Origin: Coriobacteriaceae bacterium
GTDB lineage: Bacteria > Actinomycetota > Coriobacteriia > Anaerosomatales > SLCP01
Reading direction: 5' to 3'
Length of the DNA stretch: 32,634 nucleotides
Assembly: GCA_003563465.1 (NCBI GenBank)
Contig: PWVH01000014.1
Span: 1 to 32,634, forward strand
The translations under genes and the position numbers were made by a program. Positions within the stretch are counted from its first letter, which is position 1. The number at the start of each line of letters is the position of its first letter. A model generated the notes under the pieces. That model ran no database searches. It was not told the origin of the DNA and saw only the letters and a list, made by a program, of their open reading frames with translations. This document shows positions 1 through 32,634 of this stretch, in pieces.

Positions 1-1068
1 GTGGCGGCGCTGTCTTTCGCAATAGGCATGCGCGGCGGAGCATACTCTCTCTATGTGGCCGAGGGCCGTGACGAGCGCATCCTGCCCAATGTCTTGCACA
101 CCGCGCGCTTCATCTGGGTCGTTACGGCGGTCTACGTCACCGCCGGGACGCTCACTCTCTTCGGACTCGCCACGTATCTGGGCATGGCGCCCGAGCGCGG
201 GATATTGCATGCCTTCTGGTTGTCCGCGGCCGCATTCGACACCGGGGGATTCGCGCCGCAGCGGATGAATCTCATGTACTACCATAACCACTTCGTCGAG
301 CTTGTAGCGCTGTTCCTTATGATGGCCGGATCGCTTAACTTCGCCTTGCACGCGCATGTATGGCGCGGGGCGACGTCTGAGATCCGCAAGAACCTCGAAA
401 CGCGCGTGCTCGCTTTCGTGGTGACCGTCATGTCGGCTCTCGTTGTCGCGGGCCTCGGCTCGTCGGACTCGTTCTCCGGTGCGTTCGGGACGTTTCGCAA
501 AGGTGTCTTTCAGGTGATCTCCGGGCACAGTGCCGGTCATCAGACCGTCTACGGGAACCAGCTGATGCTCGACCTCGGAGGAGCGGGGCTTATCGCGCTT
601 ATCCTCGGCATGGCTGTCGGGGGGTCGCTGTCCTCAACAGGTGGAGGCGTCAAGGCCCTGCGTGTGGGGGCGATCTCGAAGTCGATACTGTTACAGATCA
701 AGAAGGCGCTCGCGCCCCAGAGCGCGGCCATCGATGTGCGGTATCATCACCTCGGCCCTCGGATCCTCACTCCGGAGCTCACAGGCGCGGCGGCGACCAT
801 ATTCATCCTCTATCTCGGCACGTATCTTCTGGGAGGCATCGTGGGGGCAGCATATGGGTACGGCACCCCGCAGGCGATGTTCGAATCGGTGTCGGCCACG
901 GCCAACTCCGGGCTGTCTATCGGCATCACTTCAGCTGCGATGCCCACCGGGCTCAAGCTCACGTACATGTTCCAGATGTGGGCAGGCCGCCTCGAGTTCA
1001 TCGCGGTCCTCGTGGTCATCGCTCAGGTGATTCTCGCTTTCAACCTCAAGGGGAGACGTGCGAGATGA
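1..1068 (+). CDS. trkH: TrkH/KtrB-family K+ transporter membrane subunit, C-terminal part (5' end outside window)
   Basis: ORF is open from the window edge. It is a multi-TM protein with TrkH-type pore-loop motifs (GGSLSSTGGGVKALRVG, SATANSGLSIG). Stop TGA at 1066-1068. Confidence 0.85.
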   Translation: MAALSFAIGMRGGAYSLYVAEGRDERILPNVLHTARFIWVVTAVYVTAGTLTLFGLATYLGMAPERGILHAFWLSAAAFDTGGFAPQRMNLMYYHNHFVELVALFLMMAGSLNFALHAHVWRGATSEIRKNLETRVLAFVVTVMSALVVAGLGSSDSFSGAFGTFRKGVFQVISGHSAGHQTVYGNQLMLDLGGAGLIALILGMAVGGSLSSTGGGVKALRVGAISKSILLQIKKALAPQSAAIDVRYHHLGPRILTPELTGAAATIFILYLGTYLLGGIVGAAYGYGTPQAMFESVSATANSGLSIGITSAAMPTGLKLTYMFQMWAGRLEFIAVLVVIAQVILAFNLKGRRAR

Positions 1069-1574
1069 GACGCGTATTCGGCATAGCTGCTCTCGCGGTG
1101 GGGCTGCTTGCTTCAGCGGTCTCTCCCGCACTGGCCTTTCGCGATGGCGTGATGTCTCCAGCCGAGGTAATAGCCATCGACCGCGACCGCGACGGCAGTG
1201 TCATCACGGTGGAAGGGGAGGCGGTCGGGGAGCATCTTCGCGCCGCCGGAGGCGGCAGGTGGGTGAACATCTTGGGGGATGAGGTCGGCCTCGGAATATG
1301 GGTTACCGAGGAGATGGCAGAAAGCATCGAATACTTCGGGGACTACCGCTACGACGGCGACATCGTGCGAGTCACGGGAGTCGTCAATGTCGCATGCGAG
1401 CAGCATGGCGGCGAGTTCGACGTGCACGCGCAGAAACTCGAGATCATCTCGCGTGGCGGACCGAGACCTGTCGAGGTCAGGCCCGTGAAGGGCATCGTCG
1501 GTGCAGTGGGCCTCGTGCTCGCTTTCGGTCTTTGGCGCCTCTACATCCACCGTCGCGAACGCCGCATGCTCTGA
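1065..1574 (+). CDS. Hypothetical exported, membrane-anchored protein (possible OB-fold-like beta domain)
   Basis: ATG 1065 overlaps the trkH stop (ATGA). Has an N-terminal signal peptide MRRVFGIAALAVGLLASAVSPALA and a C-terminal TM helix VGAVGLVLAFGLWRLYI followed by basic residues. The family was not recognised with certainty. Confidence 0.6.
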   Translation: MRRVFGIAALAVGLLASAVSPALAFRDGVMSPAEVIAIDRDRDGSVITVEGEAVGEHLRAAGGGRWVNILGDEVGLGIWVTEEMAESIEYFGDYRYDGDIVRVTGVVNVACEQHGGEFDVHAQKLEIISRGGPRPVEVRPVKGIVGAVGLVLAFGLWRLYIHRRERRML

Positions 1575-1637
1575 ACGACTCCGGGGTATGAACCGCACAT
1601 GGCGTGCCCAGAGTTGCGATTGAGCGGAGGCCTGGAG

Positions 1638-2240
1638 ATGCCGACGAAAGCGCGAATGTTTGCGATCGCCGTCGCGGTGCCTTGCGCACTGGTTCTGGCG
1701 CTTGTAGTCGGCGGGTGCGCTGCCGAGGAGCCCGAACCGACCGCCCTGCCGCCTTCTGTCGAGCCCGAGTCGCCCGCCGAAGAGCCACCTTCGGAGCGGC
1801 CGGCCTCGGCCTTTCCGTGGGCCGATGTCGAGCTCGAGGACGTCAGCACGGGCGAGACCTTCCGAATCTCCGATTTCGCAGGCAGACCGGTGCTCGTCAA
1901 GACGTTCGCCGTGTGGTGAAGCGTCTGTCGCCGTCAGTTGACGGAGACTAGCAAGCTCGTGCGAGAAACTGATGAGGTCGTAGTGGTCGCCGTCGACATC
2001 GACCGAAACGATGACGCTCAGGCGGTGCGCGACCACATCGATCGCAACGACTTTGCAGGCTTGTTCGTTGTGGCGCCCCTCGAGATGACCGAGATGCTGA
2101 CCGACGAGTTCGGCACTGTGATAGTTATTCCGCCGAGAACGCCCAAGATACTCCTCAACTCTGCGCAGACAGATGCGGACCTGTTCACGGGAGTGAAGTC
2201 CGCCGAGGAATTGCTTGCGATAGCCGAGGACACTCGGTGA
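1638..2240 (+). CDS. TlpA/ResA-like thiol:disulfide oxidoreductase lipoprotein, selenoprotein (Sec encoded by in-frame TGA 1917-1919; motif W-U-S-V-C)
   Basis: ORF-track entries 1599..1919 and 1938..2240 are in the same frame and are separated only by TGA 1917-1919. The joined sequence reads ...RISDFAGRPVLVKTFAVW-U-SVCRRQLTETSKLVRETDEVVVVAVDIDRNDD..., a thioredoxin-fold WCxxC context with Sec in the first position. A GGAGG RBS precedes ATG 1638. The lipobox is LVVGG|C. A hairpin follows the TGA, and selD/selA/selB are in the same window. Confidence 0.8.
1923..1948 (+). promoter_or_regulatory. Putative bacterial SECIS hairpin for the TlpA-like selenoprotein
   Basis: Upper stem CCGTC(1931-1935)/GACGG(1940-1944) with apical loop AGUU. 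Lower stem GTCT(1923-1926)/AGAC(1945-1948) with a 4-nt 5' bulge. The apical G-U lies about 20 nt after the UGA. Confidence 0.55.
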
Positions 2241-2260
2241 GCGGTCGCTAGTGATTAGCT

Positions 2261-2929
2261 GTGACCACGCTTGCCGACCTTGCAGTGACGTTCTGGCTCG
2301 GGGTGCTCACTCCGGCCACGGCACTTTGCGTCATCCCGCTTTATCCGGCGTTCCTCTCGCGTCTCGCGCGCACCGTCGGGGAGCGGCACGATTCGCGCCG
2401 CTATCTGGCTTTGTTCGGCGTGCTGGTGAGCGCGGGCGTCATCGCGTTCATGGCGCTTGTAGGTGTGGTGTTCACGACATGGCTGCAGGCCTCACTCACA
2501 CGCGTGATCGGAATCGTCTCGCCGATCGCGTTCGCGATCATTCTGTTTGCCGGTGTGGTGCTGGTCGTGGGATGGAAGCCCAAGCGCAAGGTTCGCCCGA
2601 ATCGAATCACGAACCCCTACGTCGCCGCGTTCGCCTACGGCTTCTTTTTCGGGGCTATCGTGATTCCGTGCAACCCGGCGCTGATCGCAGCTTTCTTTGC
2701 CCGGGTAGCCACAGTAACCGATGTGGCCACCAACATCGCCTTGTTCACCGCGTTCACTCTTGGCATCTGCGCACCGCTTTTGGCCTTCTCGCTGGCGAGC
2801 CGTGCGGCAAGCCGCTGGATGGTCAACTCTCTCGTCGCCTACGAGCGACCGATCGGAGTCGTGGCCGGACTCACCATGATCGGTGTGGCCATCTACTATC
2901 TGGTGTTCGTGTTTAGGGTGTTTGGGTAG
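2261..2929 (+). CDS. ccdA: CcdA/DsbD-family cytochrome c biogenesis / thiol-disulfide electron transfer membrane protein
   Basis: Polytopic membrane protein with the two CcdA-type Cys motifs (LTPATALCVIPLYPAF and AIVIPCNPALIAAFF). Lies directly downstream of the TlpA-like gene. GTG start. Confidence 0.85.
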   Translation: MTTLADLAVTFWLGVLTPATALCVIPLYPAFLSRLARTVGERHDSRRYLALFGVLVSAGVIAFMALVGVVFTTWLQASLTRVIGIVSPIAFAIILFAGVVLVVGWKPKRKVRPNRITNPYVAAFAYGFFFGAIVIPCNPALIAAFFARVATVTDVATNIALFTAFTLGICAPLLAFSLASRAASRWMVNSLVAYERPIGVVAGLTMIGVAIYYLVFVFRVFG

Positions 2930-2933
2930 AGCG

Positions 2934-2988
2934 GGTGGCGCAAATGGCGAAGTCGGTCCGGTGGCGCAGAGGAGGCGAATTCGAGTTC
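2934..2988. repeat. Imperfect tandem duplication (26 + 29 nt) in a 340-nt non-coding gap
   Basis: GGTGGCGCA occurs at 2934-2942 and 2960-2968. The copies are followed by GGCGAAGTCGG and GGCGAATTCGAG respectively. Confidence 0.5.
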
Positions 2989-3270
2989 GGGCAACGTGGC
3001 ATAGTGTCTAACAGTGCTTTGTCTCGGGCAGTCGCGCCCCTACGAGTCACCATCCCACCACCGCCGCCCACCCACATCGCGCCTCTTCGGCGGGTCTTTT
3101 GATGCGAAGTTTCTGTCGTTAGCGTATGCTCTCGACGGCAAGTCGGCATGTTTGCTGCTTCAGAATACGCGTCGGCACCGTGCGCCGGACAGCAGACCGC
3201 ACTCAACCCGGGTCGCATGCGTGCCGACGAGAGTGTAGGCGCCTAAATATTCGAGAACGGAGGCACGGAG

Positions 3271-4173
3271 TTGACCGCTGGTTCGCACAGCGCAGCTAGC
3301 CGGTCTGAGAATCATGTCGAAGAGACGCTTGCCCGCGTGGCATCTGAGCGTGGAGCGCGCGTTGTCAGCGATGTGCGGCTGGACCTCGGGGGGCATACGC
3401 AGTACTACTCGCACATCCTGGTAGACAACCTCGGCCTGCTTGTCATCGATGTCTTGAGTTGGCCCGGTGCCCGCGTGAAGGGATCGACCGGCTTTGCCAA
3501 GTGGACCGCCAAGGGCGAGTCGGGACCGCGTGAGACGTTTGCAAATCCCCTTCCCGCCAACGAGCGGCGGACCAAGCTGCTTGCCGAGGTCCTCTTGACT
3601 TGCGGAAGGCGGCTTGCACCTGAGTACTTCTCCGACCTCGTGGTGTTCTCCGGGGCCGACATATCCGATGTGTCGGTGCGAGAACCGGAGTCTATCAGGA
3701 TTACCGATGCCGACGAACTAGAGTCCCGCCTGAAGTTGCGCTACGACTTCGCTATGAACGCGGGAGCCCTTGAGGCTTCAGAAGTCGACGATCTCGTGTC
3801 GCTTCTCAGGACGCTCAATCGTGTTGACGATCCGATTGCAGCTGCACAGAGCGGCCGAGGCTCACTCCTCCGAGAAGGAATCTTGGACCTGCTCTTTCGT
3901 AGGCAGCCTGCGCAGGCGACGGTGTGCGACTCCGTGGCGGGCGTAGCGCCTTCGGCACCACGTCTTACCGAGGACACTCCTCCGGACGCAGACACCAAAG
4001 AAACGCATCATCGCGCTGCGGTAGCGGCCGTAGCGATTCCTTTGCTGCTCATGGGTGCGGCGGTCTGGCTCTTCCAATACGGTGGCCTGTCGATAGTGAT
4101 CGACAGCTTGTCAGGGCTCACATTCATGGGCTTCGGCCAGGCCCTCGACGTGAAAGCTGACTCCCTACGCTAG
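3271..4173 (+). CDS. NERD (nuclease-related) domain protein with C-terminal TM segment
   Basis: NERD-like core YYSHILVDNLGLLVIDVLSWPGARVKGSTGFAKWTAK. C-terminal hydrophobic helix AAVAAVAIPLLLMGAAVWLF. TTG start preceded by GGAGG. Confidence 0.6.
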   Translation: MTAGSHSAASRSENHVEETLARVASERGARVVSDVRLDLGGHTQYYSHILVDNLGLLVIDVLSWPGARVKGSTGFAKWTAKGESGPRETFANPLPANERRTKLLAEVLLTCGRRLAPEYFSDLVVFSGADISDVSVREPESIRITDADELESRLKLRYDFAMNAGALEASEVDDLVSLLRTLNRVDDPIAAAQSGRGSLLREGILDLLFRRQPAQATVCDSVAGVAPSAPRLTEDTPPDADTKETHHRAAVAAVAIPLLLMGAAVWLFQYGGLSIVIDSLSGLTFMGFGQALDVKADSLR

Positions 4174-4233
4174 CCTCCACCCTGCTACCATAGTCGCGGC
4201 CTGCTTGACGACAGCCAAGGAGACGCACTTCCG

Positions 4234-5295
4234 ATGACGCCAGCAAGTGACGTCCGCCATACTTTCGGCTCGGACAACCACTCCGGCATCCACCCGCGCA
4301 TGTTGGAGGCGATCGCAGAGGCCAATACGGGCCACACCCACGCCTACGGAGATGACAAGTGGACACGTGAGGCAACCGCGCGCTTCCAAGAGCTCTTCGG
4401 CGAGAACATCGACGTCGCGTTCACCTTCAACGGAACCGGCGCCAACGTGGTCGCCATCGCCAGCCTCTGTCGCCCGTGGGAGTCTGTGATCTGTGCCGAG
4501 ACCGCGCACATCAACGTCGATGAGTGCGCCGCTCCGGAGCGCGTTGCAGGCGTCAAGCTCTTGCCTGTCGCCACACCCGACGGCAAGCTCACGCCTGAGC
4601 TGGTGCGCCCGCATCTGAAAGGCTTCGGCTTCGAGCACCACGCTCAACCCAGGCTGATTTCGGTCTCGCAGGCGAGCGAGTACGGGACGGTGTACTCGCC
4701 TGATGAGCTTCGTTCGCTCGCGGACCTGGCCCACACTCACGGCCTGCTGCTGCACGTCGACGGTGCCAGGTTCGCAAACGCGGTGGCCAGTGTGGGATGC
4801 AGTCCAAAAGAGATGATCTTGGACACCGGCGTCGATGCGCTGACCTTCGGCGGCACCAAGAACGGCATGCTCTGCGGCGAGGCGGTGGTTCTGCTGCACG
4901 GGGCGCCGAGTGACGTGCTCGCTTTCGTGCGCAAGCAGTGCGGTCAGCTTGCGAGCAAGATGCGTTTCGTCTCCGCGCAGTTTGCCGCGATGCTCGACGG
5001 CGACCTGTGGCTCGAACTTGCGAGACACGCAAACGCCATGGCCTCGCGTCTGGCCGAGAGCGCAAGCGGCGTGTCCTGCGTGCGCGTAACTCAGGAAGTG
5101 CAGGCCAACGAGGTTTTCGCGACCTTGCCTCCCGAGGTCATACCTTCTCTAGCGGAGGAGTTCGGCTTCTACGTTTGGGATGAGTCGACCGCCGAGGTGC
5201 GCTGGGTCACCTCGTGGGACACGCGCCCAGAGGACGTGGACGCGCTGGTTGCCGCCGTGCGCGAGGCGTGCGATCAACGGGCTTCTATGCGGTAG
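4234..5295 (+). CDS. ltaE: Low-specificity L-threonine aldolase / beta-eliminating lyase family (PLP-dependent)
   Basis: N-terminus FGSDNHSGIHPRMLEAIAEAN...AYGDD, and the PLP-lysine context TFGGTKNG. Confidence 0.85.
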   Translation: MTPASDVRHTFGSDNHSGIHPRMLEAIAEANTGHTHAYGDDKWTREATARFQELFGENIDVAFTFNGTGANVVAIASLCRPWESVICAETAHINVDECAAPERVAGVKLLPVATPDGKLTPELVRPHLKGFGFEHHAQPRLISVSQASEYGTVYSPDELRSLADLAHTHGLLLHVDGARFANAVASVGCSPKEMILDTGVDALTFGGTKNGMLCGEAVVLLHGAPSDVLAFVRKQCGQLASKMRFVSAQFAAMLDGDLWLELARHANAMASRLAESASGVSCVRVTQEVQANEVFATLPPEVIPSLAEEFGFYVWDESTAEVRWVTSWDTRPEDVDALVAAVREACDQRASMR

Positions 5296-6539
5296 ACGGT
5301 GCCGCCGAAGTCTACGACGTAGAGCTCGCCTTCGTCGCTCTCGCCGAAGCTCACCACGGCGATCCCGCTCTCCAGCAGCTCGCGGTTGCTCGCACTTCCG
5401 TCTGGATCGCGTACCAGACCCCATATTCGACCTGTGACGTAATCGCCGTAGAGGTAGACTCCGCGCATTGTCGAGAAGTTCCGCCCTCGGTAGACGAAGC
5501 CCCCTGTCACAGAGCGTCCGATCGGATGCCGGTACTCGACGATCGGCCAGGCGAATTCGTCTAGGTCCTCCGTGACTTCTCTGTCGGGCGGATAAGGCGC
5601 CGTGCCCTCGAACAGGTTCCAGCCCCAGTTCTCACCGCCATCGCTTCCGGCAGGCTGGAAGTTCACCTCTTCGACCTGGTTCTGTCCCACGTCGGCGATC
5701 CAGAGGTCGCCTGTCTCTCGGTCGAACGAGAAGCGCCAAGGGTTGCGCAGACCGTACGACCAGATCTCGGGGCGCGCTTCCGCCTGGCCCAAGAACGGGT
5801 TGTCCGGTGGGATGGAGTAGCCGGGCTGGAAGGAACGCGTGACCGGCTCTGGACTGTCGGCTGACTCTCCCACGTCGATCCGCAGCATCGCGCCGAGCAA
5901 GGTTGAGAGGTCTTGCCCGTTTCCTTCCGGATCCCCAGCACTCCCGCCGTCGCCGAGGCTCGTGTACAGATAGCCGTCCGGGCCGAAGGCGATGTTGCCA
6001 CCGTTGTGGTTAGCATACGGCTGCTCGACCCGCAACAGCACCTGCTCGCTCTCTCGGTCCGCCAGCTCGCCGACATCGCGGAATCGCGAGATCACGCTCG
6101 ATCCGCCGCGGTCCGTGTAGCTGACGTAGAAGTATCCATGCTCCGAGAAGCGTTCGGGGAAGGCTACACCGAGGAGACCCCGCTCGGACTCGGTGCTCAC
6201 CGCGTCGGAGAGGTCGAGAAAGGGCTTGGGCTTGATCGAGGGAGGGAAGAGGACTTTCAGCCGCCCGGTCTTCTCTGCCACGAACACGCGGCCGGAGCCG
6301 TCACCCGCGCCGGTTGCCAGGAGCGGCTGTTCGAAGCCGTCGGCCAGAGGCAAGAGGGCTATCTCGAGTGCATCTAGGTCGGGACGATCGTCGGGCGGCT
6401 CAGTGGGCTCGACGTCGGCCCGGGGTACAGGCGGGCTGACCACCGACGGCTCCTCGGGCTCCGCACATCCGGGCGCGAGGGCGACCGAGGCAGCAGTCAG
6501 CAAGACCGCCAGAGCAGTCACAAGGGCGCGCGGTTTCAC
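5274..6539 (-). CDS. PQQ-dependent soluble sugar (glucose/sorbosone) dehydrogenase, lipoprotein
   Basis: Beta-propeller motifs YANHNGGNIAFGPDGYLYTSLGDGG and WSYGLRNPWRFSFDRETGDLWIADVGQN. GTG start at 6539 with GGAGGA 8 nt upstream. Signal/lipobox LAPG|C. The ORF-track entry runs on to 7406, but that part is antisense to real genes. Confidence 0.85.
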   Translation of the reverse strand: MKPRALVTALAVLLTAASVALAPGCAEPEEPSVVSPPVPRADVEPTEPPDDRPDLDALEIALLPLADGFEQPLLATGAGDGSGRVFVAEKTGRLKVLFPPSIKPKPFLDLSDAVSTESERGLLGVAFPERFSEHGYFYVSYTDRGGSSVISRFRDVGELADRESEQVLLRVEQPYANHNGGNIAFGPDGYLYTSLGDGGSAGDPEGNGQDLSTLLGAMLRIDVGESADSPEPVTRSFQPGYSIPPDNPFLGQAEARPEIWSYGLRNPWRFSFDRETGDLWIADVGQNQVEEVNFQPAGSDGGENWGWNLFEGTAPYPPDREVTEDLDEFAWPIVEYRHPIGRSVTGGFVYRGRNFSTMRGVYLYGDYVTGRIWGLVRDPDGSASNRELLESGIAVVSFGESDEGELYVVDFGGTVYRIEAR

Positions 6540-6746
6540 GACAGGTCCTCCTCGGCGTAGAGACACTCCAGGCCACAAGCAGGGCACACCTAGGTACCTT
6601 CCCAAGAGACGGCAGCTTGCCCAGGCGGACCGGTTCATCAGCGCGTCTTCGGGAATGCAGGAGGGCATCAGTTGGCGTCTCTCCGATCTGCGTGCGGTCC
6701 TGTCCGGGGTGCAGACGTAGGAGCCTGCCTGGCGTACCATGCCCTT

Positions 6747-7256
6747 ATGCTCTTTCTGGTGGACGGATACAACGTCACGAAGTCCGACCCTGTGACACGC
6801 GGCCTGGACCTCGAAGGACAGCGACACGCGCTCGTGGCTCGTCTGCGGGCTCGAGGGCGCGAGATGCTCGGGGTCGGAAGGATCGTGGTGGTCTTCGACG
6901 GTGAGGGCGGTCTCGGAATGTCGAGCGCAACAGGCGCCGGCAGCGCTCCTGTAGAGGCGGTCTTTTCGCGCGAACAGTCTGCCGACGACCTCCTCGTACG
7001 TATCGCCTCGGGTGCGGCGGGCGAAAGCTTGTGCCTGGTGAGTTCGGATGTCGGGTTGACAGAACGCATCCGGCTCCAACGTGCTGGGCGTGTCGAGGTG
7101 CGAGGGCGCGAAGCAGCCTTCGAGTCCGCGGGGCGGGGAAAGGCGCGTAAAGGACGTGCTCGCTATCCGGCCTCTTCGGCAGGCATCCCTGCGGGAGGTA
7201 ACAGAATCACCGAGGAACTCAAGGGAGTATGGCTCGCCGAGGAGGACGGGGAGTGA
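6747..7256 (+). CDS. NYN/YacP-like (PIN-fold) predicted RNA-binding/ribonuclease protein
   Basis: MLFLVDGYNVTKSD... N-terminus, and the ...VVFDG... and ...SADDLLV...LVSSD... pattern typical of YacP/DUF901. Confidence 0.7.
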   Translation: MLFLVDGYNVTKSDPVTRGLDLEGQRHALVARLRARGREMLGVGRIVVVFDGEGGLGMSSATGAGSAPVEAVFSREQSADDLLVRIASGAAGESLCLVSSDVGLTERIRLQRAGRVEVRGREAAFESAGRGKARKGRARYPASSAGIPAGGNRITEELKGVWLAEEDGE

Positions 7257-7257
7257 C

Positions 7258-8013
7258 ATGCCGGGCATCGGCGTCGTAGTCAATGTACTGAGCGTGCTTG
7301 CCGGCACCGCTGTCGGACTGGTGTTCGGCAGACTGATCGCAGAGCGCTTCAGGGCGATTGCGTTCACTGGCATAGGGCTGGCGACGATAGTCATCGGAGG
7401 CAGCATGAGCCTGGGCGGCCTTGCCGAATTGGGTGCAAGCGACCTCGGGGCTTACTCGGCGCTTCTGCTGGTCGGATCGATCGTAATAGGTGCGCTCGTG
7501 GGCGAAGGTCTGCGGATAGAGTACTGGCTCGACAGATTCGGCCAGTTTCTGCAGAAACTCGCATACAGAGCACCGGTGCTCGCTCCTGGACGCGCGGACC
7601 AACCCGGCGAGAAGGCGCACACGCTCGTAGAAGGGTTCGTCACCGCTTCGCTGCTCTTCTGCGTGGGGGCGATGACGATCCTCGGCTCGATCCAGGACGG
7701 TCTCGGCGACCCTTCGCTGCTCTATCTGAAGTCGTTACTCGACGGCATGGCGTCCGTGGCGCTGGCGACGACCTTGGGTGCGGGAGTCGGATTGTCGGTG
7801 ATTCCGATCATAGTCATCCAAGGCGGCATCGTGCTAGGCGCTCACTCTGTCGAGCCCTTGATGACCGCGCCGGTGATCAACGCCATCCAGGCGGCAGGTG
7901 GAGCGCTGATTCTGGCTATCGGACTCGACCTTTCCGGAATCAAGCGGCTTCCTGTCGGCAACATGCTGCCCGCAATAGTGATCGCCGCGGTTCTGGCAGG
8001 GATACTGACGTGA
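7258..8013 (+). CDS. DUF554-family membrane protein
   Basis: MPGIGVVVNVLSVLAGTAVGLVFG... N-terminus. Polytopic membrane protein. Starts 2 nt after the upstream stop. Confidence 0.75.
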   Translation: MPGIGVVVNVLSVLAGTAVGLVFGRLIAERFRAIAFTGIGLATIVIGGSMSLGGLAELGASDLGAYSALLLVGSIVIGALVGEGLRIEYWLDRFGQFLQKLAYRAPVLAPGRADQPGEKAHTLVEGFVTASLLFCVGAMTILGSIQDGLGDPSLLYLKSLLDGMASVALATTLGAGVGLSVIPIIVIQGGIVLGAHSVEPLMTAPVINAIQAAGGALILAIGLDLSGIKRLPVGNMLPAIVIAAVLAGILT

Positions 8014-8417
8014 CCGAGGGGACAACTAAGGATACGAGCGAGCACAAGACTTGCTCGAGGCCGCCCATCCCGCGTTTCAACTGGGGCGCATTCCTGATTC
8101 CGCCTATCTGGGGAGTGGCACACGGACAGTGGGCGGCCGTCTTCTTCGTGCCGCTCTGGGTGTTCGTCGACAACATGATTCGCGGTCCCAGACCTTTCGG
8201 CGTATGGAGCGTGGTTGTTGGTTACGCGATGGCGGCGGTAACGCTCGGATTCCAGGTCGCCTTTGCGCTCAACGCCAACCGCTTCGCCTGGTCGCGGGTG
8301 GCCGATCAAATAAGCCCGGAGGAGTTCAGGCGCCGGCAGCGCATCTGGGGCGTCGCGGGCCTGGCCGGCGCTGTCGCGGTCGCAGCTTGGATCACCGCCT
8401 CTGCCTCGGGCGCTTGA
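8010..8417 (+). CDS. Small hypothetical membrane protein
   Basis: GTG start overlaps the upstream stop (GTGA). Motif NWGAFLIPPIWGVAHGQW followed by TM helices. Confidence 0.55.
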   Translation: MTEGTTKDTSEHKTCSRPPIPRFNWGAFLIPPIWGVAHGQWAAVFFVPLWVFVDNMIRGPRPFGVWSVVVGYAMAAVTLGFQVAFALNANRFAWSRVADQISPEEFRRRQRIWGVAGLAGAVAVAAWITASASGA

Positions 8418-8436
8418 GGCGGATCGGCATGGTCTC

Positions 8437-9093
8437 TCAGAGAGCCTCTCGCCATCCTTTGACCTGGAACGCGCTGGGACACACATCGTTGAGCCTGCAC
8501 GCTCCACATGCGGGCCGCTTAGCGGTGCATATGGCACGCCCGTGGTCTATGAAGCGGTAGTTCACACTGAACCACTGATCGCGCGGGATTATCTGCATCA
8601 GGTCGCGCTCGACCTTGTCGGGGTCCTTTTCTTCGGAAAGACCGAACCGATGCGCGAGCCTGAACACGTGAGTGTCGACAGCTATTCCTTCCACCTTGTC
8701 GAATGCATTGCCGATGACGATGTTCGCCGTCTTGCGCGCTACTCCGGGCAGGGAGATGAGCCCCTCCATCGTGTCGGGCACCTCGCCGTCGAATTCGGCC
8801 ACGATCTTTCTCGCCGCACCGATTATCGCCTTGGCTTTGTTACGGAAGAATCCGGTCGGGCGGATGATCTCCTCGACTTCTGTGGGGTCGGCCTCGGCGA
8901 GATCCTTCGGCTCCGGGAACCTCTCGAAGAGCTTGGGCGTGACCTTGTTGACACCGACGTCGGTGGTCTGTGCCGAAAGGATGACCGCTACCAGCAGGTG
9001 GAAGGGCGAATCGTACTCGAGCATGATGTGCGCGTCGGGGTAGAACTCCGCCAGACGGTTCATGATCACGCGAGCTCGCTCCGTCCTGTCCAT
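8437..9093 (-). CDS. nth: Endonuclease III (DNA-(apurinic/apyrimidinic site) lyase)
   Basis: HhH-GPD core LLVAVILSAQTTDVGVN and LISLPGVARKTANIV, plus the C-terminal 4Fe-4S Cys cluster CTAKRPACGACRLNDVC. Start chosen at the ATG (MDRTERAR) with GGAGG 6 nt upstream. Confidence 0.9.
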   Translation of the reverse strand: MDRTERARVIMNRLAEFYPDAHIMLEYDSPFHLLVAVILSAQTTDVGVNKVTPKLFERFPEPKDLAEADPTEVEEIIRPTGFFRNKAKAIIGAARKIVAEFDGEVPDTMEGLISLPGVARKTANIVIGNAFDKVEGIAVDTHVFRLAHRFGLSEEKDPDKVERDLMQIIPRDQWFSVNYRFIDHGRAICTAKRPACGACRLNDVCPSAFQVKGWREAL

Positions 9094-9398
9094 CCTCGAC
9101 CTCCGCATCCGTCGCGTTTCACGGGCCACCACGATTTCGAGGGAGCGTTGTCGCGAGACGGCCCCGCTCTGTCTTGGCCCTGCCCGAGATGGTACCCGAC
9201 ACGGCGTCCTGGATGACGCGTTTCCGGCTTCTGGTCCCGTGCCGCCTCTTGGCCTGGCCGTCGCGCGCCCCACTTCTGCAGCGGCGTAGCCTTGACCCCG
9301 TCTTCATGCGGGGATAACCTCGGTTGCGCCCGCGCGGCCTTGCCGTTGGCGGGCTGTCGTCATGCTCGCTGCCCGCCCGTCCTGCTGAGGAGCGACCT

Positions 9399-12300
9399 TT
9401 GCACCTGCTCGATCCCCTTGCGGCCGCCTTGGCCTCCACCGAGCCTTTCGAGCGCGTGCTCGAAAGTCTTGCAGCTGAAGAGGATGTCACCGTCGCGGCG
9501 CCCGGTCTCGTGCGTCCTCTTCTGAGCGCAGCGATCTTCGCAAAGCATCCTCGCCCTACGCTCGTCGTGATCGCTGGCGAGTCTGCCGCCGAGCGCTATG
9601 CGCGTCAGGCCTCGGCGTACCTGGGCCCGGGCAAGGTCCTACGTTTCCCGGAGCGACCCGAGCTGCCATGGTCCGACGGGCCGCCCGACCTCGAGACGGT
9701 CGGGGCACGTGCGCGGGCACTCCACTCGTTGAGCAAGGGCCGAGCGGCGATCGTGGTGACTTCGGCGCGCGCACTGCTTCGCGCGTTGCCACCGCAAGGC
9801 AGTCACGTCTTCGAGCCTCTCACGCTCTCGGTAGGCGGCGAGCTAGACCTGGAGGAATCGGTCGCTCTTCTGGCACGCATGGGCTACGAACGCCTGGAGG
9901 TGGCCGAGGAACGCGGAACCTTCGCCGTGCGCGGCGGCATCCTGGACATCTTCCCGTCCGACGGAACGCATCCGTTGCGGGCCGAGTTCTATGGCGACAG
10001 GATCGAGACGCTGCGGCGCTACATCCCGGCGACCGGACAGAGCATCGGTGATGCAGACACCAGCGAGGTATTCGCTTGCCGGGAGGTAGTCTTGGGCACG
10101 CGAGCGGCGGCGTCGGCTCGCAAGGCTTTGCACGATCGTGCGCAGCGAAGCCCGGAGATCGCGCATCATCTCGAGCTTATGGAGCAGGGGGTCTACTTCA
10201 ATGGAGTGGAACGTTACCTGCCTGTCCTGTACAAGCAAGCAGGCGCGCTCACCGACTATCTTGCGGCGGACACGCTCGTGGTCGTGGCCGAACCGCGATC
10301 TCTCTTCGATGACGCGGTTCGCCGCGTCGAGGAGCTCACCGCCGCTGCGGAGTCGGTGGGAGCATCGGCTGAAGGTCTCATCTTGCCCGCAGAGCGCATC
10401 GAGCTAGGCGGGCGCCAGCGGCTCACCATGCTTTCGCTGATGCGCTCCGGCGGTTCGGTGGATGCCGAGATCGTCGCTCGCCGCCCAGAGGTTGCAGGCG
10501 GGGAGGAGCGGTTCGTAAGCGGAATCAGAGGACTGCTCTCTGCCGGCTACGGGGTCGCGCTCGCCGTGCCCGAGCGGCGAGTCCGCCGGCGTGTGGCCGA
10601 TAAGCTCGTCGAATCGAGCATACCGGTGGAAGGCCCCGAACCGCAGAACCTACAGCCTGGGGTGGTACATCTCAGTGCCGCAGACATTCCGTCAGGCTAT
10701 GTCATCCCGTCTGCGCGAATCGCGGTCGTCAGCATCGACGACGTCCATCCGCGGTCCTCGGCTGCGCGCCGCGCCACCCGCGAGTTCGATGCCACGAGGA
10801 TGAGCTTGGGGTTCGCCCCGGGAGACTACGTCGTGCACGTCATGCACGGCATCGGACACTTCAAGTCGCTCGAGCGCAAGGAGGTCTTGGGTTCGGCCCG
10901 GGACTATCTCGTGCTCGAGTACGCCAAAGGGGATCGCCTTTACCTGCCCGTCGAACAGATCGATCGGGTCTCGAAGTATGTGGGGCCGGACGGCACGGCG
11001 CCCCGCATCACTCGACTCAACACTGCCGACTGGTCCCGAGCTACTTCCAAGGCGCGAAAAGCCGCTCGAAAGCTCGCCATCGATCTGGTGGACCTCTACG
11101 CACGCCGCTCCGCAGTGGCCGGGCACGCGTTTGCCGCAGACACGCCTTGGCAGCTGGAGATGGAGGCGGCCTTCCCATACATGGAGACTCCCGACCAGCT
11201 CGCTGCGATCGCCGACGTCAAGGCTGACATGGAGTCTGCGAAGCCGATGGACCGTCTGGTATGCGGCGATGTCGGTTACGGAAAGACCGAGGTAGCGATC
11301 CGTGCCGTCTTCAAGGCCATCCAGGACGGAAAGCAGGCCATGCTGCTTTGCCCGACCACGATTCTGGCGCAGCAGCACTTCACGACCTTCTCCGAGCGCA
11401 TCGCGCCCTTCCCGATCAGGGTGGAGGTGCTCTCGCGATTCCGATCCTCGGCACAGCAGCGCGCGGCGCTCGAGGGGTTTGCGAGAGGAGAGGTCGATCT
11501 TCTCATCGGCACCCACCGCCTGTTGTCGGCAGACGTGATACCCCGAGACCTCGGTCTGATCGTCATCGACGAGGAGCAGCGTTTCGGCGTGCAGCACAAG
11601 GAGCATCTCAAGAACTTCCGCGAGCAGGTCGACGTGCTGACCATGACCGCAACGCCGATTCCGCGCACGTTGCAGATGTCGCTTTCGGGCGTGCGCGACA
11701 TGAGCGTGATCGACACACCGCCGCCCAATCGCTTTCCGGTGCAGGTGTATGTGGGCGAGTACGATCCCGATGTGGTGTCCGGTGCGATCCGTCGTGAAGC
11801 CGAGCGCGGCGGGCAGGTCTACTACGTCTCGAACCGCGTGAAGTCGATAGATGACGCGGTCGCGCGCGTGCAGGAGGCTGCTCCGGAGGCGCGGGTAGGC
11901 GTTGCGCACGGCCAGATGAGCGAAAGACAACTGGAGCGGATCATGGAGTCTTTCGCCGCCAACGAGATCGACGTGCTAGTGGCGACTACCATCGTGGAGA
12001 GCGGCATCGACAACCCGCACAGCAACACGCTCGTCATCGAGGACAGCCAGCGCCTCGGCCTGGCGCAGCTCTATCAGCTGAAGGGCCGGGTAGGGAGGAG
12101 CCACGTCCGAGCGTACGCCTACTTCCTCTTCCCCCGGGGTGCCCTGCTGACCGAAGAAGCGGTCGAGCGGCTTGTGGCCATCCGAGACCACTCCGACTTG
12201 GGCAGCGGCATCAAGATTGCCATGCGCGATTTGGAGATACGCGGGGCAGGGTCTCTTCTCGGCGCGGAACAGCACGGCATGATGAGCGCTGTGGGCTTCG

Positions 12301-12818
12301 ACCTTTATGCGGAGATGATCCGCGAGGCTGTCGCCGAGGCCCGTGGAGAACCGTCACTGGCTCATCCGGAGATTCGGGTCGATATCGCCGTACCCGCCTT
12401 CCTGCCTGAGGAGTACGTGCCTGCCGTCGACGAGCGCGTGCGGCTCTACCGCCGCCTGGCCGGAGCACCCACGCTCGAAGGCGTCGAGCGGGCAGCCGCC
12501 GAACTCGTCAAGGCCCGTGGCGCACTGCCCGAACCGGCGACCGAACTCGTTCGGATCGCCCGCATCCGAGCGCTGGCTGCCGAAGCTGGGGTGCGCTCGG
12601 TGAGCGCGGCGAAAGGGCGCCTGACGGCCTCGCCGGTGACGGTTACTTCCGAGGCCCGCGGAAGACTTGCCGCCATGGGCGCCGTGACGATCGAACGCGA
12701 CCAGGCCGTGGCGCTGCCGCTGGGCTATGGAGCTTCTGTGACGAAGGTCGCCGAGGAGCTCCTGGGTGCTATACTTGCCGGGACCGACTACGCTATGCCA
12801 ACTCCCTTGGAGGACTGA
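9399..12818 (+). CDS. mfd: Transcription-repair coupling factor Mfd
   Basis: CarD-like segment (GDYVVHVMHGIGHF), SF2 helicase motifs (GDVGYGKTEVA, DEEQRFGV, TATPIPRT) and a TRG-type C-terminal region. The ORF is open from 9324. TTG 9399 is preferred because GAGGAG lies 6 nt upstream, but the start is uncertain. Confidence 0.93.
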   Translation: MHLLDPLAAALASTEPFERVLESLAAEEDVTVAAPGLVRPLLSAAIFAKHPRPTLVVIAGESAAERYARQASAYLGPGKVLRFPERPELPWSDGPPDLETVGARARALHSLSKGRAAIVVTSARALLRALPPQGSHVFEPLTLSVGGELDLEESVALLARMGYERLEVAEERGTFAVRGGILDIFPSDGTHPLRAEFYGDRIETLRRYIPATGQSIGDADTSEVFACREVVLGTRAAASARKALHDRAQRSPEIAHHLELMEQGVYFNGVERYLPVLYKQAGALTDYLAADTLVVVAEPRSLFDDAVRRVEELTAAAESVGASAEGLILPAERIELGGRQRLTMLSLMRSGGSVDAEIVARRPEVAGGEERFVSGIRGLLSAGYGVALAVPERRVRRRVADKLVESSIPVEGPEPQNLQPGVVHLSAADIPSGYVIPSARIAVVSIDDVHPRSSAARRATREFDATRMSLGFAPGDYVVHVMHGIGHFKSLERKEVLGSARDYLVLEYAKGDRLYLPVEQIDRVSKYVGPDGTAPRITRLNTADWSRATSKARKAARKLAIDLVDLYARRSAVAGHAFAADTPWQLEMEAAFPYMETPDQLAAIADVKADMESAKPMDRLVCGDVGYGKTEVAIRAVFKAIQDGKQAMLLCPTTILAQQHFTTFSERIAPFPIRVEVLSRFRSSAQQRAALEGFARGEVDLLIGTHRLLSADVIPRDLGLIVIDEEQRFGVQHKEHLKNFREQVDVLTMTATPIPRTLQMSLSGVRDMSVIDTPPPNRFPVQVYVGEYDPDVVSGAIRREAERGGQVYYVSNRVKSIDDAVARVQEAAPEARVGVAHGQMSERQLERIMESFAANEIDVLVATTIVESGIDNPHSNTLVIEDSQRLGLAQLYQLKGRVGRSHVRAYAYFLFPRGALLTEEAVERLVAIRDHSDLGSGIKIAMRDLEIRGAGSLLGAEQHGMMSAVGFDLYAEMIREAVAEARGEPSLAHPEIRVDIAVPAFLPEEYVPAVDERVRLYRRLAGAPTLEGVERAAAELVKARGALPEPATELVRIARIRALAAEAGVRSVSAAKGRLTASPVTVTSEARGRLAAMGAVTIERDQAVALPLGYGASVTKVAEELLGAILAGTDYAMPTPLED

Positions 12819-13783
12819 TGATGACCCTTCGTCCCGTTCTGGTGGCGGTACTGGCCGTCGCTCTTCTGGCAGGCCCTGCCGCTTGCGGTTCTGAGGAGAT
12901 AGCCGCCCGTGTGAACGGCGAGGAGATAAGCGCTTCGGAGCTCGATGCACAGGCCGAACGTCTGGTGCAACAGTCTCCTCAGATGTTCGAGGGCCCAGAA
13001 GGCGAGGCTCGTCTGCTCGACTTCAAGCGGCGTCTGCTCGAGAGCATGATCGACAACATATTGGTTCGTCAGGGCGCTGAAGAGCGCGGCATCGTGGTCA
13101 CGGACGAGGAGATAGATGCACAGCTCGAGGAGCTGAAGGCGAGCTTCCCAAGCGAGGACGACTTCGAGATCGCTCTGGCCGACGCCAATATCACTCTGGA
13201 TGCCCTGAGGCAGCAGATACACGACCAGCTCGTAACCCAGCGTCTCATGGAGGAACTCGTCGGTAGCGACCTCGTCACCAAGTCCGATATCGACGCCTAC
13301 TACGAGGATCACAGGGAAGACTTCTCGCAACATGCGACCACTCGGGCTTCGCACATCCTCTTCGATCCGGACGACAAGGAGACCGCAGAAGAGGTGCTTG
13401 CCGAGATCAAGGCGGGAGCAGACTTCGCCGAACTCGCCGAAAAGCACTCCAAGGACCCCGTCTCAGGCGCACAAGGTGGAGACCTGGGCTGGTCCGATCC
13501 CCAGCAGCCGTTCGTCCCCGAGTTTCAGGCTGCACTCGACGAACTCGAGGTCGGCGAGATCTCCGAGCTGGTAGAGACCGAGTTCGGCTGGCACATCATC
13601 ATAGTCGAGGATAAGATCGAAGAGCGTCAGCAGCCGCTCGACGAGGTCTCTAGCCAGATCGAGCAGCTCATCTTACAGGAACGCAACATCGACGCCCTCC
13701 AGTCGTTCCTCGACGAGATCCGCGAGAGGTCCGAGATCGAGATCCTCATCGAAGAGCTCAAGATTCCCGAGGACGAGGAGTAG
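12818..13783 (+). CDS. Parvulin-type peptidyl-prolyl isomerase (SurA-N/PrsA-like), exported
   Basis: Signal peptide, and rotamase core ASHILF...AELAEKHSKDPVSGAQGGDLGW...FGWHIIIVEDK. Start overlaps the mfd stop. Confidence 0.85.
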   Translation: MMTLRPVLVAVLAVALLAGPAACGSEEIAARVNGEEISASELDAQAERLVQQSPQMFEGPEGEARLLDFKRRLLESMIDNILVRQGAEERGIVVTDEEIDAQLEELKASFPSEDDFEIALADANITLDALRQQIHDQLVTQRLMEELVGSDLVTKSDIDAYYEDHREDFSQHATTRASHILFDPDDKETAEEVLAEIKAGADFAELAEKHSKDPVSGAQGGDLGWSDPQQPFVPEFQAALDELEVGEISELVETEFGWHIIIVEDKIEERQQPLDEVSSQIEQLILQERNIDALQSFLDEIRERSEIEILIEELKIPEDEE

Positions 13784-13816
13784 TCGCTTACGTTCGGGCG
13801 CTGTCGGGATGGTGTC

Positions 13817-15879
<2,063 letters not shown>

Positions 15880-15885
15880 GAGTTT

Positions 15886-16012
15886 GCTGGAGGCGGGCGC
15901 TTTGTCGGAGGCGGGCGCTTTGCCGGAGCCGGAGGTCTCGCCGGAACCGGGTGGCGCTTCGCCGGAGGCGGGCGTTTTGCCGGAGTAGAGTGCTTCGCCG
16001 GAACCGGTCACG
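15886..16012. repeat. About 7 imperfect tandem copies of an 18-21 nt unit (consensus CCGGAGGCGGGCGCTTTG) in the eno-methyltransferase spacer
   Basis: Read directly: gctggaggcgggcgctttg / tcggaggcgggcgctttg / ccggagccggaggtctcg / ccggaaccgggtggcgcttcg / ccggaggcgggcgttttg / ccggagtagagtgcttcg / ccggaaccggtcacg. Confidence 0.8.
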
Positions 16013-16031
16013 TAAGAGATATAGTGAACAC

Positions 16032-16928
16032 ATGGTGGCAGGAACCGACAAGCGAGCAAACAAGCATCTGGAGGATTTCGGTCTCCATCTAGAGGACGCG
16101 CTGGAGCGACGCGAGCGCCTCGCGAACCAGTACGACATCGACTATGGGCATGAGCGCGTGTTCCCGGCCCTTGTGGACGCTCTGCTCGACGAGATTCCAG
16201 AGGGCGCGAGGGTGCTGGAGGTCGGTGCGGCGACGGGCTTGCTGACACGTCCCTTGCTGACACGGGCCGGGCACGTCACCGCGCTGGAGCCCTCGGCGGG
16301 GCTGCTCAGGCGCCTCGTCTCGAGCGAGGTCGCGCAATCCCCGAATCTGACCGTGGTTCAAGGGATGGTGGAGGGCCTGCTGCACGACCTGACTTACGAC
16401 CTAGCGGTAGTGACGTTCACACCTCGGCACGGGATGGCCCTTTCGCGGTTACTCACAGAACTCGCCACACGCGTGCACGATCGGGTGATTCTATTGCTCG
16501 ACGAGGACGGATCGCTGGACTGGGCTTACCTTGCACGGGAAGCAGCAGCTCAGGGCATCGAAGTGTCGCTCAGAATCATCGCCAACGAAGAACAGGATCT
16601 GGCTTCGCGGAAGCGCGCCGTGCTTCTGGTCGCCGATGTGAGCCGATGGGTTCCGACTCTTGTTACGCCCACGGAGTGGGTGACCGATGCTCGCGAGGTC
16701 GAGGTACCGTTCCCGGCTCCACGCGGAGCGGCGACACGTCTGGTGCGCGATATGCTCGCGAGGGGCGATCGCGTGCTCAAGATTCGCACAAGCCCCGAGG
16801 GTTCGGACCGCCTGTATGGGAACCTGCGGACGGCGGCTTATCGTCTCGGTCGTGACAGACTGACCCTGAGGCGTGACGACGACGTCATCCAGATAGTGAG
16901 ACTCCCTAAGGCTGGCGAGGCGGAGTGA
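16032..16928 (+). CDS. Class I SAM-dependent methyltransferase (substrate unknown)
   Basis: Motif I VLEVGAATGLLTRPL followed by VTALEPS. ATG 16032 chosen; the ORF is open from 15951 across the repeat. Confidence 0.65.
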   Translation: MVAGTDKRANKHLEDFGLHLEDALERRERLANQYDIDYGHERVFPALVDALLDEIPEGARVLEVGAATGLLTRPLLTRAGHVTALEPSAGLLRRLVSSEVAQSPNLTVVQGMVEGLLHDLTYDLAVVTFTPRHGMALSRLLTELATRVHDRVILLLDEDGSLDWAYLAREAAAQGIEVSLRIIANEEQDLASRKRAVLLVADVSRWVPTLVTPTEWVTDAREVEVPFPAPRGAATRLVRDMLARGDRVLKIRTSPEGSDRLYGNLRTAAYRLGRDRLTLRRDDDVIQIVRLPKAGEAE

Positions 16929-16966
16929 TTCCTGTCTGTCGGGATCAGGCAGGATAGGAGGCTACG

Positions 16967-18373
16967 ATGCGTCGTACCAAGATCGTGGCTACCATCGGGC
17001 CGGCCAGCGAGTCTGCGGAGTCGTTGGACGCGCTGATTCGGTCGGGCATGGACGTCGCCCGGCTGAACTCCTCACACTCCGGTCCTGAGGAGCTCGCCGA
17101 GCGTCTCGAAACTGTGCGCGCAGCTGGTGAGCGAGCAGGGAAGCCCGTTGCGATCATGCTCGACCTCGCCGGTCCCAAATTGCGTTTGGGCGAGATCGTC
17201 CCGGGAACCGAGCTCGTGTCCGGAGAGAGGTTCTCTCTTGTGCCCGGAGAGTGTACCGGCGATGCGACAAGAGCGTGTCTCGCATACACGGATCTCGCCG
17301 AGGACCTCGCGCCCGGCGATCGTTTGCTCATCGACGACGGCGCCATCGAGCTCGAGGTGACCGAGATCGATCATGGAGCGGTGCACACCCGCGTAGAGGT
17401 AGGTGGAGCGCTCTCGAGTCGCAAGGGCATCAACGTTCCCGGCGTCAGCCTCGATGTGGATGCGGTGACGGACTACGATCGCGAGGTGCTATCTTGGGGA
17501 CTCGAGTCGGGAGTCGATCTCGTTGCTCAGTCCTTCGTTCGCAGCGCTCAAGACGTCGAGCGCCTTCGCGAACTCATCGGCGAGCGTTCCGTGCCCATCG
17601 TCGTGAAGATCGAGAAGCATGAGGCGACCGAGGACATCGAGGCCATAGTAGCTGCAAGCGACGCAGTCATGGTCGCTCGCGGGGATCTGGGTGTGGAAAC
17701 CTCTGCAGAGGAAGTGCCGGTGCTCCAGCTGCGCATCATCGAGTTATGTCGCGCTGCGGGAGTACCTGTGATCGTAGCAACCCAGATGCTCGAGTCGATG
17801 ACCGAAGCTCCAAGGCCTACGCGTGCCGAGGCCTCTGACGTAGCGAACGCAATCTTCCAGAAGGTGGACGCTGTCATGCTCTCTGCGGAGACCGCCGTGG
17901 GACGCTATCCAGTCGAGTCGGTGGCCACCATGGCGAGGATCGCCAAACGGGCAGAGGAGGCGGTTCCGGCGGCGCATGAAAGCCATGTTCGGGCCGGCGA
18001 AAGGAGCGATGTCACCGCCGCGGTGAGCGCCGCCGTCTGCGAGCTGGCCGGAGATCTAGAACTCGACGCGATTGTCACTGCCACGCAGTCGGGCGCGACA
18101 GCAAGGGCCGTCGCACGTCACAGGCCTGATGTTCCCGTGGTAGCCGTGACGCCGGACGAGGCTGTCGCCCGGCAGCTTGAGCTGGTGTGGGGTGTTTGCC
18201 CCTTGGTTGTTCCGCTTGCCGACGATACGGACCTTATGCTCGACACCGTGCTTGCGGCCGTGCGCAGGGCGGGTCTTGCCGATGCAGGGCGGCTGGTTGC
18301 GATCACAGCTGGCATCTCGTCGCGGGTACCCGGCGCCACCGATCTGATACTCGTGAAAGAGGTTCCGGAGTAG
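16967..18373 (+). CDS. pyk: Pyruvate kinase
   Basis: MRRTKIVATIGPAS, DVARLNSSH, MVARGDLGVE, ATQMLESM. Confidence 0.96.
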   Translation: MRRTKIVATIGPASESAESLDALIRSGMDVARLNSSHSGPEELAERLETVRAAGERAGKPVAIMLDLAGPKLRLGEIVPGTELVSGERFSLVPGECTGDATRACLAYTDLAEDLAPGDRLLIDDGAIELEVTEIDHGAVHTRVEVGGALSSRKGINVPGVSLDVDAVTDYDREVLSWGLESGVDLVAQSFVRSAQDVERLRELIGERSVPIVVKIEKHEATEDIEAIVAASDAVMVARGDLGVETSAEEVPVLQLRIIELCRAAGVPVIVATQMLESMTEAPRPTRAEASDVANAIFQKVDAVMLSAETAVGRYPVESVATMARIAKRAEEAVPAAHESHVRAGERSDVTAAVSAAVCELAGDLELDAIVTATQSGATARAVARHRPDVPVVAVTPDEAVARQLELVWGVCPLVVPLADDTDLMLDTVLAAVRRAGLADAGRLVAITAGISSRVPGATDLILVKEVPE

Positions 18374-18500
18374 CTACCTCACCCTAAGGTTCGACCTGAG
18401 GTGACGCGCCGTGCCTCAGCTGTGATATCATCAACACCATCAAGAAGTGCACCACGTCAAAACCGCACACGCTGGCCTTCTCATAGGACTTCTTCACGCT

Positions 18501-19115
18501 ATGGCATCGAGGAACTCGACGCGGCACGGGGCTTCAGCGAGATCACGACGGACCACCTCGGCTGGGAGGTCCGCGCGTGGTGTTTCGGTGCATCCCCGGT
18601 CTCGCGCTACTTCTAAAAGCACGACTAAGCGCACGACTTCTAGGCGCACGACTAAGCGCACGACTTCGAGGCGTGCCCCTGCAAAGGCGAAAGGGAACGC
18701 GGCGGCCGTCGCCAAGAGCCGCAAACAAACTCGAGCACGTCCCCGGCAACGGCACCTTTTGCTCTGGGTGCTGGCATTCCTCGGCACGATAGCCGTCGTA
18801 GCGTGGGTTCTCTATCCGGCGTTGCGTGTCCACTACCAGGAGACACGCGAGAAGACGCGCCTTGAGGCCGAGCTCGAAACTCTCAAGGCGCGCAACGAGA
18901 CCTTGAGTGCACAGGTCGATCGTCTCAAGACGCCGGAAGGAGTCGAGGAGATCGCGAGAGAGAACCTCGGCATGATCAAGGAGGGGGAGAATCTCTACGT
19001 TGTGCTCGAGGAAGAGGAGCCCACAGAAACCGCAGCCCCCAACCTGGAGATAGACGAAGCGGAAAGAGATCCAGCCTGGGTCGAGGTGCTCGACCTTGTC
19101 TTCGGCGTGAGATAG
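18501..19115 (+). CDS. Septum formation initiator (FtsB/DivIC family) with basic repeat-containing N-terminal tail
   Basis: Single TM helix LLLWVLAFLGTIAVVAWVL, then a coiled coil (REKTRLEAELETLKARNETLSAQVDRLK) and EEIARENLGMIKEGE. Position between eno/pyk and DUF501-ppx matches actinobacterial synteny. Confidence 0.8.
   Translation: MASRNSTRHGASARSRRTTSAGRSARGVSVHPRSRATSKSTTKRTTSRRTTKRTTSRRAPAKAKGNAAAVAKSRKQTRARPRQRHLLLWVLAFLGTIAVVAWVLYPALRVHYQETREKTRLEAELETLKARNETLSAQVDRLKTPEGVEEIARENLGMIKEGENLYVVLEEEEPTETAAPNLEIDEAERDPAWVEVLDLVFGVR
18621..18674 (+). repeat. Exact-phase 27-nt tandem duplication inside the ftsB-like gene (encodes TTKRTTSRR twice)
   Basis: acgactaagcgcacgacttctaggcgc / acgactaagcgcacgacttcgaggcgt, with 2 mismatches. 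Confidence 0.85.
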
Positions 19116-19123
19116 GAGGCAGC

Positions 19124-19657
19124 GTGGTCGCCGGTACCGGAAAGGCGACACCAGCGGATGCGGTGATGGTCGAGTTGCAGCTCGGCCGTGCGCCTCGAGG
19201 AGAGTGGAGGGTCGCGGTCCGCTGCCGCTACGATTTCCCGCAGGTGATAGCAACGGCTCCGCAACTTGTCGACGGCTCGCCCTTTCCGACGCTTCACTGG
19301 CTCACATGCCCCTTTCTCGTCGAGGCGATAGACGGGTTGGAATCGGCAGGGGGTGCCGATGAGTGGGCCGAACGGCTTGCCAGCGACCCCTCCTTTGCCG
19401 AGCGCATGCTCGCTGCGGATGCGCACTATCGCGCTCTCAGGACTGCCGAGGGTCGCGGATGCGCTGACCTCTGTGCGGGCGTGGGCGTGGCAGGCCAGCA
19501 GGACCCCCTGGCTACCAAGTGTCTCCATGCGCATCTGGCCGCTCGTCTGGCGGGAATCGACGACCCGGTGGGCGAGAGCCTGCTGGAGACCGTTGGCGAT
19601 GCGTGCGAGGATTCGCGCTGCGGGAACCTTACCTGTCTGCGGGAGGAGCGAGATTGA
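19124..19657 (+). CDS. DUF501 domain protein
   Basis: GTG start with AGGAGG upstream. Motif FPTLHWLTCPFLVEAIDGLES. Conserved partner upstream of ppx in Actinobacteria. Confidence 0.8.
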   Translation: MVAGTGKATPADAVMVELQLGRAPRGEWRVAVRCRYDFPQVIATAPQLVDGSPFPTLHWLTCPFLVEAIDGLESAGGADEWAERLASDPSFAERMLAADAHYRALRTAEGRGCADLCAGVGVAGQQDPLATKCLHAHLAARLAGIDDPVGESLLETVGDACEDSRCGNLTCLREERD

Positions 19658-20610
19658 GCGACCCAGCGACCCGTCGCCTCGCTGCAATCGACATCGGCAC
19701 AGTCACGACCCGGTTGCTCATAGCCGACGTCGGACCCGAAGACATCACGGAGGTCTTTCGCAGCACGGATATCACACACCTCGGCGAAGGCCTGGCCGAG
19801 ACCGGAGAGCTCTCCGGTGCAGCGATGGCCCGTGTCGAATCGGTGGTCGTGCGCTATGCGGCAGAGTTGCACGCTCACGATGTGGAATCCCACGCCGCCG
19901 TCGCCACCTCGGCCTCGCGCGATGCCGCGAACGCCGGCGAGTTTGCAGCGATGCTAGCTCGGCACGGCATCGAACCGCGGATCGTGGACGGTTCTACGGA
20001 GGCGCGCCTGGCTTTTGCGGGGGCTACTCACGGAATCGTCGGCGAAGGGCTTTTGGTAAGCGACATCGGAGGCGGTTCAACCGAACTCATTCTAGGGCGA
20101 GCGTTCGAGCAGGGTGGCACGAAGCTTGCCGAAGTAGTGGAGGAAAGATCGATAGATATCGGCTCGCGGCGCATGACGGAGATGTTTCTCGATTCCGACC
20201 TGCCGACATCGTCCGAACTGGACCGGGCACGCTCGTGGGGCCGGGACGAGCTAGCCTCCTTCTTCGACTCCCTTACCGAACGGCCTCGGCTTTCGATCGC
20301 TCTTGCCGGGACCGCGACCACGCTTTCTGCGATACGGCAGGGCATGGCGGTCTACGATCCGGATCTAGTGCACGGCTCGACGCTTACGAGAGCCGAGATC
20401 GTGAAGCTTTTAGGAAGACTGGCTGCCCTGCCGCTCGATAGACGGCGCGAGGAGGTAGTGGGCCTGGATCCGGGTCGCGCACCGGTCATCGTCGCGGGAA
20501 CTCTGATTCTAGAGCTGGTCCTCGAATTGGCAGGCCTGGATTCGACGACCGTAAGCGAGCACGACATACTGTACGGAATCGTGCTGGATGCGTACGCTTC
20601 CATCTCGTGA
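19654..20610 (+). CDS. ppx: Ppx/GppA-family exopolyphosphatase / phosphatase
   Basis: RLAAIDIGTVTTRLLIADV and SDIGGGSTELI (ASKHA fold motifs). TTG 19654 overlaps the DUF501 stop, with GGGAGGAG upstream. Confidence 0.9.
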   Translation: MSDPATRRLAAIDIGTVTTRLLIADVGPEDITEVFRSTDITHLGEGLAETGELSGAAMARVESVVVRYAAELHAHDVESHAAVATSASRDAANAGEFAAMLARHGIEPRIVDGSTEARLAFAGATHGIVGEGLLVSDIGGGSTELILGRAFEQGGTKLAEVVEERSIDIGSRRMTEMFLDSDLPTSSELDRARSWGRDELASFFDSLTERPRLSIALAGTATTLSAIRQGMAVYDPDLVHGSTLTRAEIVKLLGRLAALPLDRRREEVVGLDPGRAPVIVAGTLILELVLELAGLDSTTVSEHDILYGIVLDAYASIS

Positions 20611-20644
20611 ACGTATTCGCGAAGCCGAGGATCGGGTGAAAGAC

Positions 20645-20731
20645 GGCGGTGTATCCGAATTGGCACAGGAAGGGGCCTTAAAAGCCTCTGGCCGCAAGGC
20701 CGTGTGGGTTCGAGTCCCACCACCGCCACCA
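20645..20731 (+). tRNA. tRNA-Leu (anticodon UAA), class II with long variable arm, CCA encoded
   Basis: Folded by hand: GGCGGTG / D arm TCC-GAATTGGCACA-GGA / anticodon stem GGGGC - loop CTTAAAA - GCCTC / variable arm TGGCCGCAAGGCCGT / T arm GTGGG-TTCGAGT-CCCAC / CACCGCC-A-CCA. Confidence 0.9.
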
Positions 20732-20870
20732 CAACCTCCGGCGCTGCTCTGCCGATATTGAACGCCGGGGTACTTTGCCCGGCACGCTGCGGCTCTGCGA
20801 TACTGCAAGAGTTTGGAATGTCGCTTTCCGGGGGTGGGCTACCGGAGCCGATGTGAAGGGAGCGTGAGGC

Positions 20871-21530
20871 GTGGGCGATGACTCTGCAGCACGCCTCTAC
20901 CAGGCGTTCGTCAGTCAGGACCCGGCGGCCGCGATCGCCGTGATCGAGGGCGTGCGCGACAGCAGCAGCGATAAGGCCAAGCTCTTCGACTCGCTCTTCG
21001 CGCCTGCCATGGCCATGCTCGGGGGAGCCTGGGCTGCCGGAGTCATCGACGAGGACACCTTCACTCAAGCTTCGGTCGTGGCCGAGCAGGTCAACTCGTT
21101 CGTGACGCCCCCGGCTACCGCACACGACACCGGCATCACCGTGCTGGTCGGTTCGATGCATCGCGACGTCCACAGCATCGACAAGAACGTGATCGCCGCA
21201 GCGTTGAGAGAGGCCGGACATCGCGTGATAGACCTCGGCGTCGACGTTCGCCCCGTGGATTTCTTCGAACGTGCCGAAGAGACCGGTGCGCGAATGGTCA
21301 TCGTCTCGGCCCAGATGATTTCGACTGCTCGTGCAGTGAGTCGCATAAGAGAGGTGTTCGAGGCGCAAGGACGTGACGATGTCATCATGCTCGTTTCGGG
21401 AGGGCCGTTCGCGGCGGATGAGGGATTGGCGCGCGATGTTGGCGCGAACGGCGTGGTACGGGGAGCAGAGAGCGCGCTCAGGCTCGTAGAACGTGTCGCT
21501 CGCGAGCGCTTCGCCGGGAGCGAGCGGTGA
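20871..21530 (+). CDS. Cobalamin (B12)-binding domain protein, corrinoid-protein-like (helical cap + Rossmann B12 domain)
   Basis: The stretch VLVGSMHRDVHSIDKNVIAAALREAGHRVIDLGVDV...MVIVSAQMIST...VIMLVSGGP matches the DxHxxG...S.L...GG corrinoid-binding pattern, with D replacing the final G. Confidence 0.75.
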   Translation: MGDDSAARLYQAFVSQDPAAAIAVIEGVRDSSSDKAKLFDSLFAPAMAMLGGAWAAGVIDEDTFTQASVVAEQVNSFVTPPATAHDTGITVLVGSMHRDVHSIDKNVIAAALREAGHRVIDLGVDVRPVDFFERAEETGARMVIVSAQMISTARAVSRIREVFEAQGRDDVIMLVSGGPFAADEGLARDVGANGVVRGAESALRLVERVARERFAGSER

Positions 21531-22693
21531 TGCGCTCGCGGTCCAAGCATGTGAAGCTTGCCGAGGGGCTCGCACGTCAGGAGCAGATAGCCCCCGCCGT
21601 TGAGGCATGCTATCAGGCCCTGCGGGTCGGCGAGATCGACCCCCTGGTGTACTGTCTCCTGGCCGAACTCATGCTTTCGGGCGACTTCTACGACGAGGCG
21701 ATCTTCGCGGCCAGCAGGGCGATCGAGCTGGACTCCGGCTGTTCGCCGGCGTATCTTGCTTTGGGCTTGGCCTACGATAGACGTGGCGGGATGTGGGACC
21801 AGTCGATTCTTGTCTGGCACGAGTTGGCCGAGGTGGCGCCGGAACTGGTGACAGCTCACGTGCAGTTGGGCGAGGCGTTCGCGGCCACCGCCTTCGAAGA
21901 AGAGGCGATCGCCTCCTGGCGACGGGCTCTCGAGCTCGATCCGAAGGAGGCGCGCGCCATGTACGATCTCGCGATCGCTGCCTTGAAGCGAGAGGGAATG
22001 GCCACCGCGCTGCCGGGATTCCGCAAAGCTGGGGAACTCGACCCGAGCCAAGACGCTCTCTTCTTCACGCTCGCGGGGGCCTCTGGTGACGGTCAGCCTA
22101 CTCCCGTTCTCTCCGAAGTCGCGCCCGAGCGCGGCAGCCGCCTGGAGGCCGCATACGTTCTTGCGCACGAAGAAGATCTCTTCTCGGCCGCTGAGCTGGT
22201 TCGGCTGATCCTCGATGAAGACCCCGATGACGCCGAGACATTAGGTCTTGCTTCCTATCTCTATCTGAAGCAGGAAGCCGTAGACGAAGCGATGGCGTGT
22301 GCTCTACGTGCTCTGACCCTTTCGACCCGTACCCCCACAGCGGTCTACTGCCTGGGCGCTGCCTTTGCCAAGCGGCCCGGCCTGTCGTATCACGCGGCGA
22401 GAGTGTTCGACGCGCTGGCGAAGCTCGTTCCGTCGAAGCCGATGCCATACGTGCTTCTAGCCGAGTCCCTGCTAGGGCTGCAGCGCTACAGATCTGCGGG
22501 CGAATCCTATCGGGCGGCTGTCAACCTCGATCCCGCGTGCGTGCGCGCTCGATTCGGACTTGCCGCCGTGCTTCACACCGAAGGCCGTCACTCCGAAGCC
22601 GAGTGGGAGATCAGTCGAGCGGCTTATCACGACACCCGTCGCCAGAAGCTCTTCTGGGTCCTCTACGACGATTACGCCGAAGGGAGGGCTTGA
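21527..22693 (+). CDS. Tetratricopeptide (TPR) repeat protein
   Basis: Repeated 34-aa A/L/Y-rich helical motifs (AYLALGLAYDRRG, AIASWRRALELDP, AGESYRAAVNLDP). Start overlaps the stop of the B12-binding gene. Confidence 0.8.
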   Translation: MMRSRSKHVKLAEGLARQEQIAPAVEACYQALRVGEIDPLVYCLLAELMLSGDFYDEAIFAASRAIELDSGCSPAYLALGLAYDRRGGMWDQSILVWHELAEVAPELVTAHVQLGEAFAATAFEEEAIASWRRALELDPKEARAMYDLAIAALKREGMATALPGFRKAGELDPSQDALFFTLAGASGDGQPTPVLSEVAPERGSRLEAAYVLAHEEDLFSAAELVRLILDEDPDDAETLGLASYLYLKQEAVDEAMACALRALTLSTRTPTAVYCLGAAFAKRPGLSYHAARVFDALAKLVPSKPMPYVLLAESLLGLQRYRSAGESYRAAVNLDPACVRARFGLAAVLHTEGRHSEAEWEISRAAYHDTRRQKLFWVLYDDYAEGRA

Positions 22694-22697
22694 TACC

Positions 22698-24650
22698 GTG
22701 CCTGCCAGGCCCGTAGACTCCGTCAGTCCAAACGGCGACTCCGATTCGGCGGCGGTCTCCGCGAAACGGCCGCGGAGAAACCCGCTCTTTCCGATTGGAG
22801 TGAACTACTATCCTCTGGACTCCGAGTCCGAAGCGTGGGACGACTGGTATGCGGGGGATATCGCAGGCGACTTCGCGGCCTTCGCCAAGGCACGAATGAG
22901 CGTGGTACGCGTGTTCGTCTCGTGGAAGATGTACGAGCCCCAGGTGGGTCAGTACTCAGAAGTGGCCGAGGAACGGCTCCTCGACATCATCGAGGCGGCC
23001 AGAGAACATGGACTCCAGCTCGTGGTCTGTCTTTTCGCCGATGATCGACTCTCAGACCTCCTCGATGTCTTGTGGGGAAAGAGGCGCAATCCACGTTCGG
23101 ACGAATACCTCATTCAGCGCGAGGTGGCGCTTGTCCAGCGCATCGTCAACCGTTTCCGGGCCGAAAGGTCGATCATGGCCTGGGATCTCGCGAACGAGGC
23201 GTTCTGCAACGGCTTCTCCTCGACAGAGGAGATGAGGAACTGGGTGGAAACGCTGCGTGACGCCGTGCGCGAGATCGACCCAGAGCGTCCGATACTGCTT
23301 TCGATCGACCCGGAGACGCTCTTTCGCGAGGCGGAGATCGATGCATTCGCGGCACTCCAGGAGTGCGAGATCACCGTCAGCCATGCGACAGCGTCATATC
23401 GTGCGTATGCCGCTGCCGGGCCGATTGACTCTGGTCCTTCGACCTACCTGGAGTCCTTCCTGCTACGTTCGGCTGCTCGTGGCATGCCCGTGCTTCTCGA
23501 CGATGTGGGCGTGCACTCGCTCGACTACTCGCTCGCCGAAGAGGCCGCGGCCATGCGCTGTGCGCTCTACTCCGGACTCATGAACAGGGCTACCGGCGTA
23601 CTGATTCGCAGATGGCGCGATCTGGACACCGAGCGCCGAGAGCCTTACTTTCTCGATCCGTTCGAGGTGTTGGTGGGAGTGCACGACACGTCCGGTGTCG
23701 CGAAGCCTGCCATGTCGGAGTTGCTTAGCTTCTCGCAAGTGGTCTCCAGGCTCGATCTCCGCCGCTACACGCTTGTGCCGGAGCGTACGGGGATACTCAT
23801 GCCTGCCGAGCGCAAAGAGCCACTGCCGAGTCTGGCCGGCCTCTTCGATCCGCGTGCCTGCCTCGAAGCATACGTGTCGGCCAAGGAGGCCCATATCCCA
23901 GTCAAGGTGATTCACGAGGAGGAACCATACGAGCATATTTCCGTGATCATAGTTCCTTCGGCGTTCTCTTTGGCCGATCAGACGTGGGAGCACCTTGGCG
24001 AGTGGGTGCAGGGAGGAGGTTCTCTCATCCTGTCCTACGGTGGCGGAGACACTCATCCTGTCGTTCGCGACCTGTTCGGCGTGGAGTTCCTCGGAGATGG
24101 AGGATCTCGGCGCCGCGTCACCTGTCGCGTAGCCCAGCCCGACGTGCTTGGCCCGCTCACCTCGTTCGATGCAACGCTCGACCTGCCGGCGTTCGCTCTC
24201 CTCGGTCAGGGCGGAGCCACCGTCGTCGCCACCGACGCCAAGAGCAGTCCGCTGCTGACGTTGCACAATCAAGGTCAGGGCCGGACGGTGTTCGTGGCTG
24301 CGCCGCTCGAACGCGCGCTGGCGCAGGGACGTCATCGGGTGCCACCCGAGGCGATCAGGAGCCTTCTGCGGACCGTCTATGGAGCGGTGGCAGATGCCGC
24401 CGGATGCGGTGGGCCGCTTGTTTGCGATACTCCCGTGGTCGAGGTCGCGGTCTTCTCCAGCGATATCGATGACGTCGTACTCCTGCTCAATCACTCGGCC
24501 GAGAAGGTGACGGCCGGGCTTGCGTGCGAACGAAAGGTAGCGACCATCGCCGATGTCCGCGGGGGAAGTCCGGTCGACGTAGGCGACACTTCGTTCGGCG
24601 TGCCGCTGGGTCCGAACGGTGCCGCCGCCCTGCGCCTGAGTTACGATTAG
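22698..24650 (+). CDS. Glycoside hydrolase, clan GH-A TIM barrel (GH5/GH42-like) with C-terminal GH42-type trimerisation-like domain; no signal peptide seen
   Basis: GVNYYP...VRVFVSWKMYEP and the acid/base context WDLANEA. The C-terminal HISVIIVPSAFSLADQTWEHLGEWVQGGGSLILSYGG resembles the GH42 middle domain. GTG 22698 has AGGGAGGG upstream. Confidence 0.7.
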   Translation: MPARPVDSVSPNGDSDSAAVSAKRPRRNPLFPIGVNYYPLDSESEAWDDWYAGDIAGDFAAFAKARMSVVRVFVSWKMYEPQVGQYSEVAEERLLDIIEAAREHGLQLVVCLFADDRLSDLLDVLWGKRRNPRSDEYLIQREVALVQRIVNRFRAERSIMAWDLANEAFCNGFSSTEEMRNWVETLRDAVREIDPERPILLSIDPETLFREAEIDAFAALQECEITVSHATASYRAYAAAGPIDSGPSTYLESFLLRSAARGMPVLLDDVGVHSLDYSLAEEAAAMRCALYSGLMNRATGVLIRRWRDLDTERREPYFLDPFEVLVGVHDTSGVAKPAMSELLSFSQVVSRLDLRRYTLVPERTGILMPAERKEPLPSLAGLFDPRACLEAYVSAKEAHIPVKVIHEEEPYEHISVIIVPSAFSLADQTWEHLGEWVQGGGSLILSYGGGDTHPVVRDLFGVEFLGDGGSRRRVTCRVAQPDVLGPLTSFDATLDLPAFALLGQGGATVVATDAKSSPLLTLHNQGQGRTVFVAAPLERALAQGRHRVPPEAIRSLLRTVYGAVADAAGCGGPLVCDTPVVEVAVFSSDIDDVVLLLNHSAEKVTAGLACERKVATIADVRGGSPVDVGDTSFGVPLGPNGAAALRLSYD

Positions 24651-24680
24651 CCAAAATTTCTAGCTTGGATTACTCTCGCT

Positions 24681-24686
24681 TATAAT
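24681..24686 (+). promoter_or_regulatory. Candidate -10 element (perfect TATAAT) in the AT-rich spacer upstream of selD
   Basis: A TATAAT in the locally AT-rich gap 24651-24733, within an otherwise roughly 63-65% GC sequence. No convincing -35 at 16-18 nt. Confidence 0.4.
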
Positions 24687-24733
24687 AGAAGGACGCGAGA
24701 CGGTTAAGACCGAAAGCGGGGGACGCTGCGACA

Positions 24734-25765
24734 GTGAGCGATCCGATTCGCCTCACCCAGATGTCTAGCAAGGCCGGTTGAGCTGCGAAGTGGGGTCCGG
24801 AGGACCTCGCCAACGTGCTCGCTTCGCTCTCACCTCAGGAGTCCGAGCGGCTCATGGTGGGTTTCGAGACCAGCGATGACGCCGCTGTCTACCTGCTCGG
24901 CGACCGCGCTGTTCTGCTCACCATAGACTTCTTCACGGCCATGGTGGACGACCCTTACGACTTCGGGCGAATCACGGCTGCCAACGCGCTATCCGACATA
25001 TATGCGATGGGTGGCCGGCCTCTTGCGGCACTCAACATGCTCGCCTTTCCCTGCTCGATGGACCCGGACGTGGTTGCCCAGGTGCTCCAGGGTGGCGCGG
25101 CGACCTGTGCCGAGGCCGGGGTGCTCGTGGTCGGGGGGCACACGATCGACGACAAGGAGCCGAAGTTCGGGCTTGCGGTCATGGGGGAGGCCGATCCGGA
25201 TGCGGTCGTGCGCAACGTCGGCGCGCGCGAAGGCGACTCTCTCGTGCTCACGAAGCGCATCGGGGTCGGGATCATGAATACCGCACTCAAGGCCGAACTC
25301 GAGACAGAGGAGACGCTTGCTGATGTCGTCGAGTCCATGGCGCACCTGAACAAGACTGCTGCCGAGGCCATGATCGAGATCGGGGTGAACGCAGCTACGG
25401 ATGTGACCGGGTTCGGACTTCTGGGCCACGTCCGGGAGATGGCACTCGGTAGCGGTGTCGCCGCGGAAATCGAGCTCGATGCGGTACCTGTCTGGCCGAA
25501 GGCCTACGAATACGCGAGCCAAGGTGCCAAGCCGGGACGAACCCTCGACGTGATCGACGCACTCGACGAGCATGTCGACTGGGGCCCCGCCGATCAGGCA
25601 TGGAAAGACGTTCTTTGCGACCCGCAGACCAGCGGAGGGCTGCTGATGGCTGTGTCGCCCGATCGCGTCGATGATCTCTTAGCATCGCTCGAAGCCAAGG
25701 GCGAGACGGCGGCGTTGGTCGGCCACATCATTGCGGGTGAACCGGGCGCTATCGTCATAGTCTAG
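24734..25765 (+). CDS. selD: Selenide, water dikinase (selenophosphate synthetase) SelD, selenocysteine-containing form (Sec at TGA 24779-24781)
   Basis: The ORF track starts at 24815, but the same frame upstream reads V-SDPIRLTQMSSKAG-U-AAKWGPEDLANV, i.e. the conserved SelD N-terminus (RLTQ...G-[C/U]-x-x-K) with TGA at the catalytic Cys/Sec position. The rest is typical SelD (FETSDDAAVY, GGHTIDDKEPKFGLAV). Confidence 0.9.
24792..24808 (+). promoter_or_regulatory. Putative bacterial SECIS hairpin for selD
   Basis: GGGGTCC (24792-24798) pairs with GGACCTC (24802-24808), including one G.U pair, with a G-rich apical loop GGA. The loop lies about 20 nt after the UGA, the same spacing as in the TlpA-like gene. 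Confidence 0.55.
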
Positions 25766-25806
25766 TGCGGCATCGAGACCGGCGCAGAAGGAAAGGGACT
25801 GAGGCC

Positions 25807-26145
25807 ATGGCCAAGCGCGTGCTCATAGTGACGGATCGGATCGGACGCGGTGATGAAGAGCTTGGCTGGGTGTTGATGCGCAGCTTCTGTCACTCGCTCG
25901 CACGCAACGAACGTAAGCCGGCTTCGGTGATGCTCATGAACGAGGGCGTGCGTCTGGCGTGCGAAGGGTCTGAGGTGCTCGACGACCTGCGCCTGCTCGT
26001 CGAGAAGGGTGTCGCGGTCAAGGCATGCGGCACCTGTCTGGACTTCCTCGGCTTGAAAGAGTCGCTGGCTGTGGGTGAAGAGGGGACGATGATCGATTCC
26101 GTCGCCGCGCTTCTCGGCCGAGATGACGTAGTAACGATCTCGTAG
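25807..26145 (+). CDS. DsrE-like protein corresponding to the C-terminal domain of the long YedF-type selenium metabolism proteins
   Basis: RVLIVTDRIGRGDEELGWVLMRSF...VMLMNEGVRLACEGSEVLDDLRLLVEKGVAVKACGTCLDFLGL, the DsrE-like pattern ending in CGTCL. Lies between selD and selA. Confidence 0.75.
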   Translation: MAKRVLIVTDRIGRGDEELGWVLMRSFCHSLARNERKPASVMLMNEGVRLACEGSEVLDDLRLLVEKGVAVKACGTCLDFLGLKESLAVGEEGTMIDSVAALLGRDDVVTIS

Positions 26146-26232
26146 GAGATGAGGGAGATTGAGGTAATAGTCCCGCTTGGCGTGTCGAGATCGGTGGATC
26201 GACGGCTGCGCGCAGCCTGCCCTTCGAACAGG

Positions 26233-26238
26233 TAGAAT
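26233..26238 (+). promoter_or_regulatory. Candidate -10 element (TAGAAT) 7 nt upstream of the selA ATG (possible leaderless transcript)
   Basis: TAGAAT at 26233-26238, ATG at 26246. No Shine-Dalgarno between them. Confidence 0.3.
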
Positions 26239-26245
26239 CACTCTC

Positions 26246-27646
26246 ATGGACACTCAAGAACGTCTCAGACGGCTTCCCAAGGTCGACGATCTGCTCAGGC
26301 ACTCTCGCGTGCTCGAGATGCTCGAAGACCACCCGCGCCCTCTCGTGCTCGAAGTTCTGCGCGAGTCACTCGACCTCACGCGCAAACGCTTGATTGCCGA
26401 CGAGCGCGCATCCTATGACGAGGCCACGTTGCTCGCGGAGGCTGAAACGCGGCTCGCACTGAAGTCGCTGCCGAGTCTGCGCCGCGTGATAAACGCGACC
26501 GGGATCATCGTTCACACGAACCTCGGCAGGTCCATCCTCTCGAAGAAGGCGGTAGCAGCCGTCACGGAGGTCGCAGGCTCCTACTCGACGCTCGAGTACG
26601 ACACGGCTTCGGGCGAACGGGGCAGCCGTCATGTCCACTGCGAGGAGCTGCTTTGCCGCTTGACCGGCGCCGAGGCGGCCATGGCCGTCAACAACAACGC
26701 TGGCGCAGTCATGATTGCACTCGCCGCCTTCGCCAGGGGCAAAGAAGCGGTGGTCAGCCGCGGCCAGCTCGTGGAGATAGGCGGCTCCTTTCGCATACCC
26801 GACATCATGCGAGAGTCCGGCGCGACCATGGTCGAAGTCGGCACCACCAACAAGACCCACTTGCGCGACTACGAAAACGCCATAACGGAGCGCACGGGTC
26901 TCATCCTCAAGGTGCACTCGAGCAACTTCCGCGTGGTGGGCTTCACGCAAGAGGTCGGATTGAGCGAGCTGGTGGAGCTCGGGGCCAGGCACGGAGTGGT
27001 GGTCTTCGAGGATTTGGGCTCTGGGGTGATCATCGACCTGCGGCGTTACGGTCTGCCATACGAGCCCACGGTAGCCGAGTCTGTGGCGACGGGCGCCGGA
27101 CTGGTCTCTTGCTCGGGTGACAAGCTTCTAGGAGGGCCTCAAGCTGGAATTCTTGTGGGCAGTGCCGAGATCATCCAGCGCCTTAAGAAGCATCCCATGG
27201 CCCGTGCCTTGCGCCTCGACAAGATGACGCTGGCTGCCCTGGAGGCCACGCTTCGCACCTACATCGACACCGAAGCGGCGCTTGCCGAGATTCCGACACT
27301 TCGCATGCTCGTCATGCCGCCCGCCGAGGTGGCCGAGCGTGCGGCAGCCCTCGCTTCCCGTATCGCGGAGGAGTGTGGGAACGGAGTCGAGACCGACACC
27401 GCGGGTGATGTCTCGCGGGCCGGAGGTGGGTCGCTGCCGCTGGCTGATATCCCGACCACGGTCGCTCGCGTCAAGCCCCGAAGCTTCTCGGTGACGGAAC
27501 TGGAACGCCGTCTGCGCCTCGGCGAGCCGCCCATAGTGGCACGAATCAAAGACGAACGCCTGCTTATCGATCCGCGCACGCTGTGCGCGGGAGAGGACGC
27601 CGAAGTCGTCTCACGGGTGGCGTCGGTTCTTTCGAACGAGGCGTGA
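26246..27646 (+). CDS. selA: L-seryl-tRNA(Sec) selenium transferase SelA
   Basis: N-terminus MDTQERLRRLPKVDDLL aligns with the SelA N-terminal domain. PLP-lysine context CSGDKLLGGPQAG. INATGIIVHTNLGRS. Confidence 0.95.
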   Translation: MDTQERLRRLPKVDDLLRHSRVLEMLEDHPRPLVLEVLRESLDLTRKRLIADERASYDEATLLAEAETRLALKSLPSLRRVINATGIIVHTNLGRSILSKKAVAAVTEVAGSYSTLEYDTASGERGSRHVHCEELLCRLTGAEAAMAVNNNAGAVMIALAAFARGKEAVVSRGQLVEIGGSFRIPDIMRESGATMVEVGTTNKTHLRDYENAITERTGLILKVHSSNFRVVGFTQEVGLSELVELGARHGVVVFEDLGSGVIIDLRRYGLPYEPTVAESVATGAGLVSCSGDKLLGGPQAGILVGSAEIIQRLKKHPMARALRLDKMTLAALEATLRTYIDTEAALAEIPTLRMLVMPPAEVAERAAALASRIAEECGNGVETDTAGDVSRAGGGSLPLADIPTTVARVKPRSFSVTELERRLRLGEPPIVARIKDERLLIDPRTLCAGEDAEVVSRVASVLSNEA

Positions 27647-27651
27647 GCGGC

Positions 27652-29568
27652 ATGCCGTCGCTTGTCCTCGGTACCGCCGGTCACATCGATCACGGCAAGT
27701 CCACGCTCATCAAGGCGCTCACCGGCACCGATCCCGATCGCCTCGCTGAAGAGAAGGCCCGCGGCATCACCATCGAACTCGGCTTCGCGCAGCTCGTACT
27801 ACCGAGCGGGCGCACGATGGGCGTGATCGATGTGCCAGGTCACGAGCGCTTCGTCAGGCACATGGTTGCTGGCGCCACGGGCATCGATGTCGTGCTCCTA
27901 GCGGTAGCGGCAGACGACGGTGTGATGCCACAGACTCGCGAGCATCTCGCGATTATCGATCTTCTGGGAGTAGAACAGGGTGTCGTGGCGCTCACCAAGG
28001 CCGATCTCGCCGATTCCGAGTGGCTCGAGCTGGTCGCCGAGGAAGTTCGCTCGCTGCTGGGAGGCACCTCGATTGCGGGCGCTCCCGTCGTGCCGGTTTC
28101 TGCCATCGCTAGTGAGGGACTCACCGATCTGCTGACCGCACTCGATGCGATTGCTGCAGAGGCTCCCACTCGTCAAGCGAATCTGCCCATGCGTCTTCCG
28201 GTCGACCGGGTCTTCACCATCGCAGGGGCGGGCACGGTAGTCACCGGCACGCTCTGGTCCGGTTCTGTAACCAAAGACGAGCAGTTAGAAGTCCTGCCCG
28301 CCGGTCATGAGGGTCGCGTACGAGGTGTGCAGGTGCACTCGGAGAGCGTTTCTAAGGCCACCGCCGGTCAGCGCGTGGCGCTCAATGTCGCCGGTCTCGA
28401 CAGAGACGACATCGCTCGGGGAGACGTGATTGCCGCGCCAGGCACTCTGGGAGTCACCGACCGCTTCGATGCTCGCTTTACTTACCTTGGGATTCCGGGG
28501 GAGGACAAGGTCTTCGAGAGCGGCACGCGCGTGCACGTCCACCATGGCACTCGCGAAGTGATCGGCAGGGTGCTGCTGATGGACTCACCGATGCTTGCAC
28601 CAGGCGATTCTGGCCTTGCCCAAGTTCGCCTGGAGGAGCCGCTCGTGCCTCGCTACGACGACCGCTTCATCGTGCGGTCCTACTCGCCCGTATACACGAT
28701 CGGTGGCGGGCTGGTGCTCGACGTCCTGCCCCCTCGCCGCACGAACCTGCGGGCGCACGAGCGCGAGTTGCTCGAGGCTCTCATCGCGCACGACCTCTCG
28801 GCGGCCAACAGCGGGCTGCTTGCTTCGCGTGGCCTGCCTATGACCTCGGCAGAGGTCGCGGCGGCGCTCGGTGTACCGCGGGCGCAGGTCGCCGACGAGC
28901 TCAACCGCGCCGATTTCGCCCGGCTGAAGATCGGCGGAGAGACCGCCTTCATCACATCCGGCGCGCTGGAGGCGTTCGTGGTCATGATCGAGCGAGAACT
29001 GCTCTCGTTTCACGAGGCCAAACCGAAGGCCACCGGTGTCGGAAAGGCAGCGCTGCGCAGTCGCGTGGACCGCAGGTTGACACCCAGGGCTTTCGACGCC
29101 CTGCTCGAAGTCGCTGTCGGGCGGGAAGTCGCCGTGGTCGAGAAAGGTACCGTGCGACATCCGAAGGCCGCCGTTTCGGCGCTTGCCGAGGAGCAAGCGG
29201 CCGAGGTGGCGCTGCGGCCCCTGGTGGCGCAAGACGGTTTCGCTCCAAGGACCGTGGCCGCGTGGTCGGCCGAAGCAGGGGTCGATCCCGGGGTGGCCCG
29301 CAAGGTTCTCAACCGCATGGCATCCGAGGGCAAGATCGTGCGTGTCAGCTCTGATCTGTACTTCGACGTGGGCGCAGTCGATGCCATTCGGCAGCGGATC
29401 GTCGCCCACCTGGGTCAGCACGGTAGCGCGCCGACCTGGGAGCTGCGCGACGTCATCGGCGTGAGCCGCAAGTACGTGGTCCCGCTGCTGGAGCACTTCG
29501 ACTCCATACGCCTGACGAGATTCGAAGGCGACCAACGTTCGCTACGCAGGGATTCGAACCAGGGCTGA
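27652..29568 (+). CDS. selB: Selenocysteine-specific translation elongation factor SelB
   Basis: GTPase motifs GTAGHIDHGKST, DVPGHERF and TKAD, followed by EF-Tu-like domains II/III and a long winged-helix C-terminal extension. Starts 6 nt after the selA stop. Confidence 0.95.
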   Translation: MPSLVLGTAGHIDHGKSTLIKALTGTDPDRLAEEKARGITIELGFAQLVLPSGRTMGVIDVPGHERFVRHMVAGATGIDVVLLAVAADDGVMPQTREHLAIIDLLGVEQGVVALTKADLADSEWLELVAEEVRSLLGGTSIAGAPVVPVSAIASEGLTDLLTALDAIAAEAPTRQANLPMRLPVDRVFTIAGAGTVVTGTLWSGSVTKDEQLEVLPAGHEGRVRGVQVHSESVSKATAGQRVALNVAGLDRDDIARGDVIAAPGTLGVTDRFDARFTYLGIPGEDKVFESGTRVHVHHGTREVIGRVLLMDSPMLAPGDSGLAQVRLEEPLVPRYDDRFIVRSYSPVYTIGGGLVLDVLPPRRTNLRAHERELLEALIAHDLSAANSGLLASRGLPMTSAEVAAALGVPRAQVADELNRADFARLKIGGETAFITSGALEAFVVMIERELLSFHEAKPKATGVGKAALRSRVDRRLTPRAFDALLEVAVGREVAVVEKGTVRHPKAAVSALAEEQAAEVALRPLVAQDGFAPRTVAAWSAEAGVDPGVARKVLNRMASEGKIVRVSSDLYFDVGAVDAIRQRIVAHLGQHGSAPTWELRDVIGVSRKYVVPLLEHFDSIRLTRFEGDQRSLRRDSNQG

Positions 29569-29697
29569 ACCCGGATGACTCTGCACGTCAAGCCCGTGGC
29601 CTCACGGTGCGCCGTTTGCCGGTCGAGCTCGAGGTTGCCGACCCGGAATCTGATTCATGTGCTGCGCTGGGAAGCGGGATCGCTCTGAATCCAAGTA

Positions 29698-29727
29698 TTG
29701 ACGTAGCTTATCCCTAAGATGTACGCT
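29698..29727 (+). promoter_or_regulatory. Candidate promoter for the tRNA: -35 TTGACG, 18-nt spacer, -10 TACGCT
   Basis: TTGACG at 29698-29703 and TACGCT at 29722-29727 (TAnnnT). The predicted start falls about 7-9 nt downstream, at the mature 5' end (G29736). Confidence 0.4.
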
Positions 29728-29735
29728 GGTTATGT

Positions 29736-29831
29736 GACTGGTTGAGTCGGCTGGCGCCGATCGCGGAGTGCAAATCCGTTGGGCTCACCGCAGAGGTCAG
29801 CTGTTCGGTTCGATTCCGAAACCAGTCTCCA
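29736..29831 (+). tRNA. tRNASec-like tRNA with cysteine identity elements (anticodon GCA, discriminator U73, CCA encoded), in the position usually occupied by selC
   Basis: Hand fold: acceptor GACTGGT(T) / GA / D stem GTCGGC - loop TGGC - GCCGAT (6 bp, 4-nt loop) / C / anticodon stem GCGGA - loop GTGCAAA - TCCGT / 24-nt variable region with stem GCTCACC..GGTCAGC / T arm (T)TCGG-TTCGATT-CCGA(A) / ACCAGTC / T / CCA. The acceptor plus T branch totals 12 bp (7/5 or 8/4). Confidence 0.75.
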
Positions 29832-29953
29832 ACCTCTTGACAAGTCCGACTCCCTGATGCTCGCCGGTTCCTTTCGGCCATGCGCGCGTTCACTTAGTAA
29901 CCTCCCCCGCCTGAATCGAAAAGCACGCGCTGTCAGAGATTGGACATATGTTA

Positions 29954-29959
29954 TAGAAT
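29954..29959 (+). promoter_or_regulatory. Candidate -10 element (TAGAAT, extended TATAGAAT) upstream of yedE
   Basis: AT-rich patch at 29940-29975. A weak -35-like CTGTCA sits 18 nt upstream. Confidence 0.35.
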
Positions 29960-29979
29960 GCATAAGGCAATAGGATAGG

Positions 29980-29998
29980 AGTCCTTGTCCAGTCCTTG
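29980..29998 (+). promoter_or_regulatory. Direct repeat AGTCCTTG-N3-AGTCCTTG (11-nt period) in the yedE leader
   Basis: AGTCCTTG at 29980-29987 and 29991-29998, between the candidate -10 and the GGAGGAG RBS (30004-30010). Confidence 0.35.
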
Positions 29999-30014
29999 AG
30001 AACGGAGGAGTTCT

Positions 30015-31271
30015 ATGACCCAGCGTAGGGTAATCGGCCCCACGGCATGGATCGTGGGCGCAGCGGGCCTGTTCATCGGGGCCCTCGCTGGCTGGCTGGT
30101 CAGCCAGGGCAACCCCGGCAACATGGGCCTGTGCATCGCATGCTTCTGGCGCGACATCGCTGGGTTCTTCGTGGGAGGGGTCTCGAATCAAGCGGCCGTC
30201 GCGTACATCCGTCCCGAGATAATCGGGATCATCTTGGGGGCTCTGGGCGCCGCCATCGTGACCAAGGAGTACAAACCGCGTGGCGGCAGCGCGCCTCTGT
30301 TGCGTTTTGTGATGGGATTCATCTTCATGAGTTCGGCCCTGGTCTTCCTCGGCTGTACGGTACGTGCCTGGGTACGTCTGGGTGGCGGAGACCTCACGGC
30401 GCTCTGGGGGCTCCTCGGGATCGTCATCGGTGTCGGTGTCGGCATCGTCATTCTCAAGAGCGGCTATAACCTGGGTCGCGCTAAGGGCGCGCCCGCCTGG
30501 ACCGGGTGGATCGTCACCGGGATTGCGGTCATCTTGCTGGCGTTTGCGCTCTGGACGCAGTTCGGGACCAAGCCGGAGTTCGCTACGCTCACCCCGGCGA
30601 ATGCCAGGGCGGTCATCCCAGGTGAAGTCGTCGTGGCGCCCGCGCCCGACGGTGACGGTCTCACTGTACTGAGGCCTGCCGACGCAACCATTGTCGACGG
30701 CGCGGTCGTTGCAGCCGACGGAGAGGTGCTTGCGGATGCCGACAAAGTCGCATCCACTGGGCCGATGCCTGGCGGAAGGCGCGCACCTTTCTTCATTTCG
30801 CTCGCTGCTGGGCTGGCTATCGGTGTCGTCGCACAGCGCAGCCGTTTCTGCTCGGTCGGCGGCATCCGTGACGCGATTCTCATCAGGCGCTTCGACCTGC
30901 TGTTCGGAGTGATCGGGCTCGTGATCGGCGCGACCGTGGTCAACATGATTTTCGGTCAGTACAATCTTGGGTTCACGGGTCAGCCGGTGGCCCACAACGA
31001 CGCACTCGGTAACATCGCCGCGATGGTGATAGCCGCGTTGGCGGCCGTCATGCTCGGAGGTTGCCCGATGCGTCAGATGATTATGGGCGCCGAGGGTGAC
31101 GCCGACGGCGCCGCTGCGGTGGTCGGCATGGTGATCGGCGCAGGTTTCACCCACTGGGCTGGCTATGCGTCCTCGCCGGCGGGCTTGGCCGACAGGGCGT
31201 GGCCTGCACTCGGTGTCATGGCGGTCATTCTTGCGGCCATCGCGCTTGCGAAGCGTGCCAGGGCCGCATAG
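30015..31271 (+). CDS. yedE: YedE-family putative selenium/sulfur compound transporter (YeeE/YedE fold)
   Basis: Signature N-terminus GNPGNMGLCIACFWRDIAGFF, second-half motif RSRFCSVGGIRD, and about 10 TM segments. Confidence 0.88.
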   Translation: MTQRRVIGPTAWIVGAAGLFIGALAGWLVSQGNPGNMGLCIACFWRDIAGFFVGGVSNQAAVAYIRPEIIGIILGALGAAIVTKEYKPRGGSAPLLRFVMGFIFMSSALVFLGCTVRAWVRLGGGDLTALWGLLGIVIGVGVGIVILKSGYNLGRAKGAPAWTGWIVTGIAVILLAFALWTQFGTKPEFATLTPANARAVIPGEVVVAPAPDGDGLTVLRPADATIVDGAVVAADGEVLADADKVASTGPMPGGRRAPFFISLAAGLAIGVVAQRSRFCSVGGIRDAILIRRFDLLFGVIGLVIGATVVNMIFGQYNLGFTGQPVAHNDALGNIAAMVIAALAAVMLGGCPMRQMIMGAEGDADGAAAVVGMVIGAGFTHWAGYASSPAGLADRAWPALGVMAVILAAIALAKRARAA

Positions 31272-31288
31272 GGCGAAGGGAGAGAACG

Positions 31289-31498
31289 TTGAAGGAAGTC
31301 GATGCACTCGGACTCTCTTGTCCGATGCCGCTGATGCTTACCAAGAAGGCTCTCGAGGAGAACCCCGGCGAGATACTCGTACACGTTGACAGCGGGACGG
31401 CGAAGCAGAACGTCGTCGGCCTGCTCAGCGACTACGGTTTCACTGTGAGTGTCGAGCAGACCGGCGAGGAATACCGGATCAAAGGGATGCGTGCCTGA
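31289..31498 (+). CDS. TusA/SirA-like sulfur (selenium) carrier protein (YedF N-domain equivalent)
   Basis: LKEVDALGLSCPMPLMLTKKAL carries the CPxP motif of the TusA family. TTG start with GAAGGGAGAG upstream. 69 aa. Confidence 0.82.
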   Translation: MKEVDALGLSCPMPLMLTKKALEENPGEILVHVDSGTAKQNVVGLLSDYGFTVSVEQTGEEYRIKGMRA

Positions 31499-32052
31499 TG
31501 CTGTTCGGACGCAAGAAGAAACAGACGGAAGCCCCGGACGCCGAGGAGGCGTTCGGGCTCTTCCTCTTCGACGAAGTGCCTCACGCGCTTGCTGCCGAGC
31601 GTGCACTCAAAGCTGCGGGATACGACATCACGCTGGTGGCCCCGCCACCTCACCTGCGTGCCGGATGCGACCTCGCTGTCGCGCTCCCGCGGGTCGAGCA
31701 CGTGGGAGCCGAGCGCGTGCTTGTCGAGGCGGGCGTGCACTTCAAGGAGTGGGTGAACGACGTCGAAGGCATCTCTAAGATATGCGACCTCGTTACCACC
31801 GTGGACTTCGGCGAGTGGCTGATGGTGCGGTCCGGGAACATGAAGATCGTGATCGAGAAGGCGACTGGCACGATCGTGAACACCTCGGGCGGCGGGTGTC
31901 CGGACATCCCGTACTTGAATCTGGAGCTGGTGGGCGTGCCTCTCGAGGATGCTCCTCGGCCCAAGGAACTCGGCTACACGCTCTGCGGCCTCATGCTCGA
32001 TCGTGCCTACCTCGAAGTGAAAGCGCAGCTCGAGGGGGGTGCAACCGAATGA
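31498..32052 (+). CDS. DUF3343 (putative Se/S carrier-like) domain fused to an uncharacterised Cys-containing C-terminal domain
   Basis: The N-terminal FGLFLFDEVPHALAAERALKAAGYDITLVAPPPHLRAGCDLAV matches the DUF3343 pattern. The C-terminal roughly 110 aa carry GGGCPDIPY and TLCG. The ATG overlaps the tusA-like stop (TGATG). Confidence 0.65.
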   Translation: MLFGRKKKQTEAPDAEEAFGLFLFDEVPHALAAERALKAAGYDITLVAPPPHLRAGCDLAVALPRVEHVGAERVLVEAGVHFKEWVNDVEGISKICDLVTTVDFGEWLMVRSGNMKIVIEKATGTIVNTSGGGCPDIPYLNLELVGVPLEDAPRPKELGYTLCGLMLDRAYLEVKAQLEGGATE

Positions 32053-32634
32053 GCCTCCTCGTAGTCGCGACGTATCCGGTGAGCGGTGGTCCGGTGCTCG
32101 AAGGCGACGTGACCCTCGAGCCTGACGGCACGCTGCTGATACAGGGGGCACGCGTACCCGCGTCTCAGGGCACCTCGGCAATGCTTGGCGCGGCCTGTCA
32201 GGTGGCCGGCCACCTGGGAGTCAAACCGCCTCGGGCGATTGTCGGAGGCGACATCGGTCGCGGCGACGGGACGCGAGCCGTGTTCGCGCGCCTAGCCGAG
32301 GCATGTGCCACGCACCGACCGACCGTCATCGCTTTCCACTACATGCAGCCGATCATGGCGCTCATGAAGCACGCGGTCGAGGAACTCGCATCCTGCGCCG
32401 CCGATGCTACGTTGGTCGCCGACGCTGGGGGCATGTACGCCGCGAAGGCCGTAGGTCTTGCGCCACGGTTCGAGCTCATGACGCCGGACGTGGGTGAGGT
32501 CGGCTTCCTTGCCGATCCGTGCGTGACCCATCCTGCCTACGTATCGCATTATCTGTTTGGGACCAATGGCTTCGACCCTGTCGAGCTTGCGCGCAAGGCT
32601 ACGGAGACCGGCGGCTCCTCGCGCGTGCTGTTGA
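32049..32634 (+). CDS. Uncharacterised protein, 5' part only (runs off the window); weak resemblance to ribokinase-like / YjeF-C (NAD(P)HX dehydratase) folds
   Basis: Not in the supplied ORF track. ATG 32049 overlaps the upstream stop (ATGA). My translation gives 195 codons without a stop: MSLLVVATYPVSGGPVLEGDV...TLVADAGGMYAAKAVGLAPRFELMTPDVGEVGFLADP... GC3-rich codons match neighbouring genes. Confidence 0.6.
   Translation, partial: MSLLVVATYPVSGGPVLEGDVTLEPDGTLLIQGARVPASQGTSAMLGAACQVAGHLGVKPPRAIVGGDIGRGDGTRAVFARLAEACATHRPTVIAFHYMQPIMALMKHAVEELASCAADATLVADAGGMYAAKAVGLAPRFELMTPDVGEVGFLADPCVTHPAYVSHYLFGTNGFDPVELARKATETGGSSRVLL

Follow-up and report, generated by a model that had tools for sequence, protein, structure and literature searches.

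Bacillus subtilis ResA and Bradyrhizobium TlpA are reductases that depend on CcdA/DsbD and serve the maturation of cytochrome c and CuA; they are extracytoplasmic and membrane-tethered, with a CxxC motif at the N-terminus of a helix and electrons supplied via CcdA. In the monoderm S. pneumoniae, the lipoproteins Etrx1 and Etrx2 sit on the outside of the membrane, are paired with CcdA1/CcdA2 and have MsrAB2 as a known client. Exported thiol:disulfide selenoproteins with a UxxC motif, in which selenocysteine (Sec, U) replaces the first Cys of CxxC within a thioredoxin/TlpA-like fold, have already been catalogued (PMC1794560, PMC13188914), and examples listed there come from Deltaproteobacteria, Firmicutes or marine metagenomes; in these selenoproteins Sec arose from Cys forms, and the SECIS lies just after the UGA. 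In the window, by which we mean the whole 32,634-nt stretch of DNA analysed, a gene of this kind very probably encodes a predicted lipid-anchored, extracytoplasmic U-x-x-C reductase of the TlpA/ResA-like type that is re-reduced by CcdA (Table 1). As far as the catalogued examples can be compared by description, it is set apart by belonging to a clade of an uncultured Actinomycetota order with a lipobox, an obligate ccdA partner and the motif FAVW-U-[ST][VT]-C. The preliminary description had regarded exported lipoprotein versions of UxxC proteins as uncommon; as such selenoproteins are already on record, the novelty is less than this implied, and the gene is a new order-wide member among known UxxC TlpA-like selenoproteins, well supported and fairly ordinary.

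Table 1. Features of the selenoprotein locus and of the selenocysteine gene cluster in the window.
Feature	Position	Strand	Evidence
TlpA/ResA-like lipoprotein selenoprotein CDS, 200 codons (predicted)	1638..2240 (alternative ATG 1599)	+	reading frame, Pfam, GGAGG, alignments, AF2/Foldseek
Lipoprotein signal peptide (predicted): MPTKAR, hydrophobic core, lipobox L-V-V-G-G/C	1638..1718	+	translation
In-frame UGA, predicted Sec codon, first (nucleophilic) position of W-U-S-V-C	1917..1919	+	Cys-aligned in homologues
TGT, resolving Cys of U-x-x-C	1926..1928	+	invariant column C110 in alignments A2 and A5
SECIS-type hairpin GUC.CCGUC-AGUU-GACGG.GAC	1927..1948	+	folds, comparison with orthologues
ccdA (DsbD_TM family), membrane thiol-electron conduit	2261..2929	+	match to Pfam PF02683 at 32.1 bits (cut-off 27.1)
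selD, UGA-containing selenoprotein (UGA 24779-24781, then strong hairpin)	24734..25765	+	
selA, selenocysteine synthase	26177..27646	+	Pfam SelA, 505 bits
selB, Sec-specific SECIS-binding elongation factor	27583..29568	+	Pfam GTP_EFTU, SelB beta-barrel, SelB winged-helix 2 and 3
tRNASec-shaped tRNACys (selC*/tRNAReC type; GCA anticodon, U73, encoded CCA)	29736..29831	+	

Translation of the locus gives a single reading frame, 1599/1638..2240, whose sole interruption is the TGA at 1917-1919. The frame of the open reading frame called at 1599..1919 runs through FAVW into this TGA, resumes with SVCRRQ and ends at the TGA at 2238-2240, and the interrupting codon falls exactly on the first Cys of the thioredoxin W-C-x-x-C motif. 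Matches to the Pfam families AhpC-TSA, Redoxin and Thioredoxin all exceed their cut-offs and each crosses the codon, PF00578 being the top Pfam match of the 1638..2240 protein. ATG 1638 is the likelier start and is favoured over ATG 1599: it is preceded by GGAGG at a distance of 7 nt, and the alignments of orthologues begin near its Met.

Gene callers nevertheless treat the TGA as a stop and break the gene, and the protein-database entry for this sequence consists of an 85-aa C-terminal piece only. Taken together with a hairpin that is weak when considered alone, this could be read to mean that the TGA is a true stop, leaving either a pseudogene or a short lipoprotein followed by an independent C-terminal open reading frame from TTG 1938 or later. 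We regard such a reading as barely credible in view of the orthologues. The gene was found in 25 of 146 genomes of the same order, and all 25 orthologues (19 genera) have exactly one in-frame TGA in the same column, which is retained down to 35% identity with the frame conserved on both sides. Sequence 3' of the UGA is under purifying selection (dN/dS 0.12-0.22, around 0.15), and for the part upstream the only pair with a reliable alignment (L010/L011) gave a similar value of 0.13; a second upstream estimate (L101/L102) was discarded as meaningless, L102 being truncated at a contig end. No homologue in the alignments terminates at the UGA position, half a thioredoxin fold would be unstable, and the one likely pseudogene (L018) differs from the UGA-form genes in being frame-shifted. 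Elsewhere in the phylum the site is occupied by Cys in 8/8 homologues and by a stop in 0/8, and full-length Cys homologues cover it. The earlier proposals that two annotated reading frames are one gene, that its TGA replaces the first Cys of the motif and that automated annotation splits or truncates it are thus borne out, and neither a family ending at the UGA nor an independent downstream gene was found.

In the tree, all Sec forms fall into one clade (support 100/95) with two Cys reversions nested inside, and the simplest account is a single Cys-to-Sec gain followed by two reversions to Cys, amounting to three label changes. W, C/U, C and two Pro are invariant in the alignments. Outside the clade, a Cys-form module consisting of an FAVWCxxC protein and CcdA occurs in Methanosarcinales, DPANN archaea, Chloroflexota and other Actinomycetota; it has the same gene order, its reductase is 30-48% identical to the Sec protein over the whole domain and often has a lipobox-like N-terminus, and it differs in that Cys stands in place of Sec and the CxxC codons are not followed by a stable hairpin. 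The Cys control set used below, also for ccdA linkage, was collected from a genome collection with a pattern requiring 'WC' and therefore contains Cys forms only.

With respect to the hairpin after the UGA, the apical loop of bacterial SECIS elements lies at a distance of some 16-37 nt from the codon and contains G/U. The hairpin in this gene has both features: its helix of 8 bp with one G.A mismatch begins 7 nt after the UGA, and the apical loop AGUU starts 16 nt past it. The preliminary description was right about the hairpin itself and misplaced its start (1923, 4 nt after the TGA, instead of 1927), while its likening of the spacing to that in selD holds, the selD hairpin being similarly spaced and much stronger (z = -3.0). 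The stability of the hairpin is unexceptional compared to shuffled sequences (z = +0.2 for a 62-nt fold, z = -1.6 for a 45-nt fold) and, when windows of equal size across the locus are ranked, falls at the 21st percentile; an Rfam search of the window returned a tRNA-Leu and the tRNA-Sec-like tRNA only, with no match to a bacterial SECIS. Because the hairpin is weak by stability, its significance is taken from comparison across genomes. Close orthologues keep it, with pair 18-25 occurring as C-G, G-U and U-A and pair 16-27 as C-G and G-C, a covariation that involves few pairs in related sequences. Distant orthologues have instead a longer hairpin (type B), whose helix is 92% paired and shows zero double compensatory changes, and hence lends no covariation support on its own; some of these orthologues lack a G at the first positions of the apical loop. 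Across the Sec loci, the 45 nt after the UGA are more stable than the local background, which is not the case in the Cys homologues (median stability percentile 0.09 versus 0.53, p = 1e-8), and in L124, a Cys (TGT) orthologue nested in the Sec clade, the hairpin is disrupted.

The genome contains what Sec coding requires, as selA, selB and selD are accompanied by a canonical tRNA-Sec(UCA) on another contig (C57:5664-5760); selA is present in 127 of the 146 genomes of the order. The UGA would accordingly be decoded as Sec by Sec-tRNASec(UCA), as the machinery present suggests, with SelB delivering the aminoacylated tRNA after binding the hairpin. Directly after selB, however, lies the gene of the tRNAReC-type tRNACys, whose stems have changed in a compensatory manner in three other genomes, and this tRNA may compete at SECIS-directed UGA codons; its position beside selB raises the possibility that part of the product carries Cys. 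According to PMC13582414 (citing Vargas-Rodriguez 2018), recoding of SECIS-linked UGA to Cys was reported for tRNAReC of both the UCA and the GCA type, and a UCA (opal) selC* tRNACys was shown experimentally to translate UGA as Cys in E. coli (PMC5389517), a study that lists GCA-anticodon selC* forms without testing them. On these grounds the SECIS-directed UGA could be read partly or conditionally, for example during Se shortage, as Cys by SelB-delivered Cys-tRNAReC, which would yield a mixture of U-x-x-C and C-x-x-C forms. We consider this improbable: a GCA anticodon is normally unpaired with UGA, the genome has a canonical tRNASec along with the complete selABD set, and just 4/146 genomes of the order encode the tRNAReC, as do just 1/25 of those with the UGA-form gene, so that the UGA cannot depend on it. 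That the codon is deliberately ambiguous, specifying Sec when Se is available and Cys via tRNAReC(GCA) when it is not, seems distinctly improbable; were it true, an exported reductase would switch between U-x-x-C and C-x-x-C chemistry without genetic change, in a natural case of conditional Sec/Cys coding.

Taking the codon as Sec, the predicted structure is that of an extracytoplasmic thioredoxin-like reductase. The AF2 model of the domain (pLDDT ~97) places U94 (numbered from the Met of ATG 1638; U107 from ATG 1599) right before a helix spanning residues 95-110. ResA is the top structural match in Foldseek (B. subtilis ResA, 1su9 and 1st9; TMt 0.77-0.82), together with Mtb DsbF/DsbE, StoA and the Etrx1/2 lipoproteins (TMt 0.75-0.79 in comparisons with the pneumococcal Etrx structures 4hqs, 2yp6 and 4hqz), whereas by sequence the top PDB matches are the pneumococcal thioredoxin-family entries 4hqs (titled Etrx1), 4evm (a membrane-anchored thioredoxin-family protein) and 2yp6 (Etrx2), with E-values from 2e-12 to 1e-9, and Bradyrhizobium TlpA (1jfu) was also matched by sequence. 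The model, the Foldseek matches and the invariant residues, including a presumed cis-Pro, place the protein in the TlpA/ResA/DsbE-like (cd02966-type) thioredoxin-fold superfamily, whose hallmarks are an N-terminal extension and a central insert in the fold, a CxxC motif at the start of helix 1 and a conserved cis-Pro loop. The initial label 'TlpA/ResA-like' is consequently apt for this broad superfamily and for the predicted fold, and does not extend to the named NCBIfam families, as the scores lie below the cut-offs for TlpA (NF047696, 37.6 versus 230), ResA (PRK03147, 24.8 versus 170), DsbE (TIGR00385, 19.1 versus 123) and WAxxUGC_long (NF041054, 27.8 versus 300), so that none of these families can claim the protein as a member. 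The UGC/WAxxUGC selenoprotein families also have a motif different from W-U-S-V-C.

Export and lipidation are suggested by the N-terminus, where the predicted lipoprotein signal recognized earlier is present in the translation: the lipobox, with its lipidated Cys encoded at 1716-1718, fits the pattern [LVI][ASTVIG][GAS]C and is kept as L-x-[AG]-C in the Sec orthologues. LspA is encoded in the genome, and Lgt was not found in a search of this metagenome-assembled genome (MAG), which is 91% complete.

The proposed pairing with ccdA proved to be a conserved feature of the family. In the window ccdA begins 20 nt after the selenoprotein gene, and the next gene downstream is likewise ccdA in 24/24 Sec loci as well as in 72/80 loci of Cys homologues from bacteria and archaea. 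No conserved neighbour naming a substrate was found beyond ccdA in the 25 loci, and a scan for promoters and terminators gave nothing above shuffle expectation. As separate observations, trkH and an exported OB-like protein gene lie near the gene in four loci, and a PLP D-Cys-desulfhydrase/ACC-deaminase-like gene in six.

The signal peptide with its lipobox and the adjacency of ccdA suggest an extracytoplasmic location and electron supply by CcdA, and we propose the following working model. After export, the precursor would receive its acyl anchor on the lipobox Cys and stay attached to the cytoplasmic membrane at its outer face. By analogy with the CcdA-ResA and CcdA-Etrx pathways, co-transcribed CcdA would pass reducing equivalents through the membrane from thioredoxin in the cytoplasm and re-reduce the selenylsulfide of the U-x-x-C motif, whereupon the selenolate may attack client proteins outside the cytoplasm at their disulfides or at other oxidised groups.

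A rival view gives the same molecule a narrower role, as a ResA/CcmG-type reductase dedicated to the CxxCH sites of apocytochrome c for haem attachment. The closest solved fold being that of B. subtilis ResA, and CcdA-ResA being the classic pathway, such a role is conceivable, and ccm (System I) genes are indeed found on contig C54 of this genome with no separate CcmG identified. A search of the genome for the ResB family gave a sub-threshold match only, inside a 683-aa open reading frame that by eye reads as CcmF-like, and System II was accordingly not confirmed. We nonetheless judge a dedicated role in cytochrome c maturation to be unlikely. None of the 25 loci has a cytochrome c maturation gene as conserved neighbour, the gene is confined to 25 of the 146 genomes, the protein falls far short of the NCBIfam cut-offs for ResA and DsbE, and a second Trx(CAPC)-CcdA pair is encoded elsewhere in the genome. 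Moreover, the Cys module is found widely among archaeal lineages, DPANN-type MAGs included, most of which are not known to have c-type cytochromes. Unlike ResA and TlpA, the protein described here has a lipobox anchor instead of a TM helix, a Sec active site and no linkage to resBC, ccm or sco. Given that ccdA is the sole conserved neighbour and that the Cys module extends to such archaea, we favour, by analogy with pneumococcal Etrx, a general role as a surface reductant or in repair. The analogy has its bounds, since Etrx1 and Etrx2 have Cys-x-x-Cys where Sec is found here, identity is ~20%, and no Msr gene is linked to the present loci.

This gene leaves the accepted picture of selenoproteins and of CcdA pathways as it stands. 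Its recognition corrects an annotation error in which gene callers split or truncate the coding sequence, and adds to the list of prokaryotic selenoproteins an order-wide, exclusively Sec-type clade of exported TlpA-like proteins from uncultured anaerobic Actinomycetota. The clade also constitutes a small natural experiment in Sec/Cys exchange, with one gain on the simplest account, two SECIS architectures after the same codon, and two reversions, one of them with decay of the hairpin. More broadly, the FAVW[C/U]xxC-CcdA pair emerges as a very widespread two-gene module of archaea and bacteria, and its Sec variant, to which selenylsulfide trapping and 75Se labelling are applicable, could help find the client of this module.

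Three kinds of comparative evidence indicate that the UGA at 1917-1919 is a sense codon in a gene for a predicted TlpA/ResA-like lipoprotein. The forward-strand frame runs from ATG 1599 or ATG 1638 to this TGA and continues in the same frame to the TGA at 2238-2240; ATG 1638, with GGAGG 7 nt upstream of it, is the more likely start. Read through, the peptide at the stop is ...RPVLVKTFAVW-U-SVCRRQL..., where the TGA takes the place of the initial Cys in a W-C-x-x-C thioredoxin motif, and when U is replaced by Cys, Pfam models match above their cut-offs across the site (AhpC-TSA, 36.1 bits; Redoxin, 31.7; Thioredoxin, 27.6). The single frame claimed in the preliminary description is thereby borne out, as are the lipoprotein signal (MPTKAR, a hydrophobic core and the lipobox LVVGG|C) and the downstream ccdA. 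The gene between trkH and the selenoprotein gene overlaps the trkH end and keeps its synteny with both trkH and the tlpA-ccdA pair at loci L101, L016 and L017; its product has no Pfam match.

Features at the predicted selenoprotein locus and elsewhere in the same genome
Feature	Location	Strand	Remarks
Exported-protein gene	978-1574	+	198 aa; C-terminal TM anchor
Selenoprotein gene	1638-2240	+	In-frame TGA 1917-1919
SECIS-type hairpin	1927-1948	+	GUC.CCGUC-AGUU-GACGG.GAC; starts 7 nt, AGUU loop 16 nt after UGA
ccdA	starts 20 nt after selenoprotein-gene stop		Pfam DsbD_TM above cut-off
selD	in window		Own UGA 24779-24781; strong hairpin, z = -3.0
DsrE-like gene, selA, selB, YedE-like transporter and Se/S-carrier gene	in window with selD
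tRNASec-shaped tRNA with Cys identity	29736-29831	+	Directly 3' of selB; GCA anticodon, U73, encoded CCA
Canonical tRNASec(UCA)	contig C57:5664-5760
Second CcdA with thioredoxin	contig C117:74-3407	-	CcdA 80.8 bits; CAPC motif
CcmF/CcmC/CcmB/CcmA-like genes	contig C54:15446-20885	-	Judged by eye

About 600 representative homologues match at E < 1e-10, and full-length Cys homologues run unbroken through the site (FAVWCPTC, FAVWCSTC, FAVWCSVC); their alignment places Cys in the UGA column, in agreement with the Cys/Sec correspondence expected earlier. A six-frame search of 146 genomes of the order Anaerosomatales recovered 25 orthologues from 19 genera (35-59% identity). Each of them contains a single in-frame stop, in every case a TGA in the active-site column, while Cys is found in 8/8 homologues from 400 genomes sampled elsewhere in the phylum. 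Downstream of the TGA, dN/dS is 0.12-0.22 in six closely related pairs, similar to the upstream value of 0.13 in L010/L011, the sole reliably aligned upstream comparison. Readings of the locus as a pseudogene or as two genes were set aside, since Cys homologues span the site, the TGA is conserved and the downstream half is under selection. In a maximum-likelihood tree, all 25 UGA forms fall within one clade (support 100/95) that also holds two Cys forms, P0014 and L124 (= P0009), and the simplest history would be a single switch from Cys to Sec and, later, two returns to Cys.

The only apparent pseudogene, an orthologue lacking the TGA in one genome of the order (L018, G022:C1:622985-623500), has lost its reading frame around the active site (...GGHGAHPGLRGVVTNVSQAVAC...), quite unlike the UGA-form loci, and is probably a decayed copy. 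On a close relative's contig (L020, 1480-2394; GCA_036681025.1, JAXDEL010573703.1), the tlpA-like gene continues to about residue 145 and there passes straight into ccdA, from about residue 96 of the latter, to give a 227-aa annotated chimera (P0007); this is either a deletion fusing both genes or an assembly artefact.

The hairpin that had been described as starting at 1923, 4 nt past the TGA, is present, but the best helix begins at 1927. Alone, it is unremarkable in 63% G+C sequence (z = +0.2 for a 62-nt and -1.6 for a 45-nt fold), and about one in five windows of equal size across the locus folds no less stably. It is kept in the window's own family and nearest relatives (type A), where one pair is C-G in seven sequences, G-U in two and U-A in one, the window itself, in which a synonymous Arg-codon change is matched by an Ala-to-Thr change; a second pair is C-G in seven and G-C in one, and 85% of cells are paired compared with 31-71% in slid registers. 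More distant orthologues carry a longer, different hairpin (type B), in which CCAGCAG...CUGCUGG encloses an inner stem of 4 bp; its helix is 92% paired, with no double changes. Each locus served as its own background: the 45 nt that follow the codon were ranked by folding energy among its other windows, and the 25 Sec loci had a median percentile of 0.09, compared with 0.53 at the 80 loci of Cys homologues (Mann-Whitney p = 1e-8). In the nested Cys orthologue L124, the codon is TGT, the peptide is near-identical (C-S-R-Q-L-A-E) and the helix is disrupted. Conservation of both types, the Cys-form control and the decay in L124 combine into good comparative evidence for a functional and evolving SECIS.

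SelA is found in 127 of the 146 genomes of the order, so that Sec decoding is shared by the lineage as a whole. In several families, many of these SelA matches have '1 TAG' inside the matched stretch, probably where the alignment extends past the true gene start or end. The tRNA 3' of selB combines a long variable arm with a D stem of 6 bp and a 12-bp acceptor/T branch (8/4 or 7/5). It is kept with compensatory stem changes in three other genomes and matches the selC* tRNACys/tRNAReC class, which PMC5389517 describes in Firmicutes, Thermodesulfobacteria, Nitrospirae and Proteobacteria. By covariance-model search, it is present in only 4/146 genomes of the order; among the 25 genomes with a UGA-form gene, the GCA tRNA occurs only in the window's own, and hence the UGA cannot depend on it. 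According to a passage in PMC13582414 that cites other work, GCA-type tRNAReC can also insert Cys at a SECIS-linked UGA, which makes some Cys insertion possible in this particular organism.

An AlphaFold2 model (32-sequence alignment; numbered from Met 1638) has a pLDDT of about 97 from residue 61 to the end and places U-x-x-C at the N-terminal end of the earliest long helix. The best Foldseek matches in the PDB are B. subtilis ResA (TMt 0.77-0.82), M. tuberculosis DsbF/DsbE, StoA, Geobacter thioredoxin-family proteins and the pneumococcal lipoproteins Etrx1/Etrx2; in a profile search of PDB sequences, the pneumococcal proteins rank first and TlpA sixth. Against the NCBIfam curated models for TlpA, ResA, DsbE and the WAxxUGC selenoprotein, its scores all fall far short of the cut-offs; we assign it to the TlpA/ResA-like superfamily in the broad sense, outside these named families. 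The lipobox is kept in orthologues and the genome encodes LspA (signal peptidase II). Lgt (PF01790) has no match in this 91%-complete MAG, though lipobox proteins are encoded; it may lie in the absent 9% or be divergent.

ccdA lies directly downstream both at the Sec loci (24/24) and at those of Cys homologues (72/80; Methanosarcinales, DPANN archaea, Chloroflexota, Actinomycetota), which identifies a two-gene module as the conserved unit; Sec loci have no other conserved neighbour. By eye, a PLP-dependent D-cysteine desulfhydrase/ACC deaminase-like gene sits just 3' of ccdA in 6/25 loci (e.g. L013, 2722-3603), and the only other recurrent neighbour is trkH with an exported OB-like protein (four loci). 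By analogy with CcdA-ResA and CcdA-Etrx, most likely cytoplasmic thioredoxin would reduce CcdA, which would reduce the selenylsulfide of the lipoprotein on the external face of the membrane, and the selenolate, in a solvent-exposed nucleophilic position, would then reduce oxidised extracytoplasmic clients. The protein could instead serve cytochrome c maturation specifically, as the same genome carries apparent System I ccm genes on contig C54; this possible role is not favoured, because the selenoprotein gene is patchy across the order and the Cys module is present in archaeal lineages that, to our knowledge, mostly have no c-type cytochromes. No CcmG was recognised by eye on C54. The genome encodes a second, better-scoring CcdA paired with a TM-anchored thioredoxin (contig C117), beside which an ArsR-type regulator, a small redox-active-disulfide protein and a permease were seen by eye.

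UxxC thioredoxin-fold selenoproteins are long established, including those described as 'thiol:disulfide interchange protein', 'Prx-like thiol:disulfide oxidoreductase', DsbA-like, DsbG-like and 'UGC-containing TlpA' (PMC1794560, PMC2398784, PMC13188914), and frequent Cys-to-Sec conversion in such families is a known pattern (PMC1794560). To this, the present analysis makes modest additions: it corrects the gene model and contributes a Sec-only clade that spans the order, from an uncultured lineage of Actinomycetota, together with a strict partnership with ccdA, one codon served by two SECIS architectures, and a clear case of Sec-to-Cys reversion with SECIS decay.

Follow-up and report, generated by a model that had tools for sequence, protein, structure and literature searches.

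The window that we analyzed, a whole contig of 32,634 nucleotides from an uncultured member of the Coriobacteriia, holds one contiguous selenium-utilization locus. Its left half makes and inserts selenocysteine, and in its right half yedE, a tusA-like gene and two genes that we label P7 (the DUF3343 fusion protein) and Kin (the open-ended last ORF) form a conserved accessory module. Canonical selC comes next, on an overlapping contig (C57). ORF calls together with NCBIfam and Pfam profile searches located nine elements, all on the + strand, in the order selD (with selenocysteine, Sec), DsrE-only yedF, selA, selB, tRNA, yedE, tusA-like, P7 and Kin. This is the order and the single strand that an earlier note on this DNA had described, and the profile matches back the identities of the products in the selenium locus.

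The left half begins with selD, encoding selenophosphate synthetase (24734..25765; TIGR00476, 384.6 bits against a cut-off of 125), which is itself a selenoprotein gene: when TGA is translated as U, an in-frame TGA at 24779-24781 yields the motif SSKAGU-AAK, and 3' of this codon there is a stem-loop of -26.7 kcal/mol (z = -2.0). Its start codon is GTG at 24734, with ATG at 24761 as a possible alternative. The next gene (25804..26145, with another GTG start at 25765) encodes a stand-alone protein that corresponds to the DsrE-like C-terminal half of YedF (TIGR03527 positions 87-194, 120.5 bits; PF02635, 22.3 bits), which retains a CGTC (CGxC) motif; no full-length YedF was found elsewhere in this genome. 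It is followed by selA for selenocysteine synthase (26243..27646; TIGR00474, 598 bits; PF03841, 506 bits) and selB for the Sec-specific elongation factor (27652..29568; TIGR00475, 368 bits; winged-helix domains PF09106 and PF09107).

The tRNA gene after selB (29736..29831) had been taken as ordinary, a reading that our analyses overturned. ARAGORN called a 96-nt tRNA with anticodon GCA, and the gene scored 49.3 bits on Rfam model RF01852 (gathering threshold 47), with the anticodon loop GUGCAAA, an 8-bp acceptor stem, a 4-bp T stem, discriminator U73 and an encoded CCA. In an alignment of relatives the GCA copies have U73 and the UCA copies G73, and the combination of GCA with U73 is that of tRNAReC/selC*, the tRNA-Cys with a tRNA-Sec-like form reported by Vargas-Rodriguez et al. 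(2018; described in PMC13582414). Like the tRNAs described there, the one here is longer than 80 nt, Sec-shaped and accompanied in the same genome by a canonical tRNA-Sec(UCA), which lies on C57 (75.9 bits), 65 nt past Kin; a normal tRNA-Cys of 74 nt is encoded on contig C12. The arrangement differs in that the putative tRNAReC fills the usual selC slot after selB, whereas the true selC stands behind the yedE module. A tRNA-Sec gene also lies directly 3' of Kin in eight related loci (L013, L018, L021, L029, L036, L044, L074 and L077); counting C57, selC immediately follows Kin in nine loci.

Upstream of yedE, a promoter-like site (CTGTCA, 18 nt, TAGAAT; 29930..29959) could be where a transcription unit of its own, yedE-tusA-P7-Kin(-selC), begins, the consensus scan that found it giving a weak signal of two sites against 0.9 expected. 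The four genes of the module are closely coupled, and the overlaps reported earlier are present as TGATG at 31496-31500 (tusA-like/P7) and ATGA at 32049-32052 (P7/Kin), but the reported 18-nt gap between yedE and the tusA-like gene needed correction: the yedE stop is the TAG at 31269-31271 and the tusA-like start is the TTG at 31289, preceded by the ribosome-binding site GGGAGAG, and the gap is therefore 17 nt. Because the window is the entire contig, Kin (32049..32634) is cut at its end and only the N-terminal 195 of 299 residues are present. The complete gene was obtained from C57, which overlaps positions 31979-32634 at 97.1% identity; on C57, as in the related locus L021, Kin has 299 residues and is followed by the canonical tRNA-Sec(UCA).

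YedE (30015..31271), a membrane protein of the YeeE/YedE fold, is a putative channel for selenium; it matches PF04143 and scores 355 bits on TIGR04112 (cut-off 200). The latter match falls in two stretches, and alignment with the YedE of a related locus (L025) revealed an insertion of ~55 residues (~192-246) in the central loop. The TusA-like protein (31289..31498) is a stand-alone protein of 69 residues with a CPMP motif (PF01206, 58.7 bits; TIGR03527 positions 1-63, 47 bits). The earlier note saw in this gene and the DsrE-like gene the two halves of a split YedF. The DsrE-only YedF is indeed separate, but the TusA-like gene proved to be a constant member of the YedE module rather than the missing half: 68 of 80 related loci have a TusA-like gene within the module, such a gene occurs even ahead of a full-length YedF (L035, L040 and L070), and the protein encoded here matches stand-alone module copies better (E 5.7e-13) than it does the N-domain of YedF (E 3.1e-07). 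The oddity of this locus is its DsrE-only YedF rather than a simple splitting of YedF.

P7 (31498..32052) combines a Se_S_carrier (DUF3343) domain (PF11823, 52 bits, residues 21-85) with ~100 more residues that include a C-terminal Cys-loop domain, PF26554, which is among the precomputed matches of the window's own protein (P0121). Its cysteine motifs had looked conserved from the single sequence, and in our alignment (A1) the columns are invariant, comprising Cys57 (RAGCDL), Cys134 (GGGCPDIP) and Cys163 (TLCG). In P7 paralogs of Dehalococcoidia an in-frame TGA replaces the cysteine of the second motif, giving GGGUPDIP; exchanges of this kind typically point to a residue in redox catalysis. 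An AlphaFold2 (AF2) model of P7 alone had a mean pLDDT of 80 and a pTM of 0.54, and a fold search with P7 against the PDB gave no match at E <= 1e-3.

The last ORF had been credited with a possible kinase-like fold, which proved correct, and with no family, which did not: Kin is a weak member of the PF01256/ribokinase-fold group (PF01256, 36-45 bits, above the gathering threshold). A Foldseek search gave E values of about 1e-6 to TM0922, YxkO, ThiD and PdxK, with NnrD structures as the best matches, and the ribokinase-like fold is common to Kin, NnrD (YjeF_C; PF01256, TIGR00196), ThiM, ThiD and PdxK. Kin homologs are 295-299 residues long, carry PF01256 and keep the motifs HY, ADAGxMYAxK, TPDxGE, KGxxD and EAIGGTGD, of which GGTGD is the anion-hole and catalytic Asp motif of NnrD and the ribokinase-superfamily kinases. 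Unlike NnrD, however, Kin scores only 41-47 bits on TIGR00196 (cut-off 129.85), with the C-terminal nucleotide half alone aligned and the N-terminal substrate half without a sequence match. It also has no NnrE partner, and it has a C-terminal cysteine pair, chiefly CxWSGxC, in 58 of 80 members, the complete gene on C57 terminating in NLCEWAGAC. Kin is a distant paralog of NAD(P)HX dehydratase and is not the housekeeping NnrD of this genome.

P7 and Kin go together as an obligate pair. In all 74 loci with enough flanking sequence P7 lies directly 5' of Kin, and among 251 Coriobacteriia species 39 had both Kin and the P7 C-domain, 211 had neither, none had P7 only and one had Kin only, at a contig end (p = 5e-45). 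The corresponding counts for Kin and YedE in these species were 37 with both, 3 with Kin only, 21 with YedE only and 190 with neither (Fisher p = 9e-26). YedE stands upstream of P7-Kin in 61 of 65 loci, and the YedE-linked loci span several phyla (Actinomycetota, Chloroflexota, Clostridia, Thermodesulfobacteriota, Calditrichia, Planctomycetia and others), so the last two genes do belong to the module, as the earlier note had supposed. In addition, ~40 protein clusters of 470-590 residues carry P7 and Kin in a single chain (PF11823, PF26554 and PF01256), and Kin-TusA fusions occur at L066, L072 and L074; these natural fusions support a physical partnership. An AF2 model of a natural P7-Kin fusion reached a pTM of 0.87 despite a disordered linker, compared with the 0.54 of P7 alone, which suggests a defined mode of docking of P7 on Kin. 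No published work on the P7-Kin pair was found in the literature searched, and the conserved set of YedE, TusA-like protein, cysteine carrier and kinase-like enzyme appears to be unstudied so far.

Gene neighborhoods link this module to selenium genes: 27 of 80 loci, spread over several phyla, have selD, selA, selB or a tRNA-Sec/tRNAReC-type gene no more than 10 kb away, and 43 do once the C-half of YedF is included. A selD gene over the cut-off was found in 38 of 40 Kin-bearing Coriobacteriia and 43 of 50 Kin-bearing genomes of other lineages (81/90 combined). Within selD-rich classes the association at genome level is weak, as 169 of the 211 other Coriobacteriia (p = 0.02) and 99 of 142 other Dehalococcoidia also have selD, the latter compared with 8 of 9 Kin-bearing ones. 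The module is scarce among selD-positive species (16% and 6% of sampled species) and is therefore no general step of selenium use. Conversely, yedE-P7-Kin occurs without selD in two large cyanobacterial genomes, those of Nostoc sp. FACHB-152 and Calothrix sp. NIES-2100 (8.6 and 10 Mb; one of them is nearly complete), and in a gammaproteobacterial MAG of 4.3 Mb. In all three, Kin is without the C-terminal Cys pair and there is no TusA neighbor.

YedE, YedF and DUF3343 are predicted selenium-utilization genes (Lin et al., 2015, PMC5322559; TIGR04112, TIGR03527, PF11823), and the order YedE, SirA/TusA-like, DUF3343 has already been recorded in the Coriobacteriia member Slackia heliotrinireducens (PMC5322559). 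In that gene set the same families adjoin selD, selA and selB, as they do here. The present locus differs in the second, invariant Cys-loop domain (PF26554) of its DUF3343 protein, in the obligate ribokinase-fold partner of that protein, which is absent from PMC5322559, and in having YedF cut down to its DsrE half. The functions of all these proteins, including those of the module, are predicted and none is proven.

We favor, as the probable function, an accessory ATP-dependent relay for selenium capture and hand-off that feeds selenophosphate synthesis; its chemistry, the transport direction, the identity of the selenium species, the carrier order and the target of Kin are inferred. The absence of a clear selenium phenotype on yedE deletion in Methanococcus maripaludis (PMC11097638) counts against it. 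Most likely the module would capture a scarce selenium species and deliver it to SelD at the level of selenide or perselenide. The YeeE-fold channel YedE, which has a conserved cysteine, would carry the species through the membrane to a chain of reactive thiols running from the TusA CPxP cysteine to Cys57 in the DUF3343 domain of P7 and on to the loop residue Cys134. There Kin, which has kept the phosphoryl-transfer motif GGTGD and in most members offers a mobile CxWSGxC dithiol, would process the selenium, spending ATP or ADP to activate it for thiol reduction or transfer; one option is phosphorylation of the Se-OH on a thiol-selenite adduct, comparable to the phosphorylation of a hydroxyl for elimination by NnrD. 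The DsrE-like YedF or TusA would then hand the selenium to SelD.

Sulfur is another conceivable substrate, since relatives of TusA, DsrE and YeeE are well known from sulfur relays. In thiosulfate uptake by YeeE/YeeD (TsuA/TsuB), a YeeE-fold membrane protein with a conserved cysteine has a small TusA-like cytoplasmic partner encoded beside it, a pairing to which the present module adds P7 and Kin. By analogy YedE-TusA-P7-Kin might import and relay thiosulfate or a persulfide, its position beside sel genes reflecting shared regulation or the common chemistry of both elements. We consider this unlikely, if worth serious thought. The PF04143 match of YedE and its weak one to the TsuA model, the sulfur-relay folds of TusA and DsrE, the selD-less carriers and the presence of DUF3343 in other selD-less organisms (Lin et al., 2015, PMC5322559) are consistent with it. 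However, YedE scores only 22.8 bits on the TsuA model NF052577 (cut-off 400), against its 355 bits on TIGR04112, an equivalog linked to selenium. The physical linkage to sel genes across phyla, the selD of 81 of the 90 Kin-bearing genomes and the nine selC genes immediately 3' of Kin also argue against sulfur, and the selD-less carriers form a variant with neither TusA nor the cysteine tail of Kin.

Selenium detoxification or export, with YedE expelling excess selenium and P7 and Kin sequestering or converting reactive selenide, appears improbable. That YedE is possibly an exporter was proposed by Lin et al. (2015, PMC5322559), which counts against capture, and arsenic-resistance-like genes, by reading of ORFs only, lie upstream of the module in some relatives (L008). 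On the other hand, close coupling to selD, selA, selB and selC suits supply over disposal, yedE mRNA of M. maripaludis is up on selenium starvation (PMC11097638), and the host SelD is a selenoprotein, so a secured selenium supply is needed. It is highly improbable that Kin is merely an NAD(P)HX dehydratase or sugar kinase at an incidental position, as its public annotation ("NAD(P)H-hydrate dehydratase" or "sugar kinase"), PF01256 match and top fold matches would have it, given its low TIGR00196 score, its invariable adjacency or fusion to the Cys/Sec carrier P7, the small size of its family (209 representatives among 1.84 billion) and the genuine bifunctional Nnr that this genome encodes elsewhere (C81; 527 residues, 187 bits against the cut-off of 129.85).

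Our analyses revealed that the last four genes of the contig form a conserved, translationally coupled unit, which encodes a YeeE-fold channel (YedE), a TusA-like protein, a two-domain Cys/Sec carrier (P7, the DUF3343 fusion protein) and a kinase-fold enzyme (Kin, the ORF cut by the contig end), and that this module is frequently wired to selD, selA, selB and selC. Most noteworthy are the pairing of P7 with Kin and the unusual position of a tRNAReC-type gene and selC, which bracket the module. The locus interposes an enzyme-carrier pair, sometimes fused, between YedE as a candidate channel and the Sec machinery, and bears on how trace selenium is acquired by bacteria and safely reaches selenophosphate synthetase.

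The gene string claimed in the earlier note was borne out by an ORF listing and curated HMMs, which placed all nine elements on the + strand of the window, itself one complete contig of a 1.8-Mb assembly (167 contigs, 61% GC) of a 91%-complete genome. The contig is most likely from Coriobacteriia, given a protein match of 76% identity in Anaerosoma tenue and MAG relatives that carry the label Anaerosomatales. The string opens with selD (24734–25765; TIGR00476, 384.6 bits against a cut-off of 125), whose in-frame TGA at 24779–24781, with a stem-loop 3′ of it, gives SSKAGU-AAK, the N-terminal Cys/Sec and subsequent catalytic Lys of a SelD. A DsrE-like gene (25804–26145) is followed by selA (26243–27646; 598 bits), selB (27652–29568; 368 bits), the tRNA with anticodon GCA (29736–29831), yedE (30015–31271; TIGR04112, 355.3 bits against a cut-off of 200), the tusA-like gene (31289–31498; PF01206), P7 (31498–32052) and Kin, an open-ended ORF from 32049 onward assigned to a ribokinase-like family. 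At the junctions, the TGATG and ATGA overlaps were found as originally described, and the gap between yedE and the tusA-like gene is 17 nt, not 18 as first counted. An Rfam scan of the tRNA-yedE spacer at the gathering threshold detected no riboswitch or leader. The sole promoter-like site in this spacer, CTGTCA, 18 nt, TAGAAT at 29930–29959, is statistically undistinctive: two such sites occur in 8.2 kb, where 0.9 would be expected.

The locus continues on a second contig of the same assembly, C57 (6795 bp). Its positions 6140–6795, reverse-complemented, match positions 31979–32634 of the window; this 656-nt overlap shows 97.1% identity and extends to the end of each contig. The overlap is most simply explained as an assembly break from strain variation, probably between two co-assembled strains. 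C57 supplies the full 299-aa Kin and, 65 nt further on the same strand, a canonical tRNA-Sec (UCA, G73) at C57:5664–5760 (RF01852, 75.9 bits; 1669–1761, minus strand, of the retrieved Kin locus L003). The next ORF after this tRNA is convergent, encodes 481 aa and, judged from its N-terminus alone, is presumably photolyase-like. A contig from another member of the Coriobacteriia (L021, DASSAH010000006.1) carries the entire order unbroken, namely selD, selA, selB, a 96-nt tRNA with anticodon GCA, yedE, tusA, P7, Kin and tRNA-Sec(UCA), and the join made through C57 is therefore biologically real. On single contigs of four genomes of the same family (G123, G195, G207 and G213) selD and Kin are spaced 6–8 kb apart, as in the window, and likewise in G039 from another family of the order; in most other families of the order the two are not adjacent in the sampled genomes. 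Weak “SelD” matches 6–8 kb 3′ in Coriobacteriia loci were rejected, since they fall inside a 752-aa ORF that we take, from reading it, to be PurL, SelD having AIR-synthase relatives.

The distribution of Kin was surveyed in one genome per species, which yielded at least 586 loci, the best 80 of which were used for detailed counts. Represented among these 80 are Coriobacteriia, many Dehalococcoidia, Moorella and other Clostridia, as well as Syntrophales, Smithella, Desulfobacteraceae, Calditrichia, Planctomycetia and Leptospirales, a gammaproteobacterial MAG, Nostoc and Calothrix. Among 1.84 billion cluster representatives, searched exhaustively with HMMER, only 209 are relatives of Kin at E ≤ 1e-3. 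P7 lies directly 5′ of Kin in all 74 of the best 80 loci that have more than 700 nt of upstream flank. Among 251 Coriobacteriia species, 39 have both the P7 C-domain and Kin, one has Kin only (at a contig end), none has P7 only and 211 have neither (p = 5e-45). About 40 protein clusters, one from a Candidatus Adiutrix MAG, are P7-Kin fusions of 470–590 aa in which DUF3343, PF26554 and Kin share one chain; a further candidate, L025, suggested by a 409-nt gap, was rejected, being two distinct ORFs. On these genomic grounds P7 and Kin are best regarded as one functional unit. The AF2 model of one fusion (P0394) reached a mean pLDDT of 86.9 and a pTM of 0.87, although its linker of ~40 residues is of low confidence, and P7 modeled alone reached 80 and 0.54, respectively. 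The difference in pTM is a hint that P7 may dock on Kin in a defined way.

The pair also travels with YedE, yet a third of the YedE-bearing species lack it: in the same 251 Coriobacteriia species, 37 have both Kin and YedE, 3 Kin only, 21 YedE only and 190 neither (p = 9e-26). YedE is found 5′ of P7 in 61 of the 65 loci with enough flank among the best 80. In the YedE of the window, the match to TIGR04112 is broken into two stretches by a ~55-aa insertion (residues about 192–246; 30588–30752) that is rich in Ala, Val, Asp and Gly and sits in the loop between the two YeeE-type halves. Such a two-stretch match is common to most YedE proteins of the order, and the single-stretch YedE proteins of other Coriobacteriia families (430–490 bits) mostly occur without P7 and Kin. 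The protein scores only 22.8 bits against the TsuA/YeeE model NF052577, whose cut-off is 400. In some Coriobacteriia relatives putative arsenic-type genes precede the module, as in L008 (5581–7870, 5′ of yedE), where ORF sizes and N-termini alone lead us to assume a regulator of the ArsR type and an arsenite carrier of the ACR3 type.

A TusA-like gene is present inside the module in 68 of the best 80 loci. In Coriobacteriia, as in a few others, it stands between yedE and P7, and elsewhere directly 3′ of Kin, often followed by full-length YedF and then selD; in three of the best 80 loci (L066, L072 and L074) it is fused to the C-terminus of Kin, giving Kin ORFs of 363–379 aa. The proposal that YedF is split in this genome was upheld as far as the HMM coordinates go: positions 87–194 of TIGR03527 fall in the DsrE-like gene (120.5 bits), which has the ACGTCL (CGxC) motif, and positions 1–63 in the tusA-like gene, which has LSCPMP (CPxP), and no full-length YedF was found in the 91%-complete genome. 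The stand-alone TusA-like gene, however, is also present in loci where an entire YedF gene comes directly after it (L035, L040 and L070), and the window protein matches stand-alone module copies of other phyla better (E = 5.7e-13) than it does the YedF N-domain (E = 3.1e-07). We therefore changed the split reading, and regard the TusA-like protein as a regular member of the module. What is unusual here, as judged from these comparisons, is that YedF is reduced to its DsrE half, between selD and selA.

P7 consists of a DUF3343 domain (PF11823, Se_S_carrier; residues 21–85, 52.2 bits against a threshold of 25) and a further, C-terminal domain of ~95 aa, which precomputed Pfam matches for the window protein and all 120 relatives name PF26554; our local Pfam scan did not return this model, probably because that version lacks it. 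Three cysteines are invariant in 35 relatives, Cys57 (RAGCDL), Cys134 (SGGGCPDIPYLN) and Cys163 (TLCG). Foldseek comparison of the P7 model with the PDB gave nothing at E ≤ 1e-3, only generic ferredoxin-like/ACT matches. Dehalococcoidia possess a second, diverged P7-Kin-YedE-like module in which an in-frame TGA occupies the Cys134 codon, giving ISGGGUPDIPY/W. This was confirmed by translation in two loci (L070, 11944–12470, and L035, 13261–13800), and the same split-hit pattern was seen for P7 in L040, L056 and L067. These GGGUPDIP paralogues appear to be carriers in selenoprotein form. Exchange of Cys and Sec at an invariant position is a classic sign of a catalytic redox residue, and the swap at Cys134 points to such a role. 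A second, stand-alone DUF3343 protein is encoded elsewhere in the genome (contig C61, 6235–6432, minus strand; 87-aa frame, PF11823 57.9 bits).

The predicted fold of Kin and its GxGD motif place it in the ribokinase-like superfamily. Foldseek searches with its AF2 model retrieved members of this superfamily at E ~1e-6 (NnrD TM0922, YxkO, ThiD, PdxK and ribokinase), and a PDB sequence profile search gave matches confined to the C-terminal, nucleotide-binding part (ThiM 3dzv, 1.5e-7; Nnr 2ax3, 7.7e-5). Conserved motifs are HY, ADAGxMYAxK, TPDxGExxFLAD..HP, KGxxD and EAIGGTGD; the last is invariant and corresponds, in ribokinase-type kinases, to the anion hole with the catalytic Asp. The predicted phosphoryl-transfer motif of Kin is intact. 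A C-terminal Cys pair, mostly LCxWSGxC, is present in 58 of the best 80 loci and reads NLCEWAGAC in the C57 copy. An in-frame TGA in the Kin of genome G129 was considered as a Sec codon and rejected, being the stop codon of a short-tailed variant.

Genes for selD, selA, selB or tRNA-Sec/tRNAReC lie in the retrieved flank of 27 of the best 80 of at least 586 Kin loci, a number that rises to 43 when the YedF C-half is counted. A tRNA-Sec is encoded within ~1.2 kb 3′ of Kin in eight of these best 80 (L013, L018, L021, L029, L036, L044, L074 and L077), in addition to C57. At the level of genomes, selD scored above the cut-off in 38 of 40 Kin carriers versus 169 of 211 non-carriers in the Coriobacteriia (p = 0.02), in 8 of 9 versus 99 of 142 in the Dehalococcoidia, and in 43 of 50 Kin-bearing genomes of other lineages. 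Such co-occurrence says little, because selD is so common in both classes (207 of 251 Coriobacteriia species, 82%; 107 of 151 Dehalococcoidia species, 71%), and linkage at the locus was used instead. The module was detected in only 16% of the sampled Coriobacteriia species and 6% of the sampled Dehalococcoidia species, which argues for an accessory role and not for a core step of selenium use. The selenium-delivery reading of the earlier note is plausible, and in the gene-neighborhood data it survives the refutation tests that the note itself set.

On this evidence we consider the module to be, probably, an accessory relay for the capture and delivery of selenium. YedE would admit a selenium species, which would be handed along thiols, from the TusA CPxP Cys to P7 Cys57 and the P7 Cys134 loop; Kin might draw on ATP or ADP for activation of the bound species, and the DsrE-like YedF or TusA would carry selenium to SelD. 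A more specific and less probable proposal is that P7 and Kin are a previously unrecognized ATP-dependent selenium-activating enzyme, in which a phosphoryl group is placed on inorganic or protein-bound chalcogen on the P7 Cys/Sec loop and the Kin dithiol helps with reduction and release. NnrD phosphorylates a hydroxyl and so drives a dehydration; by analogy, Kin could phosphorylate the Se-OH of a thiol-selenite adduct, leading to its elimination or reduction. In mercuric reductase, C-terminal Cys pairs act as a swinging arm, and the C-terminal dithiol of Kin may be likened to it. If true, the path from the putative selenium channel YedE to SelD would gain in P7-Kin its first defined biochemical step.

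A relay of sulfur in place of selenium is the alternative we rate highest, and it is still unlikely. The selenium genes in the flanks tell against it; three yedE-P7-Kin loci in genomes that have no selD speak for it, those of the large cyanobacterial genomes of Nostoc sp. FACHB-152 (L057) and Calothrix sp. NIES-2100 (L078) and of a 4.3-Mb gammaproteobacterial MAG (L068). None of the three has a TusA neighbor, and their Kin proteins are without the C-terminal CxWSGxC Cys pair; these carriers may represent a functionally different branch with another substrate. Export or detoxification of selenium seems to us less probable again. That Kin is a true NnrD or sugar kinase is highly improbable, even with weak passes of PF01256 (Carb_kinase, its nearest Pfam family; 36–48 bits against a threshold of 27), when the TIGR00196 (NnrD/YjeF_C) cut-off of 129.85 compares with 41–47 bits in full-length homologs (P0001, P0025 and P0114) and 45.8 bits in the C57 copy.

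Kin adjoins P7 and not the NnrE epimerase, the usual fusion or adjacency partner of NnrD, and the bifunctional Nnr of the genome is encoded on another contig (C81:2844–3683; 527-aa frame, TIGR00196 187 bits). By these sequence criteria Kin is not the genome’s NAD(P)HX repair enzyme. With a true Nnr at C81, the source names “NAD(P)H-hydrate dehydratase” and “sugar kinase” on the close homologs of Kin (295–299 aa) are therefore probably wrong, which would amount to misannotation of several hundred genes.

YedE, YedF and DUF3343 were predicted as selenium genes by Lin et al. 2015 (PMC5322559), who also listed the adjacency of YedE, SirA-like and DUF3343 genes in Slackia heliotrinireducens; the kinase-like partner and the extra P7 domain, in contrast, are unmentioned there. 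Deletion of yedE in M. maripaludis gave no clear phenotype, and as of 2024 a selenium-specific transporter or delivery pathway had not been demonstrated in any organism (PMC11097638). A full-text search, with most subscription journals outside its coverage, found no paper describing P7-Kin, which is apparently an unstudied, conserved enzyme-carrier pair.

The module is flanked by two Sec-shaped tRNA genes, one (GCA, U73) where selC usually lies, 3′ of selB, and the other (UCA, G73) 3′ of Kin. The former, noted in the first reading of the sequence, was confirmed as Sec-shaped by ARAGORN and Infernal, which agree on a 96-nt tRNA with an 8/4 acceptor/T arm, U73 and the anticodon GCA in the loop GUGCAAA. 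The genome also encodes a normal tRNA-Cys (74 nt). Aligned with relatives, the GCA copies invariably carry U73 and the UCA copies G73. A tRNAReC, or selC*, has been defined operationally as a Sec-like tRNA of at least 80 nt with a GCA or UCA anticodon and discriminator U, beside a canonical tRNA-Sec (PMC13582414, which cites Vargas-Rodriguez et al. 2018 for tRNAReC), and the GCA tRNA of the window is, by its sequence, of this type. The locus is thus a natural case of a tRNAReC-type tRNA and a canonical selC on either side of a putative selenium-uptake module. In a tentative further reading, the module of this family of Coriobacteriia would also separate two competing UGA decoders, tRNAReC behind selAB and tRNA-Sec behind the uptake module, so that transcription of the latter could tune Sec versus Cys insertion to selenium supply. 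The same two-tRNA layout surrounds the module in L021, and long GCA/U73 tRNAs adjoin it in an Actinomycetota MAG and two Chloroflexota MAGs (L024, L027 and L034).

Follow-up and report, generated by a model that had tools for sequence, protein, structure and literature searches.

A tRNASec-like tRNA with the anticodon GCA and U73 lies between selB and a yedE-family gene in uncultured Coriobacteriia

The closest described relatives of the tRNA reported here are the selC* tRNACys species, which were defined by a tRNASec-like shape, U73 and the anticodon GCA or UCA (Mukai et al. 2017, NAR, PMC5389517). They came to light as false positives in searches for tRNASec. Their hosts are anaerobes that also possess selA, selB, selC and selD, and the selC* gene at times precedes a second selB or a special cysS. 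The arrangement of the acceptor and T stems varies by phylum, and an 8-bp acceptor stem mattered for the deltaproteobacterial member that was tested (all PMC5389517). The class was later renamed tRNAReC by Vargas-Rodriguez et al. (2018, RNA Biol), as summarised in PMC11415595 and PMC13582414. According to the first of these summaries, the GCA member from Desulfotomaculum nigrificans translates Sec UGA codons as Cys and is brought in by SelB, having no interaction with EF-Tu; according to the second, GCA and UCA types both recode UGA when a SECIS element is present. The phyla named for the class are Firmicutes, Thermodesulfobacteria, Nitrospirae and Proteobacteria, and later Armatimonadota, Desulfobacterota and JAPLJL01; Coriobacteriia (Actinomycetota) are not among them. 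Our literature search returned no report combining Coriobacteriia, selB and a tRNA, and Vargas-Rodriguez et al. (2018) may already widen the distribution.

Sec-shaped bodies are also found in tRNAs that work differently. Aeromonas salmonicida has a tRNASec with a GCA anticodon (Mukai et al. 2016, Angew Chem), which, in the account given in PMC11415595, reads the Cys codon UGC as Sec. The allo-tRNAs, with an 8/4 or 9/3 acceptor/T branch (Mukai et al. 2017), combine a 12-bp branch, a Sec-like D stem-loop and a long variable arm, and U73 is permitted in them. Their identity elements are mismatched to the anticodon, they use EF-Tu, and their genes lie in toxin-antitoxin or transposon loci of Acidobacteria, Clostridia and Proteobacteria. 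The U73 allo-tRNAs have been regarded as possible Ser acceptors (PMC5389517). When allo-tRNAs were tried as amber suppressors in E. coli, one variant in three inserted Ser, and this was credited to its G73 (Mukai et al. 2017).

The DNA analysed here, called the window below, is a stretch of 32,634 nucleotides from an uncultured member of the Coriobacteriia, a placement that agrees with its SelB homologues. The tRNA is located in a cluster of selenium genes near the 3' end of the window (Table 1), between selB, the 638-residue product of which has homologues named SelB, and a yedE-family gene, which is the first gene 3' of the tRNA. The selD gene has an in-frame UGA at codon 16 (24779-24781; KAG-UGA-AAKWGP), so that selD is itself a selenoprotein gene and this codon is a likely candidate for a SECIS-marked target. 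A second candidate target is the UGA at 1917-1919 in the TlpA-like gene, within the motif W-U-S-V-C. All Sec codons visible in the window are thus UGA, as an earlier reading made from the sequence alone (the sequence-only reading) had stated for these two genes. Candidate SECIS hairpins fold after both UGA codons, but shuffled sequence folds as well, and the hairpins carry no weight in what follows.

Table 1. Positions of the tRNA, its parts and the neighbouring genes in the window
Feature	Position	Strand	Evidence or remark
TlpA-like thioredoxin-fold lipoprotein	1599..2240	+	AhpC-TSA, Redoxin and Thioredoxin when U is read as C
selD, selenophosphate synthetase	24734..25765	+	Pfam AIRS, AIRS_C
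YedF C-terminal-domain protein	25807..26145	+	NCBIfam TIGR03527, 120 bits, profile positions 87-194
selA, selenocysteine synthase	26246..27646	+	Pfam SelA (505 bits), Se-cys_synth_N
selB, Sec-specific elongation factor	27652..29568	+	Pfam GTP_EFTU, Beta-barrel_SelB, SelB-wing_2, SelB-wing_3
Promoter-like motif (TTGACG, 18-nt spacer, TACGCT)	29698..29727	+	ends 8 nt before the tRNA 5' end
Sec-shaped tRNA, anticodon GCA	29736..29831	+	96 nt; ARAGORN, Rfam, covariation, six orthologues
D arm	29746-29761	+	
Anticodon arm	29763-29779	+	
Anticodon GCA	29770-29772	+	sequence, ARAGORN
Variable arm	29782-29802	+	
T arm	29804-29820	+	
Discriminator U73	29828	+	base before the encoded CCA
Encoded CCA	29829-29831	+	sequence
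yedE-family putative selenium transporter	30015..31271	+	NCBIfam TIGR04112, 355 bits (cutoff 200); Pfam Sulf_transp
TusA-like / YedF N-terminal-domain protein	31286..31498	+	TIGR03527 profile positions 1-64; Pfam TusA in orthologues
Se_S_carrier / DUF8182 protein	31498..32052	+	Pfam of orthologues (L081, L082, L206-L209); tblastn 63-70% identity
Carb_kinase-like gene, cut by the contig end	32049..32634	+	585 nt present

The sequence-only reading had described a 96-nt tRNA with the anticodon GCA, U73, a Sec-type D arm and a long variable arm, and every detail that was checked proved accurate. The 5' strand reads GACUGGUU followed by a GA connector, and the acceptor strand is GACUGGU(U). The D stem of 6 bp (GUCGGC/GCCGAU) closes a UGGC tetraloop and is followed by C. 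The anticodon stem of 5 bp (GCGGA/UCCGU) carries the loop G-U-GCA-A-A (GUGCAAA) and is followed by U. The variable arm of about 21 nt is made up of G GGCU C ACC / GCAGA / GGU C AGCU G, and the T stem-loop of (U)UCGG/UUCGAUU/CCGA(A), after which come ACCAGUC, U73 and CCA. The T loop is intact (GGUUCGAUUCC) and G18G19 are present. The acceptor starts with G1-A2-C3, in which A2 pairs with U71 and C3 with G70. ARAGORN calls the tRNA at 29736-29831 tRNA-Cys(gca), and the best Rfam family is tRNA-Sec (RF01852, 49.3 bits against a gathering score of 47, E 3.5e-07), a marginal match of the kind through which the published class came to light. The minimum free energy fold of the single sequence (z -2.5) recovers the acceptor, D and variable arms and misses the anticodon and T arms, and the structure was therefore assessed by covariation.

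An ordinary bacterial tRNACys is about 74 nt long and has a 4-bp D stem, a normal D loop and a variable loop of 4-5 nt; the tRNA in the window, at 96 nt, differs in its 6-bp D stem with a 4-nt loop and in its variable arm. With the canonical tRNASec (RF01852) it shares the D stem and its 4-nt loop, the long variable arm, the place after selA-selB and the above-threshold Rfam match. The canonical molecule, however, has the anticodon UCA, G73, 13 positions in the acceptor/T branch (8/5) and a G-G-A start, whereas here these are GCA, U73, 12 and G-A-C; accordingly, 12 nt follow the T loop, compared with 13 in the selC of the same lineage. Every canonical tRNASec of this lineage has G73, the G1-G2-A3 start and the pairs G2:C71 and A3:U70. 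GCA and U73, the two main CysRS identity elements, are both present in the window's tRNA. The invariant U73 and the G1-A2-C3 start favour Cys identity over that of Ser or Sec. A long variable arm is also the main SerRS element, and charging with Ser, or with both amino acids, is possible.

The closest match is with selC* tRNACys / tRNAReC, and the tRNA probably belongs to this class, of which it would be a new example from the Coriobacteriia. Common to both are the tRNASec-like body, the long variable arm, U73, GCA (the anticodon of most class members, some having UCA), the 12-bp branch and the linkage to sel genes. The statement in the sequence-only reading that tRNASec-like tRNACys species, some with GCA, had been reported was correct (PMC5389517). 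Published members occur in genomes with a canonical selC alongside selA, selB and selD; the window has the last three, and selC is found in its nearest relatives. There are also differences. The published class has an 8/4 branch, with an A51a bulge in some members from the deltaproteobacteria, whereas here there is no bulge and a 7/5 branch is favoured. The published genes are sometimes accompanied by selB* or cysS*; neither is visible here, the tRNA being situated between an ordinary selB and a yedE cassette. The layout selB / tRNA(GCA) / yedE cassette / selC, present or absent among near relatives, is new.

Informative relatives were obtained from exact-protein look-ups, by inspecting the loci around the closest SelB proteins. 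A SelB scan of genome contigs returned mostly distant SelB loci, with only two from Coriobacteriia, both of which have a UCA selC. The same tRNA is found 3' of selB in four relatives (L081, L082, L206 and L209), the SelB proteins of which are 80-82% identical to that of the window, and a sixth copy occurs in a different gene context in the metagenome locus L116. L081 and L209 belong to the MAGs GCA_964392675.1 and GCA_035685585.1, respectively. These six orthologues come from separate assemblies of related uncultured Coriobacteriia. They are 84-92% alike, and GCA, U73, CCA, G18G19 and the T loop are invariant; G32 is found in the window copy alone, all relatives having C32. Pairing in the helices is 95.7%, and five pairs are compensatory. 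Among the relatives, the intergenic DNA on either side can be aligned barely or not at all. The tRNA is evidently under purifying selection, and it is a real, conserved extra tRNA.

The wider alignment of 16 sequences includes the window's clade and a sister clade, B, from soil and sediment metagenomes. In these sequences all D-stem pairs are kept (100%), five of the six with compensatory changes, and all eight pairs of the variable arm covary. In total, 17-18 pairs covary once the sister clade is added, and all covariation measures lie above all 500 shuffles and all slid controls. The sequence-only reading had counted 12 bp in the acceptor/T branch, as 8/4 or 7/5, and the count of 12 was confirmed. 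Two partners are open to the nucleotide after CCGA, namely U8, which gives 8/4, and U49, which gives 7/5. In the clade of the window each arrangement fits five of the six sequences, L082 having a C:A mismatch at the eighth acceptor pair. In the wider alignment the 7/5 pair 71:87 is kept in 15/15 sequences, with an exchange between CG and UA, compared with 9/15 for the eighth acceptor pair 8:87, and the covariation thus favours 7/5, with 8/4 as the less likely arrangement. A 7/5 branch differs from the 8-bp acceptor stem that mattered in the tested deltaproteobacterial member.

A promoter-like motif, TTGAC(G/T)-18-TAnnnT, is kept 8-9 nt before the tRNA in the five syntenic copies (the window, L081, L082, L206 and L209), and the window's copy of it is a putative promoter. 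The motif was spotted by eye; with its weak -10 hexamer it escaped a simple consensus scan.

The relatives also show where the canonical selC is to be found. The sequence-only reading had placed the GCA tRNA where selC should be. It does lie directly after selA-selB, but in the relatives selC has been displaced downstream rather than replaced. In L082, L206 and L209 a canonical tRNASec (UCA, G73, GGAGG start) is encoded on the same contig as the GCA tRNA, a few kb downstream of it. The order is yedE family, TusA/YedF-N, Se_S_carrier/DUF8182 and Carb_kinase-like, and selC then lies 70-80 nt past the stop of the last gene. In L081 the contig end falls inside an identical selC copy, which is therefore partial. 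Because the window ends inside the Carb_kinase-like gene that precedes selC in the relatives, its own selC probably lies just past the contig end, at roughly 400 nt. The canonical selC genes of the lineage score 72-74 bits with the Rfam tRNA-Sec model, compared with 49 for the GCA tRNA, one orthologue of which falls below the threshold. The GCA tRNA is 60% identical to the local selC and 73% identical to other Sec-like tRNACys genes, and it is therefore no recent duplicate of the local selC.

Other close relatives manage without it. In L083 and L084 (SelB 78% and 75% identical) there is no cassette, and selC follows selB directly. In L207 and L208 (SelB 81% and 79%) the cassette and selC are present, the gap between selB and yedE is 78 nt, and the GCA tRNA was not found in these selB-yedE loci, which have the same gene set. 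The GCA tRNA is therefore dispensable, and gene content marks it as an accessory gene of patchy occurrence among close relatives, which is neither the Sec decoder nor a replacement of selC. Its absence from these loci of L207 and L208 also rules it out as the sole, housekeeping tRNACys.

Related genes are widespread in metagenomes. A pattern scan for tRNAs with the anticodon GCA, a long variable arm, a standard T loop and U73-CCA returned at least 120 loci, and the matches listed include at least about 55 Sec-like tRNA(GCA, U73) genes of several subfamilies, as judged by ARAGORN and a covariance model. With this model, built from the window's clade, Sec-like tRNACys genes score 42-113 bits, ordinary class II tRNAs 31-40 and canonical selC 57-69. 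A further GCA set with normal D arms, also among the matches listed, occurs in phage-like tRNA arrays. Among the same matches, Sec-like tRNACys genes adjoin selB in L100, L113, L119, L142, L147, L178 and L190, selD in L141 and a full YedF gene in L164, and in L092, L099, L128, L151 and L163 a YedE-family gene lies 20-30 nt 3' of the tRNA, in the same order as in the window. The adjacency of the tRNA to yedE is thus recurrent: it is seen in at least three Sec-like tRNACys subfamilies from unrelated metagenomic lineages. This point is new, and the literature search returned no report linking yedE to the selC* tRNACys/tRNAReC class. The contexts of clade B are unrelated to selenium; in L109, for example, the tRNA lies between two genes for PLP enzymes.

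By analogy with the published class, it is possible to describe how this tRNA might function. The best explanation, to which we give a probability of about 0.6, is that it is an accessory selC* tRNACys/tRNAReC that inserts Cys at UGA/SECIS sites. The tRNA would be expressed and charged with cysteine by CysRS by virtue of GCA and U73. Because of its Sec-like body, the resulting Cys-tRNA would be bound by SelB, its presumed carrier, and not by EF-Tu. SelB positioned on a SECIS hairpin would then bring the Cys-tRNA to an in-frame UGA, such as codon 16 of selD or that of the UxxC redoxin, and Cys would go in where Sec-tRNASec would otherwise deliver Sec. The normal tRNASec (UCA, G73) would coexist with the Cys-inserting tRNA, and the selenoprotein genes would stay translatable when selenium is scarce. 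Of the possibilities raised in the sequence-only reading, a tRNASec-like tRNACys carried by SelB to SECIS-marked sites therefore appears the best supported, matching as it does the described class. The same reading held that by standard pairing a GCA tRNA could not be the normal decoder of UGA; this leaves room for UGA decoding, as the published summaries of the GCA-type members describe UGA being read in a SelB- and SECIS-dependent way. Its suggestion that the tRNA would solve a bootstrapping problem posed by SelD being a selenoprotein has no specific support, since codon 16 of selD is UGA in all relatives, with or without the tRNA, and a Sec-type selD is no predictor of the tRNA.

A tRNA that works with EF-Tu at sense codons, either as a second tRNACys for UGC and UGU or as a Ser-charged missense adaptor resembling the allo-tRNAs, is an unlikely competitor. 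It would agree with the 7/5 arrangement favoured by covariation, a 12-bp branch being of ordinary tRNA length, and with the occurrence of clade B outside selenium loci; allo-tRNAs, moreover, share the Sec-like D arm, the long variable arm and the 12-bp branch, can have U73, and are compatible with EF-Tu in E. coli. GCA together with U73 is, however, the exact Cys identity set, with none of the mismatch seen in allo-tRNAs, and the neighbours here are selB and yedE rather than the toxin-antitoxin and transposon genes to which allo-tRNAs of Acidobacteria and other groups are tied. The gene stands inside a sel cluster, and in other lineages it is again found beside selB, selD and yedE. The E. coli experiments, in which only the G73 variant inserted Ser, argue against Ser as the amino acid of a U73 tRNA, and the published GCA member, as summarised in PMC11415595, makes no use of EF-Tu. 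The long variable arm and the Sec-like D arm, taken with the place directly after selA-selB, would also suit a tRNA for Sec that has a sense anticodon: SerRS would charge it, SelA would convert it to insert Sec, and SelB would take it to UGC or UGU codons marked by a SECIS. None of the Sec enzymes reads the anticodon (PMC5389517), and the Aeromonas tRNASec(GCA) is a precedent in the form in which PMC11415595 reports it. This explanation, which the sequence-only reading had listed as a Sec tRNA recoding UGY, is improbable. U73 is found in all six copies, against the G73 and the G1-G2-A3 start (G2:C71/A3:U70) of every tRNASec of the lineage; relatives have a normal UCA selC as well, on the same contigs; the visible Sec codons are all UGA; and close relatives with the same gene set lack the GCA tRNA. 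The Aeromonas tRNASec(GCA) presumably has G73 and is, we assume, the only tRNASec of its genome.

The position of the gene also brings to mind a mainly non-translational role, in which the tRNA would serve the yedE operon as a tRNA-like leader or processing signal, or as a sensor of Cys or Se regulating the uptake genes. In L081 and L209 the tRNA abuts the ribosome-binding site of yedE, at 28-30 nt from its start codon, and the gap to yedE is similarly short, about 20-30 nt, in the five metagenome loci mentioned above. Such a role is nevertheless very doubtful: the full cloverleaf with its intact T loop, G18G19, CCA and invariant anticodon is that of a translating tRNA, in the window and L206 yedE has a promoter-like site of its own, 3' of the tRNA, and other members of the family adjoin selB and not yedE. 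Hardly any credit can be given to the notion that the gene is a decayed selC, as the sequence-only reading had offered among its possibilities, or an artefact of assembly or sequencing. The marginal Rfam score and the orthologue below the threshold would fit decay. The same GCA/U73 tRNA is, however, present in six independent assemblies, and both sequencing error and pseudogene decay are excluded because the tRNA, its compensatory pairs and the promoter-like motif are conserved across them; with only 60% identity to the selC of the lineage, a decayed selC is ruled out.

Returning to the Cys-inserting accessory tRNA as the preferred explanation, its association with yedE invites a further speculation. 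In Methanococcus maripaludis the yedE mRNA rises by about 5 log2 units on selenium starvation (PMC11097638). This induction and the recurrent tRNA-yedE adjacency prompt the tentative suggestion that the Sec-shaped tRNACys might be one half of a portable selenium-starvation module, gained and lost repeatedly, of which the yedE/yedF uptake genes would be the other half. The tRNA gene stands at the head of these uptake genes, and in several genomes their arrangement suggests co-transcription. If the suggestion is true, low selenium would lead both to more uptake and to a Cys fallback at UGA/SECIS codons, the selD UGA included. The selenium-unrelated contexts of clade B call for caution here.

The number of genes found in the metagenome scan (at least about 55) suggests a class that is more common and more varied than one would gather from the few phyla published for it. 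Within a narrow clade, selenium loci that are otherwise identical either have the tRNA or lack it, which provides natural comparison sets for its function, and through its repeated adjacency to yedE a connection of selenium uptake with Cys-for-Sec recoding can be put to the test. In genomes that carry the GCA tRNA, Sec at a UGA/SECIS site cannot be assumed from the sequence alone. By analogy with the published members of the class, the Coriobacteriia, and with them the Actinomycetota, would thus join the organisms that keep a putative Cys-inserting stand-in for tRNASec.

In part of the Coriobacteriia clade (the uncultured relatives' loci L081, L082 and L206-L209), selB is separated from selC by a cassette of four genes, which the window carries behind selB as well, up to the contig end. 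The products are a putative selenium transporter of the YedE family and proteins of the TusA/YedF-N, Se_S_carrier/DUF8182 and Carb_kinase-like types. The loci L083 and L084 are without this cassette between selB and selC. The cassette looks like an insertion, by which selC was displaced about 3-5 kb downstream.

The position of yedE directly behind a Sec-like tRNA(GCA, U73) recurs in other lineages. Among the matches listed, a YedE-family gene is found 20-30 nt 3' of such a tRNA in the metagenome loci L092, L099, L128, L151 and L163, where the order, tRNA followed by yedE, is identical to that of the window and the tRNAs belong to subfamilies other than the window's. The YedE-family gene of L099 matches TIGR04112 with 504 bits. 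No prior report of a linkage between Sec-like tRNACys and yedE was found in the literature searched.

YedF itself appears to be split in the window into two separate genes, the C-terminal part being located 3' of selD and the TusA-like N-terminal part 3' of yedE. The TlpA-like thioredoxin-fold lipoprotein, which ORF callers break into two ORFs at its gene, has the active site W-U-S-V-C and, when its in-frame UGA is read through, matches AhpC-TSA, Redoxin and Thioredoxin. Judged from its sequence, it is likely a UxxC selenoprotein.

Coordinates of the features
Locus	Feature	Position	Note
Window	TlpA-like gene	1599-2240 (+)	UGA 1917-1919
Window	YedF C-terminal-domain gene	25807-26145	TIGR03527 87-194
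Window	tRNA G32	29768
Window	Four-gene cassette	30015-32634
Window	N-terminal TusA-like gene	31286-31498	TIGR03527 1-64
L082	HGD-D	12145-14214	with BcrAD/BadFG activator
L086	HGD-D	5315-6586
L099	HGD-D	1210-2481
L113	HGD-D	6983-7888
L109	tRNA(GCA) and flanking genes	1453-3874
L157	tRNACys and flanking genes	1074-4433
L082	Canonical tRNASec	17289-17385	purine-purine mismatch
L085	Canonical tRNASec	13198-13294	A:A

Sec-like tRNACys genes have other neighbours as well. The gene for the 2-hydroxyacyl-CoA dehydratase D-component (HGD-D) adjoins them repeatedly, at four unrelated loci among the matches listed. The clade-B tRNA(GCA) of L109, 74% identical to the window's tRNA, is flanked by genes of two PLP-dependent enzymes, one of them with CBS domains (cysteine synthase/cystathionine beta-synthase-like); this neighbourhood is one of cysteine metabolism, not selenium. 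In L157 one flanking gene codes for a pyridine nucleotide-disulfide oxidoreductase that also contains a rhodanese domain, the other for an MvhD/FlpD protein; MvhD is frequently a selenoprotein in sulfate reducers.

Genes for tRNA-Cys(GCA, U73) with a long variable arm but an ordinary D arm (L093, L095, L098, L121, L122, L162, L170, L174 and L181, among the matches listed) sit within dense multi-tRNA arrays, which look phage-derived. They are a group distinct from the Sec-like tRNACys.

The 8th acceptor position of the lineage's canonical tRNASec is a purine-purine mismatch in L082, L085 and other selC copies, G:G in most of them and A:A in L085, where both sides have changed. The window's Sec-like tRNA carries G32 and a closing pair A31:U39, whereas C32 is present in each of the five orthologues, together with G31:C39 in four of them and U31:A39 in the fifth, that of the metagenome locus L116. 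A purine is unusual at tRNA position 32, and here it might influence decoding.
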